From positions 64,001 through 128,000 of IMG/VR virus record IMGVR_UViG_3300007734_000760: 64,000 nt of DNA. One strand, 5' to 3'. The notes under the pieces were generated by a model that was not told where the DNA came from, made no database searches, and saw nothing but the letters and a program-made list of their open reading frames with translations. A program made the position numbers and the translations under genes. Positions 1 to 64,000 of the stretch are shown here, piece by piece (within the stretch, counting starts at the first letter, position 1; each line of letters begins with the position of its first letter). Source of the stretch: a virus.

Positions 1-17
1 GTTGATTATAAATATTA

Positions 18-3000
18 TTAAACTTTAGAAGTACCTACTCTTAGTGCATCTCCAGTTTCAGTTGCATTTTTACCTATAGTAGATGCTAATACTTTTCCAT
101 CCATAACAACGTTACTAGTAACTTGTATTGGTTTTTGAGGAGTATTAGACATTGCTGATGCTATAGCATTTGCTAATGCGTTATAGTCTATAACTAGCTT
201 TGAAGATGAAGGATTAATTTTTTCTTTTCCTACTTTAATTTTTCCTTCTTCAAATTTTTCAGTTGGTGAATTAGGTTCTGATTTAACATCATTACCAAAT
301 AAATTAGTACCGGCTATTACTGTATCTTTATCATTTAAAGCTATTGTTCCTTCAGGACCCATTAATGTACGTTTACCATAGCCTGGGGAGACAACGTCAT
401 TACCATTCATGTATTTAGCAGCCATAGATGCTATTCCTGCAGCAGCAGCTATACCTAAAGCTACTCCAACACCAAATGGAATTTTAGAAAAAGAAGATAT
501 AGCATTAAATATAGCCATACCTACTGATTTTACTATACCTTGGTTAGCTGTAAATAATGCTTTTTGGTCTAAAAGACTTTCTCGAGCTTTTAAACCTAAT
601 CTTACACCTTGAATTACATTAAGGGCTAATTGATAACCTTTTATAGCTAAATATATGCTAGCTATAGTTCCTACTATAGTTTGCATTTCTGTTAATTGTT
701 TGTTAGCCCCGGTAAATAAACCAATTAGTCCAGATACACTATCATATATATATTTAATACCTTCTGCAAAAGGAGTTATAGCTCCTTTAACTATCATACC
801 TAATATACTAGCTATTGGTCCTACAACTTTAAGTATTCCTGCAAATGCATCAACTACTGGCATTAATGGTGCTACTAATGAAACAAATATTTCTTTTAAT
901 TTTTCAATAGATTGATTAAAACGATCTTGAATAGACTGTTGAGACATCATATCTTTTAATTTTCCATTTGCAAGTTCTTTTTGAGCTTTTTCTAAACCTA
1001 CTTCTTTAACTCTAGCATCAAATGCTTCTTTTGCTTTTTCAGCTTGCTCACCACTCATAGATTTTAAAGCTTCAGCTCTAACTAAAGTACCAGCTAATTC
1101 TTCACGACTCATACCTACCGCTTTAGCTGCTGCTTCTTGTTGAAGTCTATTCATTTTACTAAATTCAGCTGCTGTGCCATAGTTTTTAGCTAATTCTTTA
1201 GATAAACCAACCATATCATTATTTAAAGCAGCTAAACGAGCTCCTTCTAAATTTAAATTTTTTCCAGTTAATAATTCTGCTTCTAATTCTGCTGAGATTG
1301 AGGATTCTATTTGAAGTAATGAATCAGCAATTTTATCAACTTGTTCTAAAGTCATACCTAATGCTTTAGCTTGTGCTACTGCTGCTCCTAAATTAGCTGT
1401 GCTGCCACCTAAAGATAATTTTGTAGCGTCTGATGATTTAGCTACATCTTTCATTATTTCTTTTTCATTTAATAAAACACCATTATTCATAGCTGTTATA
1501 CTAGCTGCTCCTAATAGTTTTTTAGTATTATCTTCTAAATTACCTCCTGTAGCTAATGTAAGCTGTTGCATTTTTGATATTTCTTCATTAGTAAGTCCAG
1601 CTTGTTCTCTTAATTTAGTAAATATAACGGCATCTTTAGCATTTAAAATAGCATTAGTGCCTAAAGATTGACCTATAGCAGCCATTGTTTCTCTAATACC
1701 TTTAGTAGTAACAAAAAGATCATTTGATGAATTAGCTATATCATTAAATTTATCATTCATTTTAGCTGCATCTTGGTAGCTTAAGTTCATGTCTTTAGCA
1801 AACTGACTTATACCTTTATCTAAATCTTTAAAAGCATCTAAAATTAATTTAATATAAAATAAAGGATCAGAAAACATTTTTGTTAATCCTTTAGCGGCTT
1901 GACTAAAGTAAGTATTCATTACTTTTATTTTGTCACCAAATAATGAATATTGAGCGTTGCTTTTTTGAAGTAAGGCTAATCTATCTTTTTCAGATTGAAG
2001 AAGCATTAGATTTGGACCTATTTGTTTATTAATAACATTAAGTTTATCTTTTTCAGATTGAACAAGCATTAAATTTGTACTTAATTTATTTCGAATGTCT
2101 TTTAAAATATCTTTTTCAATTATATTTGTTTTTTCTAAAGCATCAAGTTCAGCTTGTTTTAATTTTAAAACTATTCCTCCAAATCCTGATCTTACTTGAT
2201 TTATAGATAATAATCCTTTTTGAGTATTTATTTCGTCTTGTAAAAGTTTTTCTTTTTCAATTTGAGCGCCTATTCCTCGAAATTCTAAATCATTTCTAAT
2301 TGCTATTTGGGCATTTGTAAAACCTTCTAATTGATTTATATTAACTAATGTTATATTTTTTAAATTTAATAAATCATTTATTTGTTTTTCTAAAATAACA
2401 TTTTTTTCTTTTAATTTTTCTTCTTCTTTTAAAGACTGGATACGAGTCATAGCTAATTCTTTAGCTTTGTCAGAAGCAGCTTCAAAAGCTTTATCTAAAC
2501 CTAATGCTTCTCCTAATTTTCCTAAACCTAATGTATTTAATGTTCCTTTTAATGCTCCAGCTGCTGCTCCAGTTAAACCCATAGTTTTAGCAAACGTTTC
2601 AGCTAGTACAGCGGATTTTCCTAAAGTATTACGCAGTTCTATTAGATCTGTATTTTGGCCGTCTATTAAATCTTTTATGTGTTGTTGGGCGTTTAAATTT
2701 TTATCTAAAAGCTTTTGAATAGCTATTTCTGATTCGCCTCTTACTCTCGCTATATGTTTTTGAAGTTGAAGATCTCTTTCTTCTTCAATTAATATTTTTT
2801 GAGCATTATTTAATCTATCTACTTCAAGAATAATCTTTTTTCCAATTTGTTTTACATCTTCAGAAGATAAATTGTTGTATCCTTTTTGATGATTAGACAA
2901 TTGTTCAGCTAAACTGCCTAAACTTTTAAAACCAGATTGAGTAGCTTTAATTCCTTCATTTGATCTTCCAATTTCACCTACTAATTTTTTAAAATTACTT

Positions 3001-3197
3001 ACTAAATAATCTGTTCCATCTTCAGCTTCATGTACTCGTCTTGTAAAATCATTAAAAATAGCATCAATAGCTGTAATATTTTGTTCTAAAGGACGTAAAT
3101 TTAAAGTATTAAAGTTTTCACCAAGTTTAGTAGATAATTTTTCTATCTCTAAAAGCTTTTTTTCTAATCTTGCTAATTCATCTGCTGATAAAGCCAT
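18..3197 (-). CDS. Tail tape measure protein
   Basis: 1059 aa, Ala/Leu/Lys-rich helical protein with a hydrophobic C-terminal part, directly downstream of the tube and hub/chaperone genes. Confidence 0.85.
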   Translation of the reverse strand: MALSADELARLEKKLLEIEKLSTKLGENFNTLNLRPLEQNITAIDAIFNDFTRRVHEAEDGTDYLVSNFKKLVGEIGRSNEGIKATQSGFKSLGSLAEQLSNHQKGYNNLSSEDVKQIGKKIILEVDRLNNAQKILIEEERDLQLQKHIARVRGESEIAIQKLLDKNLNAQQHIKDLIDGQNTDLIELRNTLGKSAVLAETFAKTMGLTGAAAGALKGTLNTLGLGKLGEALGLDKAFEAASDKAKELAMTRIQSLKEEEKLKEKNVILEKQINDLLNLKNITLVNINQLEGFTNAQIAIRNDLEFRGIGAQIEKEKLLQDEINTQKGLLSINQVRSGFGGIVLKLKQAELDALEKTNIIEKDILKDIRNKLSTNLMLVQSEKDKLNVINKQIGPNLMLLQSEKDRLALLQKSNAQYSLFGDKIKVMNTYFSQAAKGLTKMFSDPLFYIKLILDAFKDLDKGISQFAKDMNLSYQDAAKMNDKFNDIANSSNDLFVTTKGIRETMAAIGQSLGTNAILNAKDAVIFTKLREQAGLTNEEISKMQQLTLATGGNLEDNTKKLLGAASITAMNNGVLLNEKEIMKDVAKSSDATKLSLGGSTANLGAAVAQAKALGMTLEQVDKIADSLLQIESSISAELEAELLTGKNLNLEGARLAALNNDMVGLSKELAKNYGTAAEFSKMNRLQQEAAAKAVGMSREELAGTLVRAEALKSMSGEQAEKAKEAFDARVKEVGLEKAQKELANGKLKDMMSQQSIQDRFNQSIEKLKEIFVSLVAPLMPVVDAFAGILKVVGPIASILGMIVKGAITPFAEGIKYIYDSVSGLIGLFTGANKQLTEMQTIVGTIASIYLAIKGYQLALNVIQGVRLGLKARESLLDQKALFTANQGIVKSVGMAIFNAISSFSKIPFGVGVALGIAAAAGIASMAAKYMNGNDVVSPGYGKRTLMGPEGTIALNDKDTVIAGTNLFGNDVKSEPNSPTEKFEEGKIKVGKEKINPSSSKLVIDYNALANAIASAMSNTPQKPIQVTSNVVMDGKVLASTIGKNATETGDALRVGTSKV

Positions 3198-3212
3198 TGT
3201 TAAATATTTTAT

Positions 3213-3220
3213 TATAAATA
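3213..3220 (-). promoter_or_regulatory. Putative phage late promoter TATTTATA
   Basis: 15 nt upstream of the tape measure ATG; one of at least 17 intergenic copies. Confidence 0.65.
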
Positions 3221-3234
3221 TTAAAAATTAAAAA

Positions 3235-3597
3235 CTATTTGTAAGTAGCAGGTCTTTTAGGCATAACGCCTGGTTTAGATGTTTGAGGTGCGGGTTGATT
3301 TTGGAACATACTGCGATCTTTAACCATACCGTCTGAGCCAATAGCTACGTTAGATTTATTATTAGAAGCGTCTTCATGTGATTTATTTTCTTCATCGTAA
3401 TATTCTTTAATTTGATTAAAAGTATATTTTCTTAACCAAATAGGCATATTATAGACTGTGTTCCAATCATATCCACCTTTACCGTGAAATACAATTTGAT
3501 GAATTTGATTAAATAAAGCTAATCGAGTTTGACCAGCGCTAGTTGCTGTCAGGCCAAAAAAAGTTAAGTCCAATGGGAATGTTAACGGCTTTGTCAC
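3235..3597 (-). CDS. T4 gp51-like baseplate hub assembly / tail chaperone extension, probably expressed by frameshift from the upstream gene
   Basis: YDWNTVYNMPIWLR resembles the gp51-like NM.PW.R motif; weak GTG start; overlaps the upstream ORF at a U7 run. Confidence 0.6.
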   Translation of the reverse strand: MTKPLTFPLDLTFFGLTATSAGQTRLALFNQIHQIVFHGKGGYDWNTVYNMPIWLRKYTFNQIKEYYDEENKSHEDASNNKSNVAIGSDGMVKDRSMFQNQPAPQTSKPGVMPKRPATYK

Positions 3598-4303
3598 TCC
3601 CGTCGGGAAAAAAAGTCAAGTCAATGTCTGGTTGAACTTTTTTGATATATTCTCGTAATGCTCGAGAATCCATAGCGAGCAAATGATTATCAACAAAGTC
3701 TCGAATTGCTTTAGGCGTTCGATCTTCATTTATAGATGTTATAATATATTTTAATCTAGTTGACAATTGAGGAGATGAATCTTTTTTAATTTTCTTTAAA
3801 CCTTCTAATTCTGTGTCAATTTTTTTCTCATCAGCATGAGATAAAATTTTAAAAGTTACAATATTATTAGTGTTAGGTAAATTAAAAGTAAATTCATTTA
3901 CACCCGGAGTTATTAAACTTAAATCTAATTCTTTAGATTCTAAAGTACTTAAATCAATTGTTTCTTCTTGATTGTTATATGTAAATGAATAATTTTTACC
4001 ATATCCTAAGATTCTACAAGCAATCATAACAGCATTTTTATCTCCAACAATTATGTCATCATAATTAATAGGTGATACTATTAATGCTTGCATTAATTTA
4101 TCTAATACTGTTCCTTTTTGAATATATGATTGGTTTGTTAATATATCTTCATGAGCTGCAGTCATGTATCTTATTTCAATTTTTCCAGATGATAATAAAT
4201 TTTCTTTTGGATATAATAATCCTTTTGAAGGAAGATCAATTATTTCTGTTGGAAAGTTAAATTTAGGTGTTTCTTGAGTGGTAGTGTTAGTCGGTTGATC
4301 CAT
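3539..4303 (-). CDS. T4 gp26-like baseplate hub / tail assembly chaperone
   Basis: IDLPSKG..YP, MTAAHEDIL, RILGYG and C-terminal FFWP motifs; lies between tube and tape measure. Confidence 0.7.
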   Translation of the reverse strand: MDQPTNTTTQETPKFNFPTEIIDLPSKGLLYPKENLLSSGKIEIRYMTAAHEDILTNQSYIQKGTVLDKLMQALIVSPINYDDIIVGDKNAVMIACRILGYGKNYSFTYNNQEETIDLSTLESKELDLSLITPGVNEFTFNLPNTNNIVTFKILSHADEKKIDTELEGLKKIKKDSSPQLSTRLKYIITSINEDRTPKAIRDFVDNHLLAMDSRALREYIKKVQPDIDLTFFPDGSDKAVNIPIGLNFFWPDSN

Positions 4304-4382
4304 AATTCTTATTTAGTATAACTTTGTGTTTATTATATATATTGTAAGATATAAAAATTTTACAATAAGACAAGCTTAAATT

Positions 4383-5249
4383 TTAAATTTTTGCTATAGC
4401 TGTATTAGCCTTTGCTGTTAAATTTGCTACTATAGAATTAAGGTCTATAGGATTACTTTTTGTATTTGTTTCTTTTGGATTATTTGTTAAAAAAGGACTA
4501 ATATATTCTAAATAATTTCTTGATGGTCCATAATTAATTTCTAACTTTTGAGCAGGTTTTCCATAAATTGTTGACCAACCTGTAAAAGTTGGAGAAGTTT
4601 TTTGTGTACTTCCATTATATACTGTTGGATCATTAGTCACAGATGAATATTTTTGATTTATCTCTTGTGAATTATCTAAATGTGATATATTTAATACATC
4701 AGGAAATTCAACATCTCCTGATAGTGGACTAAAATTTATACTTTTATCATTTATTATACTTAAATATGTTTTATTAGGAGTATAAGGTTGAGAAAATTTT
4801 GTAGTAGGACCACTAGGATAATCATAAATAGTTGGAACACCAGTAGTAGTACTAGGATATACAGTAGATATATCTTTATTTGGACCTCCTAAAACACCAG
4901 GATTTTCTACATCTAAATTAGTTTTATTTAATGAAGAAACTAATTTTAAAGGATATGCAGATGGAACTTCTTTTGTAAGATCAGGTATGCTAACAAAATT
5001 AGAACTACCTATAATTTTACTTAAATATGTATTTTTTGGAGTATACTTATGAATAAATTTATGTGGTTGGCCTGGATTTGATAATCCTGTTGGAGTACCA
5101 GTAGATGATTCTGGATATTCTGTGTTGTAGTCATTATTTGGGCCGCCTAATACTAATGGATTTTCTAAATCTAAATTGGTTTTACCAAATGAATTTTTTA
5201 ATCCTATAGGAGTATTAATTGGTACTGGATTTGGAGATGGAACCGCCAT
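4383..5249 (-). CDS. Hypothetical Pro/Ser/Thr-rich virion-associated protein with internal repeats
   Basis: 288 aa ORF with its own upstream motif; KTNLD.ENP.VLGGPN and YTP..TYLS each occur twice. Confidence 0.6.
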   Translation of the reverse strand: MAVPSPNPVPINTPIGLKNSFGKTNLDLENPLVLGGPNNDYNTEYPESSTGTPTGLSNPGQPHKFIHKYTPKNTYLSKIIGSSNFVSIPDLTKEVPSAYPLKLVSSLNKTNLDVENPGVLGGPNKDISTVYPSTTTGVPTIYDYPSGPTTKFSQPYTPNKTYLSIINDKSINFSPLSGDVEFPDVLNISHLDNSQEINQKYSSVTNDPTVYNGSTQKTSPTFTGWSTIYGKPAQKLEINYGPSRNYLEYISPFLTNNPKETNTKSNPIDLNSIVANLTAKANTAIAKI

Positions 5250-5262
5250 TGTTTTTATTTAT

Positions 5263-5270
5263 TATAAATA
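5263..5270 (-). promoter_or_regulatory. Putative late promoter TATTTATA
   Basis: Between a terminator and the next ATG. Confidence 0.65.
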
Positions 5271-5280
5271 TTAAAGGATA

Positions 5281-5305
5281 AAAAAAGCCTGCAATAAGCA
5301 GGCTT
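5281..5305 (-). terminator. Intrinsic terminator after tail tube gene
   Basis: AAGCCTGC-TTATT-GCAGGCTT hairpin followed by a T run on the minus strand. Confidence 0.75.
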
Positions 5306-5323
5306 AAATTTAATTTTATTGAA

Positions 5324-5812
5324 TTAGTAGTTTAATATACAATAATCCATACCTAAAGTAACTTCAATGTTAATTGCTGATGCTTCAGTGTCCCAATTGT
5401 ATTCACCAAAGTTTGCTGTTTTAATAAAAGCACCTTTAATAATCCATTCTGACACAATATCACCTACTGGACCTAATACGTTAACAGTTAAATCTTTTTT
5501 GTAAAAATCGGAATAACCATCACGACCAGTAACTGATTCATGATGTAAACGTACCCATTCCATTACTGCTTGAGCACCAGATGGAGTAATAGGATCAAAC
5601 AAAGTCATAGACATATCAGCCCATTTTGCTTTACCTTTAATTTTACGATAAACATTGATATGATTTAATGTAATTTCTCCCATATCTACTGATACTGGAG
5701 CTATCTTTTTGATCATGTATGAAGGAATTCCATCTACATACATAATAAACCGGTTTGCTACTTTAGGTTCAAATGCTGTAAAAAATATTTCGTTTGGTGA
5801 TAATATTGCCAT
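5324..5812 (-). CDS. Tail tube protein (T4 gp19-like)
   Basis: 162 aa following the sheath gene; FEPK..NRF, W.DMSMTLFD, EW.R and DFYKKD motifs. Confidence 0.85.
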   Translation of the reverse strand: MAILSPNEIFFTAFEPKVANRFIMYVDGIPSYMIKKIAPVSVDMGEITLNHINVYRKIKGKAKWADMSMTLFDPITPSGAQAVMEWVRLHHESVTGRDGYSDFYKKDLTVNVLGPVGDIVSEWIIKGAFIKTANFGEYNWDTEASAINIEVTLGMDYCILNY

Positions 5813-5865
5813 TTTATTTTTTTGTTTAGTTGTTTATTTTTGTTTATTATACATATTTAATTTTT

Positions 5866-5898
5866 AAAAATCTTCCCCTATTTTTCAAGAGGAAGATT
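5866..5898 (-). terminator. Probable terminator after sheath gene
   Basis: AATCTTCCTCT...AGGGGAAGATT hairpin plus T run on the minus strand. Confidence 0.55.
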
Positions 5899-5908
5899 AT
5901 TTAAAATA

Positions 5909-7612
5909 TTATGCTGGGAAAGTTGCTCCAGTTGGAGTAATAATAAAATCTAAATAAATAAATTCAGCTGTTTTTGTTGGTTGAACATAAATTGCTCCTA
6001 CCATTTGGTTTCTATCAATTACATCAGCTGTATTATTTGTTTCATCCATTACTACTTTAAAAGCATATAAACCTTGACGTTGTTGAACTGAAGATAAATA
6101 TGGATTAACTTGACCTAAAAAAGTATTTCTTGTTGATGTTGAATTTTGTTCAAACAACAATGTGTTAGCAACTTGAGAAATATAAGATTTTAATTCTATT
6201 AATAAACGTCTTACATTTACACGATCTAAAGCTGATGCTTTTGTTTGTAATGTTTTTTGACCATATACTACAATTCCTTGACCAGGAAATGAAGCAATTG
6301 GATTTACTTTACCTGTGTAAAGAGCATCTCTAGTTGACTGATTTAATTTTTGTTCAACACGAATTACTGTTCCTAATCCACCACGATTAATACCGGCAGG
6401 TGCAAACCAAGGTTCTGATACTCTATCATTGTAAGCGTAAACGCCTGCAATCATTACTGAGGTTGGAACCCATACGTTTTTACCACTTGATGGATCTAAA
6501 ATTTGACACCATGGCCAATATGAAGCAGCATATGAAGTATCACGAGAAGAAGCTTGAGTAATTGTAGCTGTTGCTGTTGCACCATATCCTACTGGATCTA
6601 ATACAAATATGTTATCTCCACGTTGTTGAGTGTTTAAAACAATATTACTTATAGCACTTGTGTGACTAGCAAACGCATCAATTAAACCTGGAGCTATTAA
6701 TAAATTAAATCTATAATCATCTTTATTTGATAATAAATTAATCATATTAGTGTAGTTTGAAGCTACTAAACCTTGAGTATCTGTATTGTTAATGTTGTTG
6801 TAAAATTGAGCGTTACCTTTTATATTACCTGTAGCACCAAAAAATGCACCACTAGCAGCTAAAGGAATTGAAGCTGTATATTGATTTTTTGCTACACCAC
6901 TATTATCTAAATAGTCTGGAGTTAATAAATCAACTGAGCTTACATAAACAAAAGATGAATTATTTGTGTAACTTCCTGTTAAGTCAACTTGAATAGTTGA
7001 AGGATTATAAGAATAAACATAATCACCAATTACTCTAGAAACAAAATTATTTGATTTAGGATCTAATGATAAATTAGTAAATGATTCTAATACTGTTTTA
7101 CTATTAGTTATATCATTACCTTGTCTAATTATTAAACCAAAAGTTCCAGAAGCTGTGTTTGGACTTATAATTTCCCAACGAATGTTATCGGCTGAACCGC
7201 TTGTTAAAGCACCAGCTGAATCCATTGCTCCTGTATTATTCATTACAATTCCTTTAGAAATTGTTTTTAATGTAAATGCTGAAGTTGCTAAACTAGAACT
7301 AATAACTGTACTTGTAGCTGAGGTATAAGAACCAGAAACTACACGAGCTACTAATAACGTGTCTCCACCATTATTAAAATAGTTATAAGCTGCTATTGAA
7401 GTAAAATATGAAAATACATCACTTCCGCTTGTAAATACATCGCCAAATTTATTTACATATTGACTATAAGAACCTACCAATGTTGGTAATTCTACAGGGC
7501 CTTTTACAGTAGGACCTATTATCGCAGCTCCAGCTTGTACTGGTTGACCGGATACTTGGGATTTATCTTGTTCTCTAACTGATATTCCCGGGGATAATAA
7601 AATTTCTGCCAT
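5909..7612 (-). CDS. Contractile tail sheath protein (T4 gp18-like)
   Basis: SPG.S.RE.D.S start; PWFAPAG.NRG, GQKTLQ...SALDRVNVRRL and PTKTAEFI motifs. Confidence 0.95.
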   Translation of the reverse strand: MAEILLSPGISVREQDKSQVSGQPVQAGAAIIGPTVKGPVELPTLVGSYSQYVNKFGDVFTSGSDVFSYFTSIAAYNYFNNGGDTLLVARVVSGSYTSATSTVISSSLATSAFTLKTISKGIVMNNTGAMDSAGALTSGSADNIRWEIISPNTASGTFGLIIRQGNDITNSKTVLESFTNLSLDPKSNNFVSRVIGDYVYSYNPSTIQVDLTGSYTNNSSFVYVSSVDLLTPDYLDNSGVAKNQYTASIPLAASGAFFGATGNIKGNAQFYNNINNTDTQGLVASNYTNMINLLSNKDDYRFNLLIAPGLIDAFASHTSAISNIVLNTQQRGDNIFVLDPVGYGATATATITQASSRDTSYAASYWPWCQILDPSSGKNVWVPTSVMIAGVYAYNDRVSEPWFAPAGINRGGLGTVIRVEQKLNQSTRDALYTGKVNPIASFPGQGIVVYGQKTLQTKASALDRVNVRRLLIELKSYISQVANTLLFEQNSTSTRNTFLGQVNPYLSSVQQRQGLYAFKVVMDETNNTADVIDRNQMVGAIYVQPTKTAEFIYLDFIITPTGATFPA

Positions 7613-7641
7613 TTTTAGATATTTTGTTTACTTTTGTTGAT

Positions 7642-7649
7642 TATAAATA
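7642..7649 (-). promoter_or_regulatory. Putative late promoter TATTTATA
   Basis: Upstream of sheath gene. Confidence 0.65.
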
Positions 7650-7668
7650 TCTAAAAAATTATCAAAAA

Positions 7669-7932
7669 CTAATCAGTCGTTGTAATTTCTCCTGTCTCGA
7701 TATTAATACTTACTTGTCCGTATTTATTTTGAACATCTTGACCGTATTTAATCTCTTGAATTCTTAGTGATTCTAACTCTTTAATAATTTCTTGTTTTTG
7801 ATTAATTAACAGTTGATTTTGATATTCAACTTGTCCAAACTTAATAATTAAATCTTGAGTAGAAGAATTTAATGTTTTTAAAACTGAAAATTCTTCTTCA
7901 GTTAATTGTTTTACGTTTATAACTTTTTCCAT
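7669..7932 (-). CDS. Small coiled-coil hypothetical protein
   Basis: 87 aa; heptad-like pattern; ends KYGQVSINIETGEI. Confidence 0.6.
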   Translation of the reverse strand: MEKVINVKQLTEEEFSVLKTLNSSTQDLIIKFGQVEYQNQLLINQKQEIIKELESLRIQEIKYGQDVQNKYGQVSINIETGEITTTD

Positions 7933-7984
7933 GTTTGTGTTGTTTTAATTTATTAAAATAATAAAATTTTTTAAATATCCAAGT

Positions 7985-8860
7985 TTAATTTTTAGGAGGA
8001 ATACGATTAATATCACTAACTATTTCAAATCCAAATACTGTTTTAGTAACAACAGGAATTTTTTTAATAGCTAATACATCTTTTTGAATAATGTCTGGAA
8101 TTATATATCCATTTAATTTTATGTCAAATGTACTTTTAACTGATCTATCTTTTCCATCTGCTACTTCTATTACCGTATTAAATGAATCAATTCTAGCATT
8201 AAATTTAAATCTTGCTGGATCTCCCCAATATGAATCTGATGCATAATTAATCATTTCAATAATTTTATTCATCTGTTCTATATAGTAAGTGTAAATTACA
8301 CAACTATATTTTATAGTTACATAATCAGGTATTACTACTGCGTATTGTTCTCTTTCTGGTTTAATGTTATTTAGTACATCAAAAGGAGTATAAAAATCTC
8401 TTTTAGAATAATTTTTAACTAAAGTATTATATAAATGAGGTTGATTAGCATCTAATTTATTTCCTATACTTCTATTTTTAGTTAAATCATCTCTTTTAAA
8501 TACTAATAATGGAGACATAATAGCTCCACTTTTGTCTCTATAATATCCATCTTTTTGAATAGATTTCCATTTTTCAGGATTTCCATAAATTACAGGAACA
8601 GGTATTCTTATTCCATTTTGAATTATTGAAGGTTTAATTACTTCATTAAAATAATAAAATATGGTTTCATCAATATCTTGAATACCTAGTGAAAACGGTT
8701 TAGTACTATCTCCTTTAAAACTTAATTTACTTCCTCTATTTGGTTCAGAAGTATTAGGATTTCCTACAGGTTGAAAACCTGGTCCTCCCTGTTGATAAGG
8801 CTCTTGTTGAGAAATACTTATTTCTCTTTGTGTTTTAGGTGTTGGTTTTTTATTAGCCAT
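7985..8860 (-). CDS. Tail terminator / sheath stabiliser (T4 gp15-like)
   Basis: IPVPVIYGNPEKW and EQMNKIIE motifs; synteny neck-neck-terminator-sheath. Confidence 0.65.
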   Translation of the reverse strand: MANKKPTPKTQREISISQQEPYQQGGPGFQPVGNPNTSEPNRGSKLSFKGDSTKPFSLGIQDIDETIFYYFNEVIKPSIIQNGIRIPVPVIYGNPEKWKSIQKDGYYRDKSGAIMSPLLVFKRDDLTKNRSIGNKLDANQPHLYNTLVKNYSKRDFYTPFDVLNNIKPEREQYAVVIPDYVTIKYSCVIYTYYIEQMNKIIEMINYASDSYWGDPARFKFNARIDSFNTVIEVADGKDRSVKSTFDIKLNGYIIPDIIQKDVLAIKKIPVVTKTVFGFEIVSDINRIPPKN

Positions 8861-8862
8861 AT

Positions 8863-9372
8863 TTATTCTCTTTCACGTGTTAAATTTACTTTATCTGCAG
8901 GAACATAGTGAGCAACACAATTTACTGATACATTATAGCCAAAATTTTCTAATCCTGGATTTAATGGGTTTTGTTGGTAATTATAATCTGGATCTTTACC
9001 TGTAAATAATTGATTATTAAATGATTGCTCTATTTCAAAATAATCTTCATAATACATAATAATGTCTCCTAATTCAGGAAAAGCATTTGCTTCTACTAAA
9101 TCATCTCTTAAAAAGTCAAAAATGACAACTCTAACATAATTAGGACCTATATCTGTTGATTCAAAACTTGGATCGGTTCTAATAATTCTAGTATATAATA
9201 TAGTAGGTTCAGTGTAATATCTTTTATTTGTTGATTCTCCATAAATGTTAGACACTGTTTTTTCTAAATTTACTTTATAAAGAACACACTGTTGAGACAT
9301 AACATTTCCTAATAGTTCCCTATTAACTTTTCGTATCATTGATACATCTCTACTTGATCCAAATAATGCCAT
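8863..9372 (-). CDS. Neck / head closure protein (T4 gp14-like)
   Basis: NIYGES and PELGDII motifs; synteny. Confidence 0.65.
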   Translation of the reverse strand: MALFGSSRDVSMIRKVNRELLGNVMSQQCVLYKVNLEKTVSNIYGESTNKRYYTEPTILYTRIIRTDPSFESTDIGPNYVRVVIFDFLRDDLVEANAFPELGDIIMYYEDYFEIEQSFNNQLFTGKDPDYNYQQNPLNPGLENFGYNVSVNCVAHYVPADKVNLTRERE

Positions 9373-9376
9373 GTTT

Positions 9377-10510
9377 TTATCCGATAAAAATTGTCATAGG
9401 AACTTGACTAATTTCAAATTGACGAGCTACTGATTCAGCTTGTCTTCTTTCAAGTAGTTTTTGACGTGAAGTATCATCAAAATATAGTCTTAAATTTGTA
9501 ATTAAAGCTGTTTTTTCTTCTTTTCCTGCTGTTACTAATTCATTTTGATTTAATGTAACTTCAGCTCCAGGAATAGGAACAGTACTGTATTTTCCACGAA
9601 CATATCCTAACATTTCTTTTGATAGTGCTAAAGTATATTCAAATATCCATTGTCTACCAATTGAATTAATTTGTGAATAAGTAGGATTACTGTATCCAGC
9701 ATTTGAAACATTTGTAACAGATGTTGGAGCAGATCCTACAACACTATCTATTCTTTCTTTTAAACTTAAATATTGAAACCAAATTTTACCTCCATCATCT
9801 GATGGTATTGGAAATATTCTTAATTTATTATTTATTAATTCAAAGGTATAATCAGCTAATGAAATTTGATTTTGCATTTCAACTGCTTGAGCAGATTGAA
9901 ATAGTAAACTTGTTGGATACATTAAAAATCCAGTTGAACCAAATAAACCATAACTTCCAACAGCCGGTACTCCTCCTAAACCTGAGAACACACTTAAGTT
10001 ATACACTTGATTTACGGCTGGAGGCGGTTGCCAAAAAATTCTTTTAATTTCAATTCCTCCTGTAATACTTTGACTAATTGCCCATTCTGTTAAGTTATAA
10101 TCTTGAATATTAGCAATAGTTGTAAGAGATCCACTATAATAATTTACATTTCCTCCTGTTCCTGCTTCTACAGCATACTGTTGAGATAATCTAATTATAT
10201 TATTTAATGATGGAGTAATTGCAGCATGATTTAAATTTGAAGAAGTTGGAATTCCTTCTATACTTAATAAATTATCTCTTACTTGGTAAGCATATAATTC
10301 ATTTCCATATGTTGTAACTGCTTCTTCAAATGCTGTGTAAAAGTTTAAATCTTGCAATTCAACTTCCATAATAGGATATCCTAATCTTCTAGCACAAAAA
10401 GTAACTACTTTATCAGCATCGGTTTGAAATTGATAATCATTATCATAAAATCCAAATGGAGTATTTCCCGGAAAAAATGAACTAGAACCCGGATAGATAG
10501 AAATATTCAT
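9377..10510 (-). CDS. Neck / head-tail adaptor (T4 gp13-like)
   Basis: RRLGYPIMEVEL and WIFEYTLALSKEMLG.VRGKY...PG..VTLN motifs. Confidence 0.8.
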   Translation of the reverse strand: MNISIYPGSSSFFPGNTPFGFYDNDYQFQTDADKVVTFCARRLGYPIMEVELQDLNFYTAFEEAVTTYGNELYAYQVRDNLLSIEGIPTSSNLNHAAITPSLNNIIRLSQQYAVEAGTGGNVNYYSGSLTTIANIQDYNLTEWAISQSITGGIEIKRIFWQPPPAVNQVYNLSVFSGLGGVPAVGSYGLFGSTGFLMYPTSLLFQSAQAVEMQNQISLADYTFELINNKLRIFPIPSDDGGKIWFQYLSLKERIDSVVGSAPTSVTNVSNAGYSNPTYSQINSIGRQWIFEYTLALSKEMLGYVRGKYSTVPIPGAEVTLNQNELVTAGKEEKTALITNLRLYFDDTSRQKLLERRQAESVARQFEISQVPMTIFIG

Positions 10511-10523
10511 GAAATATATTTAT

Positions 10524-10531
10524 TATAAATA
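10524..10531 (-). promoter_or_regulatory. Putative late promoter TATTTATA
   Basis: Upstream of neck gene. Confidence 0.65.
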
Positions 10532-10558
10532 TATCAAAAATAAAAGTAAGATATTTTA

Positions 10559-10792
10559 TTATTTATTTATTTCTATTAAATAGTTTGCAACAGCTGTTGC
10601 TCTTGCTGCATCTACTTCATAGCCTGTTTGGCTATTTTGACTTACTACTGATATGGTTTTGCTAAATTGAAAAGCTAACTCATCGTTTGTTACTAAAGGT
10701 AGTGTAATATCAATACTATATTCATCAGCATCTATAACTGATTCTGTACCGTATCCTAGTAGTTCACCTTCTCTTAAAATATATTTGTCCAT
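10559..10792 (-). CDS. Hypothetical protein
   Basis: 77 aa ORF co-oriented in the fibre operon. Confidence 0.55.
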   Translation of the reverse strand: MDKYILREGELLGYGTESVIDADEYSIDITLPLVTNDELAFQFSKTISVVSQNSQTGYEVDAARATAVANYLIEINK

Positions 10793-10803
10793 GTTTTATT
10801 GTT

Positions 10804-11169
10804 TTAATTGTTAAAAGTAAATTCTGTCCATTCACTATTTATCCATACATATGATTTATTATCATTTGGATATGGTATAGGTGCTTCCCATTTAAAGTTT
10901 TCATTTAAAGTCCAATCACTAAAAGGTCTTGGAGAAATAAAAACATTATTGATTTCATCCCAAGTGTCTCCTATTCCAGCATACTTGTTTCTGGTGTTTG
11001 AGTTGTATGAAGTTTGTCTTACTGTGTCATAATTATAAGGAATGCTTAATGAATTTATAAAATTAATACCTAATTGTTCTACTTCAACTCCATTAGAAAT
11101 TAGTATTTCATTATCAATTACGATTACAGCTATCACAAGGTTTTGTTTTATTAATGCAAAGTTTGCCAT
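10804..11169 (-). CDS. Conserved-type phage protein accompanying Gly-rich fibre genes
   Basis: QTSYN...R.KYAGIG..WD....FI.P.PF..W.L....WEAP.P.P pattern. Confidence 0.65.
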   Translation of the reverse strand: MANFALIKQNLVIAVIVIDNEILISNGVEVEQLGINFINSLSIPYNYDTVRQTSYNSNTRNKYAGIGDTWDEINNVFISPRPFSDWTLNENFKWEAPIPYPNDNKSYVWINSEWTEFTFNN

Positions 11170-12092
11170 TATTGATATTTGTATTTTATTATTACTATTC
11201 CCGAACCTCCATTACCTCCTGCTGGAGAATCCCTTTCAGCACCTCCACCTCCACCACCTGTATTAGCAGTTCCGCTTGTTCCTGCTCCACCTTGTCCTCC
11301 TGCTCCACCACCTCCAACTCCTCCCGTACCTGCTGTACCAGAAGTAGTGTAAACAGAGCCACCTCCTCCTCCACCATAGTAATTACTATCTATCGCTGAC
11401 AAGACACCATCTCCGCCATTTCCACCTTTTGTTCCAGTCCCTGTTCCACCGACTGCACTTGCTCCACCACCACCACCTGCTCCATAGTATGGACCTGCAG
11501 CAGAACCGTTACCACCTGCGTTACCTTGACCTGCTGTTCCTGCTGCTCCTAACTCATAGCTAGGGTCACCTACTGTTATACCAGCTCCACCTCCACCTGA
11601 ACCTCCAGTACCAGCATTAGCACCATGACTTGCTCCTCCACCTCCACCAACTGCTGTATTTGAATCGAAGGTTGTGTTTGTACCATTAGTACCAGCGGTT
11701 TGATAACCACTACTTCCAGCTCCTCCTCCACCAACTACTACAGCATATGTTGTTGCACCACTTGATAAAGAGTAACTTGTGTTTTCTATAACTCCTCCAC
11801 CACCTCCACCAGCTCCTACATACTCTCCACCTCCACCACCACCACCTGCTACCATTAATACTTGGAAAGTGTTATTTGGAGCAGTACCTACACTACTAAC
11901 TATAAAGTTAGTACTACCTGCTGTTGTAAATGTGTGTATTTTATAATCACCAGAAGTTGTTACTGTTCCTCCAGTTGCTGAAGTAAAGGAAGCTGCTGCA
12001 GGTATTGTTACTCCAGCTATTTTTACTATAGATGCTATAGAGACTCCATTAATTTTAGTAATAGATGTAGTAACTACTCCTTTAATTTTCAT
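11169..12092 (-). CDS. Glycine-rich fibre / receptor-binding protein
   Basis: ATGGT.....YKIHTFT, VAGGGGGG and terminal GG.GGSGIVIIKY glycine-rich domain; N-terminal KI.GV repeats. Confidence 0.75.
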   Translation of the reverse strand: MKIKGVVTTSITKINGVSIASIVKIAGVTIPAAASFTSATGGTVTTSGDYKIHTFTTAGSTNFIVSSVGTAPNNTFQVLMVAGGGGGGGEYVGAGGGGGGVIENTSYSLSSGATTYAVVVGGGGAGSSGYQTAGTNGTNTTFDSNTAVGGGGGASHGANAGTGGSGGGGAGITVGDPSYELGAAGTAGQGNAGGNGSAAGPYYGAGGGGGASAVGGTGTGTKGGNGGDGVLSAIDSNYYGGGGGGSVYTTSGTAGTGGVGGGGAGGQGGAGTSGTANTGGGGGGAERDSPAGGNGGSGIVIIKYKYQ

Positions 12093-12102
12093 AAACTATG
12101 TG

Positions 12103-14073
12103 TTATAATTCTATCCAAGAATTTTCAGGATTAAAGCGTATTATTATTTTTGAATTTGTATTAGAGTCCCAAAAAGTATTTCCTATTATTCTAACTGCAT
12201 TTCCAACTGTTGTTGGTGCAATTTTAGTCATACTACCAGCAGTTGTAGCCATATATAAAGGTTCTCCAGATTTTACAATAGTTGCATATGTAGCTGTTTC
12301 AACAAACCCATTAATTAGTATGGAAGTTGGATTAGTTGAAGTTGAAGATTTAACACAAATGCCTAACATATTAAATGCTGCTGCAGAGTTTGCAGCTGTT
12401 GCATCAGCTAATTCCCAAGTTTCGTTTTGTGTTCTATAACATAGTTGACCAAATGTAATTGTTCCTCCTGCTATTTCTGAATATAATACATCTCCTTGAT
12501 AATAATTACTATTCCAATCATTTAGACTACCTAATACTGATGTTACTCCATCTTTAATTGTTCCAGCTAATGGTATTGGTGTAATACCTGCTACTAAAGA
12601 GCTTCCACTTAATAGTAGTGAACCTGTTATTTGAGTATTACCAGTTATGTTTACACCAGCATTTCCATTTAATCTAACACTTCCACTTACTAATAATGAA
12701 CCTGTTACTACTAAATTTCCAGTTATACCTGCAGGATTTGTGTTTGTTAATATTGTACTTCTTGTTGAACCGGTTGTAAAAAATAAGCTATTACCATCAA
12801 ACTCTATTGTTCCAGCTTCGGGAGTTGTTAGATTAGTTCCTGCTGTTAGTTTAATAGGCGCAGTGTTTGCGGTTGATGTTCCTCCTACTATGTGAAGTCT
12901 AGCAGTTGCACTTACTCCTATACCAAACTTATTTCCACGAAGAAAATAATATTCTGTATCATTGGTTGTCGTTGTTATGTTTAATGCATTACTACTATTA
13001 ATATTATATTTATAAGTAATTTCACCAGCTCTAGTTAATTCAAATAAAGTATTTGTTGAACCTCCTTCTACATGGAGTGTATTAGCAGTAGCTCCATAAG
13101 TTAAATTAGCACTGTCAATTAATCTTCCATTAGTAGTGGCGTATGGAATTCTACTTGAAGTTAAGGCACTAGTTGCTGCTACCGCTATCTGTCTAGTTGA
13201 ACCTGTTGTAAAAAATAAATTACTACCATCAAACTCTACTGCTCCAGCTTCTGGTGTAGTTAAGTTTGTTCCTGATGTTAGTTTAAGTGGTGCTGTGTTT
13301 GCAGCAGCTGTTCCTGCAGATAGATGCAATAAAGAAGTTGGGGTTACAGTTCCTATTGCCATTTTATTTCCAATAATATGAAGCATTGTTGCTACTCCTG
13401 TAGTCCCTATCGCACTGTTAGTAGCAATACTAAATATACCTACTGTAGATGAGTTGTATGCTTGTATTAGTGCGTGTGTTCCAGTTGTTGCAGCTGTATA
13501 AGATGGATATGATGCATCTTGCCAAACTATAGCTCCAAATGATGTAGGACTGTTTTGTACAAAGTTTATAGAGGGGTATGAATTATTGCCGTTTCGTCTT
13601 ATGTTTATTGCCGGTGAGTATCCGTAATTATAACCTTCAGCTGCTGATTTAGCCACTACATTTAATGGAGCTATATCCCAACTAGCGTCAGTAGTTGTAC
13701 CTATTAATTGTGCTGGGAAAGTTCCTCCTTTAACGTGTAATGTAGCAGCTAAAGATGATGTAACACCTAATCCTACTCTTCCACTACTTGATACATATAA
13801 AGCATTAGTTCCAACTAATAAATTAGTACTAGTTGATCCAGATACAATTAATGAACCAGTCATTGTTGTATTTCCAATTACATTTAATGAACCTGTTATA
13901 ATTGCACTTCCTGTAAATGGGAAAGCAGGTGTTGAAGGTGCAAATGAAGCAGATAATGCTTGAGTTGCATAGGATGCAGTACCGAATAGTGATCCGGTGA
14001 TTCCATTTGTTACTGTAAGTGTATTTAGTGAAGCATCTGAACCAGATACTATCACGCGTTTCCATGATGGCAT
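12103..14073 (-). CDS. Fibre / head-decoration structural protein
   Basis: TGSL and ASYA beta repeats; G.VG.G...LHV fibre motifs; duplicated 46 aa unit; C-terminal domain ending FNPENSWIEL. Confidence 0.65.
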   Translation of the reverse strand: MPSWKRVIVSGSDASLNTLTVTNGITGSLFGTASYATQALSASFAPSTPAFPFTGSAIITGSLNVIGNTTMTGSLIVSGSTSTNLLVGTNALYVSSSGRVGLGVTSSLAATLHVKGGTFPAQLIGTTTDASWDIAPLNVVAKSAAEGYNYGYSPAINIRRNGNNSYPSINFVQNSPTSFGAIVWQDASYPSYTAATTGTHALIQAYNSSTVGIFSIATNSAIGTTGVATMLHIIGNKMAIGTVTPTSLLHLSAGTAAANTAPLKLTSGTNLTTPEAGAVEFDGSNLFFTTGSTRQIAVAATSALTSSRIPYATTNGRLIDSANLTYGATANTLHVEGGSTNTLFELTRAGEITYKYNINSSNALNITTTTNDTEYYFLRGNKFGIGVSATARLHIVGGTSTANTAPIKLTAGTNLTTPEAGTIEFDGNSLFFTTGSTRSTILTNTNPAGITGNLVVTGSLLVSGSVRLNGNAGVNITGNTQITGSLLLSGSSLVAGITPIPLAGTIKDGVTSVLGSLNDWNSNYYQGDVLYSEIAGGTITFGQLCYRTQNETWELADATAANSAAAFNMLGICVKSSTSTNPTSILINGFVETATYATIVKSGEPLYMATTAGSMTKIAPTTVGNAVRIIGNTFWDSNTNSKIIIRFNPENSWIEL

Positions 14074-14091
14074 ATTATACTATAAATTTAA

Positions 14092-14154
14092 TTGTGGTTA
14101 GATACATACACTTTATGCCGTGTATATGCCTACTTCCTTTTCAGGCCAACAACA
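14092..14154 (-). ncRNA. Candidate structured 5' leader RNA (three-way junction)
   Basis: GUUGG/CUAAC closing stem, CCU-GAAA-AGG hairpin and AUAUACAC/GUGUAUGU stem; GC-enriched against AT-rich intergenic DNA. Confidence 0.45.
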
Positions 14155-14184
14155 TATTCTACAATAAATATATTAAAAATACTG

Positions 14185-14412
14185 TTATTTTTTAGATTTT
14201 TTTTCTTCTCTAGAAATCATATCTTGTAAACTTTGCTGTTTTACTTCTTCTTCTTGACGTAGTATTTTTGTAATTTGAATTAATTCATCTTCTAACTTAA
14301 TTTGAAGACTAGCTAAAAATTTAGCATCAGTTCCTTTAATAGTTACTAAGTCTAAAGCTTGTCTAAGGAACGTTATTTCATTTTGTGTTAAATCAATTGA
14401 AAAAATATTCAT
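14185..14412 (-). CDS. Small helical protein (possible fibre chaperone), paralog of neighbour
   Basis: LT..EI..L..AL...T.KG pattern shared with 14418-14609. Confidence 0.55.
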   Translation of the reverse strand: MNIFSIDLTQNEITFLRQALDLVTIKGTDAKFLASLQIKLEDELIQITKILRQEEEVKQQSLQDMISREEKKSKK

Positions 14413-14417
14413 AACTG

Positions 14418-14609
14418 TTATTTCTGTTGTTTAATGTATTGATTTTGTAATTTAATTACTGTGTTGTAAAGCAACTCTATGTGTTCTCCTTTAAAAGTTG
14501 AATTACGTAATGATGCTAATATAAGTTGAATTTCTTCAAGAGTCAAGCTATCTTGATCATTTACTGTTACCTTTTCAGGTACTGTAAAATTCCTTGCATT
14601 AAAAGCCAT
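14418..14609 (-). CDS. Small helical protein (possible fibre chaperone)
   Basis: Start revised to ATG 14609 (MAFNARN) to remove the overlap; LT.EEI.LIL.SL...TFKG. Confidence 0.55.
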   Translation of the reverse strand: MAFNARNFTVPEKVTVNDQDSLTLEEIQLILASLRNSTFKGEHIELLYNTVIKLQNQYIKQQK

Positions 14610-14628
14610 AACTAATTTTTTAAAAATA

Positions 14629-15639
14629 TTACGAATAAATATATATGTCTCCGTTATCACTATTTATAAAAGTATTACCATAACCTGTTGTACTTCCACC
14701 CCACGTTGGAACAGATGGTGGAGCACCAGCTGCCGTTTTAGCTGTCACTACATACTCATCAGCATTTAATGAAGTTGAAGTACCTATAACATCATATGCT
14801 ACTGCAAAACGACCGTATGTACCTGTTGAATTAGCTTCTAAGTAAAAAGCTGAACCTGAACCGGCTGCATTATATTGAGTTACCCAACCCGAATCTGCTA
14901 GTGCAGTAGAGCCACTGTTAATTAAAATAAATTTATCTCTAATGCTTAAATTGTCTACATTAGTAAATGAAGCAGTACCTGCTACAGTTAAGTCACCAGT
15001 AACGGTTGCGTTACCTGTTACTGTTAATAAAGTACCATTAAATGATAAATTACTTTCACCGTTTATAATACCATTACCTGTAGCAGTTAAAATATAATTA
15101 TCTACATTATTTGTAATTGCAGGGAATATATTTGATGCTGTTAAAGCAAATGAAGCAGTTACAGGAACATTAGAAGCATAAGATGCGGTTAAAGCAAATG
15201 AAGCTGAAGTAGCATTATTAGCAAATGAAGCAGTACCAGTTAAAGCACCTACTAAAGATCCAGTAAATGAAGCAGTAACTCCAGTAACTACTATTTGAGA
15301 AGCTAAAGTTAAACTATCAGTACCTTCAACTATTAAATTAGTACCAGCTAAATCTGTTAGTAAATCACCATAAGTAACGTACTTACTAGCACCATCACTA
15401 ATAAAGAATTTATCTGTATTAGCTAAATCGGATTTTGAAGTTATAGGAAAACTTGCAGCTACACCACTTATACCACTACCGTCTCCAAAAAATGATCCAC
15501 TAAATGAACCACTTAAACGTGTAGTTGAAGGTGAGGTTGTTATTGATTGGTTAGTACCTACTAATACTCCTAAACTAGAAGTTACAGCTGCTAATTCTGC
15601 ACTACTGCCTGATACTATTACTTTTTTCCAAGTTGCCAT
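14629..15639 (-). CDS. Fibre / virion structural protein
   Basis: MATWKKVIVSGS N-terminus shared with 12103-14073 (MPSWKRVIVSGS); SGSF and ASFA repeats. Confidence 0.65.
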   Translation of the reverse strand: MATWKKVIVSGSSAELAAVTSSLGVLVGTNQSITTSPSTTRLSGSFSGSFFGDGSGISGVAASFPITSKSDLANTDKFFISDGASKYVTYGDLLTDLAGTNLIVEGTDSLTLASQIVVTGVTASFTGSLVGALTGTASFANNATSASFALTASYASNVPVTASFALTASNIFPAITNNVDNYILTATGNGIINGESNLSFNGTLLTVTGNATVTGDLTVAGTASFTNVDNLSIRDKFILINSGSTALADSGWVTQYNAAGSGSAFYLEANSTGTYGRFAVAYDVIGTSTSLNADEYVVTAKTAAGAPPSVPTWGGSTTGYGNTFINSDNGDIYIYS

Positions 15640-15665
15640 ATGTTATATTATATTAAGATGTTGAT

Positions 15666-15673
15666 TATAAATA
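15666..15673 (-). promoter_or_regulatory. Putative late promoter TATTTATA
   Basis: Upstream of fibre gene. Confidence 0.6.
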
Positions 15674-15681
15674 TGTTGCTT

Positions 15682-16173
15682 TTAGTCAAGCCCAACAAAA
15701 AATGAAGATGATGTGAAATAAATAGCACCGTTGGGTGTAGGATTTGATAGTTGCGCAGACTGTGTTGCTAAAATTATCATTCCGCTTTGACTAACCGTAA
15801 ATATAGGTAAATTAATTGAATTTTTTATTAAAAAAATACTATCTGCACTACTTGAAATAGTTAATGCTCCTTGACTACTAATTAAAAAAGGCACTTGACT
15901 ACCGGATTTAATTAAAAATATATTAGATCCTATATCTACACTAGCTCTAATACTTCCTGTCATTATATAAGAAATATCTACTACACTGCCTGATCCTGGA
16001 GGGCCAGGAGGACCTATTGGGCCTGTTAAAATTTCTACAACATTAGTAATAGGTTGAGTTACTTGAACTAACTTATTATCACTAAAGTTAGTAACTTCAA
16101 TACGGTTATTTGTATTAGAAATGTTTACCGCATTATTATTAGGTGTAATATTAATAGGATTTGGTCCTGCCAT
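15682..16173 (-). CDS. Structural protein with short collagen-like segment
   Basis: GPIGPPGPPG; repeated IFLIK.....F..S..G. Confidence 0.55.
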   Translation of the reverse strand: MAGPNPINITPNNNAVNISNTNNRIEVTNFSDNKLVQVTQPITNVVEILTGPIGPPGPPGSGSVVDISYIMTGSIRASVDIGSNIFLIKSGSQVPFLISSQGALTISSSADSIFLIKNSINLPIFTVSQSGMIILATQSAQLSNPTPNGAIYFTSSSFFVGLD

Positions 16174-16174
16174 T

Positions 16175-16567
16175 TTATCTAGTAATTTCTTTAGATAACT
16201 GTATTTGACCTTCTAATAAACGTACTGTATAAGGACAATTACTTCCTGAATAAATTTCTAGATCATAATATGCTGTACTATTAAAATTAAGCATTGAACT
16301 AGTACAAGATGCTATATATATTCCAATAGAACCAGATTTAGGATCTTTACTTCCACCTGATCCACTAAAATTTAAGCCTGTTCCATCAGGTTGTAATGAA
16401 CTGCTTAAAGTTAAAGAAGCAGTTACAGCATCTATACTTGTACGAATTTGCATTTTTCCGCTGTATCCAGATAAATTTATTGGATTTCCATCCCCATCTT
16501 TATATTGTAATTCAAAACTTAAGGTTGCCCCTTGTTCTATTGTAAAAGAATATCTTCCAGCTGCCAT
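16175..16567 (-). CDS. Fibre adaptor (BppU N-terminal-like Ig fold)
   Basis: IEQGAT....L.YKD..G.PINLSGY...MQIR and YYDLE....RLLEG pattern. Confidence 0.6.
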   Translation of the reverse strand: MAAGRYSFTIEQGATLSFELQYKDGDGNPINLSGYSGKMQIRTSIDAVTASLTLSSSLQPDGTGLNFSGSGGSKDPKSGSIGIYIASCTSSMLNFNSTAYYDLEIYSGSNCPYTVRLLEGQIQLSKEITR

Positions 16568-16586
16568 AATGTTATAATTAGTCTAT

Positions 16587-16594
16587 TATAAATA
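16587..16594 (-). promoter_or_regulatory. Putative late promoter TATTTATA
   Basis: Between the phoH terminator and the adaptor gene. Confidence 0.65.
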
Positions 16595-16605
16595 TGAAAT
16601 AAAAC

Positions 16606-16631
16606 AAAAAAAGCCGTTTAAATAAACGGCT
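16606..16631 (-). terminator. Intrinsic terminator after phoH
   Basis: AGCCGTTTA/TAAACGGCT hairpin plus T run. Confidence 0.75.
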
Positions 16632-16645
16632 CTTTAAAATTGATG

Positions 16646-17329
16646 TTAGTTAGTATCTCTAAATTCTTCATATACTTTAAGTACTTCTTCTACTATTTCA
16701 TGACGATGATTTTTCTTTAAAGTAATAATTTTAACTCCTTTAATTCGTTCTTCAAGTCGTGGGAAAAAACCAATGCCTGAATCTTTTTTGCTTTTTAAAT
16801 CTACTTGAGATAAATCACCACAAAATACTATTTTACCTCCTTTACCTAAACGACCTAACATCATTTCAGTTTGTGAATGAGTAATATTTTGACATTCATC
16901 TACAATAACAAAACAGTTTGGAAAAGTACGTCCACGCATAAATGCAAATGGTACAATTTCAATTTGATTTTCAGTTACCATTTTATCTATTTTTTCTTTA
17001 TCATATAATAGATATAAATTAGAATAAATAGGTGCTAACCATGGATCCATTTTTTCTTTTAAATCACCAGGTAAAAATCCTATATCTTCTTTAGACACTG
17101 TAGGACGAGTAATTACTATTTTATCTAATTCTCTTTTAAATACTAAATCTAACGCTATTTGACATGCTAATAATGTTTTACCACTACCAGCCATTCCTTT
17201 AATTAAAGTTACAGGATTATCTAAAATAGTTTGTTTTGCCTCTTTTTGTTCTGCATTAAGTTCTAATTTAAACTTTATAGGATTTTTAGGCTTTTTTTTG
17301 TTTTGAAAAACTTCTTCTTGATTATCCAT
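16646..17329 (-). CDS. phoH: PhoH-family ATPase
   Basis: Walker A GMAGSGKT; GFLPGDLKEK, FMRGRTF, VDECQN and GD..Q.DL motifs. Confidence 0.95.
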   Translation of the reverse strand: MDNQEEVFQNKKKPKNPIKFKLELNAEQKEAKQTILDNPVTLIKGMAGSGKTLLACQIALDLVFKRELDKIVITRPTVSKEDIGFLPGDLKEKMDPWLAPIYSNLYLLYDKEKIDKMVTENQIEIVPFAFMRGRTFPNCFVIVDECQNITHSQTEMMLGRLGKGGKIVFCGDLSQVDLKSKKDSGIGFFPRLEERIKGVKIITLKKNHRHEIVEEVLKVYEEFRDTN

Positions 17330-17353
17330 AGACTGTTGTTTGTAATAAATATG

Positions 17354-17384
17354 AAAAAAATAGCCGAACTTACAGGTTCGGCTA
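17354..17384 (-). terminator. Intrinsic terminator after major capsid gene
   Basis: TAGCCGAAC/GTTCGGCTA hairpin plus T7. Confidence 0.8.
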
Positions 17385-17407
17385 CTTTATTTTATGTTAA
17401 TTTATAA

Positions 17408-19066
17408 TTATAAGCTAGTTAAACCACTAACAATAATTTTACCATAGAATTCAGGACGCAACATCTTCTTAGCGTAACGAGTCATTAAACCTTTACGTGG
17501 AGTAAAAGTAGCTGGATCGTAAACTAATGGAGTCATAATCAACGGAATATATGGAGCAAATACAGCACCTGATTCAAGGAATTGTTTACCACGGAAACCC
17601 ATTAAAATAACGTTTTCAGTCATATAAGGATTCTTATAAACTGTGTAACGATTATTAATAGATCCTGCTTTAACAACACCCATTGCAAATTCCATATTAG
17701 CGGCATCACCATTTGTGTTAGCTGCAAATCCTGGAATAGATTCTAAAACTGTAGCAACAGTTGGAGAACATACTAAGAAATTAGCACCACCACGCAATGT
17801 TAATTGGTGAATTTTGTTGCTTACTTTTTGCATTTTAGTTCCTAAAGTTGCAAACCAAGTACCTTGTGTATTGTAAAAACCAGTTTGACTAGTTGAAGTT
17901 GGAAAATCAAATCCATTAGTATTACTAGCATTATAAACACCATTGTTTAACACTGTCCAATATTCAGTTGCAGCAGCTGCATCATCAATTAACATATCTA
18001 AGATTTCCAAATCAATTTCCATTGAAATGTATTCGCTCATAATGTTAGTTAATTCAGCTTCAGCATCGATATTTTGGTAAGCATTTAAATCTTGTGCAAA
18101 TTCAGGAGTCCATACAGCTTTTAACTTTTTAGTCTTAGCAGTAATAGCTTGAGATTGCATTTTGATATTAATTTCAGGAATAGCAATTGTAGTTGCACTT
18201 TGTGCGTTTGGAACTGCAAATGTAGATCCATCTTCAAAATCACCACGATTATTATCAACAGTAGCTTTGTTGTAGAATACAGTAACTATACCAGCAGCTG
18301 TACCAGTAGTTTCAGCTGTTGAAGCAGTGAAGAAAAAGGTAAGATTACTTCCAACAATTTGTGTGAAAGCTGGTAACGATTTAGCTACAGTAAAAGCTGA
18401 ACCTGATGTTAATACAAAAGCTCTAACACCTTCAAGATCATAAGAAGGAATAGTTGATAAAGCAATTGTTACTTTTTTAATACTAGTTGCAACAATAGAA
18501 GCAGATAATGATGTATCATAATTAACATCAGCAAAAGAAGCAGTAGCTAAAGTTGCAGCAACGGCAGCTGATGATGTTTGGTTAGTACTAAATGCAAAAC
18601 GACCTGCACCATATAAACCACCAGTTGTACCAGTAGTTTGGAATGGATAAGTACCATTAGGATTACGAGTACCATATAAAGAATCACCACTAGCAAAAGG
18701 ATTTACATTAGTTCCATATTGGAAGTCTAAGAAAAACACTAGGCCTGAAGGTAAATTCATTGGTTGAACAGAAACGAATTCTTTAGCTGCGATTTGACCA
18801 AATACTTTACGTACTAATGGCAAAGCTATACCAGCCCAGTTTTCAGATTGTCCTACAGTAAAAGTACCACCTTGTCCAGTTGCACTAGATTCTACTACTA
18901 ATTGTTTTGCTTGGTTTTCTAATAAAATAGACATGTTGTTTTTATGCACGTCAGCCAAGCCTTCAAGTAAACCAGTTTTGGTCCACTTGGTTGCTAATTT
19001 TCCAGCATCACTTTGAAGTGATTTCCATGGGTTAGCGGATTCAAGTAAATTTTGAATTGAACTCAT
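17408..19066 (-). CDS. Major capsid protein (T4 gp23-like)
   Basis: VSVQPMNLPSGLVF, KLKAVWTPEFAQDLNAY..IDAEAEL..I.SE.I..EID, APYIPL and PRKGLMTRYA motifs. Confidence 0.97.
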   Translation of the reverse strand: MSSIQNLLESANPWKSLQSDAGKLATKWTKTGLLEGLADVHKNNMSILLENQAKQLVVESSATGQGGTFTVGQSENWAGIALPLVRKVFGQIAAKEFVSVQPMNLPSGLVFFLDFQYGTNVNPFASGDSLYGTRNPNGTYPFQTTGTTGGLYGAGRFAFSTNQTSSAAVAATLATASFADVNYDTSLSASIVATSIKKVTIALSTIPSYDLEGVRAFVLTSGSAFTVAKSLPAFTQIVGSNLTFFFTASTAETTGTAAGIVTVFYNKATVDNNRGDFEDGSTFAVPNAQSATTIAIPEINIKMQSQAITAKTKKLKAVWTPEFAQDLNAYQNIDAEAELTNIMSEYISMEIDLEILDMLIDDAAAATEYWTVLNNGVYNASNTNGFDFPTSTSQTGFYNTQGTWFATLGTKMQKVSNKIHQLTLRGGANFLVCSPTVATVLESIPGFAANTNGDAANMEFAMGVVKAGSINNRYTVYKNPYMTENVILMGFRGKQFLESGAVFAPYIPLIMTPLVYDPATFTPRKGLMTRYAKKMLRPEFYGKIIVSGLTSL

Positions 19067-19070
19067 TTTT

Positions 19071-19100
19071 TTGTTTTTAATTGTTTTTAATTGTTTTTAA
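19071..19100 (-). repeat. Three tandem 10-mers (TTAAAAACAA on the coding strand) in the capsid gene leader
   Basis: ttgtttttaa x3 read directly. Confidence 0.8.
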
Positions 19101-19107
19101 TTGTTAA

Positions 19108-20490
19108 TTATTTTTTACCAAAAGCTAATTCTCTCATTCTTGCGAAAGCATCATTTTCAATAATTGGTTTAACAGAAGCTCTACCTAAAGCTTTAGATGC
19201 TGAACTTAATGATTCTCTAATTGGAGATTTAGTAGCAATAGGTGCTTTTAGTCCTCCTTGTAAAGTTTCATAAATTAATTCAACTTCTCTTTTAGATGTT
19301 GCTTTATCAAACGCTGATAAAACTTTAATTTTTTGTGATTCTGTTAAAGATTTGTTACGGAAAATTTTGTTAGTGTAAAGAAGTTTAGCGTTTAAAACGT
19401 TAATCTCATTAAGTTCTTTTTTAAGAGTCCTAATAGTAGCATACGCTTCGTCTATTTCTTCATAATCTGCATCTTCAGTATCCATTCCTGGAGGCAATTG
19501 TAAATTATCTCCGCCTAAATCTGGTTCTTTAAGATCACTAAACTGATTTCCTTTTCCTTTACCTTTACCTTTACCTCCGCCTCCAGCAGATGTAGCTTTT
19601 ATAGCATCTACATACTTAGAAAATAAACCTGGACCTTTTGGAAATTCTTCGCCAGTTCTTTCATTCTTTTTTTCAAACGCTTGTCTAATAGCTGGTTGAT
19701 TCCAACTTGCTCCATCTTTACCAGGATTAATTCCAAGTTCTTCATTTCCTTCTTCAGACCACTGTTTCATATTTGCATCTCCAGTTTTACCTAAAGATTG
19801 TAAAATTTGTTTCATTGGGATAGAAGAAGCCATTTCAGCTGCATCTAACATGAATTTTTTTACCTTTTCATTGTTTTCAAACTCAGGTTTAAGTTTGTAA
19901 CGAGAAGCCATTTCATTAAGAGTTTCTTCTTCTAATTCTAACTCATTTAAAAGTTCGTTAAGATCAATTTCTTCTCCATGATTTGCCATTTTAGTTGTTC
20001 TTTTTTTAGAATACATATTACGTTCGTCTAATTCTTCAGTACCTTCTTTAGCACCTTCTTCATTTTCCATTCCTTCATGACCAGCTTCAAGTTCCCCTGC
20101 GCCTACCATGTCTTTAATAACACTTTCAATGAATGATTTAAGGTCGTCTTCAGACATGTCTTCAATAGACACATTTTCGTCTTCTTCTTCCTTTTCTTCT
20201 TTTTCTTCTTTTTTAGCTTCGTAAAGTTCTTCTTCAACTTCACCTTCTTCTAATTCGGCTAAAAGTTCATCTAAAGAAACTTCATCCATCATTTTATCTT
20301 TCATCCCTTGATTTTCATATTCCATGTTCTCATCAGTTTCTTCCATCTCGCTAATTTTTTGAGATAGTTTTTCTCTAAGAAATGGACCAAATGATTCTTC
20401 AAGAGCTGCTTTTGCATTAGCAATTGCTGTTTCTTTTACAGCTTTAGCATCTGCGATTGCTTCTTTAAGCAAGTTTCGGTTGTTTGCCAT
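19108..20490 (-). CDS. Prohead core scaffold protein (gp22-like) with an inserted domain
   Basis: Highly acidic coiled-coil protein between protease and capsid genes; C-terminal ARMRELAFG. Confidence 0.8.
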   Translation of the reverse strand: MANNRNLLKEAIADAKAVKETAIANAKAALEESFGPFLREKLSQKISEMEETDENMEYENQGMKDKMMDEVSLDELLAELEEGEVEEELYEAKKEEKEEKEEEDENVSIEDMSEDDLKSFIESVIKDMVGAGELEAGHEGMENEEGAKEGTEELDERNMYSKKRTTKMANHGEEIDLNELLNELELEEETLNEMASRYKLKPEFENNEKVKKFMLDAAEMASSIPMKQILQSLGKTGDANMKQWSEEGNEELGINPGKDGASWNQPAIRQAFEKKNERTGEEFPKGPGLFSKYVDAIKATSAGGGGKGKGKGKGNQFSDLKEPDLGGDNLQLPPGMDTEDADYEEIDEAYATIRTLKKELNEINVLNAKLLYTNKIFRNKSLTESQKIKVLSAFDKATSKREVELIYETLQGGLKAPIATKSPIRESLSSASKALGRASVKPIIENDAFARMRELAFGKK

Positions 20491-20635
20491 TTTTTTCCTT
20501 AATTTAATTTGTTTGGAAATACACTTAATGTGAATAAATTCGAAGTGTAATAAGATTTATTATAGTCAATGCCTCATAGAATTGGGCACATTCTGTTATA
20601 CGTATGTATAAATTTATTAAAAATACAAAAAAAGA

Positions 20636-21238
20636 TTAAAATATTGGACATGCTCCATTAGAGCATAAAATTTCTGTTATAATTGAATTTACTTTATTAT
20701 ATGGATTAACATTAGATTTTTCTAATCCTTCACGTAATGGAGACATATATGAACCAGGATTAGAAGGTGTTGAAACAAAATCCCAACATAGTAATTCAAA
20801 ATCGTCTTGTACTTCTAGTACTTCACCAACTTGTTTTAAACTACCCATTCCACGTGATGATACACCTACTTTAATACTCGCACCTATAAGTGCTTTTAAT
20901 ATATTTCCTGAAGGTGTAGGTAATATTTCAATTGCGCCCATTACATTATCTCCATCCCACCAAAGTTTAGTGATATTATGTGACACATTTTTTAAGTTAA
21001 TTACTTGAGAGTCAGGATGATCTAATTCACCACATGCTCTTCTTTCTTTTACAAGGACATTATATTTATCTAATTCACGATCCCACAATTCTTTTGAGTA
21101 ATATCTTCCATTACCGTTTTTAATTTCAACAGTTGCTAAAATACCTTCAACTAATGGATTTCCACTTGTGCTCTTACCTTCAGTAAGAGTTATTGGCGAC
21201 ACATTAAATGGAAGAGTTTCTATTAGTAGTGATTTCAT
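20636..21238 (-). CDS. Prohead core protease (T4 gp21-like)
   Basis: NGNGRYY, GELDHP, VSH.I, GVSSRG.GS and D.VSTPS motifs. Confidence 0.93.
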   Translation of the reverse strand: MKSLLIETLPFNVSPITLTEGKSTSGNPLVEGILATVEIKNGNGRYYSKELWDRELDKYNVLVKERRACGELDHPDSQVINLKNVSHNITKLWWDGDNVMGAIEILPTPSGNILKALIGASIKVGVSSRGMGSLKQVGEVLEVQDDFELLCWDFVSTPSNPGSYMSPLREGLEKSNVNPYNKVNSIITEILCSNGACPIF

Positions 21239-21250
21239 GTTTATTTTGAA

Positions 21251-23692
21251 TTAGTAAGCCATATGTAATCCGTTAATTTCATCCCAAGCATCATTACTTA
21301 CTGCTATTATGTCTTTAGTTCCATCATCATATTCAACACTATATGATTTATCTCCATTTTGAATATATGTTTTAACAACTTTTCCGTTTATTTCAATGTA
21401 CTCAGATCCGCTAATATTGCTTCTTTTTAATTCTTCTTTAATAAGTTTAGCTATTACAGAGCGAAGTTTTGATTCTTTTAATAAATCATTACCTGTTCCA
21501 AAATCTGTAAAGTCAGTTTTGCGATAATCATAAGGTTCATAATCTTTTTCACCTACACTTTCTATTCCTGTAAGTGCACTTAATAAGTCATCACGATTTT
21601 CTAATCTACCTTCAGGATTTAATACAATTAATTCTTCCATTCCTTCATCTTTAGCCCACTGAATAAGTTCTAGATCTGAATGTTCATAGTCAATAAAATT
21701 ATTCATTTCTTCATTTAATGAATTTTCTTCTGTTTTATCATTAAAATACTTGTCAGCTTCTTCAAAATTATCAAATTCTTTATCTTTTTCTTTAGTTATA
21801 CCTTGACTATTATCTCTCACTTTATATATAGCTTTAAGTGGTATTGGTGTACCTGTTGGAGTTTCTCCTTTTTTTCCAATATATTCAATTGCTTTTTCTG
21901 GAGTTTTAAATTCAAAGTCTTGACCTGTTTTAAGATTTCTTACAATATAAATCATTGTGAACCTATTTTTTGCCATAGGTTCCCACGGACTTTGAAATAA
22001 CTGTGAACTTGTATCATCTCCTAATAAAGGAATAAGATATCCATCTTGAGTTTGTACTTCAGCCATTATTATACATCTAAAATTACCTGTACTTTTACTT
22101 TTTTGTTTTCTAGTGTCAAGTATTTTTATTTCACCACCTTTTGCTTTTTCAGTTAAATCAAGCATAGCTTTACTTTTAGCATTATCTATACTAATGTTAT
22201 CATTTCCTTCTCCAGAAATTTGCTTAGTTTTAGATTCAGTAGGAATTAATTTAGAATCAACATAATGCATTGGAGTTTCTTTTATTTTTGTTGGAGCAGT
22301 AGACACATTCTTTTTAATTAAACCTCTAACAAAAGAAGGAATAATTTCAGATATGTAACTTGTTAATTCTGTTTTTTTACGTTCTATGTCTTGTGAGTAT
22401 CTACCTCTAGTAATCCCAGCTAAAGCTATATAAAACATTTGAGATATAAACATTGCTAGATTATTATCTTTTGATATAATTTGTATACTACCAGGAAATC
22501 TATTGTTTATTTTAGTAATAACTTCTTTAGGTAAAAATGCATAAAATGGAATTTTACTTTTTTTATCTTGTTTTTTTGGATCAAAATCTCCTTTACTTAT
22601 TAAAGGAACTCCACCTTTTCCTGTTCTAACAACATCCGCTTCATCAAGTTCTTCAGCTAACATTAAATCATGTTCTAAGTCAGCTATTTGATCATAAACT
22701 GCTTCGTTTTCATTAAGTGATTCTGATTTGTATGGAGGAAGTTCTCTTTCAGTCCAACCTAAGTAACTACCAAATTCTAAAGCTTGTTCATAATATTCTT
22801 TTGCTTTCTCTAAATCACCTTCTTCAAATGCTTTTTTACCTTTATCGTAATAATTTTCAGCACCATATCTCATATTATTCTCCTCATCAGCATCACCATC
22901 TGAAGGATCAGTATCAAAATATGGATTTTCACCTGTTACTATTTCTTGTAATTTCATTGTCTTTTCAGCACCAGGCATGTCCATTTTCTTAACACCTTTA
23001 GAATTTTGAGGAGTTACAGACATTTCTTTTACTTTTTTAGGCATTGAAATTTTAGCTTCACTACTGCTTAAAGTATCTTTAACATTCTTTTTAATTAAAC
23101 CAATTAAACTATTTTTAACAACATCACTATCAGAATTTACTTCATCACGTCCGCCTAATATAGATGCGTTTTTAGATGTTGGTTGAGTATTTTTACCTAA
23201 ACCTGGCGCTTCATCAGTGTATCCTAAACCTTTAACTCCAAATTCACCATTTTTAGTATAGTACAAAGGATCTTTAGATAAGTTTTTTACTACTATCTTC
23301 TTTAATTCATCTCCCGTTTTATTTGCGTTTGCTGGGTCTTTCATCTCAGTATAGTATCCTTTCCAGATCTCGTTTCCATTAATGTTGTCTGCGTTTTTAA
23401 CGTCAGTAGCATCATATGCATCTTGCTTACCTTTAACTTCTTTAGATGTTTCTTTTTCTTCAGCTTTAGTTTCTTCAGCTAAAATATTTTTCCAATTCCA
23501 GATATCAAATCCTTTAGTGACAACGTTTGTTTGTTCACTAATAATTTGTTTTGTTTTTAATACATTAATTGATGTATTATAATCTAAATGTTTAGTTAAA
23601 TATTGAGGAAATAAATTTCTAGCATGTTTTAAAAATTGCTCTTTATTTCCTGTGCCTCGGTTTATGGCGTTAAATTGTTCTTGTAATGTCAT
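21251..23692 (-). CDS. Large modular putative internal-head (core) protein
   Basis: Head-module position; many (L/I)xE junctions; TPR-like helix pair; internal KLRSVIAKLIKEEL leader-type helix. Confidence 0.55.
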   Translation of the reverse strand: MTLQEQFNAINRGTGNKEQFLKHARNLFPQYLTKHLDYNTSINVLKTKQIISEQTNVVTKGFDIWNWKNILAEETKAEEKETSKEVKGKQDAYDATDVKNADNINGNEIWKGYYTEMKDPANANKTGDELKKIVVKNLSKDPLYYTKNGEFGVKGLGYTDEAPGLGKNTQPTSKNASILGGRDEVNSDSDVVKNSLIGLIKKNVKDTLSSSEAKISMPKKVKEMSVTPQNSKGVKKMDMPGAEKTMKLQEIVTGENPYFDTDPSDGDADEENNMRYGAENYYDKGKKAFEEGDLEKAKEYYEQALEFGSYLGWTERELPPYKSESLNENEAVYDQIADLEHDLMLAEELDEADVVRTGKGGVPLISKGDFDPKKQDKKSKIPFYAFLPKEVITKINNRFPGSIQIISKDNNLAMFISQMFYIALAGITRGRYSQDIERKKTELTSYISEIIPSFVRGLIKKNVSTAPTKIKETPMHYVDSKLIPTESKTKQISGEGNDNISIDNAKSKAMLDLTEKAKGGEIKILDTRKQKSKSTGNFRCIIMAEVQTQDGYLIPLLGDDTSSQLFQSPWEPMAKNRFTMIYIVRNLKTGQDFEFKTPEKAIEYIGKKGETPTGTPIPLKAIYKVRDNSQGITKEKDKEFDNFEEADKYFNDKTEENSLNEEMNNFIDYEHSDLELIQWAKDEGMEELIVLNPEGRLENRDDLLSALTGIESVGEKDYEPYDYRKTDFTDFGTGNDLLKESKLRSVIAKLIKEELKRSNISGSEYIEINGKVVKTYIQNGDKSYSVEYDDGTKDIIAVSNDAWDEINGLHMAY

Positions 23693-23693
23693 G

Positions 23694-24215
23694 TTATTGT
23701 TGTTTGTTTGTAAATAAAGTTATTAGTTTGTCTAAATAAGTGTTAGCAAATTGAGTACCATACATTATTTTAAAGTCTGGATCTTTTTTGTAAGCGCCCA
23801 TTGTTTCTTTTTTTGCGTTTTTTAATAAAGGAAGTAAAGTATTTAATTTGTCTTCTATAGTATTAAAATCCTCTACTTTACTTGTTATAAATTCTTTTCT
23901 ACCATCATCTGGTAAATTTAATTGATTAAGATATGTAGATGTTTCTTCTTTATTTTCTTTCCATAAATCTTTATGTTCAATACCTTTAGCTTTTTTATGA
24001 AGCTCTTTAGTATTTACTGGTTTAAATCCTCCTAATTTATAGTAGTAATTATGAGCTGTTCCTTTAGCTTTTTTATTTGGATTATAGGCAAATGGTGGAG
24101 CATAATTAGCATCTTCACCTAGGGTAAAAGTAGCTGCACTAGCACCACCTCCAGTAGCACTCATTTCTTTTAATCTTTTATAGACTAAATCTTTAAGTGA
24201 ACTTTTATTTTTCAT
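23694..24215 (-). CDS. Hypothetical head-module protein
   Basis: Leader-type N-terminus ending RLKE-MSATGGG. Confidence 0.55.
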   Translation of the reverse strand: MKNKSSLKDLVYKRLKEMSATGGGASAATFTLGEDANYAPPFAYNPNKKAKGTAHNYYYKLGGFKPVNTKELHKKAKGIEHKDLWKENKEETSTYLNQLNLPDDGRKEFITSKVEDFNTIEDKLNTLLPLLKNAKKETMGAYKKDPDFKIMYGTQFANTYLDKLITLFTNKQQ

Positions 24216-25053
24216 TTGCTTGTTTTAACTCTTCAATTAAGTCACAATATTGTAACAAATTAACAATATTATCATTATTTATTTTATCATTTTTACCTAA
24301 TGTAACTAAAAAATTAAGTGTTTCATTTAATTTAATTTTAGTTACTTCGTTTTTTGTTTTTTTATTTAATGAAATAAGTTCTAATTTCATTTCATTAATT
24401 TTAATATTGTAAAATTCTTTTAATTTAGTTGAATTATCAACTATATTAATAAATTCTTTAAGAATATTTTTTTTATTGCTACTAAAATCTACATATTTAC
24501 TATTAAATTTTTCAAGTAATATTTTATAAGTTAAAATACGAGTATCTTTATCTTCGTTTGCTAATTCCTCTATTGTAGTATTAGTATTAGTTTCTTTTTT
24601 AGTATTAGATAAAGTTAAATGTTCTAATATAACTAATTTATTTTCAATTATATTTTCAGTATTAATATTTTGAGATTCAATTAAAGTATAAATAGCAGCT
24701 TGTGTTTTATAATTAGGAAGTTTTGTTTTAAAAAATTCTTCTAAATTATAATAGTTTTTAATTTCTTTAATTAAATTATACTTTTGTTTTTTTAAAGCAG
24801 TTTTATTTAACTGTTTGGAATTTTCTAATACTGTATTAATAACCATATTAGCTTTACCTTCAGTTAAATTAGTACGTTTAATTAAACTTTCATATAATTT
24901 ATACTCACGTCCTAATTCAGTTTTACTAAAATATTTTTTTAAAATATTCAAAGCTTCAGAATTTTTACCTGATAATGTATCAGTTGTTATTTGTCTAACT
25001 AGAAGTTCAAAAAGAATACCAGTGTTTTTAAATTTTGAATGTTTTATTAACAT
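24205..25053 (-). CDS. Conserved-type head-module protein downstream of portal
   Basis: KHSK.KNTG.LFELL N-terminus; helical. Confidence 0.6.
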   Translation of the reverse strand: MLIKHSKFKNTGILFELLVRQITTDTLSGKNSEALNILKKYFSKTELGREYKLYESLIKRTNLTEGKANMVINTVLENSKQLNKTALKKQKYNLIKEIKNYYNLEEFFKTKLPNYKTQAAIYTLIESQNINTENIIENKLVILEHLTLSNTKKETNTNTTIEELANEDKDTRILTYKILLEKFNSKYVDFSSNKKNILKEFINIVDNSTKLKEFYNIKINEMKLELISLNKKTKNEVTKIKLNETLNFLVTLGKNDKINNDNIVNLLQYCDLIEELKQANEK

Positions 25054-25071
25054 TTAAGTAGTAGTTTTATT

Positions 25072-25079
25072 TATAAATA
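25072..25079 (-). promoter_or_regulatory. Putative late promoter TATTTATA
   Basis: Intergenic, after portal. Confidence 0.6.
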
Positions 25080-25091
25080 TATAACTAATTA

Positions 25092-26957
25092 TTAATCTCG
25101 CAACTGACTTTCATCAAGTAGCGATTCTTTTGATTTATCTATTTGGAATACTAGTTTTTTTTCAATTTCTGTTATAAACTGTTTATTTTTTAAATGAACA
25201 TTTTCATTTAACGATTTACTATTATAATCAGGTTGATCATCAATTTTCATATCTTTTTTACCTAATCTATCTCTACCAAAAGCGTTTTGCTGAGTATTAA
25301 TATTGGATACTTTTTCTTTAGGGCGACCTAAAACACTATCAACTTGATAACCTGCAGGTACATTACCTGGATCTGATATTGCGCGACTTTTACCATATAG
25401 TGATGCTAAGTCATGTGGTGTACCGTATGATTTACCTGTTTCTAATGGATCATTACCTTCTTCTGTTATTTGACCTAAACGGAATTTACGTTTAGCATCT
25501 TGTAAAATTAGATCTCTATATTCATCAAATTGATCTTCACTAAAATGAAATACATTATGATAAATCCAATCTGTAGGTAATAATTGAGCATCCATAATAT
25601 TTTTAGCTAAATCTACTTTTTCTTTCATTAATGCTATACGTTCTTGATCATAAATGATTGACGGAGTAGTTAATGATAATTCAAAATTAGTTAATGTTTC
25701 ACCTTTATATCCTTGAGCATATAAATGAACTAAAGCTATTCTGTACAATTCAGATAATAGTATACGTTGTAATCTATCAATTGTGCGTGCAAAACGAATA
25801 TCCTCCGCAGCTAAGGTTGCTTTACCTGTTAAATCTTTTTCATAACCCATAAATGCTTTAGGAACTTTTAAAGCAGCAAATAATTTATCTCTTAAATATT
25901 CTACATCTTTAATACCATCGTATTCTAAACCTTTAGCAGTATCAATTTTAGTTGTACTATCATTACCACGAACTGGAATGTAAAAATCTTCTAACATGTT
26001 TTGCATGTTATATTTTAAATTATACTCACCAGATTGAGGATCAATATATGGTGTTTTTTTCATTGTAGTAATAGTCTTCTTCATGAAATTTTCCACTTCA
26101 TTTGGAGGAATAGAACCAACATTAATATAAAAAATTCGTTTTTCAGGCGCTCGAGAAATTCTATGTATCAACATAGCATCTTCCATTAGTGTGTATTGTT
26201 TAAACAGTTTACGGGCTGGTTCAATATATGAACGACCATAAGGTAAATAATTAACATCTGTTAATAAACGAAAATGAGCAATTTCATAGTTATCAAAAAA
26301 TATTCCACTTTCTTCTTTATCAGAAGTATTAGGTGTATTATATAATCCTCCACTACTACCTGCATATCCTGTTGGATTAAATTTAAATCTAACAGACATT
26401 GGATTTTCTTTATCATATCCTTCTTGACGTTCAATATGATACGCTGTATAAGGTATAACATTATACACACCAAATTTTTCTGATATTTCTAATTTTAAGA
26501 AAAAATCTCCATATTTACACATTTGGCGAGTCCAAGACCATAAATTAAATTCAATATTTAATATATCATAAAATAAATTATAAAGTATTTTTTGAACATC
26601 ATCATCTGAACTTCTAATTTGTAACACTTCACCTAATTCATTTTTTAATGAACACTCATCTGAAATAATATCTAAAGCTGAAGCTACAATAGCATCAGTG
26701 TCCATTACATCATAATCTGAATACAGTTGGGTTCTTAAATATTGATAATTAACATTTAATTGAGATCCATAAAGTGATGTAGTATTACTAGAATAGATTC
26801 CTTGATATCTATTAAGTAATGAATTTGTTTCATATTTACCACTTCTTTGAATAGAATCAGTGTCTATTACTTTAAGAGTATTTCCACCTTCATTACGTAT
26901 AATTACGTCAGTTGAAAATAATCGTTTTAATCTAGAAAATAAATTTGTATCTGCCAT
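25092..26957 (-). CDS. Portal protein (T4 gp20-like)
   Basis: LMEDAMLIHRISRAPEKRIFYI.VG..P, MLEDFYIP.R and KLF.ALKVP motifs. Confidence 0.95.
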   Translation of the reverse strand: MADTNLFSRLKRLFSTDVIIRNEGGNTLKVIDTDSIQRSGKYETNSLLNRYQGIYSSNTTSLYGSQLNVNYQYLRTQLYSDYDVMDTDAIVASALDIISDECSLKNELGEVLQIRSSDDDVQKILYNLFYDILNIEFNLWSWTRQMCKYGDFFLKLEISEKFGVYNVIPYTAYHIERQEGYDKENPMSVRFKFNPTGYAGSSGGLYNTPNTSDKEESGIFFDNYEIAHFRLLTDVNYLPYGRSYIEPARKLFKQYTLMEDAMLIHRISRAPEKRIFYINVGSIPPNEVENFMKKTITTMKKTPYIDPQSGEYNLKYNMQNMLEDFYIPVRGNDSTTKIDTAKGLEYDGIKDVEYLRDKLFAALKVPKAFMGYEKDLTGKATLAAEDIRFARTIDRLQRILLSELYRIALVHLYAQGYKGETLTNFELSLTTPSIIYDQERIALMKEKVDLAKNIMDAQLLPTDWIYHNVFHFSEDQFDEYRDLILQDAKRKFRLGQITEEGNDPLETGKSYGTPHDLASLYGKSRAISDPGNVPAGYQVDSVLGRPKEKVSNINTQQNAFGRDRLGKKDMKIDDQPDYNSKSLNENVHLKNKQFITEIEKKLVFQIDKSKESLLDESQLRD

Positions 26958-26968
26958 GTTTTATTATT

Positions 26969-28537
26969 TTAAAATAACCATTTTAAATCTTCTGTTTCTC
27001 CATTAATGTCCATAGTATATGGATTATCATTGCCTGAAGCAAAATATGCTCCTTGATATTGAGAAGGTCTTTGTATATTATTTAATGTTGCTTTTGTCAT
27101 TTCAATTCCGTATTGTTTTTGTTTTAATGCTGTATCTCTAACATACATTGCTGTATTATAACACATAACTAAATCGTCATTATATCCTGATTGTGCTTCA
27201 GCTCTACCGTTTTTCCAAATAAAAATTTTCATTTCTTCTATTAAACGTTTTGATCTAATAATCACACTATGGTCTCCTAAGTATTCTCTTCCCTTATTAA
27301 TTACTAAAGGACGAGATTTTAATGACATAGTAAAACCAGGAATCATTTTTGATGTATCTTCATATTTACTAAAATACGAATCAGAAGCGGCTATATCACT
27401 TTTAGGTGAATAATATAAATTTCTATAGTTTCGTTCTTGAATAGCATCTAATGTTGCCCATCCAATACTAGCATTTTCTACTACTAATAATGCTTCATTG
27501 TATTCAGTAGCTATACCAACTAACATATAACCAAATTCTTTTGGAGATAATTGACTTTTAAATTCAGCTACTTGAGCATTTGTTTCTAAATCAAACACAT
27601 GAAATGCTGAAAAGTCTTTTCCATCTCCTCTAGCTACGTCAGCTACTACTAAATAATTTCTTGTATAATCTGGTGATTCCCAAATCCATAAGTTTTTATC
27701 TACACCACGTCTTTCCATTGGTTCTACTATATGAGTAGAAGTCATATATTCAAGATGTTCTGGATAGTAAACTATATCGCCAGATGTTGTAAAATTACAG
27801 TCACATTCTTGGGCTGCTAGTCTAGGATCTCCTAGTTGAGTATCTTGTTTATCTCTCCATGCTTGATCACGTTCAGGATGAACATACCAAGGTAATTTAA
27901 TAGGTAAAAAAGGATTTTCTTGAGCTTCTGCCTTAACCCAAGTTTTATGAAACCAATTACCTGTGCCAAACGGAGTAGATAAAACTATAGCTCCACCACC
28001 GGTAGCTAAAGTTTGTTGAGCTGAAGCCCAAATTGGTTCAATTCCTTCAATAAAAGCAGCCTCATCAATAATTAATAATGAAACAGCTTCTGATCTACCT
28101 GCATCACTCGCAGCTGATGTTGCTTTTATTTGTGAACCGTTATTTAATTTTAATGCTAATTTATTATTTTCATCTGCTGGTATTTTAAGCCATGATGGTA
28201 AATTATCAAACATAAACTTGGTTTTAGTAACCATGTTTTTTGCTGTTTCTTGTTTAGTAGCTATACAAAGAATATTTTTATCTTTATAAAATAGCATTAA
28301 CCACAATGAATAACCTGCTGCTAATGTTGATATGCCTAATTGTCTAGATTTTAATATTAATGAATATGGATTTTCTTTCCATAAATTTAATACTTTAGTT
28401 TGAAATGGATATAAATTAAATATAACTCGTCCTCTTTGAGGATGTTGAATATTACAATATTTACGCATAAAGTGAGCTGGATCTTGAGCACACTTAATGT
28501 ATTCTTCTCTTATTATTTCTTTTAAATCTTGACTCAT
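26969..28537 (-). CDS. terL: Terminase large subunit (T4 gp17-like)
   Basis: LYPFQ, KSRQLGIST, IIDEAAF, STP.G, ADVARG.G.D.S and NDDLVM motifs; start revised to ATG 28537 (ATGA overlap). Confidence 0.95.
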   Translation of the reverse strand: MSQDLKEIIREEYIKCAQDPAHFMRKYCNIQHPQRGRVIFNLYPFQTKVLNLWKENPYSLILKSRQLGISTLAAGYSLWLMLFYKDKNILCIATKQETAKNMVTKTKFMFDNLPSWLKIPADENNKLALKLNNGSQIKATSAASDAGRSEAVSLLIIDEAAFIEGIEPIWASAQQTLATGGGAIVLSTPFGTGNWFHKTWVKAEAQENPFLPIKLPWYVHPERDQAWRDKQDTQLGDPRLAAQECDCNFTTSGDIVYYPEHLEYMTSTHIVEPMERRGVDKNLWIWESPDYTRNYLVVADVARGDGKDFSAFHVFDLETNAQVAEFKSQLSPKEFGYMLVGIATEYNEALLVVENASIGWATLDAIQERNYRNLYYSPKSDIAASDSYFSKYEDTSKMIPGFTMSLKSRPLVINKGREYLGDHSVIIRSKRLIEEMKIFIWKNGRAEAQSGYNDDLVMCYNTAMYVRDTALKQKQYGIEMTKATLNNIQRPSQYQGAYFASGNDNPYTMDINGETEDLKWLF

Positions 28538-28938
28538 ATTGCAACAATAAAACTTAATATTATACAAGCTCCACTAACTATGTAAGATATTATTTTACTT
28601 CTTTTTTGTTTTTTTACTTCTTTTTTAAATAAAATAATTTCTTCATCTTTATTAATTACAAGATTTTTATAATCTATTTCATTTTGTTTAAATAAAATAA
28701 TTTGTTTATGCTGTGTTTTTATAATAGTATCTTGATTTAAAGCAATAAGCATTAAAACAGAAACAGAATCACGAGTAATTACTATTTGATTTTTTAAATA
28801 AGTATAATCGTTTTTTAATAAAAGTGCTTTTTTAAGTGTGATACATGGAACACAACAAATACTATCATTCAAAAGCGTTTGTGAATTCATTAACAACGTT
28901 CCTATTAGAAAGAGTATTAATGCGATTGTGTTCTTCAT
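28534..28938 (-). CDS. Membrane protein, possible spanin component
   Basis: N-terminal signal-like segment, coiled coil and C-terminal TM helix; overlaps the upstream TM/coiled-coil gene. Confidence 0.45.
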   Translation of the reverse strand: MKNTIALILFLIGTLLMNSQTLLNDSICCVPCITLKKALLLKNDYTYLKNQIVITRDSVSVLMLIALNQDTIIKTQHKQIILFKQNEIDYKNLVINKDEEIILFKKEVKKQKRSKIISYIVSGACIILSFIVAI

Positions 28939-29206
28939 TGTATTTAATTTTAAAATTATCTGCTTTTATTTTTAATGCTGTTAATTCTATTTTGTTTTTT
29001 TCTACTTTATCTTTATAAATATTAGTTACTGAATCTAATTTTGTTATTTCATTTTGTTTTAATTTAATATTTAAAAGTAAAGAATCATTTTGTTTATGTA
29101 GTTTATTTAAACTATTTTCTAAATCTGATTTAGGATATTGAAATATAATAATAATAAATAGTATTAATATTAAAATGTATGGCGCTAATATTTTAATTTT
29201 AGCCAC
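28865..29206 (-). CDS. Possible i-spanin
   Basis: Single N-terminal TM helix followed by a coiled coil. Confidence 0.5.
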   Translation of the reverse strand: MAKIKILAPYILILILFIIIIFQYPKSDLENSLNKLHKQNDSLLLNIKLKQNEITKLDSVTNIYKDKVEKNKIELTALKIKADNFKIKYNEEHNRINTLSNRNVVNEFTNAFE

Positions 29207-30096
29207 TATTTAATATCAATTATACTAGAAATAATACTTTTTATATCTTCATTTTTATTAATAATCTTTTTATTATTATTAAAAAATTGTTTTAAAGCAG
29301 TCATTTCTTTTTCATATGTTGCATCATCTCCATCTTCATCAGCTTTTTCAATTTTATTCTTTTTCTTTGTTAAAATATCTTTAATTTTATTAAGAGCTTC
29401 TACATCTTTACTAGTATTACTAGGCATCATATCTTTATCTGCTCCAGCGTTAGCAGCAGATATTGCTGCCGCATCCATTTCTTTTTCAATTTCTTCTGGA
29501 CTTTTTTCTGGTTCTAATTCAGGTTCTAATTCAGGTTCAGATTTTTTAGATTCTTCATCATCATCACCATCAAGAAAACTATAATCTGCTTCTTCTGGTT
29601 CTTCAGGAGCATAAGTTTTAGCGTTAGGTTTATTTAAAACATCATTATTAAAAAAATCTGTAAGAATATTACTAACCATAGCTACATCAGTATTTTTTAC
29701 ACCAGTTTCTTTAAGTTTATTCTCTATATTAATTTTAGATATTCCATCTTCTCCTGCTTTTTCAATTAATGATAACATTACATGTTCAACAGTATCAGAA
29801 CTATACAAATCTAACGCTTCTTTAAATTTAGCTTCATTGTTTTTTTTATAAAGATCAGATGGGCGAGCCATTTCTTTAATAGAATTAGCCATTGCTAATT
29901 TTTCTCTAGCAACAACTAAATCTGCTTCAACTTCTTTCTTATCATTAGGATCTTTAACAGTTGGTAATTTAGAACTTAAAGCCGTTATATTTCTATTAGC
30001 ATTATTTGTTTTTATAGTTTTAGCATTTATTTCAGCTGGAGTTAATTCATTTATGATTTGCTCACGAATATATTTATGTAAATCTGTACGTTTCAT
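29206..30096 (-). CDS. Putative internal-head protein with winged-helix-like domain
   Basis: MKRTDLHKYIREQIINE leader; IKE-MARP junction; LIEKAGEDGIS segment; acidic linker. Confidence 0.5.
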   Translation of the reverse strand: MKRTDLHKYIREQIINELTPAEINAKTIKTNNANRNITALSSKLPTVKDPNDKKEVEADLVVAREKLAMANSIKEMARPSDLYKKNNEAKFKEALDLYSSDTVEHVMLSLIEKAGEDGISKINIENKLKETGVKNTDVAMVSNILTDFFNNDVLNKPNAKTYAPEEPEEADYSFLDGDDDEESKKSEPELEPELEPEKSPEEIEKEMDAAAISAANAGADKDMMPSNTSKDVEALNKIKDILTKKKNKIEKADEDGDDATYEKEMTALKQFFNNNKKIINKNEDIKSIISSIIDIK

Positions 30097-30111
30097 TAAT
30101 TAGATTTTTGT

Positions 30112-30119
30112 TATAAATA
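30112..30119 (-). promoter_or_regulatory. Putative late promoter TATTTATA
   Basis: Upstream of the cargo/spanin/terminase run. Confidence 0.6.
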
Positions 30120-30650
30120 TTATAAATTTAAATAAAATTTTAACTGTCTTAATCTATCCTCCGTAGAACCGGATATAATTCCAAAATTCTTAATTTTACA
30201 TAAATGTTCTGATGTAAGAGATTTAATAGTATAATCAATTTGATTGCGATAATATTCATCAGTAGTGCGTACTTTATTATCTTCTATTGGTACCCCAGCT
30301 GGACTAACATAAAATATCCAATCGTATTCTTGTATAAAATTATTAGCAAAGTATTCAAATTTTAATTTATCACTTTCATTAATAGATTGAGCGTTATTAG
30401 TAAATGCTATTACATCTATAACTGTACGATCTGTAATAATATTATCATTAATTAATTCACTAGCACGTTCAGCTAAGAATATAGTTTGACCTTTTAGTGT
30501 ACTATCTGTATTTAAAGGAATACCTAAATCACGTAAATACTTACTACGTTCAGTAGCAAAAGTATAATCTTTAAATTCAGGTAATTCTTTTAATTTATTT
30601 ACAAGTGTAGTTTTTCCTACGCTTACTGTTCCACAAAATCCTATTTTCAT
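30120..30650 (-). CDS. NadR/AAA_28-like P-loop kinase/ATPase
   Basis: KIGFCGTVSVGKTTL, ITDRT.ID and IEDN.VR motifs. Confidence 0.8.
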   Translation of the reverse strand: MKIGFCGTVSVGKTTLVNKLKELPEFKDYTFATERSKYLRDLGIPLNTDSTLKGQTIFLAERASELINDNIITDRTVIDVIAFTNNAQSINESDKLKFEYFANNFIQEYDWIFYVSPAGVPIEDNKVRTTDEYYRNQIDYTIKSLTSEHLCKIKNFGIISGSTEDRLRQLKFYLNL

Positions 30651-30663
30651 AACTTAATATAAT

Positions 30664-30694
30664 TTAATATACGAATAAATTTCGTATAAGCCAA
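30664..30694 (-). promoter_or_regulatory. Host-type (Bacteroidota-like) promoter
   Basis: TTGG-N19-TATATTAA; same spacing as four other copies. Confidence 0.55.
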
Positions 30695-30699
30695 GTAAC

Positions 30700-30939
30700 T
30701 TATAATTCTTGTATGTAAATCATAAAATCTTTTATAATTTCTTGTTTTTTAGGTGACGCGTTTAATATAGCTTCTTTAAGAATCATAGACATATCTCTTT
30801 TAGATTCAACTATAAGTTGTTTAAGAGAATTTAAAGTAGACTCAGCTAAAACTAAATCTACTTCTCCTCCATAATAATCTTCTAAATCATTAAGATATAA
30901 AGTAATATATTTATTTAATTTATTTGATGAATCGTTCAT
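30700..30939 (-). CDS. Hypothetical protein
   Basis: 79 aa; several LxE sites. Confidence 0.5.
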   Translation of the reverse strand: MNDSSNKLNKYITLYLNDLEDYYGGEVDLVLAESTLNSLKQLIVESKRDMSMILKEAILNASPKKQEIIKDFMIYIQEL

Positions 30940-31396
30940 ATATAATTTTTTTAATATGTTTAAATATTTCGTTTAATTTATTTATTTGACTATTTAACCA
31001 CTGGAGGCGTTCACCCATTCTTTTACCATCCATAGGTGATTCAGTATTAGTAATATAACTTATAAGTGGTTTCATATACTCACTACCTGTTAAAAATATG
31101 AATTGATCTTTTTCTAAATTAAGATCTTGATTTTTCATTTGTTTAATTACTTCATCAGCCCACATTTTTTTTTCTTCAGATGACATTTCTTTAAGAGTTT
31201 TATCATATGGTTCTAATACTTTAGTTAATGGTATTAAATGATGTTTAGCAGATAATATAAACATTTTATCTGGTTGTAATGATTTACCGTACTCTAATGT
31301 TTTTCTAAACATAGGTGATGCTGAGTATAAATCTTGAGCCTGTGACGGTTTATCTAATTTAGATTTAGTACAACTTAAAAGTACAATTTTTGCCAT
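30920..31396 (-). CDS. DUF6884-like protein
   Basis: IVLLSC.KSK.....A.DLY..S..F, ILSAKH.L and PYD.TL pattern. Confidence 0.7.
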   Translation of the reverse strand: MAKIVLLSCTKSKLDKPSQAQDLYSASPMFRKTLEYGKSLQPDKMFILSAKHHLIPLTKVLEPYDKTLKEMSSEEKKMWADEVIKQMKNQDLNLEKDQFIFLTGSEYMKPLISYITNTESPMDGKRMGERLQWLNSQINKLNEIFKHIKKIIYERFIK

Positions 31397-31417
31397 ATAT
31401 AATGTTTATTATAAATA

Positions 31418-32479
31418 TTATATAGAATGAATAGTTTTAATTAAATCCGATTTAAATAAATTATTTAAGTGAACTGTTAAACAATCACATAAAATCTGTT
31501 TATATTCAGGATAAGCAATAACTGTATCTTTTATAAAATCCGTGTAATTTTCATAATTATCATAATATTTTTTGTACTTTTTTAGTTGGGAGTGAGTCAT
31601 ATGATAATTTTTATTATTTGATTTATTACGCACTTCACTAAATTGATTAGCTAAAAATAAAATATATGGTTTAGATATTTCAAATTCACAATTAGCTATT
31701 AATTCTATAGCTATTGAATAATTACTATCATCTGTACTAGATAACATATTATATAAAGTTTTAAATGTATCTAAGTCAATTGTTAATTCTTTATTTATTT
31801 CTTTGTTTAATGTATTATCTAATATTAGATCTAATTTTTTTACTTCTACTAAATTTAGTAAATCTAAAAATAAATCAATTGAATCAAATGCTTTTTTATT
31901 ACCATGAGATTTATCAATAGTATAACCTTCTATACTTGGACAATTAAGTAAATCTTTTAATTTAGAATTATGATGTATGTCCTTATGTTTAATTATAAAA
32001 CCCTTTGTAGGTGGTACATAATCATCTTTTGAAGTACCATATCTATTATCTTCTAATATGCTATATCCACTACCTTTAGGATGTATAAAAGATTTATAAT
32101 TATTTACTAATAAATCATAAGGTATAATATACCATATCTCAGCTTTTTTATAATTAGAATCTGTATGAAAATAATAATTTTTTATAAATTCTTCATTAAT
32201 TATTAATGTATCAACTATATTAGATTTTCTAGTAAGTGTTATATTTAATTTATTTTCACTAATATAGTTTTTTAATTTATATGATGGTAGTGTAGATAGT
32301 GATGTTAAATAAACATTTGAATTATCTTTTAATTTATTATTTTTAGATTTTTCAATAATATTACATATTTTTTCTTCATAATCTTTAGATATTATATCTA
32401 CAATATTACTACTATATCCCCTAGTAAATTTATTTGCGCTGTTATCAACCCACAGCATTTGATATTTATTTTCTTCCAT
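31418..32479 (-). CDS. Hypothetical protein linked to AAA/VWA pair
   Basis: 353 aa, tightly coupled to the AAA gene; N-terminal segment loosely BRCT-like. Confidence 0.55.
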   Translation of the reverse strand: MEENKYQMLWVDNSANKFTRGYSSNIVDIISKDYEEKICNIIEKSKNNKLKDNSNVYLTSLSTLPSYKLKNYISENKLNITLTRKSNIVDTLIINEEFIKNYYFHTDSNYKKAEIWYIIPYDLLVNNYKSFIHPKGSGYSILEDNRYGTSKDDYVPPTKGFIIKHKDIHHNSKLKDLLNCPSIEGYTIDKSHGNKKAFDSIDLFLDLLNLVEVKKLDLILDNTLNKEINKELTIDLDTFKTLYNMLSSTDDSNYSIAIELIANCEFEISKPYILFLANQFSEVRNKSNNKNYHMTHSQLKKYKKYYDNYENYTDFIKDTVIAYPEYKQILCDCLTVHLNNLFKSDLIKTIHSI

Positions 32480-32481
32480 AA

Positions 32482-33666
32482 TTATTTTGTTAAAAAGTTA
32501 ATAAGAGTTTTATTTAACATTAATAATTTAAAAGCAGATTGATTACCGTTGTAAATTGATTTAACCATATTGTATTTTAAATCTACAGCAAACATTTCTT
32601 CATTCATTAATAATGCTAATCTATCAATTAATTCTTTTTCTATTTTATTATTTTTACTATAAAATAAGCTATAATTAATTAAACGAGTTGATAAAATTGA
32701 TGCTAAATCTGCTCTATAATTTTTATCTTTACCAATAATTCCTTTTAAAGAATTTAAAACATATTCTTCACTTTTATGAGTTAACATATCTTCTGGTGAT
32801 ATCATTTTGTCTAATTTATTATTAATAAACATAGTAAACATAGTAGTAAACTCAGAACCAACACTACCTTCTCCTATCATTTGTATTAATGATAAACTAG
32901 ATTCAAACGATTTTAATGATGATATTGAATTAAAAAATGTTGTAATACTTCTTGAGTTAATATCTGTAGAAACTAATTCTGGATGTTTTAGTAAGAAATT
33001 AATACATCTACCATCTACTTGATTATTTTCAGCCCATGTTGACCAACATTTAATATCATATTTTAAATTAACAGATATAAATCGTGTTTTTTGAGCGTTA
33101 TCTATACTATTAACTAAATATTCTCCATTATCTGGATTAGCAGTTAACATTATATGCCAATCTTTAGGCAGTGACCAACTAATATACTGTTGTCTATCAA
33201 TTAATTCCATTACAGCTTGTATAAACCTAATATCAGCTCTATTCCAATCATCTAATAATAATATTCCTCCTTTTTCTTTACCAGCAATCCATTCAGGTGG
33301 ACAATAACTCATACGATTTTGACTTGTTGTTACCCAACCTTTCTTATGAAAATCTTCTACTGCATGTTCATCAATCCATGATGTAGTTGTATCATTTTTC
33401 ATTTCAAATTGACGAATTGGAAAACCTACTAAATCACCTAATTCTTCAATTTGGGCTAAATTTAGTTTAACAAAACTTAAACCTAATTCTTTAGCTACTT
33501 GAATAACCATTGATGTTTTACCTATACCTGAATCACCAATAATTTCTGTTGATACAGGCAACTTACCTCCTTCTTGTAAATAACGATTATTACTTACGAT
33601 GTGTGATAAGAATTCTTTTGCTTCATTAATGTTTAATGAGACTTGATTTGTTGTTTTTTTAGACAT
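32482..33666 (-). CDS. MoxR-type AAA+ ATPase
   Basis: GDSGIGKT Walker A; ILLLDDWNRAD Walker B; TANP and D.AQKTRF motifs. Confidence 0.88.
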   Translation of the reverse strand: MSKKTTNQVSLNINEAKEFLSHIVSNNRYLQEGGKLPVSTEIIGDSGIGKTSMVIQVAKELGLSFVKLNLAQIEELGDLVGFPIRQFEMKNDTTTSWIDEHAVEDFHKKGWVTTSQNRMSYCPPEWIAGKEKGGILLLDDWNRADIRFIQAVMELIDRQQYISWSLPKDWHIMLTANPDNGEYLVNSIDNAQKTRFISVNLKYDIKCWSTWAENNQVDGRCINFLLKHPELVSTDINSRSITTFFNSISSLKSFESSLSLIQMIGEGSVGSEFTTMFTMFINNKLDKMISPEDMLTHKSEEYVLNSLKGIIGKDKNYRADLASILSTRLINYSLFYSKNNKIEKELIDRLALLMNEEMFAVDLKYNMVKSIYNGNQSAFKLLMLNKTLINFLTK

Positions 33667-33695
33667 AACTTTTATTTGTTTTTAAATTTATAAAT

Positions 33696-33726
33696 TAAAT
33701 ATACGTTATAAGATAAAGGAGGCCTA
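33696..33726 (-). promoter_or_regulatory. Host-type promoter
   Basis: TAGG-N19-TATATTTA. Confidence 0.5.
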
Positions 33727-34926
33727 ATCTACTATTTTAATAGTATTACCCCAACCATTTTCTTTAACTTTATCTATACTTTCACCCTTAGAACATAAAA
33801 CTAATAACATTGGTTTAAGTGTATTTATTTCTTTTTGTCCAATAAATCCATCTGTTAATATAATTAAACTATTGTATTGTTTATTTTTGTTAAAATATTC
33901 AATAAATGGATTCATATCTGTGCCTCCTCTACCTGTAACTTTTTCAGGCATTTCACCACTGTATTCATAAACATTATTAATAGCAGCATCTCCTTCAGCT
34001 ATAGTTATTGAAATACCTGTTTTCCACATATGATATATTTCTCCAAAAAATTCTATTAAATCTTTATTACTAACTGAACCAGATGTGTCTATTCCTACTA
34101 ATACTCTCTTTTTTGTTTTAATTTTAAGAGCAGGATTTTCTGAAAAACGTTTGTTTAATTTACGTCTTGTTTTTTTAGTGTAAATTTTATTTGATGAACC
34201 AAAAAATCTTCTAAAATATGATTTCCAATCATATGATGGTTCTTTTATTTCAAATAAAGTATCAATATAACTTTGTAACTCCGATGGCACAAATCCTCTA
34301 TCTTTATTTTGAGATTCAATAATTGATTTAATTTGATGATCAACTTGTGCTTTAATTAATTTTTTATCAGCTTCAGATAAACTGTCAAACTCTTTCCATG
34401 TTGGATGTAAACCATTTTTATCTCCACTACCTCCTCCATCACATTCTAAACTAGCTAATAAAGCATTTAAAGTTGGACTTGTATTATTTTGTTTTGCTTG
34501 TTGCAGCAATTCATAATATTTTTTAGTACCAGCTTTTAAAGGTAATTTAAGTTCTGGAAAAGTACTTGGTAGTAAAATATCAGGTGTTGGATAATAATCA
34601 GGAGTTAAATATTGATTTATTTCTACATCCGCTGCTATATTATGTAATTCATGATCTGAGTAGTTATCTCTTTCGTTTAAATGATGAAAACATATATGGA
34701 GTAATTCATGTTTAAGTAAACCAATTTTTTTCTTATCAGTATCTAAACCGCTCCAAAATTCTTCATTAACTATCAATTGATAATTAATTCCGTTTTTACA
34801 TACTCCAGCTGTGGGTACATCATTTCCAATTTTTTTATTTAATGTTGATAAAAATACACCATAAAATGGTTCACTTAACATTAATTGTTTTCCTATTTTT
34901 GATAGGTCATTATATGTATCTTGCAT
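33724..34926 (-). CDS. HEXXH metallopeptidase-like + VWA protein (DUF2201-type)
   Basis: LKHELLH and N.AAD.EIN; MIDAS DTSGS; GRGGTD; TDG. Confidence 0.88.
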   Translation of the reverse strand: MQDTYNDLSKIGKQLMLSEPFYGVFLSTLNKKIGNDVPTAGVCKNGINYQLIVNEEFWSGLDTDKKKIGLLKHELLHICFHHLNERDNYSDHELHNIAADVEINQYLTPDYYPTPDILLPSTFPELKLPLKAGTKKYYELLQQAKQNNTSPTLNALLASLECDGGGSGDKNGLHPTWKEFDSLSEADKKLIKAQVDHQIKSIIESQNKDRGFVPSELQSYIDTLFEIKEPSYDWKSYFRRFFGSSNKIYTKKTRRKLNKRFSENPALKIKTKKRVLVGIDTSGSVSNKDLIEFFGEIYHMWKTGISITIAEGDAAINNVYEYSGEMPEKVTGRGGTDMNPFIEYFNKNKQYNSLIILTDGFIGQKEINTLKPMLLVLCSKGESIDKVKENGWGNTIKIVD

Positions 34927-34953
34927 AACTTTTTTTTAATTTAATATAAAAAT

Positions 34954-34976
34954 AAAAAAGACTTCCTTGGAAGCCT
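34954..34976 (-). terminator. Probable intrinsic terminator
   Basis: AGGCTTCC-AA-GGAAGTCT plus T run. Confidence 0.5.
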
Positions 34977-35005
34977 AATTAATTCTATAAATCTTTTATG
35001 TTAAT

Positions 35006-35416
35006 CTATTTAAAAATATCATCTTCTAAATCCTTTAGACTATCAAAAAAATTATTTTTTGATACTCTTTGTTTAGAAAAAGGTGTAAAAGCATTATTTT
35101 CTCCTCTTCCTCCTTTAGCAATAATTCCAGATTTTATTAAACTGTTAATTTTAGGTCTAAGAACGGTGACATAAGATTGCGCGTTTTTATTTTGAAGTTT
35201 ACTAATATTTTGAATTAAAGCATCAGCAATTTGAATAGAATCTAATCCTTTATCTCCTGCTTTTTCTAAAGCATTAATCATTTCTACTATTTCAGGTGTA
35301 TTAGCATGTAATGTTTTAAGACGTTTAGCTTTTTCTTTATCAGTAATAATTATATTATCACCAAAACGACCTTGTTTAGCTTCAGCAAGAATTTTTTGAA
35401 TAAATTTATTTTCCAT
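35006..35416 (-). CDS. Putative internal-head protein with winged-helix-like domain
   Basis: QKILAE leader; ALEKAGDKGL similar to LIEKAGEDGI of 29206-30096. Confidence 0.5.
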   Translation of the reverse strand: MENKFIQKILAEAKQGRFGDNIIITDKEKAKRLKTLHANTPEIVEMINALEKAGDKGLDSIQIADALIQNISKLQNKNAQSYVTVLRPKINSLIKSGIIAKGGRGENNAFTPFSKQRVSKNNFFDSLKDLEDDIFK

Positions 35417-35438
35417 ACATTATGTTTATATATAAATA

Positions 35439-36215
35439 TTATAAAAGTAAAGACTCTGCTACATAAATTCCATGTGCTCCACTAACAGTAATACCACGAG
35501 CACTTAAAGCATCTCCTACAAAATGTACATTTGGATAGTCATTTAATGATAAATTATTATAATTTACTAGTGGTTCAGGACTTAAATACTTGACCTCGGG
35601 CATATATACGCCCCAATCATCTCCCATTTCAGGAAATACAATTTGCATTTCTGTAATAAAATCTTCAATATATTGAGCATATTCTTCACCTAATGCTTCA
35701 AATAAAGAATCCATTGTATCTACTTGAATTGCTGATACTGTATTGCCTTCAGATGTTAAAGCTGGTTTACGAGTACGATTAGGTGAATAATAAGTGCCAG
35801 TACCATCAATTTGTAATTTTTTAACTACTTCTCTACTCCATTTAAATGGATCTTCAATACCTTTGATTTCCATTAAAATACCAAAATTAGTCATATCATT
35901 TCTAAATTGTTCACCTTTTTTAGCATGACCATTGTAAGTAACATCACCATATGTTTCTTCAACAGCTACATATGCTGCGTTATTATTTGTACAAAATGAA
36001 CGTAATGATACTTTATCAAATTTCTTATATAATTTAAAATCGTAACTTACATCAATTAATTTCTGGAAATATTTTTGTGGTGCTTCAAAACGGACCCCCA
36101 ATTGCACACTCTTGCTTTCAGTAGGTAAATCATATTTTTGAGCTAATTTAGCTGAGAAATCAATTCCAGCTTTTCCTGTACCTACAATACATTTATCAAA
36201 TTTTATTTTTCTCAT
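35439..36215 (-). CDS. FAD-dependent oxidoreductase, C-terminal half
   Basis: VGTGKAG, GVRFE.P, RSFC.N....VA.E, NGHA, TNFGIL, PEVKY and VGDA...RGI motifs; ATG 36215 lies just after the HEG stop. Confidence 0.85.
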   Translation of the reverse strand: MRKIKFDKCIVGTGKAGIDFSAKLAQKYDLPTESKSVQLGVRFEAPQKYFQKLIDVSYDFKLYKKFDKVSLRSFCTNNNAAYVAVEETYGDVTYNGHAKKGEQFRNDMTNFGILMEIKGIEDPFKWSREVVKKLQIDGTGTYYSPNRTRKPALTSEGNTVSAIQVDTMDSLFEALGEEYAQYIEDFITEMQIVFPEMGDDWGVYMPEVKYLSPEPLVNYNNLSLNDYPNVHFVGDALSARGITVSGAHGIYVAESLLL

Positions 36216-36216
36216 A

Positions 36217-36843
36217 TTACTTGTTTTTATATTTCCATTTATAACCAAATGCTGTTTTTATTTTACCTTTACAAGCTAAATTTATACAACCATTTGTAAT
36301 TTTCTTATTTAAAGATAAGTAAGCTTCTGAAATAGAAGACCATTCTTTAATAAAATTATCTTGTAAATCATATTGAAGAATAGATTTATTCATAACCCCC
36401 ATCATAGATTTACTTTTCTTTTCACAACTCTCCTTACTCATCTTTTTACCTTTATTAGGTGATATATGGCCTTTTAACCCTTCAGATATTTTTCTTTTAG
36501 ATTCTTCAGAGTGTTTCATTCCTGTAGTACCAGCTTTAACACCACATTCTGCTATATTAGCTAATATATAACCTTTATTTCTTAAATCCAATTCTATTTC
36601 TCTTTCTTTTAATAATGCCTCTTCTTCACTTAATCCTTCAAATAATATTTTAGATTCAAATACACCATTATTTTTATTTACAATATTATGCCAGTATTGG
36701 TTTCTACCATATTTTGATTTATCTCGTTTAGGTATTCCTTTTCCAACATAAAATGGTTCATTTATATCAGGTCGTATATGAATATAAACTATAAAATTAT
36801 TGTTTTGTTTTTTTCTCGTGATATTTTTGTTTAAGTTTTTCAT
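36217..36843 (-). mobile_element. GIY-YIG/NUMOD homing endonuclease gene
   Basis: IVYIH...FYVGKG..R; NUMOD3-like GMKHSEESKRKIS; NUMOD1-like LQYDLQDNFIKEW...AFGYKW; start uncertain. Confidence 0.8.
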
Positions 36844-36940
36844 CGATTTTTTCTTTATTAGACCAGTAATATTTCTTACTATATTCTCGTTGTTTAAGAA
36901 TACGTTCATCTTCTGTTTGGTATTTTTTGATACGTCCCAT
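36797..36940 (-). CDS. Small basic 47 aa ORF absent from the track (MGRIKKYQTEDERILKQREYSKKYYWSNKEKIDEKLKQKYHEKKTKQ)
   Basis: ATG 4 nt after the TATTTATA motif; overlaps the HEG, which lies in its +1 frame. Confidence 0.55.
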   Translation of the reverse strand: MGRIKKYQTEDERILKQREYSKKYYWSNKEKIDEKLKQKYHEKKTKQ

Positions 36941-36972
36941 CGATTATAAATATTACAGATCTAAGAAAAAAT

Positions 36973-37299
36973 CTAAGAAAGTGCCTCTATTTTTGATTTT
37001 AAACTTTCTAAATTATCAAAAGGTTTTACTTTAGATAAATCCCACCCTAATTCACCTGCAGATTTTGTATCTCCTGTTGAATTCTTCATAATGATATAAT
37101 CATCTAAATCTTCTCCTAATTCATTTTCTAATGAGTATAATACTGATTTTAATCTATCAATAGGTAAAGAAGTATAAATAGGTTCAGTACTTAAATAAAT
37201 ACTATAGTTATTTATATGGCTTGGGTGGGTAAATTTATTTTCACTTAATACTTTATTAATTTCCTCTTTAATAATTTGTTGTAATTCAGATTTTTTCAT
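36973..37299 (-). CDS. Putative internal-head cargo protein
   Basis: MKKSELQQIIKEEINKVLSE leader; own TATTTATA motif. Confidence 0.6.
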   Translation of the reverse strand: MKKSELQQIIKEEINKVLSENKFTHPSHINNYSIYLSTEPIYTSLPIDRLKSVLYSLENELGEDLDDYIIMKNSTGDTKSAGELGWDLSKVKPFDNLESLKSKIEALS

Positions 37300-37312
37300 G
37301 TTTATGTTTTGA

Positions 37313-37320
37313 TATAAATA
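37313..37320 (-). promoter_or_regulatory. Putative late promoter TATTTATA
   Basis: Abuts the stop of the oxidoreductase N-half; upstream of the inserted cargo gene. Confidence 0.6.
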
Positions 37321-37839
37321 TTAGTCTTTTAATATTATCTCACCAGTTTCAAAATCAATATCAGTAACTTCCGTATTCCAAATGAAGTTAACTCCTTTAT
37401 CAATTAAATATGAATACCAAGCCTTAGCAATCTCATGTAAATAGTTTGAGCCAATGTGCCATACTGGGAATAAACGTAAACCAAAATATGGTTTAATAAA
37501 TTCAGGTTCTTTTTGTGGATCAGAACAGAATATTTCTTCTGGTTTAGGATGAAAACGAGTAAAGTTATCTACTACTTGTTTCATTAATTCCATTGCTTTA
37601 TCTTCACCACAATATTTTGCTAATTGACCTCCAATTTCAGTATGGTAAGTTAATTTACCATCACTCCAACCACCAGCACCTAACATACCTTCCATTACCT
37701 CTTCAGGTTTGCGGTTATATGGATCTTGTCCTTTATCTATGATTGTGATTAGATCTCCAGGATATCCATTATCTACTAATTTAGTAGCAGCGTTAATACC
37801 TGCTACTCCTGCTCCAATAATTACAATTTTTTTATTCAT
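37321..37839 (-). CDS. FAD-dependent oxidoreductase, N-terminal half
   Basis: Rossmann IIGAGVAG; EG..GAG.WSDGKL; HIGS; ends just after TEVTDID. Confidence 0.85.
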   Translation of the reverse strand: MNKKIVIIGAGVAGINAATKLVDNGYPGDLITIIDKGQDPYNRKPEEVMEGMLGAGGWSDGKLTYHTEIGGQLAKYCGEDKAMELMKQVVDNFTRFHPKPEEIFCSDPQKEPEFIKPYFGLRLFPVWHIGSNYLHEIAKAWYSYLIDKGVNFIWNTEVTDIDFETGEIILKD

Positions 37840-37843
37840 ATTT

Positions 37844-37874
37844 TAAATATATAATCTTTTATCTAAGAAGCCAA
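37844..37874 (-). promoter_or_regulatory. Host-type promoter
   Basis: TTGG-N19-TATATTTA. Confidence 0.55.
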
Positions 37875-37952
37875 AATAAAAGTGGCATCCTTTTTAGGAC
37901 GCCACAGCTGTCATATTTTATCTCTTTTGAGCGACCGGCTATGAATCGGTCT
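37873..37952 (-). ncRNA. Pseudoknot + terminator RNA element, copy A
   Basis: GACCG-AUUCAUAGC-CGGUC hairpin whose loop can pair with downstream GCUGUGG; terminator GUGGCGUCC/GGAUGCCAC-UUUU. Confidence 0.55.
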
Positions 37953-37962
37953 GCATTTTTAA

Positions 37963-38233
37963 TTAATATTTAATTCCTAAAAACTTAGCTAGTTTATCAA
38001 ATTGATCATAATCCATCCAATCAACCCATAATACTATTTCTCCTTTTTTTATTCATTACAAAATTTTTAGGTGTAATAAAATCTTGTAATTCAGGGTTAT
38101 CTAATATAGCATCTTTAGTACTATTATTCATTATGATTTTATCTTCTTGATAATCAAATTCTTGATTTTCATTAATCAAACCCGCCAATTTCTGCATGCG
38201 TTTAAATTCTTCAGATAATAATTGTTTTTTCAT
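37963..38233 (-). pseudogene. MQKLAG-tagged small protein with apparent +1 frameshift at A7
   Basis: Removing one A at 38044-38050 extends the protein to NKKGEIVLWVDWMDYDQFDKLAKFLGIKY, ending at 37963 just before the terminator. Confidence 0.5.
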
Positions 38234-38259
38234 TATGTATTAGTTATATATTATACATA

Positions 38260-38730
38260 TTACATAACCCACTCAGGTTTATTATTTAATTTTTTCCAAT
38301 CTAATTTTTTAATTTTTATTTTATCATTAATATAAAAATTCTTATATGCTTCTATAGTATTTTCTTTTTTAAATTCTTCGGGCATACATTGTGGAGGTTC
38401 TATAAATCCATTATCAGGTAAAATAGGCTCATTTTGTTCTAACCATTGTAATACAGTTTTAGTAGCATGTGATTTACCGTAACGTTTTTCAAATTCATTA
38501 CAAATTTCTAAACCATGTTTAACTAACCATCTATAATGATGTATGGATTGTCTTACCCAAATGGTTGATGGATGGTTTTTATGAGCTCGTTTATATGGAG
38601 CTTCTCCACCTGTTTCCCAATGGGCTGTACAACACATTTGTGCAGATTCTATTTGCATTTTACGAATATGATCGTCTGCTAGTTGTTGTGCAGCAATAGT
38701 AGGATTTTCATTAATATAAAATATATTCAT
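38260..38730 (-). CDS. Pyrimidine-dimer DNA glycosylase / endonuclease V-like protein
   Basis: MNIFY....P..AA....D.H..KM..ESAQM..TAH, YK..H.NHP...W, RYGK.H and PQCMP motifs. Confidence 0.75.
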   Translation of the reverse strand: MNIFYINENPTIAAQQLADDHIRKMQIESAQMCCTAHWETGGEAPYKRAHKNHPSTIWVRQSIHHYRWLVKHGLEICNEFEKRYGKSHATKTVLQWLEQNEPILPDNGFIEPPQCMPEEFKKENTIEAYKNFYINDKIKIKKLDWKKLNNKPEWVM

Positions 38731-38734
38731 ACTT

Positions 38735-38765
38735 TAAATATAAAAACTGTTTTTTTGTAAGCCAA
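38735..38765 (-). promoter_or_regulatory. Host-type promoter
   Basis: TTGG-N19-TATATTTA. Confidence 0.55.
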
Positions 38766-38767
38766 AT

Positions 38768-38841
38768 AAAGAAAGCCCAATCTTTTAATTGGGCCACTAC
38801 TCCATTAATTTGTTTAAACGAACATGTAATGAATATGTTCT
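38768..38841 (-). ncRNA. Pseudoknot + terminator RNA element, copy B
   Basis: GAACAU-AUUCAUUAC-AUGUUC hairpin whose loop can pair with GUAGUGG; terminator GCCCAAU/AUUGGGC-UUUCUUU. Confidence 0.55.
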
Positions 38842-38846
38842 ATAAG

Positions 38847-39341
38847 TTAAAATTGACCTCTATATTCTTCCATTTTTGTAATCCATGAACTATTAAACAT
38901 ATCACCATTATTGTATAAATAATTATAAAATTTAAAATCATCAGGATCATCATCAGGAAAAGGAAATTTTACTAATCCATTTTCTAATCCAAATTTAAGT
39001 AAAAAAGTATTTGCTACTCTATTGTAGTAATCATTAGTAGGCTCTTTATCTACTAAATCACCTAATTCTTCTGTATGGCCATCATATTCAGCTAAATCAA
39101 AAGCTAGATTATTTGTAAGATCACTATCTAGATTATTTAAAAATTTACTCTCAATAAATATATCGTTACTTAATCTATTTGTCTGATATCCATAAAAGGA
39201 CGATTTGTTTTTTTGAATTCCTATATCATAATCATTTACATAGTCAGCTATTATAGGCTTAACATCATTATACATGTTAGATAGTGATTTAAAAGGCTTA
39301 AACACCTTAATTTCTTTTAATATGTTGATTAGTTTAATCAT
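38847..39341 (-). CDS. Acidic putative internal-head cargo protein (IKVFK family)
   Basis: MIKLINILKE-IKVFKP; paralog of the next gene. Confidence 0.65.
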   Translation of the reverse strand: MIKLINILKEIKVFKPFKSLSNMYNDVKPIIADYVNDYDIGIQKNKSSFYGYQTNRLSNDIFIESKFLNNLDSDLTNNLAFDLAEYDGHTEELGDLVDKEPTNDYYNRVANTFLLKFGLENGLVKFPFPDDDPDDFKFYNYLYNNGDMFNSSWITKMEEYRGQF

Positions 39342-39343
39342 TT

Positions 39344-39811
39344 TTAAAATTGACCTCTATATTTTTCTAATTCTTTAAGATGTAGATTGTTAAGTATGTC
39401 ACCACCATTGTATGTACTACTTAATTCTTCTTCTTCAAATCCAGCATGAAATGGAAATTTTAATACTCCAATTTCTAATGCATATTTAAGTAAAAAAGCA
39501 TTTGCTAACACATTATAATAAATCATTACATTTTCATTATTAGTAAAATCAGTATAATCTCCGGTAAATCCATCGTACTCAGCTAAATCATAAGCTAAGT
39601 TATTGCTTAAGTCTCCATCTTCAAATTCACCTGTAAAATCATAATAATAAACCGGGTGATCACCATTATTATCTATCTCTATATTACCTACTACTTCACA
39701 TATATTCATATATACAGCCATTATAGGTTTTATATCTTCATACATGTTAGATATTGGTCTTAAATGTTTAAACACCTTAATTTCTTTTAATATGTTGATT
39801 AGTTTAATCAT
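39344..39811 (-). CDS. Acidic putative internal-head cargo protein (IKVFK family)
   Basis: MIKLINILKE-IKVFKH; shares NNLA.DLAEYDG and the YRGQF end with 38847-39341. Confidence 0.65.
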   Translation of the reverse strand: MIKLINILKEIKVFKHLRPISNMYEDIKPIMAVYMNICEVVGNIEIDNNGDHPVYYYDFTGEFEDGDLSNNLAYDLAEYDGFTGDYTDFTNNENVMIYYNVLANAFLLKYALEIGVLKFPFHAGFEEEELSSTYNGGDILNNLHLKELEKYRGQF

Positions 39812-39813
39812 AA

Positions 39814-40386
39814 TTAATTTTTTGTTGAATAATTAGTATTCCCACTAGCTTTATTTTTTAAAAACATTAATTGTCTGTCTGTAGCTGTATTTTTATTTTT
39901 TTCAATGTCAGCAATTACTTTTTTAGAATAATCATCATGTAAAAGCTGTTTATAATATTGAAGATTAATAATAGGTTTACGTTTTTCTTCTCCTAAAGTT
40001 TTTGACTCATAAGTTCCTGATGCTACCCGATATGGATTAGGAAATGTAAAATTATCATTTTTACTTAAATGACCTTTTAATGGAAAATATTTTTTACTAT
40101 TAATAGTAACTCCAGATCCTAAATTTATAGATTTTTTTATAGCTGACAAAATTGCTCTCGCCATATTTTCTTTTCCAGTTTCTATGTCTACAAACTCTTG
40201 TTTAAATTTAGAATTTGTTACATTCTTATTTAAATCATCAACAATAGAAGCTGGTAAGTATAGTACTACTGTGTCCTCTTTATTGGTTTTAATAGCTCCT
40301 TTAGCTTTAATAAAATCAAATTGTTTTGGAGTAAGTTGATAATCAGTAATTACTATTTCTTTTAGTAAATTGGTAAGTTTAATCAT
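39814..40386 (-). CDS. Putative internal-head cargo protein
   Basis: MIKLTNLLKE leader. Confidence 0.55.
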   Translation of the reverse strand: MIKLTNLLKEIVITDYQLTPKQFDFIKAKGAIKTNKEDTVVLYLPASIVDDLNKNVTNSKFKQEFVDIETGKENMARAILSAIKKSINLGSGVTINSKKYFPLKGHLSKNDNFTFPNPYRVASGTYESKTLGEEKRKPIINLQYYKQLLHDDYSKKVIADIEKNKNTATDRQLMFLKNKASGNTNYSTKN

Positions 40387-40389
40387 TAC

Positions 40390-41406
40390 TTAAAAATCAA
40401 AAGTTTTAGTTTTATGTTTTCTAATTAATGCATCTAAAGAAGTTATCATTTCTGCTTTTGAAGCTTCATTGTTAGTAATTTCTTCTATATATGTTAATAA
40501 AGCATCAAATAATTTTACTAATTCAGGCACAGTGTCTATATTTTTTATATTTGATGCTTTAGTTTTAATCATAGCCATTATTGCATCTACATTTAAATCT
40601 TTTTCAGAAACAGTTACACCTCCTACAGTTGAAGAATTAGACTTTTTTGGAGTAGGATTTTGTGTAGCTTCATTGTACTGCTCTTCAGTAATAATACCAG
40701 CTAATTTTTGCATATGAAGTACTTCATATATATTCATATCTTCTTCCATATGACTTCTAGGTCCATATCCACCTGCTGGGTCTGTATTGTCTGGTCCAAA
40801 ATCAAATTCTGCTTTTTTATCTTCTTCATCTTCATACTTTAATTTTGAGGGTAAATTTTGAGCAAAGTCACTAAATGTTTTTCCGTATTTAGTTAAAAAT
40901 CTATCTGATGTTATCTTATATAATTTATTATCAGCATTAGAGTCCTTTAAATCTTCATCATTATATCCTAAATCTTCCATAACTTCATCTTCAATTTCTC
41001 TCCAAGCATCATTTACATCTTCTTGATCAATAAAATAGGTTTTACCAATTGGGCTATTTTCATTTAATGATGTTTCATCAATAATTTCTTCTTTTTCAGT
41101 ATCTTTTACTTTTTCACTTTTACCATCTTTTGATTTAAGTTTTTCTAATTGTTTTTGATATTTAGTTAAACTTTTTTTCAATACTTTAATTTCAGAAGCA
41201 AGTTCTTTCATTTTACTTTTATCAATCATGTCATGATATGCTTCATCGATACCTTCCATATTCATTTTTCTCTCACGTGTGGTAATAGCATCACCTATCG
41301 CGTTAATTTTAGCTTCACAAGCTGCATTTTCACCAGCGTGATCAATTTCACTAATATAGTTTTGGATTGATTCTCTGATTAATTGTATTAAGTTTTGATT
41401 GTTCAT
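40390..41406 (-). CDS. Modular putative internal-head protein
   Basis: LIQLIRESI leader; SLNE junction; internal HMQKLAGIITE tag. Confidence 0.55.
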   Translation of the reverse strand: MNNQNLIQLIRESIQNYISEIDHAGENAACEAKINAIGDAITTRERKMNMEGIDEAYHDMIDKSKMKELASEIKVLKKSLTKYQKQLEKLKSKDGKSEKVKDTEKEEIIDETSLNENSPIGKTYFIDQEDVNDAWREIEDEVMEDLGYNDEDLKDSNADNKLYKITSDRFLTKYGKTFSDFAQNLPSKLKYEDEEDKKAEFDFGPDNTDPAGGYGPRSHMEEDMNIYEVLHMQKLAGIITEEQYNEATQNPTPKKSNSSTVGGVTVSEKDLNVDAIMAMIKTKASNIKNIDTVPELVKLFDALLTYIEEITNNEASKAEMITSLDALIRKHKTKTFDF

Positions 41407-41419
41407 GATTTTGATTTAT

Positions 41420-41427
41420 TATAAATA
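41420..41427 (-). promoter_or_regulatory. Putative late promoter TATTTATA
   Basis: Upstream of cargo genes 41406-38847. Confidence 0.6.
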
Positions 41428-41438
41428 TGTGATTTTTA

Positions 41439-42776
41439 TTATTTCTTATATATTTTTAATTTTAATGTACCTGTACCTTTAATAACACGATGCCATTTAT
41501 GTTTAGGTATTGATATTTGTTCATTTAATGATTTAGGCAATTGATTATCTAATTGTATTTTCCAATCTGTTTTATCTACAGCTTCAATAATGCGTTTTTC
41601 ATTATCACGATGCCACATTAATTCAATTGGATCTATATTTTTATTAAATTCACGAATAATATATTTATCTGTTACTTTAATATCTTTATATGGTTTTTTA
41701 TTTTCTTCTAAACCTAAATCAGATAAACTTATATCTTCATCATCTTCTTTATCAGGTGTTGGTTCCATATAGTTTAAAACCCAACTTTTTTGTGATGATG
41801 TTAATTTATTATTTATTAAGTCTTCAATAAATTCAATAAATTCCCTAGCATTACTTTCTCTATATAAATTAGCTAAAAATAACTCAAATGCTACTTTATT
41901 ACGAATATTTGCATCATTATACAGTTTTAATAATACTTCTTGAATATGAGTACCAAAACCAAAATCTTCAGGTTCATGTTCTAATTTATCAGCAGTATTA
42001 GCTATTGCTTGATTAATTTTTTTACTTTTAGTAAATCCTTGTAATGATGTAATTTCATATAAACCTTTAATAATTTCATGAATTAAAAATGGAAATATTA
42101 TACCTGTTGCTCTAATCTTTAATTTACCTTCTTCTTCATCAAATTTAGCTTCTGACTCTCCACCTTTGCTTTCTCCCCCACCAGCATTACCACCTGCTAG
42201 CATAGCTAAAAACATAGCTAATGCTTCTTCATCATAAAATATACCAAATACTTTTTTTAAAGTTTCACCATATTTGTCTACACTATTTTCAATTCCACCT
42301 AATGTTTCACTATAACTATCTAATAAATTTTCAGGAACTTCATCTAAAAAATCCATAAATGGTTTATCTAAAGCACCACGAATTGAAGCGCCTTGAGTAA
42401 TAGCATTTATAAGTCTTCTTTTAGCTACATCATCATTCATTATATCTATAGGTTCTTCTTCTTCTTCTTCAGATTCTTCAGGTTCTTCAGGTTCAGAAGA
42501 TAACTGGTCTTCTCCTAATGTAGCTTCTATTTCAATATCAAATTCATCAATAACAGGATACATTCTTTTAACCATATCTACAGCTAATTTTTCTAATTCA
42601 GCTTTATATGGTGCTTCATCTTTAGCTAACTGCTTAACTAACACAGCAGAACGTTGAAGGATTTGTGTTAAACGTTCATTACCAAGCATACGTTCTCTTG
42701 ATGAAACGTTTTTACCTTTTAAATTTTGAATAGTTTCAGGATTTTTAAATATATCCTTATATTGTATTTCGTTCAT
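41439..42776 (-). CDS. Acidic helical protein fused to a C-terminal cupin-like domain
   Basis: KRRLINAITQG and FP.LIHEIIKG.YE motifs; after LGLEE a WHRD....IPKH.WHRVIKG cupin-type domain. Confidence 0.6.
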   Translation of the reverse strand: MNEIQYKDIFKNPETIQNLKGKNVSSRERMLGNERLTQILQRSAVLVKQLAKDEAPYKAELEKLAVDMVKRMYPVIDEFDIEIEATLGEDQLSSEPEEPEESEEEEEEPIDIMNDDVAKRRLINAITQGASIRGALDKPFMDFLDEVPENLLDSYSETLGGIENSVDKYGETLKKVFGIFYDEEALAMFLAMLAGGNAGGGESKGGESEAKFDEEEGKLKIRATGIIFPFLIHEIIKGLYEITSLQGFTKSKKINQAIANTADKLEHEPEDFGFGTHIQEVLLKLYNDANIRNKVAFELFLANLYRESNAREFIEFIEDLINNKLTSSQKSWVLNYMEPTPDKEDDEDISLSDLGLEENKKPYKDIKVTDKYIIREFNKNIDPIELMWHRDNEKRIIEAVDKTDWKIQLDNQLPKSLNEQISIPKHKWHRVIKGTGTLKLKIYKK

Positions 42777-43135
42777 TATTTCTTTTTTAATAATTTATAT
42801 CTTTTTACAATGTCTGCTATTCCTTTAGATACAGCTTCATTTGCTTTTGCTTTGGGTCTTGTTTTTGGGTTAGTATTTGGATTAGGATGAAGAGGATTTT
42901 TTTTCTTTTCTTCTTCTTTTGTTTTAGGTTTAGTAGGAGCTGGTGCTACTTCAGTAGATTTTGCCTTAGGTCTTGTGTTTGGATTAGTGTTTGGGTTAGG
43001 GTGAAGAGGATTTTTTTTCTTTTCTTCTTCTTTTGTTTTAGGCTTAGTAGGAGCTGGAGCTACTTCAGGAGACTTTTCAGCTAATATAGCGCGTAACTCT
43101 TCTTTAATAATCTGTTTTAATTTGTTAATTTTCAT
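42776..43135 (-). CDS. Basic Pro/Lys-rich putative internal-head protein with 38 aa tandem duplication
   Basis: Start revised to MKINKLKQIIKEELRAILAE; EVAPAPTKPKTKEEEKKKNPLHPNPNTNP.TRPKA x2. Confidence 0.65.
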   Translation of the reverse strand: MKINKLKQIIKEELRAILAEKSPEVAPAPTKPKTKEEEKKKNPLHPNPNTNPNTRPKAKSTEVAPAPTKPKTKEEEKKKNPLHPNPNTNPKTRPKAKANEAVSKGIADIVKRYKLLKKK

Positions 43136-43184
43136 AATTTGCTGTTTTATTTTTATTTTAGTATGTTTATTATTTAATTGGTCC

Positions 43185-43271
43185 TCACTTACGATCGGCA
43201 ATTCGTTTACAGCGATCTGCTTTTTTCTTTTCTTCAAGAAGAATTTGTTTAAATATATAAGCAAGATTCAT
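43185..43271 (-). CDS. 28 aa micro-ORF or gene remnant (MNLAYIFKQILLEEKKKADRCKRIADRK)
   Basis: ATG overlaps the upstream stop (TAATG); LLEE junction. Confidence 0.4.
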   Translation of the reverse strand: MNLAYIFKQILLEEKKKADRCKRIADRK

Positions 43272-43639
43272 TATATTCCTATGTTATTTAATGTAGGTTC
43301 AGCTTTAAATGTAACTACTCCTTTAATACGATTAATATTATCAATGATCATTTTAATAGTTTCAATAGTAAAATGACCATTTTTTAAATATGGATATGGA
43401 TCTACTTTAATAGTAACTCTATTATAACTATATCCTTGTTTAGGTAAATTAGGAATATATTCTTCTGTGTCCATAGTTGTAACACCAGTTATTGAACGAA
43501 TATCAGAAAACACTTGTGTTTGTGTTTTTTTAGCAAAGTCAGTAACTAATAAGCCTTCTATTTTATAAAGTTTTTCAGCTGAGTCTTCACGCAGTATTTT
43601 ACGTAATTCTTCTCTAATTATTTTTTTTAATTTTTCCAT
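43271..43639 (-). CDS. Putative internal-head protein
   Basis: MEKLKKIIREELRKILRE leader; DIRSITGVT ferredoxin-like alpha/beta pattern. Confidence 0.55.
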   Translation of the reverse strand: MEKLKKIIREELRKILREDSAEKLYKIEGLLVTDFAKKTQTQVFSDIRSITGVTTMDTEEYIPNLPKQGYSYNRVTIKVDPYPYLKNGHFTIETIKMIIDNINRIKGVVTFKAEPTLNNIGI

Positions 43640-46302
43640 TATTTTTTTAATTTAAACCATTCTTTTAATGATTCTTTAACAAATTCTGAAAGTGTATCAT
43701 TTGGTTTATTTGATGATTGTATATCTTTAATATCATATACTCTATTATACTTATCTCCACTATTAGCAAAATCAATTGAAGCAAGCTTATTGTCTTTTTT
43801 TAATTGGGGTAAATTATATTTATCTTTTATAACTTTACCTTGTTCATCCATTAACACCCAAACATCATAGTTGTCATTTGATTGAGGTAAAAATACATAT
43901 TTTTGACTTCCATCTTTAATAACAAAAGGTAAAGCATATAATAAATTTTCATATTTTAAATTTTGATTATATCTTTCAACTAATTCAATAATTGAACGTC
44001 TTTCTAATGTTGATAAATCGCTCCAATATTTTTGATCTATAGCTCTAGGATAAACACCTTGTGTTGGCATAATAGATTTTAATTCTAATTCTTCATCACT
44101 CATATTAGTTGATGAAGTAAGCTGCCATGGACCATATAATTTTGAATATATATCAAATAATTGTTTTAATTTAGGATTATCAATGTATTTTTCAGGTCCT
44201 TTTTCTGGCAAATAGTCTAAATTTTGTATTTGATCATTTACATACTTTTTAGTTGTTTCTTTTCCAAAATATTTTTCAATGTATTCAAAGGTTAAAAACT
44301 CTTGATATTTTGATAAAATTATTTGTTTTGCGTTTTCATCTAAATATTTAATATAAGGTAAAGGAAGTAATTTATCAGTATTATTCTCAGCATTATTTTC
44401 AGCATTACCACCCTGTCTAAAATTAACTATAGCATATCGTTTTGCTAAAGATTCATATTGTTTTAAAATAAAGTAAGGAAAAGTTTGACCATTATTTATA
44501 GCTTCATTAGCTAAAGTTGTTGGTTTACCATATTCATCTACTGTTTTATATTTAGGTAAAATTTCTAATATATCATTAGTTAAACCTTGTTTTTGAGATT
44601 TACCTTTAACATAATCTACTTTTTCATCATTAGTTAATTCTTTAAATTCAGTTAAACTTAAATTTTTACCTGATGCTAATTTTCTAAGGCGTTCAGATTT
44701 TGATAATTCTATTGGTTTAAAATAATCTTTTAAATTTTTAATTTTTCCCCATATATCTGCTGGTATTTTATTAGATATGTCTTCCCAACTTTTAGCTGTA
44801 ACATCTGAAGGGTTATCAGCATTGGTTATTTGATATGTTTTACCATCTGATTCTATTCTTATTACAAAAGCATGCCATACATCTTTAAAGGGTTTATGGT
44901 CTGGGGTAGAGGGTCTATTTCTATCAAATATAAAATAAAATGTAGGCGCAACTTCTCTAAATCTATAACTATCATACATGTTACCTCCTCCAGCTTGAGT
45001 TACACACCATGCATATTTTTGCCGACTAGTAGAAGCTACTTTAGGATTATATGAAATACATTTATGCATATCATCTCCTTTATATATTTCTATTCCGTCT
45101 TTATCATATATTTTATCAGCATCTGTAGACACATTATTTATCTCTCCAGAAATTTCTTTTTTAGAAGGAAATAAAGCGTCTAACATTTGTTCTAAAGGAT
45201 GAAATTCCCAATTGCGTGGATCTAAATATAAATTATTTCTTAATAAATTTTTAGGAATAAGTTTTTCTACATCTTCTTTAGTATATAATTCATCATCAGT
45301 ACCATCTATAAGAGCACCTTTTAAATTATTTCTATTAGATATAAAACGAGCAACATATGATTGAGCTAGATCTTTACCTATTTGTTCTTTTTCAACAAAT
45401 TTTTTAACTGCTTCTTTTTTTATGTTTTCTGTATTTTCAGGTAATGATTTAATTAACTTAATCATATCATCAAATGAGTATTTATATATATTAAGATAAT
45501 TTTGTCCTTGTCTTAAAGTATCAGATAAAACTACTATGTTTAATTTTTGAGTTAATGAAGCTTTAGCTTTTTCAAAATCAGCAATTTGTTTTTTAAGATA
45601 TTCATCATGTTTTTTCTGAGTTGCCTCTGTTGGAAATTCTGTTGCCCATTCTGGATGTTCATTTTTCCAACGTGTTATAGTATCATTAATTACTTTTTCA
45701 GCGTATTCTTTAATTAATATTTTAGATTCATCGATATCTTCATCATCGTTATCTTCATCATCGTTAATATTTTCAGATTTTTTAACTGCTTCAATAGCAT
45801 ACTTAACACAATAATTAATTATTTGATCAAATTTTACACTCTTATCTCCCCAATATAAAGGCATTGGAATTCTTTTATAGTGTGCTACCGCTGCCCAAAA
45901 TGCTTGTTTAGCAGCATTACCTGCCGCCGCCTCAGCAGATGAAAAGCCCCATCCTAGATGATCAGGATCATAATCATCATCATCATAATCACTACGTCCA
46001 TAATCTTTATATCTTAAAAGATTAGTGATAGTGGCAGAATCTGTTGGATTAGCTAAATATGCTTTAGCAGTTTCTATTGCGTTATGAGGAGTTTCACTAT
46101 GTGTTCCTGGGTGGTATTTTTCAAAAATATGTAAAACCCTCTCAGCGCATTGAATTGCTAAAGACAGTTTTTCTTTATCATCTTTAGATGCTTCTATTCT
46201 AGATTTAAGAGATTGAAGTATAGGAAGTTGTGAAGGTTTAAATACTTTAATTTCATTAAGTATCTCTTTTTTAATTATATTTATTAATTCTGATTTTTTC
46301 AT
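43639..46302 (-). CDS. Large putative internal-head polyprotein with N-terminal IKVFKP/Imm5-like cassette
   Basis: MKKSELINIIKKEILNE-IKVFKP; AIQCAERVLHIFE; later WCVT......YDSYR....TFYFI.D segment. Confidence 0.6.
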   Translation of the reverse strand: MKKSELINIIKKEILNEIKVFKPSQLPILQSLKSRIEASKDDKEKLSLAIQCAERVLHIFEKYHPGTHSETPHNAIETAKAYLANPTDSATITNLLRYKDYGRSDYDDDDYDPDHLGWGFSSAEAAAGNAAKQAFWAAVAHYKRIPMPLYWGDKSVKFDQIINYCVKYAIEAVKKSENINDDEDNDDEDIDESKILIKEYAEKVINDTITRWKNEHPEWATEFPTEATQKKHDEYLKKQIADFEKAKASLTQKLNIVVLSDTLRQGQNYLNIYKYSFDDMIKLIKSLPENTENIKKEAVKKFVEKEQIGKDLAQSYVARFISNRNNLKGALIDGTDDELYTKEDVEKLIPKNLLRNNLYLDPRNWEFHPLEQMLDALFPSKKEISGEINNVSTDADKIYDKDGIEIYKGDDMHKCISYNPKVASTSRQKYAWCVTQAGGGNMYDSYRFREVAPTFYFIFDRNRPSTPDHKPFKDVWHAFVIRIESDGKTYQITNADNPSDVTAKSWEDISNKIPADIWGKIKNLKDYFKPIELSKSERLRKLASGKNLSLTEFKELTNDEKVDYVKGKSQKQGLTNDILEILPKYKTVDEYGKPTTLANEAINNGQTFPYFILKQYESLAKRYAIVNFRQGGNAENNAENNTDKLLPLPYIKYLDENAKQIILSKYQEFLTFEYIEKYFGKETTKKYVNDQIQNLDYLPEKGPEKYIDNPKLKQLFDIYSKLYGPWQLTSSTNMSDEELELKSIMPTQGVYPRAIDQKYWSDLSTLERRSIIELVERYNQNLKYENLLYALPFVIKDGSQKYVFLPQSNDNYDVWVLMDEQGKVIKDKYNLPQLKKDNKLASIDFANSGDKYNRVYDIKDIQSSNKPNDTLSEFVKESLKEWFKLKK
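46195..46255. repeat. 61 bp exact repeat (second copy at 47506-47566; diverged copy near 53342-53401)
   Basis: tattctagatttaagagattgaagtataggaagttgtgaaggtttaaatactttaatttca occurs twice. Confidence 0.9.
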
Positions 46303-46305
46303 GTT

Positions 46306-48222
46306 TTACCAATATCCACTAAAATTTGATTTAATACCTAACAATTTAGCATATCTTGGTAAATTACAACTCCAATATGATGCTTTTGTTCTGTCTTTTT
46401 TATTTTTACAATCATGGCGGGATGCAAATGCTTTACGAGCTTTTGGATTGTTTAATTTAGCATGTAAACCGCCTCCAGCCATACCAAAACTAACTTTTTT
46501 AATTTTTTTAGTTTTAGGATTACGTACATATACATAAAATTTCTTAGATCCGCCACGTTTAGGTTTATTTAAAGGTGGAGCTTTTTTATCTTTAGATTCA
46601 TTAAGATTGTAAAATTCTTGAAAATAATTACTAAACATGTCATACACCAGTTCTTTAATACTAGTATCAGCACTTACTTCTATGTAATCATATATATCTA
46701 TGTCACGACCATCTTTTTTAAAGTCACAATCATCTACATATGTCCATCCATTTTGTTTTAAATGAGTAGCTATAAATGGAAGAATAAATCTATATATTAT
46801 AATATAACAACTATCTTCTACTCCTCCAGTTTGTATGTCAAATAATTCTTCTTTAGAATTAGGATAAGCGTGGTATAAGTAGTCAGGATAATCTTGATTA
46901 TTTTCTATGTCTAGTTCCATATATACATCAGTATACCGCTCCCATATATTATTTATAATTTCTGAAGTGTGATTTTGTATCATCATGGGTATATCAGAAT
47001 CTTTAAATATATCTTTATCATTTTTAAAAATATCATAAATTTCTTTAGCAAAAGGTAAAGTTAAAAAAGATTTAAAAGATGTAGATGAGTTAGGTTTGAA
47101 TACTTTAATTTCTTTAAGATTTTTGAATTTTTCAATTGCTTTAATAGCATAATCAACTGCCAAATCATAAGAGTTATATTCATTTGAATATAGCTCCAAG
47201 GAGCTAATAGATACTTCAATAGCTTTAAGAGCTAAAAAAGCCGCTTCATATCTTTCAAAATCTTCATCAAAACCTTCTGGGTCCATGTCATATTCAAGAG
47301 ACTGAACTATAGTTTCAATATCAAAACTAGCATGGTCTGCTGTTTGTTTCTTTTCTTCTGTTGGATTTGCTAGATATGTTTTAGTAGCCTCTATTGCTTT
47401 ACGAGGACTTTTATTATCAGGATATTTTTCTTCCCAAATATATAAAACCCTCTCAGCGCATTGGATAGCTAGAGATTGTTTTTCTTTAGCATCTTTAGTT
47501 GCTTTTATTCTAGATTTAAGAGATTGAAGTATAGGAAGTTGTGAAGGTTTAAATACTTTAATTTCACTAAGTCCTGCTTTTGCAGCGGTTAATAATATAT
47601 TAACTTCTTGATTTGTTAAGTATTTTTTTAATACTATTAATACTTCATAATAGTTTACTTTATTTTTTGGATCTTGTGTAAACAGTTCTTGTAGTTCATT
47701 ATATAAATTAAGATAAGTTTTATTCTCATTAGTATCAAAATATTTATTCATTACTATCCCAAGTAAATTACTTAATGGTTGAAATCTAATATCTTTAGCA
47801 TACTCTACATCGTCTTTAGTACCTCTTTCATCTGTTATTTCTTCATCTTTTTCTTCCATTATCATATCTAATGGCACTTTTTTACCATCATACATTCCAT
47901 ATTCACCTAAATTTGTTTCTAAAATAATATGTTTATCATCATTATTTACATGAATAGCATTACGAGAATATAAATAACGTGCTTCAGCCCATAAATCTAA
48001 AAACGATTCTGAACCATAACGAAATGTATTTTCTGTAATTGATAACTTATTTTTAACATGATGCTGCATGTTTTCAGTCATAGTTATTTTAGCTCTTAGA
48101 CTTTCATTTAATACTGGACCTTTGTTACCTACATTTTCACATGAATGACAACCACAATTACATGATTCTTTTTTAGGTGGGGTAGAGAGTAATTCTCTTA
48201 TAAGTTTATTAATGCGCTCCAT
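46306..48222 (-). CDS. Putative internal-head polyprotein with two tandem IKVFKP cassettes and a basic C-terminal domain
   Basis: LSE-IKVFKP (Imm5-like), LKE-IKVFKP (acidic), then LNE followed by KKVSFG...RKAFASRH.C...YWSC. Confidence 0.65.
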   Translation of the reverse strand: MERINKLIRELLSTPPKKESCNCGCHSCENVGNKGPVLNESLRAKITMTENMQHHVKNKLSITENTFRYGSESFLDLWAEARYLYSRNAIHVNNDDKHIILETNLGEYGMYDGKKVPLDMIMEEKDEEITDERGTKDDVEYAKDIRFQPLSNLLGIVMNKYFDTNENKTYLNLYNELQELFTQDPKNKVNYYEVLIVLKKYLTNQEVNILLTAAKAGLSEIKVFKPSQLPILQSLKSRIKATKDAKEKQSLAIQCAERVLYIWEEKYPDNKSPRKAIEATKTYLANPTEEKKQTADHASFDIETIVQSLEYDMDPEGFDEDFERYEAAFLALKAIEVSISSLELYSNEYNSYDLAVDYAIKAIEKFKNLKEIKVFKPNSSTSFKSFLTLPFAKEIYDIFKNDKDIFKDSDIPMMIQNHTSEIINNIWERYTDVYMELDIENNQDYPDYLYHAYPNSKEELFDIQTGGVEDSCYIIIYRFILPFIATHLKQNGWTYVDDCDFKKDGRDIDIYDYIEVSADTSIKELVYDMFSNYFQEFYNLNESKDKKAPPLNKPKRGGSKKFYVYVRNPKTKKIKKVSFGMAGGGLHAKLNNPKARKAFASRHDCKNKKDRTKASYWSCNLPRYAKLLGIKSNFSGYW

Positions 48223-48240
48223 AATAATAAATATTATTAA

Positions 48241-49083
48241 TTATAGTTTAAGTTGAGGATATGAACTAGAAGGCGTAATAGCTGTAAAATTTATGTTGCC
48301 TTTTATTGCTTTTGCTTTTAATTCATCTCCATTATATATGTTATAGTTATTAGTATTTGAAGATATTAATAAGTAATAATCGCTTTGTTTTATATTAATG
48401 TAACTTGACACATATTTTAATATTAATATGTTTTTAAGATTATTTAGATTGTCAGGTGTAACATTTATGTTTGAATTAGGATATATGTTATTTAGTTTAA
48501 AATTTATATCTTTTAAAAATAATTCTTTGTCTAGTGTTGAGTTATATATTTTTTTAATATATTCTGGCAGATGTGATACACGAGGTACTTCATATGTTTT
48601 ATCTAAATAAGAAAATAGTTTTTGAATATTGCCTCCTCGACCTATACCCTTACCTGGAAATCTAGCATATGATCCTTTAATTTCTATAATATTTCCATTA
48701 ATGTTTATATCACCTTTATATTTTTTTGACTTTGCAGCATTTTTAAAGAATAATATTAATGCCATTTCAGATTTACCAATACCGTTGCCGCTTTCACTAG
48801 GCACTATACCTATTATATTATTAATAAATTCTTCATCAAATCCAGTTTGTTTAATAAGTTCTACTAAATTAGTATTAACTTTTAAATCATCAAGTGTTAA
48901 CTTAGGATCATCTAAATATTTAGATAATTTAACATCTTGATCAGAATGCATAGCTATAATTACTATTAATTTACTTAAACTTTCACTTAAGTTTTTTAGT
49001 TTAAGTTTTTCTTTTAATTCTAAATTTAAAGATTTTTTTTCTTTTTTAGAAAATGTTTTTAAAAACCTATTTATTATGTCCAT
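48241..49083 (-). CDS. Restriction-endonuclease-like (PD-(D/E)XK) protein
   Basis: GIGKSE.AL and GDI.I.G..IEIKG catalytic-like pattern. Confidence 0.5.
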   Translation of the reverse strand: MDIINRFLKTFSKKEKKSLNLELKEKLKLKNLSESLSKLIVIIAMHSDQDVKLSKYLDDPKLTLDDLKVNTNLVELIKQTGFDEEFINNIIGIVPSESGNGIGKSEMALILFFKNAAKSKKYKGDININGNIIEIKGSYARFPGKGIGRGGNIQKLFSYLDKTYEVPRVSHLPEYIKKIYNSTLDKELFLKDINFKLNNIYPNSNINVTPDNLNNLKNILILKYVSSYINIKQSDYYLLISSNTNNYNIYNGDELKAKAIKGNINFTAITPSSSYPQLKL

Positions 49084-49607
49084 TAAGCTGGTGTTTCTTT
49101 AGTTGGAGGTGTTTCTGGAGCGGATGATTCAGGTGCTGGTGCTTCTGCTTCAGGTGCAGGCGCAACTTCTGAAGTAGAATCTGTTGGTACTTCTTCTTTA
49201 ACTACTTCTTTAGCACCATAAGATAAAATTCTAGCTATAGCTTCAATACAGTTTTGTTCTTCACTTAAATTTAATAAATAATATCTTTTACCTTCTACTT
49301 TACTAATCCATGTTCTATCAGTATAAATTAAGTAAAATACTTGATCATTACCTAATATAATACGAAATGTTGTAGGACGTGGTGCTACCCACTCAATATC
49401 TTTTAAAAATAAATCAAATTGGGTTGTTAGTAATTTAACTAAAGCATCATATAATGTAGGGAATTTATTTAACACTGGGAATCGAGTATTGTCTAAAGAT
49501 ACAGCAGATGGATTATCTAAATCTATTTCATCTGATTTAGTATTAATTTTAGAATATACTTGTTTAACTAGTGTTTTAATTCTATTTTTAAATTCACTTT
49601 TAGTCAT
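49083..49607 (-). CDS. Putative internal-head protein
   Basis: MTKSEFKNRIKTLVK leader; WVAPRPTTFRI and EGKRYYLL; Pro/Glu-rich tail. Confidence 0.55.
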   Translation of the reverse strand: MTKSEFKNRIKTLVKQVYSKINTKSDEIDLDNPSAVSLDNTRFPVLNKFPTLYDALVKLLTTQFDLFLKDIEWVAPRPTTFRIILGNDQVFYLIYTDRTWISKVEGKRYYLLNLSEEQNCIEAIARILSYGAKEVVKEEVPTDSTSEVAPAPEAEAPAPESSAPETPPTKETPA

Positions 49608-50113
49608 TATGATTTTAATTTATTTATTACTTTTTTAACTAATTCATTAATTTGATTTTCACTTTCTGGAGGTATTATAGAATTATAATCTGTCATATCT
49701 AATGTTTTACCGTTTTGAGCTAATTTAATCATATTTTCAGTAGCTGAGTGTAAATCCATATCTGTTTTAGCATCTTCTCTTGCAAACTCCATAACACGAA
49801 TTAGTAATGGAATATCCATTGTAACAATATCTATAGGATTTTCTCCTACTGTTTTACGAGTTTTAACATAATTAGCTGAATCTATTTTAGGAGCAAATAA
49901 TGTTTTTTTAATTACTTCTTTGATTCGCTGTTGTTCATTTTTCATAGATTTACTTTTAGCTAATTTAATTGCTCTACCCCAAGCTACTTTTTCAGCATCG
50001 GGACCGTATTTATCTACAAAATCATCAACTTTTTGAAGATATCCACCAAAAATATCTTTAGCTATTGCTAATTCTCTAGTGGATAAGTCTTCAAAAAGGA
50101 TTGATTTTTTCAT
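49607..50113 (-). CDS. Hypothetical modular protein
   Basis: F.DKYG.DA..VA.G.A and D.VTMDIPLLIR.MEFARED segments. Confidence 0.55.
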   Translation of the reverse strand: MKKSILFEDLSTRELAIAKDIFGGYLQKVDDFVDKYGPDAEKVAWGRAIKLAKSKSMKNEQQRIKEVIKKTLFAPKIDSANYVKTRKTVGENPIDIVTMDIPLLIRVMEFAREDAKTDMDLHSATENMIKLAQNGKTLDMTDYNSIIPPESENQINELVKKVINKLKS

Positions 50114-50114
50114 A

Positions 50115-50288
50115 TTACTTTACTTTCGCTTCAGCTACTGAGGCTTTGTTGTAAGCAGCGATTATTTTTTTCATTTCGCTTAATGCTTTACGAGCTCTAC
50201 CTTTAGCAGCTTTAGGTGTGTCTTCATGATTTACTTTAGCAGTTTCAAATAACTCACTAATTTTTGTAAATAGTTCTTGTGTGTTCAT
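50115..50288 (-). CDS. Histone H1-like Hc1-family small DNA-binding protein (absent from the ORF track)
   Basis: 57 aa MNTQELFTKISELFETAKVNHEDTPKAAKGRARKALSEMKKIIAAYNKASVAEAKVK; KAA..RARKA..E..K......KAS pattern. Confidence 0.65.
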   Translation of the reverse strand: MNTQELFTKISELFETAKVNHEDTPKAAKGRARKALSEMKKIIAAYNKASVAEAKVK

Positions 50289-50319
50289 AGATTTGATTTA
50301 TTTATTGGTTTATATTGTT

Positions 50320-50799
50320 TTAAACATTAGATTGTTGTCCACCACCTAACATAATTTTATTTAAAAATTGAATCGTGTTACGAATTTGAGTTATTAATTT
50401 TTCATCATTAGATTTTAATGCTGAGTCATATGCTGACATTAAGTGACTATGAATATCTTTTTGTTCTGGGGTAATACTTTGGGGTGAAGCCATTGTGTCA
50501 CTTGTAGTAGGATTTTGAGGTATATCTAATGATGTATCTGCTGGTGGAGAAGTTTCGTCTGGTTTAGTTGGTACTTCAGGTATTTCCGCTTCTGGATCTT
50601 GAGGCATCACGTCTTTAGCTTTTTTCTTTTTAGCTTCATCTAAATCAAGTTCATCGATTTGAGGTGAATTATATTCATTTAAAATTATTTCTCTAATTTT
50701 TTCTTTCATTTGAGATTTAGTCATTTTATCTCCTATTGACTCTTTGATAAGTACTTTACCAAACGCCAACTTTTGCATATTTTCAAATTGATTATTCAT
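50320..50799 (-). CDS. Putative internal-head protein
   Basis: FENMQKLAFG tag followed by MTKSQMKEKIREIILNE leader. Confidence 0.55.
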   Translation of the reverse strand: MNNQFENMQKLAFGKVLIKESIGDKMTKSQMKEKIREIILNEYNSPQIDELDLDEAKKKKAKDVMPQDPEAEIPEVPTKPDETSPPADTSLDIPQNPTTSDTMASPQSITPEQKDIHSHLMSAYDSALKSNDEKLITQIRNTIQFLNKIMLGGGQQSNV

Positions 50800-50810
50800 T
50801 GTAGTTTTAT

Positions 50811-50818
50811 TATAAATA
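50811..50818 (-). promoter_or_regulatory. Putative late promoter TATTTATA
   Basis: Upstream of 50799. Confidence 0.6.
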
Positions 50819-50826
50819 TTGTGTTT

Positions 50827-51465
50827 TTATTTTCTATCATGTAAATAATCAGTTAATATTGTACCTATCGCGCCAGTTTTTTGTCTTAATAAAATCCATT
50901 CATCTAATGATAATATATGTTCCTTTTTATAATAAGACAAGGTTAAAGATGCAATAAAGTCATTATTTAAATCTTGTATAGATAACATATAAAAAGATTT
51001 AGTTTTATATTCTTTATTATGAACAGGAAATAATCCACAATCTACAGTATTATTTTTACAATTAGATATAGCAATTTCACCAGTATTATATAATGTTGAA
51101 AATACTTTAGGAAATAATGATACAGGAATATTTTGAAACATATCTTTTACTGATGGAGCATCACTTGTTGTTTGTTCATAAAATATACTAAACTTTTTAA
51201 TAGATTTACCTGTTGGATAAAAATTACCACCATTATGAAATTGAGAAATACATATTCTATCACATTCTAATTCTTTCATAAGTAATTCAAGTTGCATATC
51301 TACTTTTTCATCAATTTTAATTGATTCTCCTAACGCACAGGTATGTTTTTTATTTATAACTTTAACTTTAATAAATTCTACTATTATAGGAGATATTAAA
51401 GCTGTTATTAAAGCTGTCACTACAGTTATTAATGAAGCATTTATTGAAATTATAGAGTAAATCAT
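50827..51465 (-). CDS. Holin-like protein (single TM + GAF-like domain, T4 gpT type)
   Basis: N-terminal TM helix; DRI.I.QFHNGG GAF-like pattern. Confidence 0.5.
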   Translation of the reverse strand: MIYSIISINASLITVVTALITALISPIIVEFIKVKVINKKHTCALGESIKIDEKVDMQLELLMKELECDRICISQFHNGGNFYPTGKSIKKFSIFYEQTTSDAPSVKDMFQNIPVSLFPKVFSTLYNTGEIAISNCKNNTVDCGLFPVHNKEYKTKSFYMLSIQDLNNDFIASLTLSYYKKEHILSLDEWILLRQKTGAIGTILTDYLHDRK

Positions 51466-52031
51466 TTTTTTAAATTTTGTAAGTATTTGATTGTTTCTTC
51501 TTTATTTTCTAATAACTTATTTTTAGTTAAACCAACCCAACGTTCTATATCACCAGCTTCAGTAATAAATGAATCATTAGAACTATTTATAACTTCATCC
51601 ATCCATATACTATAGTCTTTAATAGTATTATCTATATCTGAATTTATAATATTTTTTTCATATTCTTCCCACAACCCCAGTTTACGTAAATCTGTTTCAA
51701 AATCAATTTGACAATTAAAACATCTATTATATTGAATGTAAAATTGCTTGTCAAATTTATTTTTCATTAAATTAGAACAACAAGGACAAAATAATGGTAA
51801 TACTATTGAACGTTTTGCTTTATCTAATTTAGTTAAATTTTGTTTAATACCATTTTTAATAGTCCATGTACGATCATCTTCTTCCCATACATCTCCTTCT
51901 TCATGAAATTGTTTTTGTTTATCATAACCTATACTAGTGATAGTTTTATCACCATGTTTACCTTGAACTAAATTGCGAAGGCGTTGTATATCGTGTTGTT
52001 TAAAATCTTTTTTTAAAACTGATTCTTTCAT
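51462..52031 (-). CDS. Hypothetical Zn-binding protein
   Basis: CPCC ... CFNC. Confidence 0.55.
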   Translation of the reverse strand: MKESVLKKDFKQHDIQRLRNLVQGKHGDKTITSIGYDKQKQFHEEGDVWEEDDRTWTIKNGIKQNLTKLDKAKRSIVLPLFCPCCSNLMKNKFDKQFYIQYNRCFNCQIDFETDLRKLGLWEEYEKNIINSDIDNTIKDYSIWMDEVINSSNDSFITEAGDIERWVGLTKNKLLENKEETIKYLQNLKK

Positions 52032-53476
52032 TATAACTTAGGTTGTTTTTTTAATGTATAATCTTCATTAGTTAAAATTTCTTCTTTTTTAAGATTACTT
52101 AATATTTTATTTAAATTAGCGGTATCAGATAATGGAAATCTAATTGTAGTAGAATTAATTATATCTGGATGTAGTTCTGGTCTTGATCCAGTTTCTTTAT
52201 TTTGAGTAGCATAAAAATCTTTTACTAAATTATAATTTTTAGTAGTCTTTTTTAAAAATATAAATATTATTTTATTTTTATCATCACGTGTTTCATCAAA
52301 ATCAAGTGGACTAAGAGTTACTCCTTTTTCTCTTCCAAAACTAGCTAACTTTTTATATAGTTCACGACCATTTTCTTGATATGTTTTAATATTAGTAGCG
52401 TTTGAAACTGTAGGTTCGCCAAATATTGTTTTTTCAAAGTTTTTATAATTTTCACTTTTATTAGTAAACGCACCAACAAAATATTTTGGATCCATTAATT
52501 TACTTTTTAACTCTTCAGCGTTAATATTATCAGTTAAAATTTCAAGTTCCCACTCGTTTTCTGTACTAGTATTACTAAATGTAGGTTCTTCATTTTCATT
52601 TATATTATTTTTAATTTTATCTTCCCAATTTCTAAGACATATATTACCTTTTAAATATGCTTCTTTTTCTAGTTCTTCTAATTCATCTCCTTCATTAGTA
52701 TTAGTAGTATGAATATTTTGTAATCTACCTTCATTATCTTGTATACGATGAATCATTTCATGAGCATATGAGCGTAATATATCTTTTGGGAGACGATTCA
52801 TTGTATATAATGTAATTGAACAATCATTTGGATCATAATGTGCTGTTTTACCTAAAATATTAGATGCGTTTTTAGAATCGTTGTTTATTAATTTTAATTT
52901 AGGTAAAGGTTTAATGTCCATACCTTTATTAATCATATACTTAGTTAATGATTTTATTGCTTCTTTTAAATTAATAGGAATATTTGATTTCATTTCATTA
53001 ATTGGTTCATTAATGTTGTAGTATAGTTTAACTGCTTTAATAGCATATTCAGCAGCATAAGCACCAGCAGCAGCAGCATAAGCAGCATCAGCAGCAGCAT
53101 AAGCAGCATCAGCAGCATAACCATAAGCAATATTGCCAGCGGCATTTATAATAAACGTTTTAGCGGCATAAAAAGCGGCATTTATATTTTCTTTTGTTAG
53201 GTCAGCTAAACACGCTTTAGCAGCCTCTATTGCTTTACGAGGACGATTATCGTTTGGATATTTTTCTTCAAAAATATGTAAAACTATTTCAGCACATTGA
53301 ATTGCTAAAGATAGTTTTTCTTTAGCATCTCGAGATGCTAATATTCTAGATTGAAGAGATAAGAGTTGAGGAAGTGGTGAAGGTTTAAATACTTTGATTT
53401 CGTTAATATATTTTAATGAAGATATCATTTTATCTTTAAGTAATTCTTCTGTTAAGATATTTATTAAATTTTTCAT
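52031..53476 (-). CDS. Putative internal-head polyprotein: Imm5-like cassette + HEXXH zincin domain + third module
   Basis: INE-IKVFKP; CAE.VL.IFE...PNDNRPRKAIEAA; AAYAAADAAY repeats; AHEMIH...EKEAY. Confidence 0.65.
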   Translation of the reverse strand: MKNLINILTEELLKDKMISSLKYINEIKVFKPSPLPQLLSLQSRILASRDAKEKLSLAIQCAEIVLHIFEEKYPNDNRPRKAIEAAKACLADLTKENINAAFYAAKTFIINAAGNIAYGYAADAAYAAADAAYAAAAGAYAAEYAIKAVKLYYNINEPINEMKSNIPINLKEAIKSLTKYMINKGMDIKPLPKLKLINNDSKNASNILGKTAHYDPNDCSITLYTMNRLPKDILRSYAHEMIHRIQDNEGRLQNIHTTNTNEGDELEELEKEAYLKGNICLRNWEDKIKNNINENEEPTFSNTSTENEWELEILTDNINAEELKSKLMDPKYFVGAFTNKSENYKNFEKTIFGEPTVSNATNIKTYQENGRELYKKLASFGREKGVTLSPLDFDETRDDKNKIIFIFLKKTTKNYNLVKDFYATQNKETGSRPELHPDIINSTTIRFPLSDTANLNKILSNLKKEEILTNEDYTLKKQPKL

Positions 53477-53487
53477 GTTTAATTGAT

Positions 53488-53510
53488 AAAAGACTTAGAT
53501 AGTCTAAGTC
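53488..53510 (-). terminator. Hairpin/terminator directly after a TATTTATA motif
   Basis: GACTTAGA-CTA-TCTAAGTC followed by TTTT. Confidence 0.5.
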
Positions 53511-53513
53511 CCT

Positions 53514-53521
53514 TATAAATA
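53514..53521 (-). promoter_or_regulatory. Putative late promoter TATTTATA
   Basis: Upstream of 53476. Confidence 0.6.
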
Positions 53522-53539
53522 TTAAAAGTATACGAAAAT

Positions 53540-54328
53540 TTATGATTTTAGTTTAACTGTTGTAGGAAATTTATTAAACGATGGTTCATTATGAGTATTT
53601 TCTAATTTATATATATCATATATTTTAGTAAATAAACTCCAGTTTTCTTCAAGTGGACGTGGGGAAGTTGATATTTCCCATCCTTTACCTTGAATGTTAG
53701 TACCTTTTTTATCTGGTCCACGTTTAGATGATTTTAACCATATTACACCAGTATTTTTTATTTTAGATTCATGATTTTCATTCCAACAGGTAGTGTAAGC
53801 TGCTAACTGTAAATCATATGATGTGTGTAAACTGTTTGATGTTTTAATGTCTAATATCCATAATTCATCTTTTAATTTAACAACTAAGTCACAAGTGCCA
53901 GCTATTTTGTGTTCATGTGAAAACAAATGAATTTCACTTTCAATAAGTTCTGGTTTTTCTGTTTCCCAAAATTCAACAAATTTAAGCAACATTTGCCAAA
54001 CATGTAATGAATAAAGAGCATTACCTTTATCATCTAACCAATCAAGTTTTTCACCTGTTAAGTATCTTTCAATTAAACTATGAGTTTGAGTACCATCATC
54101 TGCTGATTTTTTAGCTATGAATTCAGCATTGTGTCCTACATCTTTTAACCAATTTTCAAAAAATTTACCTTTAGGAAAGTACTGTAAAATACTTGTTACT
54201 GAGGGATAATACAAATCTCCATGTTTATAAAATCTATTATCTAAAAAATTAATTTGATTACTTTTACTATCTACTTCAAGTAATCGTTTGATACCTTTAC
54301 TATGTATCGAGTTTCCTTTTTCTATCAT
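53540..54328 (-). CDS. PD-(D/E)XK exonuclease
   Basis: YPSVTSIL, GT..H..IE, AGT.DL, LDIKTS and QLAAY motifs. Confidence 0.85.
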   Translation of the reverse strand: MIEKGNSIHSKGIKRLLEVDSKSNQINFLDNRFYKHGDLYYPSVTSILQYFPKGKFFENWLKDVGHNAEFIAKKSADDGTQTHSLIERYLTGEKLDWLDDKGNALYSLHVWQMLLKFVEFWETEKPELIESEIHLFSHEHKIAGTCDLVVKLKDELWILDIKTSNSLHTSYDLQLAAYTTCWNENHESKIKNTGVIWLKSSKRGPDKKGTNIQGKGWEISTSPRPLEENWSLFTKIYDIYKLENTHNEPSFNKFPTTVKLKS

Positions 54329-55278
54329 ATTGTTTTTAATTTATTCTCAATTAAGTTTGAGAAGGTTAGTGGTAATGTTTTTTGAATAAGATTAGTAAAT
54401 TTTTCAAATCCCATATCAGAAGGATCTTTTTCATTTATGTCTACTAAATAAACTTCTTTACCCTCATTCATTAGTGTTTCACAAAAGTTTAAAGCTTGTT
54501 TAATAGCATCCTTGTCTAAAGCTATGTATATTTTTTCAACTGATGAGTTAATGATTTTTTTCATTAATTCAGGTTGAATGTTTTTACCTAATAAAGGAAT
54601 AGCATTACGTTTAATAGCTATAGCATCAAATATACCTTCACATAAAACAAGAGGTACATTCCAATTTATAAATAATTCTAATCCAATTATGTCTCTTGAC
54701 ACATCTGGATTTTTATATTTTATTTTAGAATTTTTATTAAAACTGCGTGATGTAAAGTAATTTAAATTACCGTTTGAATCATATGATGGTAATATAATCA
54801 TATTAGAATAAACGCCAAATTCACAGTATCCTATATTATATTTAAGTATATCGATTTTATTAATACCTCGTTTATTTAAATAATGTATGGCTTGTTTAGC
54901 GGTAAGATTACTTGGTGGATTTAATAAAGATATAAATTCTATAGGTAAAGATACTCTTTTAAGTGTTGTTTCTTGGCGATTATCTTTAGGTGATGATTTA
55001 ATTAAAAATCTTAATTCATTTACTTTATCTGAATCAGCCTCTATTTTTTTAAATAATGTAGTTAGTTTTTTACCTCTAAATTGATCACAAACCCAACAAT
55101 GGTATGATTGAAAGTTAGAAGAAATCTCATCTAAATTAATTTCTAATTTTAGTTTAGTAGGATGACATCCTTTAGGACAAAAAAATGCTCTGTTACCTTT
55201 AGAAGTAGATTTAGATTTTCCTAATACCGATTCTAATAAATAAATTAGAGCACTATTTGTGTTTCCATTTATAACCAT
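54325..55278 (-). CDS. DNA primase (Zn finger + TOPRIM)
   Basis: CPKGC...HCWVC; VLCEG.FDA; LDKDA; KDP motifs. Confidence 0.88.
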   Translation of the reverse strand: MVINGNTNSALIYLLESVLGKSKSTSKGNRAFFCPKGCHPTKLKLEINLDEISSNFQSYHCWVCDQFRGKKLTTLFKKIEADSDKVNELRFLIKSSPKDNRQETTLKRVSLPIEFISLLNPPSNLTAKQAIHYLNKRGINKIDILKYNIGYCEFGVYSNMIILPSYDSNGNLNYFTSRSFNKNSKIKYKNPDVSRDIIGLELFINWNVPLVLCEGIFDAIAIKRNAIPLLGKNIQPELMKKIINSSVEKIYIALDKDAIKQALNFCETLMNEGKEVYLVDINEKDPSDMGFEKFTNLIQKTLPLTFSNLIENKLKTI

Positions 55279-55888
55279 AAGCTGTTTTTTGTTTTTTTAA
55301 GCAACAATCTGCTATGTTTCTACTAGTTCTTTTTTTATCCGTTCTGGTATTCTCTTCAGCTTCAGAAGCAGTAATCCATTCTTTTATAAAATTTTCTTGT
55401 AAATCATATTGTAAAACAGGTTTACCTTTAGTATTTTTAGTATTCTCAGAAATTTTTCTTTTCCAATTTTCAGAAATTTTTCTTCCTATTAATGATTTAC
55501 TTATGTTTGTTTTCCAATTTTTAGTTAATATTCTTTCACTTTTATGGATTTCAGAAATTAATTTTTTAGTATTTTCTTTCATCGGTTTAGATAAACCTGT
55601 ATGTGTTTTACTTATTAATTTTTTAGTTTTAATACTGTGATGTGTAACACCCCCACCCCCACTATTTTTATTTTCTAATTTAAAATTCCAACTTTTAAAT
55701 AAACTTATATAATGTTTTTCCCAAAATTTCCAATCTTTAGTTAAAACTATATCTAATAAAACTATATTTACTCCGTTTTGAAATTTATGATGATTAGATA
55801 ATCTTTGTCTTAAAGAACATGATGTTTTTCCTATATAAAACGGAATATTATCTTTTTCTAAAAAATATATTTTAGTTAAAACATCCAT
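55253..55888 (-). mobile_element. GIY-YIG/NUMOD homing endonuclease gene
   Basis: KIYFL...FYIGKT.....R; NUMOD3-like K..IS repeats; LQYDLQENFIKEW...AYGYKW. Confidence 0.8.
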
Positions 55889-55892
55889 ATAA

Positions 55893-55923
55893 TTAATATA
55901 AATAAAAATTTTAAATAAGCCTA
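55893..55923 (-). promoter_or_regulatory. Host-type promoter
   Basis: TAGG-N19-TATATTAA. Confidence 0.5.
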
Positions 55924-55924
55924 A

Positions 55925-56359
55925 TTAAAAATCTCTTCTATGAAATTTTGCTAGAATATTATCGTTATAACTGTCAATGAACAATACATCTTCTTTAACT
56001 TGATGCATTACCTCATAATATGTTAATTGTTTTTTTGTTTTGCAGATTGTTAAGATTTCTCTTTTAAATTTATCTTCACCTAATGATTTAACATCGTTTA
56101 AAAGAGGTTTACAACTACCCCAATATGTTAACCAATTTGATTCAGATATAATTAATTTTGTAGATGGTGTTCTACCACGTTGTGTTGGTAAAGCAGCAAT
56201 TTCTTTTTTACCTAGTTTTTTATTAATTTTTGATAAAAGTTGTTTTTTACCTATATATGATTTACCATTTACTAAATTAGTAATTCGATAAACATATCCA
56301 AATGTGCCTTCAGGGAAATCTTCTGTTTTTTCTATAACTTTATTTTCGTATAACCACAT
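55925..56359 (-). CDS. Single-domain GIY-YIG nuclease
   Basis: GYVYRITN..NGKSYIGKK, YWGS, F.REIL and YN.NI motifs. Confidence 0.75.
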   Translation of the reverse strand: MWLYENKVIEKTEDFPEGTFGYVYRITNLVNGKSYIGKKQLLSKINKKLGKKEIAALPTQRGRTPSTKLIISESNWLTYWGSCKPLLNDVKSLGEDKFKREILTICKTKKQLTYYEVMHQVKEDVLFIDSYNDNILAKFHRRDF

Positions 56360-56364
56360 TTTAT

Positions 56365-56706
56365 TTATTTATTTTTAATTAACAACTCACCTAACACTTC
56401 TAATCTACCCATTTCAGTTTGAAATTCATTTTGAGTCATATTTAATGATATGCTTTTTAAAGTTTTATCAAATTCTTTTTTAGCATCATCTAGATTTAAT
56501 TTACCAGCTGCTGCTTTTTTATAATATGGTAATTTAACTTTATAGTGTTTATAAGTTAATAAAGATAAACCGCCTGCTTTTTGAGTGGTATCAGCTATTT
56601 TTTCAGCACCTTTACCTCGAGTTTCTGCAAACTCTTCAAGTGCTTTTTCTGTAGGGATATTCTTTTCTTTAAGAGCCTCACTTAATATGTTAATCAGTTT
56701 TATCAT
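56365..56706 (-). CDS. Putative internal-head protein
   Basis: MIKLINILSE leader. Confidence 0.55.
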   Translation of the reverse strand: MIKLINILSEALKEKNIPTEKALEEFAETRGKGAEKIADTTQKAGGLSLLTYKHYKVKLPYYKKAAAGKLNLDDAKKEFDKTLKSISLNMTQNEFQTEMGRLEVLGELLIKNK

Positions 56707-57605
56707 TATCTATCTAAATTAATTATAATATTCATATCTGTAGTGTGTGATGAAAGTAGTGGCTTAGCTAATTTAGCTACAGCTAATAACTCTTGATTAT
56801 CATTATATAAACCTACTGTTGTAACATATGGTGCAAAAAATGATCCAGTAGTATAATCATATACTGTACTGCCTGATAGTAATGATAAATTATAACTTAA
56901 ATTAAATTCATTTTCACGTATGTTACATTTATATTGAGTTTCATATATAGTATATGTACTAGCAAAAGACATAGTAACTGTAGATTGATTTATGAATCCA
57001 TTTATAAGAGAACTACTATAAGTAGAATTAGTTAAAACTATAACCCCATGAGAATAAATAATATCTCCTACATTAATGTTAATTGAACTAGATGTGTATA
57101 TTATATTACCTTCTCCATCATCTGAAATACTGCCGCTTAATGAGGTCATATTAAAACTTAAAGGACGAATTTGTTCTCCAAACAGTGTTGTAGGAATAGA
57201 TATTACTCCTATTTGATTATTTGAACCTGTAGGAATATATCTTGATGAAGTTAAGGTTGATTGTAAATAATTTTCATAACTTGGTTGTTGATTATTTGCT
57301 TGAATTAAAATTCCATTAACATCTATTGTTAATGTTGCTTCACTACCTAAACTAGAAGATAAATAATTAGAATAATATAATTCTTTAATTGAGTTATATA
57401 TTAGTCTTTGATATGAACCACTATTTATAAATCCAGTTGTCGGATCAGTTACTAAACTAAATAGTCCAGTAATGTTTGTACCTGTAAATCTATCAATACC
57501 AGCATATGAAGTTGTAAATTCACTACCACTAAAAGTAAAATTTTTATTTACTCCAAAGGGTGTGACAATTAAGTCAGATGATAAAAATTGTTTGAATACA
57601 CTCAT
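56706..57605 (-). CDS. Baseplate wedge / fibre-attachment protein
   Basis: C-terminal TTVGLYND..ELLAVAKL.KP; paralog of the next gene. Confidence 0.6.
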   Translation of the reverse strand: MSVFKQFLSSDLIVTPFGVNKNFTFSGSEFTTSYAGIDRFTGTNITGLFSLVTDPTTGFINSGSYQRLIYNSIKELYYSNYLSSSLGSEATLTIDVNGILIQANNQQPSYENYLQSTLTSSRYIPTGSNNQIGVISIPTTLFGEQIRPLSFNMTSLSGSISDDGEGNIIYTSSSININVGDIIYSHGVIVLTNSTYSSSLINGFINQSTVTMSFASTYTIYETQYKCNIRENEFNLSYNLSLLSGSTVYDYTTGSFFAPYVTTVGLYNDNQELLAVAKLAKPLLSSHTTDMNIIINLDR

Positions 57606-57616
57606 TCATTATTAAC

Positions 57617-58639
57617 TTAGAAATCTAATTTAACTCTTAAAAGCATTTCTTTAGTAAAATCTTTTTTAAGTGGTTTTGACAATTTAGCTACAGCTAATAA
57701 TTCATTATTATCGTTATATAATCCTACAGTAGTAATAAATGTTTGAGGATTATTTATAAAACTGTCGTATAATACAGATCCATTACTTCCAGATATAAAA
57801 CTTGGATTTTCTGAATAATTAAATTCTGAGTTACGAGCACGAATAAAAACAAAATCTGATGTTAAAGTTTCTTGAGAATTTAAAGAAAAAGAAGCTCCAC
57901 TTTGAATAGCAGTAAGTAACTTTCTATTATTTAATCCTGGAGAGTTAAAACTTTGACTTACAGATAAAACTATGCCTCCACCTGCTACTGTTGTTGCTAA
58001 AGCAGATGAATTTAATATTAATGTACTAATATCTGGTAAAAAATATCCGTATGAACCTGAATTAAAACTAAAACCGTTAGCATTTAATGCTGAGTATTTT
58101 ATACCTCCAGCTGAACCACTTATTAAGTTATATACTCTACCTGAATCTGTGAATACATTAGTAGAAGTATATTGAGAATCATCAATTAATAATATTGAAT
58201 TAGATCCAGATGTTAATCTTAATCTTAGTGAACCTGGAAATAAACTTTCTTTATATCTATTTCTTTCTAAACTAATAACATGAAAATTTGACTGAGTAAC
58301 ATTACCAAATACAAAATTAGCATTTTCGTCTCCTAAAGTTAAACTTCTATATTGACCATATATTGTTCTAGATGGGGAAGAGCCAGACACTGCACTATCA
58401 TAAAAATAACTTCCGCTTCCTGCTTTATCTCCATAAGCTATGTCAAACTGTATTTCAGCGTTTGAAAGAAGTGATTCAGTATTATATACATTTAAATAAT
58501 ACGCTCCTGCTTCTGTTTGTTCTTGTATTGCAGATGTATAAAATGTAGTTAAGGTTGGAATGTATCCAGTCCATAATGTAGAAGTAATACTATCTGATGA
58601 TAGTAATAAATCTTCGGGGTCTAATCTTTTAAATGACAT
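57617..58639 (-). CDS. Baseplate wedge / fibre-attachment protein
   Basis: EFNYS.NP and ITTVGLYND..ELLAVAKLSKP motifs. Confidence 0.6.
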   Translation of the reverse strand: MSFKRLDPEDLLLSSDSITSTLWTGYIPTLTTFYTSAIQEQTEAGAYYLNVYNTESLLSNAEIQFDIAYGDKAGSGSYFYDSAVSGSSPSRTIYGQYRSLTLGDENANFVFGNVTQSNFHVISLERNRYKESLFPGSLRLRLTSGSNSILLIDDSQYTSTNVFTDSGRVYNLISGSAGGIKYSALNANGFSFNSGSYGYFLPDISTLILNSSALATTVAGGGIVLSVSQSFNSPGLNNRKLLTAIQSGASFSLNSQETLTSDFVFIRARNSEFNYSENPSFISGSNGSVLYDSFINNPQTFITTVGLYNDNNELLAVAKLSKPLKKDFTKEMLLRVKLDF

Positions 58640-58662
58640 TTTTTATATTTTAGTTTTTAATT

Positions 58663-59331
58663 TTAAACTTTTGTAACAGTGATAGGTATTACTAATCTAG
58701 CACCACTGTCTCTTCCTACTACTATTAAAGAAGCAAATATTTTAGCACCTACTCCAGCTCCGTTTCCAAATAAAGTATTAATTGAAGTTGCTGTTAAGTT
58801 AATTGTAGTACCTACTACTGTTTTAGAAACATTAGTTCCAAGTGTAGTAGTTTGATTATTTAATGATTGAGCGGAAGTTGTATTAACTCCTGTTGCAGAA
58901 AAATTACTTAATAATCTAATATCTGAAACTGTTGCAGTGTATCCTGAGGCTTCATTTGTTGTGTTGTTACCTAAATAATTTAAAGTTTGAGGAGTTATAG
59001 CTAATGAAGCTCCTTGCTTTAAAGTAATCGCTGCATAACCTAAATCTAAAATAGGTAGCTTTGATGTTCCACGAGGTAATGTAGCTAATTTATACTTCAT
59101 TACTTGATTTTCATCTGGGAAAGCTTCTAGTAAAGGCATATTATCAATTGCTTGACCATAATAAGCTGAGCCAGATGGATGATTTGGATTATACATTGTG
59201 TAATCAATTTCATCATCTGCTAAAGCAAATTGAGTAATTTTAAATGAACCGTCGCCTTTAGCTAATAATTCACGACCTTTTTTTGTTAATATTGCGTCAA
59301 TAGTTATGACAGAGTTATTTAAGTATCCCAT
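58663..59331 (-). CDS. Baseplate protein
   Basis: DAILTKKGRELLA.G...ITQFALADDEIDY. Confidence 0.6.
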   Translation of the reverse strand: MGYLNNSVITIDAILTKKGRELLAKGDGSFKITQFALADDEIDYTMYNPNHPSGSAYYGQAIDNMPLLEAFPDENQVMKYKLATLPRGTSKLPILDLGYAAITLKQGASLAITPQTLNYLGNNTTNEASGYTATVSDIRLLSNFSATGVNTTSAQSLNNQTTTLGTNVSKTVVGTTINLTATSINTLFGNGAGVGAKIFASLIVVGRDSGARLVIPITVTKV

Positions 59332-59348
59332 TTTATGTTAATTTTTAT

Positions 59349-59356
59349 TATAAATA
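59349..59356 (-). promoter_or_regulatory. Putative late promoter TATTTATA
   Basis: Upstream of baseplate gene 59331. Confidence 0.6.
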
Positions 59357-59358
59357 TA

Positions 59359-62300
59359 TTAAGTTTTAGGTCTATTTCCAAAGTTTTGAGTTATATAATC
59401 TAAGTTATTTTGAATAAATGGTAAAACTGTTGGGGTTGTGAAATTACCTTGTGAGTTTATATTTTGAGGAATTTTATCTATAAGTACACCTCCTCCATTT
59501 TTATTATCTTTCCATAATAAAGCTGATATAAGAGGATATTGATCAGAACCAATATACACTGTTGAATCAAATTTACCATTAGCTGTAGGGACAACACAGT
59601 ATAAACTTAAATTATTAGATTGTATACTAGAACTTATAATTTTAAAAACTGAACGATTTCCAGTTACAGAATTAACAGTAGTAGAAGCAGAAATAATTTG
59701 ACTATTTATTATTGTTGTTAGAGTAGTAGATGGAGATATTGATATTGGGTATGTAAAAGAACCAGTGTATAAAGTTAAATACCATGATTCCCCACTTAAT
59801 ATAGATTCACTTATATCTGTTGCAAACTGAATAGTTGGGCTTATAGTACCTAATATATATGAATTATTTTGAGTAGTTATATTAGCTACACTACCTATTG
59901 TAGATACTTTAATCACATTTGAACCTGACTCTATAATAAGAGGTGACACAGATTTATCTCCGTTGTTAAATGGAATAGTTGGAGACCACACATTATAACT
60001 AGTTGGAGATGCAAAACCTTTAGCTTTTAAAGTAAAAGGTAAATTATTAAAAGAAGCATTATAGTATGACGCTTTTAATAAATCATTATTTTTAATTTTT
60101 TCTTTAATAAAAGTAAAAACAGGATTTGACGATGCTATAGTCACAGCACTAGATGTAGTATCAGTATTAATTATTTGATTAACATTAATTTTACTAAGAA
60201 AAGGTAATTCATATGGAGTATTTATTGAACTAAATTCATAAATTAAAGTATCATAATTATCTGCTACACTTTGATTTTTTGAAGGATATAAATAAAGTCC
60301 TCCACTAGTTTTTGTTTGTAATTTATTTACTTGTACTATTGATGAAGTATTAAAATTGTCAGATGAGTTTCTACTTCCATTGTACCTTGGATAAATATGT
60401 CTTTTCGCTTGATAATAAAAATCTTTAACATCAGCTTTTTTAGCTGATCCTGAAAGAAGCTGTTTAAAATATTCACTATTAATTGTGTTGTAACTATTAT
60501 ATTCTACTTTTTGATAGTTTTTACTTGCTTCCATTTTATCTATGCTGCCGTATAAAACATCATAGTTTGTACCTTCAAAAGGTTGAGGAAGAAATGGTGA
60601 TAAAAGTATTGAATTAGAATTAGGAGCTTGTGAGGCGCTTAAAGGATTAATAGTTAAAACAGCTAGTGATGCTGAAATAGGTACTACATTAGCGTTAGGG
60701 CAGCCTATTAAAACAAAATAACTGTCTCCATATTTTGGATTAGTATCAATAACTTTAACATTAAAACTACCAGTTTGATAATCAAATGCGAGAGGTGCAA
60801 ACTCTTGAATTGTACTTACTAATTCAGCATTAGGCTGATTTTGTAAACCGTTGCCGCCTCCTCCTGTTATAACATCAAATGAAAGAGCACTTTTACCAGC
60901 AGTGACATAATTATATTTCCATATAGAAACTGTCCCAGTCCATTTATTAGGACTGCTTATATTATTAGTGGTAAGCAAACCGCTTGCTGTAATAGCTATA
61001 GGTATGTTTATATAGTCTTTTATTGTATATATACTAGCTGTGACATTAATAGCTGGGTTATTAGGATTATCAAAAGATCCAGTATAATATCCTCTTGGGT
61101 CAACTTGAGCCGCAGAACTACTAAGTGTAAATATAATAGGTGCTGAGTCTCCAACAGTAGTACCTGTACCACCAGTAAAAGGAGTAAAATTTGTACCTTT
61201 AATATTTCCAGATGCTGATAAGTTATAGTCTAAAATATTATTATCTAGACTATAGTTTGTTAGATTTTTTTTAATTGTAAGTACAAAATAATTTATAAAT
61301 TCGTTTTTATAAATTACATCATATGTTATTACTTGAGCGTTTGTATAAAAAACCTTTAATGTTTGTAAATATCTTAAACTAAGTGTATTATTTACTCCGT
61401 TTTTATCTTGTTTACTAATTAATATTTTGCTGTACTCGTTTGTAGTTGATGTAATGTCTAAAGTAAAAATCATTTTACCTAAGTCAGTGGCTGTGACAAA
61501 ATATGTTCTGTAATCAAATAACGGAATGTCATAATAAAATTTTAAATCATAATCAAAAGATTTAGGCAACTCATGATCAAAAGGATTAGCAGCTGTTAAA
61601 CTTTGAGTAGATACTGTTAAAATAGATCCTTTAAATTCACCGGTAAAGAGTTCTACTAGATCTGTATGGAAAAATGTACTTAATCCTAAAGGACCATTAT
61701 TTAGTTCTGTCCATCTTTGAGCTACATTTACTGCCCCTGGATATGAATTTGTTGTAATATAACTACCAGAACGTCCATCTAAATAAGGAAACATTCCTCC
61801 TGGACCTCCAGAAAACTCATATAATATTGATCCTGAGTAGTTACTAGGAAACGATTTAAAAGAGCTTGTATAGTTTTGAGTTTGAAGCTCATGTTCTATT
61901 TGAGCAGGTGAATATCTATTTCTTTCTAATAAATGTTGTTTTATTACAACCCCAGATGCTAAATTAGTTCTAGCTGGAGTAAAATCTTTAATTAATTTAA
62001 ATAATGAATTATCAAAATATTTAATTAAACGAACATAATCAAGCGTATTATAACTACTAGAATATTTTAAAAAATAATCATCTCTAATCTTATTAAAATC
62101 AGGATAAAAAGTAGTATTTTTGTTAACTAATTGTCTAGGATCACCAATATAATCACCAATATTAAAATAACCTAATTGAGTTGAAATATCATTATTTATT
62201 TCATTTTGTGGAGAAAAAGCTACTTCTACATAATTAGTATCACGAGTATAGCTTTCACTTACTATATAGTTTTGTTGTAATGATCTATTAGTAGATAAAA

Positions 62301-63999
62301 CGTTTCCTGTTGGTAATGTATTATTTTTTATTTTTACTTTATTAGAAACAATATTTTTAATACCTGCAGGAAATTGATCTAAGTATATTATTTCTGTATT
62401 AGGTAAAAATGAATAAGAACCACTTAATGTATAAGCATTAGTTCCTAATGTTGTTGCTGGGGCTTTAGGATGAATTGAGTTTCTAGTTGAACCACTAATA
62501 TCTAATAAACTACCTAATGGAGCTCTAAATATTAATGAATTATAAGATGATTGAGAACCACTTAATTGATTTGATTCAATTGAATAAGGATTCATTACAT
62601 AATCATCAAATACGCTTTGACTTATTTGAGTACTATAAAATCTTAATTCTTGAAATGATCCTGAAAATGGAGTATATGTTTTTCCTACTATGGTTTTATT
62701 AGTAGGATATGATAAATAAAAATTACTTGCTAATGCTGAGTCAATCCAATATCCTCCTCCTAATACACTACTTGATGCTTGAAAACCTATTTTGTTTCCA
62801 TCATATCCAGAATATATTTTATTTTTAGTGTATAAACTACTAGTATTATTATTAGTAGTAACTAATACTGACCACCAATCTTTATTAAAAAAAGGTAAAT
62901 AAATACTAGCTGAGACATTATTTTTGTCTATTAATTTTAAAGTACCATACTGGTTATTTGTATCAGGAATAGAACTATCATATGAACCACTAGTATATCC
63001 ACTTCCGCTATATTCTAAAACTACGTTAAAAAATGAACCAGAAAATGAAGCTAAAGATTGACTAAAACTAGAAGTAACAGGAATGCCTGTTGATTTAAAT
63101 CTAAATTCAATTGAACTTAATGAAGAACTATTTATACCTAATGGTATACTTTTTATTAAATAACCTGAACTAGTTGTAAAAAATTCATAATTAAATTGAT
63201 TTTGAAATTGATCCCAATCATTAGTATTAATTTTATTTTTACCTCCAAATTCACTTATTCTAAGAATAGTATCAGGAATGCCATAAATATTAATCAATAA
63301 TCTTAAACCTTCTATTGTGCCTTTTTTCTTATATAATAAAGGTAAATTATGATAAATGCGTTTATAAAGTTCTGTGTTAACATCATCTAATGGAATAATA
63401 CTATTAGAAGCAGTAACATAGTTTGTAATTAATTCACTTCCTGTAGGAGGAAGTAATCCTAAATTAGAAGTAATACCTAAAAATGAAGAATATAAGTCTG
63501 TTGTAGAAAAATTATTTTGATAAATCTTAATTCCAAAATCTCTTAAAATATCAGATATTACATCTTTTGATGTGTTATAATTTATTCTATTATCTGAATT
63601 GTATTTGTTAGTTACTTCACCATAATATAGATATAAAGTATCAAAATGTTGACCTAACATTTCAATAAATAATTCGTATTGAGCGTTATTTGGATCTTCT
63701 CTTAAATATAAAGGAATGTTATTTATTAACGCATCTTTATTTTCTGAATCGTATAAAGAAGCTGAAACTAATTGAGTTATTAAAAACGCATTGCCTAATG
63801 AAGAGGTAGTAGCATAATTAATATATGGTTGTAATGTGTTAGATTTAGGCCAAGAAGTACTACCTGAATTGTAATATAAATGGTATTCGTATCCATCTAA
63901 TCCCTCTTCTATTTCTTTAATTTTATTTAAAAATACATTTTGACTAGAAGATAAATAATAATTAGAAGAACCATTTGAAGAACTTATATATTGTCTATT
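59359..63999 (-). CDS. Large baseplate wedge / structural protein, 5'-truncated by the window edge
   Basis: Frame stays open from 63660 to the window end; KKGT..GL..LI..YGI and FTPAR......G..I..HLLERN motifs. Confidence 0.7.
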   Translation of the reverse strand, partial: NRQYISSSNGSSNYYLSSSQNVFLNKIKEIEEGLDGYEYHLYYNSGSTSWPKSNTLQPYINYATTSSLGNAFLITQLVSASLYDSENKDALINNIPLYLREDPNNAQYELFIEMLGQHFDTLYLYYGEVTNKYNSDNRINYNTSKDVISDILRDFGIKIYQNNFSTTDLYSSFLGITSNLGLLPPTGSELITNYVTASNSIIPLDDVNTELYKRIYHNLPLLYKKKGTIEGLRLLINIYGIPDTILRISEFGGKNKINTNDWDQFQNQFNYEFFTTSSGYLIKSIPLGINSSSLSSIEFRFKSTGIPVTSSFSQSLASFSGSFFNVVLEYSGSGYTSGSYDSSIPDTNNQYGTLKLIDKNNVSASIYLPFFNKDWWSVLVTTNNNTSSLYTKNKIYSGYDGNKIGFQASSSVLGGGYWIDSALASNFYLSYPTNKTIVGKTYTPFSGSFQELRFYSTQISQSVFDDYVMNPYSIESNQLSGSQSSYNSLIFRAPLGSLLDISGSTRNSIHPKAPATTLGTNAYTLSGSYSFLPNTEIIYLDQFPAGIKNIVSNKVKIKNNTLPTGNVLSTNRSLQQNYIVSESYTRDTNYVEVAFSPQNEINNDISTQLGYFNIGDYIGDPRQLVNKNTTFYPDFNKIRDDYFLKYSSSYNTLDYVRLIKYFDNSLFKLIKDFTPARTNLASGVVIKQHLLERNRYSPAQIEHELQTQNYTSSFKSFPSNYSGSILYEFSGGPGGMFPYLDGRSGSYITTNSYPGAVNVAQRWTELNNGPLGLSTFFHTDLVELFTGEFKGSILTVSTQSLTAANPFDHELPKSFDYDLKFYYDIPLFDYRTYFVTATDLGKMIFTLDITSTTNEYSKILISKQDKNGVNNTLSLRYLQTLKVFYTNAQVITYDVIYKNEFINYFVLTIKKNLTNYSLDNNILDYNLSASGNIKGTNFTPFTGGTGTTVGDSAPIIFTLSSSAAQVDPRGYYTGSFDNPNNPAINVTASIYTIKDYINIPIAITASGLLTTNNISSPNKWTGTVSIWKYNYVTAGKSALSFDVITGGGGNGLQNQPNAELVSTIQEFAPLAFDYQTGSFNVKVIDTNPKYGDSYFVLIGCPNANVVPISASLAVLTINPLSASQAPNSNSILLSPFLPQPFEGTNYDVLYGSIDKMEASKNYQKVEYNSYNTINSEYFKQLLSGSAKKADVKDFYYQAKRHIYPRYNGSRNSSDNFNTSSIVQVNKLQTKTSGGLYLYPSKNQSVADNYDTLIYEFSSINTPYELPFLSKINVNQIINTDTTSSAVTIASSNPVFTFIKEKIKNNDLLKASYYNASFNNLPFTLKAKGFASPTSYNVWSPTIPFNNGDKSVSPLIIESGSNVIKVSTIGSVANITTQNNSYILGTISPTIQFATDISESILSGESWYLTLYTGSFTYPISISPSTTLTTIINSQIISASTTVNSVTGNRSVFKIISSSIQSNNLSLYCVVPTANGKFDSTVYIGSDQYPLISALLWKDNKNGGGVLIDKIPQNINSQGNFTTPTVLPFIQNNLDYITQNFGNRPKT

Positions 64000-64000
64000 A

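Follow-up and report, generated by a model that had tools for sequence, protein, structure and literature searches.

A pseudoknot that shares a strand with an intrinsic terminator in AT-rich phages, and its candidate role as an antitermination switch

The window analysed here, a 64,000-nt stretch (positions 64,001 to 128,000) of the IMG/VR virus record IMGVR_UViG_3300007734_000760, raises the question of what is encoded at two nearby intergenic sites where a hairpin, a linker and a terminator recur. A previous annotation made from the letters alone, hereafter the sequence-only reading, had described two minus-strand copies of a pseudoknot-plus-terminator RNA whose P1 stems differ in sequence yet remain paired, and both copies are indeed present as described. 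They and their neighbours map as follows:

38847-38849, minus strand: stop codon TAA upstream of copy B
38841..38846, minus strand: conserved 5' flank of copy B (6 nt, CTTATA), between TAA and P1
38820..38840, minus strand: P1 hairpin of copy B, GAACAT (38835-38840) pairing with ATGTTC (38820-38825)
38826-38834, minus strand: 9-nt loop of copy B, ATTCATTAC; positions 3-9 form the P2 5' strand
38801..38819, minus strand: A/U-rich linker of copy B (pseudoknot loop 3), first nt G, last nt A
38794..38800, minus strand: P2 3' strand (P2') of copy B, GTAGTGG; 7/7 pairs with loop TCATTAC, last 2 nt opening the terminator stem
38764..38795, minus strand: intrinsic terminator of copy B, GGCCCAATT/GATTGGGCT (38774-38795) plus T tract, by terminator scan and fold
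38733..38765, minus strand: promoter-like motif TTGGCTT-N16-TATATTTAAA of copy B, directly before ATG (38730)
38260..38730, minus strand: DenV-like gene downstream of copy B (156 aa, Pyr_excise, phrog_624)
38021..38233, minus strand: ORF of 70 aa with N-terminal EEFKRMQKLAGL tag, upstream of copy A
37952..37957, minus strand: 5' flank of copy A (6 nt, AATGCA)
37933..37951, minus strand: P1 hairpin of copy A, GACCG (37947-37951) pairing with CGGTC (37933-37937)
37938-37946, minus strand: loop of copy A, ATTCATAGC
37909..37932, minus strand: linker of copy A, with an optional small hairpin CTC-AAAA-GAG
37902..37908, minus strand: P2' of copy A, GCTGTGG; last 4 nt (GTGG) form the terminator stem base
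37873..37905, minus strand: intrinsic terminator of copy A, GTGGCGTCC/GGATGCCAC (37882-37905) plus T tract, by terminator scan and fold
37842..37874, minus strand: promoter-like motif TTGGCTT-N16-TATATTTAAA of copy A, before ATG at 37839
37321..37839, minus strand: N-terminal part of a FAD oxidoreductase gene, downstream of copy A

In both copies, loop positions 3-9 pair with the tail strand at 7/7 positions through an AG:CU to UA:UA change, which bears out the claimed covariation of loop and tail. P2' overlaps the terminator arm by 4 nt in copy A and 2 nt in copy B, again much as proposed, and each copy follows an N-terminally tagged gene and precedes the TTGGCTT-N16-TATATTTAAA motif, of which about 40 occurrences exist genome-wide on the coding strand. 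Nested folding yielded P1 and the terminator for both copy A (z = -4.3) and copy B (z = -3.2), and the optional linker hairpin of copy A recurs at four other loci (L035, L055, L065, L015). As for the neighbouring genes, the FAD oxidoreductase gene of the source genome is split by a homing-endonuclease insertion, the DenV-like protein had no match in PDB or NCBIfam, and the upstream ORFs of other instances have only the tag in common with the 70-aa ORF, for which no homologue supports a frameshift. A generic search for a hairpin followed by a 7-nt complement returned about 1200 matches in the AT-rich source DNA; because two copies alone are compatible with chance, the case for the pseudoknot rests on homologues.

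More than 130 distinct homologues, at the least, were collected from IMG/VR contigs, all belonging to related AT-rich phages of ~160 kb; judged by capsid protein, their closest isolate is a Flavobacterium phage. These genomes carry 0-2 elements of roughly 85 nt from P1 through the terminator, always a single copy per site and without tandem arrays. BLAST searches of the INPHARED isolated phages with the 3-kb region and with the element alone gave no match, and a scan of bacterial assemblies (one genome for each of 185,579 species) gave four, two of them due to chance and two lying on phage-like MAG contigs; as far as these sequence searches reach, the element is confined to phage DNA. At gathering score, no Rfam 15 family matched the 64-kb window or 19 related loci (136 kb), in agreement with the proposal of an unrecognised structured RNA. 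Relaxing the threshold to E<=10 brought up nothing but terminator-like tails, from unrelated sRNAs and leaders, far under the cut-offs, and none of the pseudoknot riboswitch or ribozyme families in Rfam. With no description of the motif found in the literature, the element is, by these comparisons, a previously uncatalogued folded RNA.

The homologues define an H-type pseudoknot composed of a P1 of 5-6 bp, a 2-nt loop 1, a P2 that is 7 bp in all instances, a loop 2 of invariably 0 nt and an A/U-rich loop 3. P1 is 99.6-99.7% paired, with both-side changes at all 5 pairs. The covariance model and IMG/VR search likewise upheld the pseudoknot itself, since P2, in which the loop pairs with the tail, is 98.8-100% paired and shows compensatory, both-side changes at 3/7 pairs: CG to UA (6), AU to UA (9) and GC to AU/UA (6). 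Many of these sequences are close kin, so that instance counts overstate independent events, which we estimate at about 5-6 for P2. Several controls support the helix. Slid alignments were only 21-43% paired, vs 98.8% for P2; none of 500 shuffles attained the whole-structure scores; RNAalifold found P2 unprompted; and in a second homologue set the two free P2 pairs were 100% paired. Scanning IMG/VR with the test positions set to N recovered 76 elements, all 76 intact with 7/7 pairs. At pair 21:75, the two matched states account for at least 105 (C/G) and 5 (U/A) sequences, vs 2 (C/A) and 0 (U/G) for the mixed ones. Moreover, the G.U pairs U20.G76 and U23.G73, which are strand-specific, are retained in more than 90% of sequences, pointing to a coding-strand RNA and not to duplex DNA as the object of selection.

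Conservation extends to unpaired positions. The 5' flank conforms to yWTAyA (A at -1 in 130/130, T at -2 in 120/130, T at -4 in 126/130), and the linker of 18-30 nt starts with G in 128/131 instances and ends with A in 131/131. The bulged A at -1, the AU of loop 1, the G after P1 and the A before P2' are invariant and would suit recognition by a ligand or a protein. A third helix between the 5' flank and the linker 3' end was rejected (-0.53 kcal/mol for matched vs -0.76 for mismatched partners), as was a TAA at -9 to -7 as part of the RNA; this triplet is present only where it is a real stop codon, which is most simply read as ORFs abutting the 6-nt flank.

How the pseudoknot relates to the terminator is revealed by P2', which also contributes to the terminator 5' arm in all 131 unique instances, the overlap being 2 nt (24 instances), 3 (5), 4 (68), 5 (7), 6 (2) or 7 nt (25), and never 0. 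Changes in the shared strand are matched in each of its two partners. Reading loop, P2' and terminator 3' arm in that order, position 6 is either C,G,C (n=106) or T,A,T (n=6), position 2 is G,C,G (n=23) or T,A,T (n=4), and position 3 is A,T,A (n=35) or T,A,T (n=5). Even the variants with a 7-nt overlap keep P2 by compensation, as in GATGTGG accompanied by loop ATATC and 3' arm CACATC. In the 25 variants of this kind the terminator takes the whole of P2', which rules out a pseudoknot in RNA that has been terminated. The P2 duplex has a computed energy of about -7 kcal/mol, and its formation sequesters P2' such that the terminator drops from -17.1 to -7.4 kcal/mol (computed), with 3-9 unpaired nt then separating it from the U tract. 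In intrinsic terminators, a gap of this size before the U tract should abolish termination. The three helices are conserved by covariation, and full-length P2 and the full terminator stem exclude each other in every instance. A small L102-type subclass of roughly 8-9 loci is without a canonical terminator after P2', the other terminators of the source genome are without a pseudoknot, and a terminator alone occupies the equivalent site at about 30/79 DenV loci.

With little better than even confidence, we favour a reading in which the element, placed where a transcription unit ends, is a cis-acting switch between a pseudoknot antiterminator and a terminator. During transcription, the P1 hairpin would fold first and its loop would next pair with the P2' tail strand, generating the H-type pseudoknot. 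As long as P2 holds, the terminator stem would be shorter and drawn off the U tract, and polymerase would read into the next gene, usually that of the FAD oxidoreductase or of a DenV-type repair enzyme; displacement of the loop by the terminator 3' arm would instead stop transcription. P2 is weak, having two conserved G.U pairs whose G's pair with C in the terminator, and this makes termination the probable default and a stabilising effector the probable requirement for read-through. Regulatory use of the competition, its direction and an effector are what we infer from these patterns. The effector may be a small ligand, which would make the element a riboswitch, a phage or host protein, or the kinetics of a terminating ribosome, each carrying roughly a third of the weight. 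A ribosome at the stop codon would reach P1 in only ~60% of instances, which argues that ribosome coupling is no general requirement. Among the three functions offered by the sequence-only reading, an antitermination switch is the best supported, given the universal 2-7-nt overlap and the covariation of the shared strand with both partners. A 3' stability element is weakened by the 25 variants whose finished terminator consumes the entire P2 3' strand, and nothing favours an antitoxin mimic, the copies being single and the downstream genes of Pyr_excise and Pyr_redox types, not toxins.

The genes around the element are also informative. About 85% of elements precede a gene for a ~450-aa FAD oxidoreductase or a DenV-like protein; for 114 instances, the downstream gene encodes an intact oxidoreductase homologue (~450 aa) in 69, a DenV-like protein in 26 and a canonical T4-type DenV in 1, the others including homing endonucleases and a few further genes, with GIY-YIG genes directly downstream at several loci. 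On related contigs, 68 covariance-model matches adjoin DenV-like genes. Upstream genes of different instances are mutually unrelated, and the association with the downstream genes looks regulon-like. The AlphaFold model of the oxidoreductase (pLDDT 83) has as its nearest structures VP0956 (PDB 3nlc), which is uncharacterised, and HI0933-type flavoproteins, with distant homologues in Campylobacter phages; as a clue to a ligand this fold was discarded, its nearest neighbours giving no assignable function. Two copies flank the DenV cassette in the source genome and at six further loci (L015, L033, L041, L044, L048, L085). Elsewhere, the L038 copy (1084-1153) ends exactly at P2', and L032 and L040 retain the terminator only; such truncated copies suggest recombination at the element.

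A stop codon lies 6-19 nt before the element in about 90% of instances; in 25 of 57 unique ones its distance from P1 is exactly 6 nt. Downstream, a family promoter motif, TT[TG]G-N19-TAnnTT[TA], was detected in 92/107 instances vs 2/107 shuffled regions, and nearly every downstream gene has its own predicted Bacteroidetes-type promoter, whose -33 element falls inside the terminator hairpin in 48/92 instances. Pseudoknot, terminator and promoter of the next gene are packed within about 120 bp.

Some of these features speak against a switch. The promoter of nearly every downstream gene directly follows or overlaps the terminator, so that regulated read-through is not obviously required for expression, and the element sits after a stop codon and not in a 5' leader behind a promoter, a position that is unusual among riboswitches. 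In the 24 instances with a 2-nt overlap, the pseudoknot and a near-full terminator could coexist. The same observations lend themselves to a constitutive 3'-end or insulator module, in which a fixed pseudoknot plus hairpin would terminate efficiently, without sensing, shield the overlapping promoter from read-through and guard the 3' end of the upstream mRNA from exonucleases. The constant placement straight after a stop codon (6-19 nt in about 90%), the adjoining or overlapping promoter (48/92 with the -33 element within the hairpin) and the lack of an identified effector fit such a module, as do variants with a 2-4-nt overlap, where a P2 remnant of 3-5 bp could stack between P1 and the terminator. 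However, compensatory changes maintain P2 even in the 25 variants whose terminator uses all 7 nt of P2', relatives manage without the element (a plain terminator serves at about 30/79 DenV loci), and the other terminators of the source genome dispense with a pseudoknot. We consider this explanation possible, yet doubtful. We regard as unlikely the most specific form of the switch, namely an orphan riboswitch or dedicated phage antitermination device, restricted to uncultured Flavobacteriia-type phages, whose pseudoknot would bind a small molecule or protein reporting UV, DNA damage or redox state and so open the terminator before the genes for the DenV-type pyrimidine-dimer glycosylase and its partner flavoenzyme.

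Two further explanations place the function elsewhere. The segment of ~85 nt might be a small RNA that is stable, or might cleave itself or undergo processing; derived from the 3'-UTR or started from the promoter-like TATAG flank, it would act in trans, for instance via the loop AUUCAU. The conserved TA(T/C)A just 5' of P1 and a 3' end set by the terminator would suit it, and the pairing of a hairpin loop with the strand 5' of a second hairpin recalls the layout of pistol ribozymes. In the source genome, the loop AUUCAUA even complements UAUGAAU at both downstream start codons; this pairing was dismissed as coincidence, since ATGAAT opens only 12/69 oxidoreductase genes and variant loops have their compensating changes in P2' and not in the start codon. 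Upstream, where the DNA is unrelated coding sequence, there is for that reason no conserved -35/-33, the Rfam ribozyme families are absent even at E<=10, and the covariation of the terminator 3' arm with P2' is left unexplained, all of which makes a small RNA quite improbable. Still harder to credit, and highly improbable in our judgement, is a recombination or homing site acting as DNA, with incidental RNA pairing, that would flank mobile cassettes in the manner of PeSLs. Suggestive of it are the two copies bracketing the DenV cassette in the source genome and six other loci, the truncation at P2' in L038 and the lone terminators of L032 and L040, together with the GIY-YIG genes downstream of several elements and the oxidoreductase gene split by a homing endonuclease. 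Nonetheless, three-helix compensation and the conserved G.U pairs operate on one strand and neither is predicted by selection on duplex DNA, and recombination at the element is compatible with an RNA function.

At ~85 nt the RNA is compact, and the comparative evidence that it has two competing folds is unusually clean. To our knowledge, structured regulatory RNAs of Bacteroidota phages have hardly been explored, and there is no known case of one controlling a DenV-type repair gene. An effector, if it exists, would show which signal abundant aquatic phages monitor to express a UV-repair enzyme and an uncharacterised flavoenzyme, and were the damage- or redox-sensing reading true, the element would be the first known example of an RNA that senses such a signal and controls DNA repair encoded by a phage. 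Fitting pseudoknot, terminator and promoter tightly into about 120 bp may also prove a useful natural design for an insulator, and with a covariance model of the family many phage contigs from metagenomes would be better annotated.

Comparison with known systems places the element near several of them. Its resemblance to type III ToxI is limited, since it lacks tandem repeats and precedes genes of Pyr_excise and Pyr_redox_2 types, not an endoribonuclease toxin, and the element alone matched none of the pistol, hatchet and twister-sister ribozymes at E<=10. It has in common with preQ1-I (RF00522) the small H-type pseudoknot, the 5-6-bp P1, the A-rich loop 3 and the terminator that comes next. 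In contrast to preQ1-I, its P2 has 7 bp instead of 3-4, the absence of loop 2 removes the ligand-reading C, loop 3 is variable (18-30 nt), the pseudoknot competes directly with the terminator, giving ON logic, and the adjoining genes are for DenV and a flavoenzyme, not for queuosine; cmscan gave no preQ1-I match on the element at E<=10. The RAT antiterminators of BglG/SacY/LicT are also short, overlap the terminator 5' arm and need stabilising, as this one would, and the bulged A and sequence-conserved helices of the element fit protein recognition, but its antiterminator is a pseudoknot and not a simple hairpin. A search for the CAT_RBD domain (PF03123) found it in the control genomes but not in the 159,934-bp phage genome, and an ANTAR search found nothing in the controls either.

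T4-type PeSLs (promoter-early stem-loops) combine a stem-loop with a promoter and are not known to include a pseudoknot or terminator competition. Similarly, the element is a repeated terminator-plus-promoter module flanking variable accessory genes in a plastic region, but its promoter, compared by description, is of the Bacteroidetes TTG-N19-TAnnTTT type. The HK022 put sites, two stem-loops just after the promoter that modify polymerase processively and act without further factors, are phage cis-acting RNAs that let polymerase pass terminators, as the element would; the element differs from them in abutting one specific terminator with which it has a strand in common. In the fluoride/crcB (RF01734) and ZTP (RF01750) riboswitches, the 3' strand of the pseudoknot overlaps the 5' arm of an intrinsic terminator, and the folded pseudoknot blocks termination. 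Unlike these, the element has no Rfam match, lies after a stop codon between genes and, in the assemblies searched, occurs in phage DNA only, and no candidate ligand follows from its gene context; what it has in common with these ON-type switches is a P2' that doubles as part of the terminator 5' arm, with conservation of both alternative helices.

The window belongs to an IMG/VR virus record of 159,934 bp that carries direct terminal repeats and has a G+C content of 27.6%; every window gene is encoded on the minus strand. Two intergenic stretches are built alike. After the stop codon come a flank of 6-11 nt, the hairpin P1, whose loop has 9 nt, and a linker rich in A and U. A 7-nt tail strand (P2') follows that complements loop positions 3-9 to give the helix P2, then a G+C-rich hairpin followed by a T tract, and finally a promoter-like motif and the start codon (ATG) of the following gene.

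37938-37946, minus strand: copy A loop, ATTCATAGC, on P1 GACCG/CGGTC
37902-37908, minus strand: copy A P2', GCTGTGG
37882-37905, minus strand: copy A terminator (terminator scan)
38826-38834, minus strand: copy B loop, ATTCATTAC, on P1 GAACAT/ATGTTC
38794-38800, minus strand: copy B P2', GTAGTGG
38774-38795, minus strand: copy B terminator (terminator scan)

The sequence-only reading had described both copies accurately, including the overlaps between P2' and the terminator (4 nt in A, 2 nt in B). Nested folding returned P1 together with the terminator (z-scores −4.3 for A and −3.2 for B). Ahead of copy A (37963-38053, minus strand), a second frame continues past an A run (38042-38053) as ...GEIVLWVDWMDYDQFDKLAKFLGIKY to a stop at 37963-37965, 11 nt before P1; as judged from the sequence, the 70-aa ORF could end this way by a frameshift or slippage, for which no supporting homologue was found.

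Because ~1200 sites in such DNA satisfy a naive query for a hairpin of 5 bp and a G.U-tolerant complement of 7 nt, two copies are insufficient to settle the matter and homologues decide. With the DenV-like protein encoded downstream of copy B we retrieved 80 related IMG/VR loci, ~45 of which carry the element upstream of that gene, with the following loop and tail types.

Loop types and their P2' partners
ATTCATAGC: GCTGTGG
ATTCATTAC or ATTCATTGC: GTAGTGG
ATCTATAGC: GTTGTAG
ATTTATATC: GATGTAG
ATTCACAGC: GTTGTGG

A covariance model limited to P1 and part of the terminator recovered 68 instances in DenV-related loci. In their alignment P2 was 98.8% paired, with two-sided changes from CG to UA (6), AU to UA (9) and GC to AU/UA (6), and P1 was 99.7% paired with variation on both sides at all five pairs; none of 500 shuffles matched any whole-structure measure, and slid controls paired at 21-43%. 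Hairpins picked solely by P1 and loop type all had a perfect 7-nt partner except two (one truncated copy, one with 6/7 pairs), so that selection bias is small. Scanning IMG/VR with a pattern that presupposed no pairing (N at loop positions 7-8 and P2' positions 2-3) gave 81 matches, 76 of them with intact P1; P2 paired 7/7 in all 76, the two free pairs were 100% paired, and a new type emerged (ATTCATATC:GATGTGG). The 5 matches lacking P1 are chance hits. In three further scans, likewise free of a pairing assumption, unique matches with intact P1 had C/G at pair 21:75 at least 105 times, U/A 5 times, C/A twice and U/G never. Covariation among homologues thus bears out the pseudoknot proposed from the two copies. 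Loci L344 and L372 carry natural elements whose pair 21:75 is a C.A mismatch (loop ATTCAT with GTAG); these may represent intermediates of evolution or switches that have been weakened.

The family has a compact anatomy, the whole unit of pseudoknot, terminator and next promoter spanning ~120 bp. P1 comprises 5 bp (106 instances) or 6 bp (25), loop 1 is always AU, P2 has 7 bp and loop 2 is absent, while loop 3 measures 18-30 nt, begins with G in 128/131 instances, ends with A in 131/131 and holds a small hairpin in some. The conserved 6 nt ahead of P1 read yWTAyA, with A at position −1 in 130/130; in 98% of instances the nucleotide at −2 is able to pair with the one that opens the linker, leaving an invariant bulged A. 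The upstream ORF stops 6-19 nt ahead of P1 in ~90% of instances (exactly 6 nt in 25/57); these ORFs are unrelated to one another and simply adjoin the element. Broken copies also occur: at L038:1084-1153 P1 and linker are identical to the full copy in that locus and the break falls exactly at the expected P2' start, and at L032:1867-1953 and L040:2396-2483 the terminator and last P2' bases are kept and P1 is lost. Their sequences suggest recombination or deletion at the element.

P2' also contributes to the 5' arm of the terminator in 131/131 unique instances, by 2 nt (24), 3 (5), 4 (68), 5 (7), 6 (2) or 7 (25). When the overlap is 7 nt, the 3' arm of the terminator (CCACAGC, CTACAGC or CACATC) is loop-like and pairs with the entire P2'. 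Wherever P2' changes, both of its partners change, as evidenced by the triplets of loop, P2' and 3' arm at positions 2 (G,C,G in 23; T,A,T in 4), 3 (A,T,A in 35; T,A,T in 5) and 6 (C,G,C in 106; C,G,T in 19; T,A,T in 6). The computed energy of P2 is about −7 kcal/mol, and that of the terminator shifts from a mean of −17.1 to −7.4 kcal/mol with P2' unavailable, the shortened hairpin then usually lying 3-9 nt off the U tract. Intrinsic terminators whose hairpin does not reach the U tract terminate poorly. Two distal P2 G.U pairs are conserved as G.U, their G's being paired to C when the terminator forms; therefore, P2 is kept weaker than its competitor. A subclass (L102, L120, L141, L143, L168, L187, L200, L210 and L220; e.g. 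L102:2222-2321, minus strand), in which P2' is followed by CCCCACAA...GGATTCCC, has no canonical terminator and keeps promoter and oxidoreductase gene; here P2' may be located in the loop of a small GGG/CCC hairpin instead.

Complete genomes hold 0-2 copies. The downstream ORF (n=114 instances) is a ~450-aa FAD/NAD(P) Rossmann oxidoreductase in 69, the DenV-like gene in 26, a canonical T4-type endonuclease V in 1 (Pyr_excise, E = 1.3e-14) and a GIY-YIG or other homing-endonuclease-like gene in a few. The predicted oxidoreductase model (pLDDT 83) is nearest to VP0956 (PDB 3nlc), an uncharacterised protein. Downstream of copy A this gene is split (35439-37839, minus strand) into an N-part (172 aa) and a C-part (269 aa), matching positions 2-162 and 184-418 of the phrog_12409 profile, separated by two ORFs, one of 108 aa and one homing-endonuclease-like with NUMOD1/NUMOD3 (36217-36909); unsplit homologues have ~450 aa, and no intron RNA family was detected. 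GIY-YIG or similar homing-endonuclease-like genes separate the element from its usual downstream gene at L140:4931-5458, L183:3389-4045 (minus strand) and four loci of the same kind, each directly 3' of the element. The locus is an insertion hot spot for genes of this type. Upstream genes are varied, many with an RMQKLAG-type N-terminal tag; the form (E/D)EF(K/L)RMQKLAG(I/L) is common to the 70-aa ORF at 38021-38233 and to ORFs upstream of the element in many related loci, and the small proteins that bear it are otherwise unrelated, alignable in the tag only.

In 92/107 instances, versus 2/107 shuffled regions, the stretch from P2' to the next start codon contains TT[TG]G-N19-TAnnTT[TA], which corresponds to the Bacteroidetes primary-sigma promoter consensus; 82 of the 92 have a 19-nt spacer, and the −33 element lies within the terminator hairpin in 48. 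A promoter-like T[TA]GGCTT-N16-TATATTTAAA, fitting the Bacteroidetes TTG-N19-TAnnTTT consensus, recurs ~40 times in the whole virus genome, always on the coding strand, and is absent from ~25 kb of tagged/structural genes upstream of copy B. Examples in the window are:

30662-30694, minus strand
34945-34977, minus strand
37842-37874, minus strand
38733-38765, minus strand

Flavobacterium phage vB_FspM_immuto has a capsid protein 56% identical to the one encoded here; a member of the Flavobacteriia is therefore the probable host.

Together, the universal overlap and three-way covariation support the main inference of the sequence-only reading, an unrecognised structured RNA and possible antitermination switch. 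The predicted competing helices are what an antiterminator/terminator switch should show, and we favor, with moderate confidence, a pseudoknot antiterminator that would compete with the intrinsic terminator under a putative effector: P2 formation would withhold P2' from the terminator, leaving a shorter hairpin away from the U tract. One main weakness of this reading lies in the promoters that the downstream genes carry themselves. Its main rival is a constitutive end-and-insulator module, which seems less likely. The competing-helix pattern is hard to square with a pseudoknot that merely decorates a mature 3' end.

No Rfam 15 family matched the element; it was not found in isolated phages, and a scan of bacterial and archaeal assemblies gave two phage-like MAG contigs as its only true matches. 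The phage genome encodes no CAT_RBD protein. As proposed, the element would operate in the manner of an ON-type pseudoknot riboswitch's expression platform or of RAT-type protein-dependent antiterminators, though it is a member of neither. With its terminator-promoter unit repeated around accessory genes, it is also reminiscent of the PeSL cassettes found in T4-type phages.

Follow-up and report, generated by a model that had tools for sequence, protein, structure and literature searches.

Cassette-bearing genes of the locus

The window, the whole 64,000-nucleotide stretch that was analyzed (positions 64,001 to 128,000 of IMG/VR record IMGVR_UViG_3300007734_000760), is part of the 159,934-bp genome of a T4-like marine phage. 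Between positions 38,847 and 53,476 it contains genes whose products carry the pentapeptide IKVFK (Table 1). These carrier and cassette genes adjoin primase and exonuclease genes and lie outside the head module.

Table 1. Features of the cassette region and the head module, in window coordinates
Feature	Position	Strand	Basis
Major capsid protein	17408..19066	-	PHROG 138, E 7e-69
Acidic 460-aa ORF in scaffold position, flanked by the protease and capsid genes	19108..20490	-
Prohead protease, Peptidase_S77 (T4 gp21 type)	20636..21238	-	Pfam PF03420, E 1e-27; PHROG 207, E 6e-57
164-aa gene: leader MIKLINILKE, joint E10/I11 at 39311, cargo module	38847..39341	-
155-aa tandem paralogue (P0010), same 10-residue leader; joint at 39781 reads IKVFKH	39344..39811	-
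190-aa gene, same 10-residue leader type, no IKVFK after L-K-E	39814..40386	-
887-aa ORF, core of ~670 residues, conserved, acts as carrier	43639..45705	-	Homologues
887-aa ORF, Imm5-like cassette, residues 18-199, IKVFKP to L-I-K-E	45706..46251	-	Pfam and alignment
887-aa ORF, 17-residue leader ending L-N-E	46252..46302	-
638-aa carrier	46306..48222	-	Pfam, PHROG, homologue comparison, AlphaFold
638-aa carrier, C-domain, phrog_7595 type	46306-46596	-
638-aa carrier, cassette Z, ends L-N-E	46597-47109	-
638-aa carrier, Imm5-like cassette, ends L-K-E	47110-47562	-
638-aa carrier, segment X, ends L-S-E	47563-47841	-
638-aa carrier, leader, followed by N-domain	48193-48222	-
481-aa ORF, body with HExxH motif	52031..53005	-
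481-aa ORF, Imm5-like cassette, residues 27-157	53006..53398	-	Pfam Imm5_like, 36.2 bits (cut-off 25)
481-aa ORF, 26-residue leader ending I-N-E	53399..53476	-	Same leader in P0016
IKVFK, Ile codon starts	39311, 39781, 46251, 47562, 47109, 53398	-	Six-frame and ORF scans

Homologues of the 164-aa protein (P0001-P0013) hardly differ over the first 15 residues, against 45–60% identity over the remainder. No related loci of this family were found in viral or metagenome contigs. The 190-aa gene has the leader without IKVFK, which shows that leader and downstream motif are separable.

The commonest module is Imm5-like. Two of the three cassette copies pass the cut-off for Imm5/Imm5_like (PF14423, PF21805), that of the 638-aa ORF with 32.5 bits against a gathering cut-off of 25 for Imm5; the copy in the 887-aa ORF scores 20.7 bits, below the cut-off of 25, yet aligns with the other two. 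No family was recognized for the other modules, and Pfam and PHROG scans named no toxin family among most ORFs of the 38–54 kb region.

The core of the 887-aa ORF received no assignment by Pfam, PDB sequence search or Atlas. Among the 120 homologues listed of 175 matches, lengths range from 534 to 1528 aa; those listed that consist of the core only start with a 10–13-residue leader ending in (L/I)-x-E, and the extensions of the others hold one to seven joints. The HExxH body of the 481-aa ORF likewise matched no family by PDB sequence search, Atlas or Pfam, and no peptidase family. Residues 174–313 of this ORF match residues 578–724 of a Flavobacterium phage immuto protein that is 907 aa long and carries no joints. 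The T4 late-promoter word TATAAATA is enriched neither before these genes nor before the structural genes and is uninformative on timing.

The joint and its relation to module folds

Six-frame and whole-genome ORF scans identified IKVFK exactly six times in the phage genome, always on the minus strand, and the preceding residues are, in the order of Table 1, LKE, LKE, LNE, LSE, LKE and INE, as expected from the original prediction of six (L/I)xE-IKVFK junctions. We estimate that any one specific pentamer should occur about 0.01 times by chance in a 50,000-residue proteome of such composition. A relaxed joint pattern, counted genome-wide, gives nine matches, which include all six canonical joints, versus 2.5 in shuffles. 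The IKVFK copies differ at silent sites (AAA/AAG, GTA/GTG, ATT/ATC and TTT/TTC) and are thus not simply one recent DNA duplicate.

In metagenomic relatives the joint takes the general form [L/I/V]-x-E followed by I-K-[V/I]-x-x-P, of which IKVFK is the local form. We identified 92 such joints in 42 relatives versus 0.6 expected from shuffles, with as many as 17 in a single polyprotein. P3 is L, I or V in 87 of the 92 joints, although the pattern does not impose this position, and P2 is variable. The joint spans nine residues and its variants are lineage-specific, with F-K in the present phage and N-Q or L-S in others. A back-translated E-IKVFKP pattern gave 41 matches in IMG/VR, all in unrelated families or out of frame and about the number expected by chance, so that the exact string is lineage-specific. 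Of the proposed IKVFK signal, the conservation downstream of the site stands, and the functional motif is I-K-(V/I)-x-x-P rather than IKVFK itself. No cultured phage in the phage collection was found to carry such polyproteins, a tblastn search of cultured phages with a 14-joint polyprotein gave no match, and we found no published description of such joint-linked cassettes.

The joint is not part of a fold. The 138 modules that follow a joint form 36 BLAST clusters, and about 30 mutually unrelated types of module stand behind it. In alignments it is absent from bacterial-type Imm5-like proteins. An AlphaFold model (pLDDT 80.6) presents both joints of the 638-aa protein as coil with pLDDT below 50, and the helical Imm5-like domain between them is largely above 90; a single-sequence AlphaFold run on the whole ORF (pLDDT 37) was set aside. 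Foldseek comparison of the good model with the PDB returned generic helical bundles only. That the joint might be the first strand of one shared fold is ruled out by the range of module types and the coil in the model, and the downstream conservation originally noted is real.

A motif that is fold-independent, exposed and strongly conserved downstream might instead be a docking peptide, a beta-strand followed by proline, that binds a common partner (scaffold core, portal or host protein) and is repeated for avidity without any need for cleavage. The lineage-specific variants would fit co-evolution with one such partner. We consider this improbable: single-module genes already bear separate leaders, and the upstream L/I/V-x-E half, often Y-N-L-x-E, is standardized too and as conserved as the downstream half.

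Cassette boundaries, leaders and the head protease

The joints are the exact points at which homologues acquire, lose or exchange modules, and the comparison supports the proposal of plug-in cassettes bounded at (L/I)-x-E within otherwise unrelated carriers. One carrier has zero, one or three inserted segments in different phages, with the same N- and C-domains. The cassette end proposed at 45706 corresponds to E199/Y200 of the 887-aa ORF, where leader and core meet in about 100 homologues; at this boundary all 83 distinct sequences have L or I at P3, with a variable P2 and a P1 Glu that the search pattern required. The ends proposed at 47110 (E371) and 46597 (E542) of the 638-aa ORF do bound its Imm5-like cassette and cassette Z. 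The end at 53006 (E157 of the 481-aa ORF, within Y-Y-N-I-N-E) falls where stand-alone Imm5 modules end. Both cassette Z (in other phages) and Imm5 modules also occur as single genes, with a leader and joint at the start and an end zero to four residues before the Glu. Within modules (L/I)-x-E is under-represented (observed/expected 0.84) and (L/I)-x-D is not depleted, whereas (L/I)-x-E is over-represented in the other proteins of two genomes (1.26). The depletion is absent from the Imm5 modules, and the contrast stems in part from a family-specific L-x-D motif.

There are three classes of N-terminal leader. In the 10-residue leader, positions 4 and 7 are hydrophobic, position 8 is L and position 10 is E. 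It has the length and layout of the T4 capsid targeting sequence, whose residues 4 and 7 serve in targeting and whose residues 8 and 10 direct processing (PMC8442874; PMC9026906). In the second class, of 20 residues, five proteins carry (L/I)-x-E at residues 12 and 20, and a sixth carries it at the equivalent positions 10 and 18. The third, in eight genomes, is the C-terminus of the scaffold-position ORF, whose equivalents in seven related records end in the same R-M-Q-K-L-A-G-I type peptide. Some polyproteins begin with M-N-E and then the motif, with no leader.

The head genes are arranged in a T4-like order: terminase, portal, three unassigned ORFs, protease, scaffold-position ORF and capsid protein. 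The gp21-like protease of the original prediction is indeed a Peptidase_S77, and this protease is present in nine of nine large records, namely the window's genome, G001 and seven of seven related records that are at least 49% complete. The major capsid protein has an L-L-E/N site at residue 50, which we take to correspond to the place where T4 gp23 is cut during maturation. The present phage also has sites without the downstream motif, in its capsid protein, in the scaffold-position ORF and in many of its leader proteins, and the motif is thus no general requirement of the protease. The published gp21 rule, with which the P3 and P2 pattern of the joints agrees, is L/I-X-E, and no downstream requirement is reported for gp21-type proteases (PMC9026906), so that the protease rule does not explain the conservation of I-K-V/I-x-x-P.

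Cutting in the cytoplasm by another protease, with a host enzyme and the HExxH domain in the 481-aa ORF as candidates, would make these proteins ordinary viral polyproteins unrelated to the capsid. An HExxH motif does lie within one joint-bearing protein, and a metallopeptidase for processing is frequent among published polyvalent proteins (PMC5512222). However, that HExxH body resembles no peptidase family, its match in immuto lies in a joint-free protein, the site pattern is that of S77-type proteases, one of which is present in all nine large records, and the scaffold-peptide leaders point to the capsid. We therefore give this explanation little credence. A dedicated HExxH protease is rejected, as no homologue of the domain was found in the joint-rich genome G001 (26–28 joints) or in the other fetched loci.

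It is also conceivable that the joint is a standard flexible linker that is never cleaved and acts mainly as DNA, as a coding word for in-frame shuffling of proteins that function intact, like polyvalent proteins. All six joints of the present genome are one variant, and cassette exchange falls exactly at the joints. In related phages the codon of the third downstream residue ends in A much more often than its codon context would lead one to expect, in 24 of 26 cases in G001 (p 4e-8) and in 46 of 55 cases in 28 further loci (p 1e-7), and the first Ile of the joint avoids ATA in G001; these biases point to a constraint at the nucleotide level. However, conservation covers a core of only some 12 bases, and the codons on either side of it differ even within a single protein. 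A pure linker also leaves unexplained the pattern of L/I/V at P3, variable P2 and Glu at P1, the nearly invariant N-terminal leaders of single-module genes, and the scaffold-peptide leaders. As a complete account it is unlikely, though a DNA-level role is compatible with processing by the head protease as a second role of the joint.

Our preferred reading, with a probability of roughly 0.6, is that the region encodes capsid-packaged cargo cassettes processed by the head protease, an expanded and modular version of the T4 internal-protein system. It is favored by the joint statistics, the (L/I)-x-E pattern at the leader/core boundary, the independence of the joint from any fold, the behavior of the cassettes, the leaders, the presence of S77 and the site depletion within modules. 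Against it stand the conserved downstream half of the joint, the sites of this phage without that half, the leaderless polyproteins, the lack of depletion in the Imm5 modules and the position of the genes beside primase and exonuclease genes. In the scheme that we infer from sequence, which covers cleavage, targeting, packaging, retention, injection and any anti-defense role, a short N-terminal leader would carry the precursor into the assembling prohead, where the S77 protease would cut after the Glu of every [L/I/V]-x-E joint, removing the leader and separating the cassettes. The freed modules, mostly about 80–140 residues long, would remain in the head and reach the cell together with the DNA; the most frequent module is the Imm5-like, immunity-type helical domain. 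The I-K-V/I-x-x-P half would be a flexible, fold-independent linker that most likely presents an equally good, exposed substrate at each joint. With such a standard joint, any cassette could be moved into any carrier by in-frame recombination. More tentatively, and as a doubtful extension, the joint may serve two purposes, with the I-K-V/I-x-x-P neo-N-terminus as a second signal by which freed cargo would be retained, ejected in order or bound to a common partner, and the approximately 12-base GAA ATY AAA RTA as an in-frame recombination point at which T4-like marine phages would swap injected effectors among genes and genomes.

Comparison with known systems and significance

The proposed system resembles T4 IPI, IPII, IPIII and Alt, whose capsid targeting sequence gp21 removes, in that a leader of about 10–20 residues ending in (L/I)-x-E is common to otherwise unrelated small proteins and is conserved where the cargo has diverged, and in that an S77 protease is encoded among head genes arranged as in T4. 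In contrast to the T4 proteins, cassettes here follow one another in one frame (as many as 17 in relatives), the residues on either side of the predicted cut are both conserved, and there are three leader classes, one of which copies the C-terminus of the scaffold. No sequence similarity to the T4 internal proteins was found, as scans of the carriers with Pfam and PHROG gave no match to an internal-protein family (IPI, IPII, IPIII or Alt).

In phiKZ, 201phi2-1 and SPN3US, whose inner-body and ejection proteins are processed, a three-residue motif directs cutting after Glu in many head proteins; propeptides hold several redundant sites, and diverged paralogues keep identical N-termini (PMC5694885; PMC9026906). 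Unlike the joint described here, the S80 proteases of these phages use S/A-x-E and long propeptides, and neither a two-sided standard joint nor cassette shuffling has been described for these three phages. Polyvalent proteins combine several conflict-type domains and are believed to travel with the DNA and perhaps to undergo processing (Iyer et al. 2017; PMC5512222). Neither Imm5 nor any linker or joint motif is mentioned in that paper; in the present phage, by contrast, the Imm5-like domain is the only recognizable one, and the predicted processor is the head protease rather than an in-chain peptidase. PeSLs are described as short conserved DNA motifs at module exchange points of T4-type phages (PMC2839356, PMC4122927). 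These intergenic promoter/terminator elements move whole genes, whereas the present joint is coding and in frame and moves protein domains. The phage copies of Imm5 also differ from bacterial Imm5/Imm5_like of polymorphic toxin systems, as a leader and joint replace the N-terminal segment and the scans of most ORFs around them named no toxin family; an immunity function is suggested by the family name only.

Injected internal proteins are a phage's first counter-defense. To our knowledge, detailed work on them is confined to a few model phages. If the preferred reading is correct, a large group of uncultured marine T4-like phages has a standardized plug-in cargo format, and their cargo repertoires would be readable directly from sequence. 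It would also supply a concrete rule for cargo diversification, in-frame cassette exchange at a fixed joint, and predict two new capsid-targeting peptides, one of them borrowed from the scaffold C-terminus. Finally, it would nominate Imm5-like immunity domains as injected anti-toxin or anti-defense factors.

A standardised joint in long phage proteins

The phage genome is a single record of 159,934 bp with 27.6% G+C, and all genes of the region studied lie on the minus strand. The original prediction placed IKVFK after (L/I)-x-E six times, and the whole genome indeed has six, each at the expected coordinate (39311, 39781, 46251, 47109, 47562 and 53398) and each preceded by (L/I)-x-E. Because the copies differ at silent sites, the peptide is kept at the protein level.

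Using residues 1–185 of the 887-aa ORF as a phmmer query against 1.84 billion representatives, we obtained 42 matches, many of which are long proteins that repeat a joint of the form (L/I/V)-x-E then I-K-(V/I)-x-x-P, with the predicted cut after the glutamate. These relatives contain 92 joints, compared with 0.6 in shuffles. Joints mostly lie about 100 residues apart (60–180, with one exception of 734 residues), and a single protein has up to 17 joints, this maximum being reached in one of 1795 aa. The search pattern fixed the Glu, Ile and Pro; the third residue before the cut, which it did not set, is L, I or V in 87 of the 92, and the residue between this position and the Glu is variable and polar. 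K occupies the second downstream position in 73/92. Variants of the joint differ by lineage: the window's phage has F-K, and others have N-K, N-Q, L-S or, as the second residue downstream, a Glu. Exact IKVFK is thus a local form of the joint, in agreement with an empty IMG/VR scan for it. Beyond the window, a 150-aa ORF has a leader of the 20-residue type and a variant joint, L-D-E then I-H-I-L-C-P, possibly the seventh of the genome.

Features of the polyprotein region and head module (window positions unless a record is named)
Feature	Coordinates	Strand	Remark
Scaffold-position ORF	19108-20490	-	scaffold-type peptide
S77 (gp21-type) prohead protease	20636-21238	-
813-aa ORF	21251-23692	-	head module
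Locus with scaffold-type peptide	38021-38233	-
164-aa gene	38847-39341	-	leader, joint and module
Locus with scaffold-type peptide	40390-41406	-
445-aa ORF	41439-42776	-
Small leader-bearing ORF	42776-43264	-
887-aa ORF	43639-46302	-	carrier
Core of 887-aa ORF	43639-45705	-	about 670 residues
638-aa ORF	46306-48222	-	carrier
Locus with scaffold-type peptide	50320-50799	-
481-aa ORF	52031-53476	-	carrier, HExxH body
150-aa ORF	G000:C1:140239-140691	-	same genome, whole record

Gain, loss and exchange of modules

That the cassettes are insertions bounded at x-E sites was borne out by comparison of homologues, in which the joints are the exact points at which cassettes are inserted, removed or exchanged. 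In the 638-aa carrier the N-domain and the basic C-domain (phrog_7595) are conserved, and the middle varies between phages. In the 185-aa homologue of Flavobacterium phage immuto nothing but an acidic linker, which contains two (L/I)-x-E sites, separates these domains, and the homologue in G001, a joint-rich related phage genome, has one segment (300 aa). The homologous protein P0020 (494 aa) has the G001-type segment, another module and then an Imm5-like cassette, while the window's phage and homologue P0029 (638 and 625 aa) have the G001-type segment, an Imm5-like cassette and then a further module, cassette Z. The last cassette, whatever its type, has Y-N-L-N-E at its end, and the same S-K-D-K stretch comes next. 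Cassette Z also occurs elsewhere as a single gene with leader and joint at its start, and it ends four residues before the position of L-N-E in the window's phage. Stand-alone Imm5 modules likewise end at the Y-Y-N position. A further case of fusion or splitting, without the IKVFK joint, is the 445-aa ORF, whose last 85 residues correspond to a stand-alone 85-aa gene of immuto (46% identity).

The 887-aa ORF has as its body a core that is widespread, with 45–55% identity across more than 100 metagenomic homologues; the 120 listed are 534 to 1528 aa long. No family, structure or Atlas entry could be assigned to this core, which is among the most conserved unknown proteins of the phage group. 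Core-only homologues start with a leader of 10–13 residues, and longer ones have N- or C-terminal extensions with one to seven joints. At the leader/core boundary the third residue before the cut is L or I in 83/83 distinct sequences and the next is variable; the Glu was set by the pattern, and missed sequences checked by eye also have it. The predicted cassette boundary at 45706 lies between E199 and Y200 of the 887-aa ORF and coincides with this boundary.

The original prediction would have been refuted if IKVFK had proved to be the first strand of one shared fold. Cutting all joint-bearing proteins at their joints gave 138 modules in 36 BLAST-unrelated clusters. The largest is Imm5-like (41 of 138), the second a family of about 100 residues with unknown fold, often with P-x-x-F-R-F-E after the joint (34 modules), and the third comprises 14 modules of the 164-aa family; the remainder form about 30 small clusters. 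The joint is missing from bacterial-type Imm5-like proteins, which do align with the phage cassettes. An AlphaFold model of residues 190–400 of the 638-aa ORF (25-row alignment, pLDDT 80.6) contains a helical domain, most of it above pLDDT 90, and places both joints in coil, with the confidence minimum at the Glu and the residues directly after it, which rules out the shared-strand reading.

Site frequencies give a weaker, independent hint of a link to the capsid. Within modules (L/I)-x-E is rarer than expected (167 observed, 198 expected), although this depletion is absent in Imm5 modules and driven in part by one family motif; (L/I)-x-D shows no such deficit there. Among the remaining proteins of the two genomes (L/I)-x-E is commoner than expected (1074 compared with 855). 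No peptidase family matched the HExxH body of the 481-aa ORF, and neither G001 nor the other fetched loci encode a homologue of it, so it is unlikely to be the processing enzyme.

Leaders and links to the capsid

The head module is in T4 order: terminase, portal, three unassigned ORFs, S77 protease, acidic scaffold-position ORF and major capsid protein. The closest cultured relatives of the protease are those of immuto and Microcystis phage Mel-JY01 (45–46% identity). It is present in the window's genome, in G001 and in 7/7 related records at least 49% complete, and was not found in two smaller related fragments.

Three classes of leader precede the sites. The first has 10 residues, of which 4 and 7 are hydrophobic, 8 is L and 10 is E, and it is nearly invariant in homologues that are 45–60% identical elsewhere. 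In the 10-residue T4 capsid targeting sequence, positions 4 and 7 carry targeting and 8 and 10 processing (PMC8442874; PMC9026906). The second class is amphipathic and about 20 residues long; five proteins of the window's genome have (L/I)-x-E at 12 and 20, and a sixth has it at 10 and 18, the equivalent positions. The third is the peptide F-x-R-M-Q-K-L-A-G-(I/L) followed by x-E. This peptide is also the C-terminus of the scaffold-position ORF in seven related records and, in diverged form, in the window's phage, and it heads small ORFs between the protease and scaffold genes in the head module of two related records. In other phages the scaffold C-terminus binds the shell, and by analogy we infer that it may do so in this group.

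Peptides of the R-M-Q-K-L-A-G-I type were also observed near the N-terminus, and once internally, in accessory proteins, and (L/I)-x-E comes after every one of them. Scaffold-type peptides also occur at related loci L081-L087 and in G001. The 813-aa ORF has only a weak, sub-threshold TPR match and, near its C-terminus, an internal stretch that contains two (L/I)-x-E sites and resembles the 20-residue leader. In the small leader-bearing ORF a segment of about 40 residues, rich in proline and lysine, occurs twice in tandem.

Comparison with known systems and the downstream half of the joint

[quoted passage not shown] Unlike these, the phage group described here chains many cassettes in a single frame, standardises the joint on both sides of the predicted cut, uses three leader classes, one of them a scaffold mimic, and carries putative Imm5-like cargo. 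No cultured phage of the collection has these polyproteins, our literature searches found no description of them, and the polyvalent-protein paper mentions neither Imm5 nor the joint motif (PMC5512222).

No downstream requirement is reported for published gp21-type and phiKZ-type proteases (PMC9026906), and the window's phage itself has sites without the downstream motif in its capsid protein, scaffold-position ORF and many leader proteins. The I-K-V/I-x-x-P half therefore needs its own explanation. In G001 the third downstream codon of the joint ends in A in 24/26 cases (p 4e-8) and the first Ile avoids ATA; across 28 other loci, 46 of 55 joints likewise have A as the last base of the third codon (p 1e-7). 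The DNA consensus at the joint is GAA ATY AAA RTA (G001 L045-L051; L052-L080). This codon-level constraint is weak in the window's phage (39311, 46251, 47109, 47562 and 53398). The word of about 12 bases suggests a role at the level of DNA or RNA, possibly as homology for recombination.
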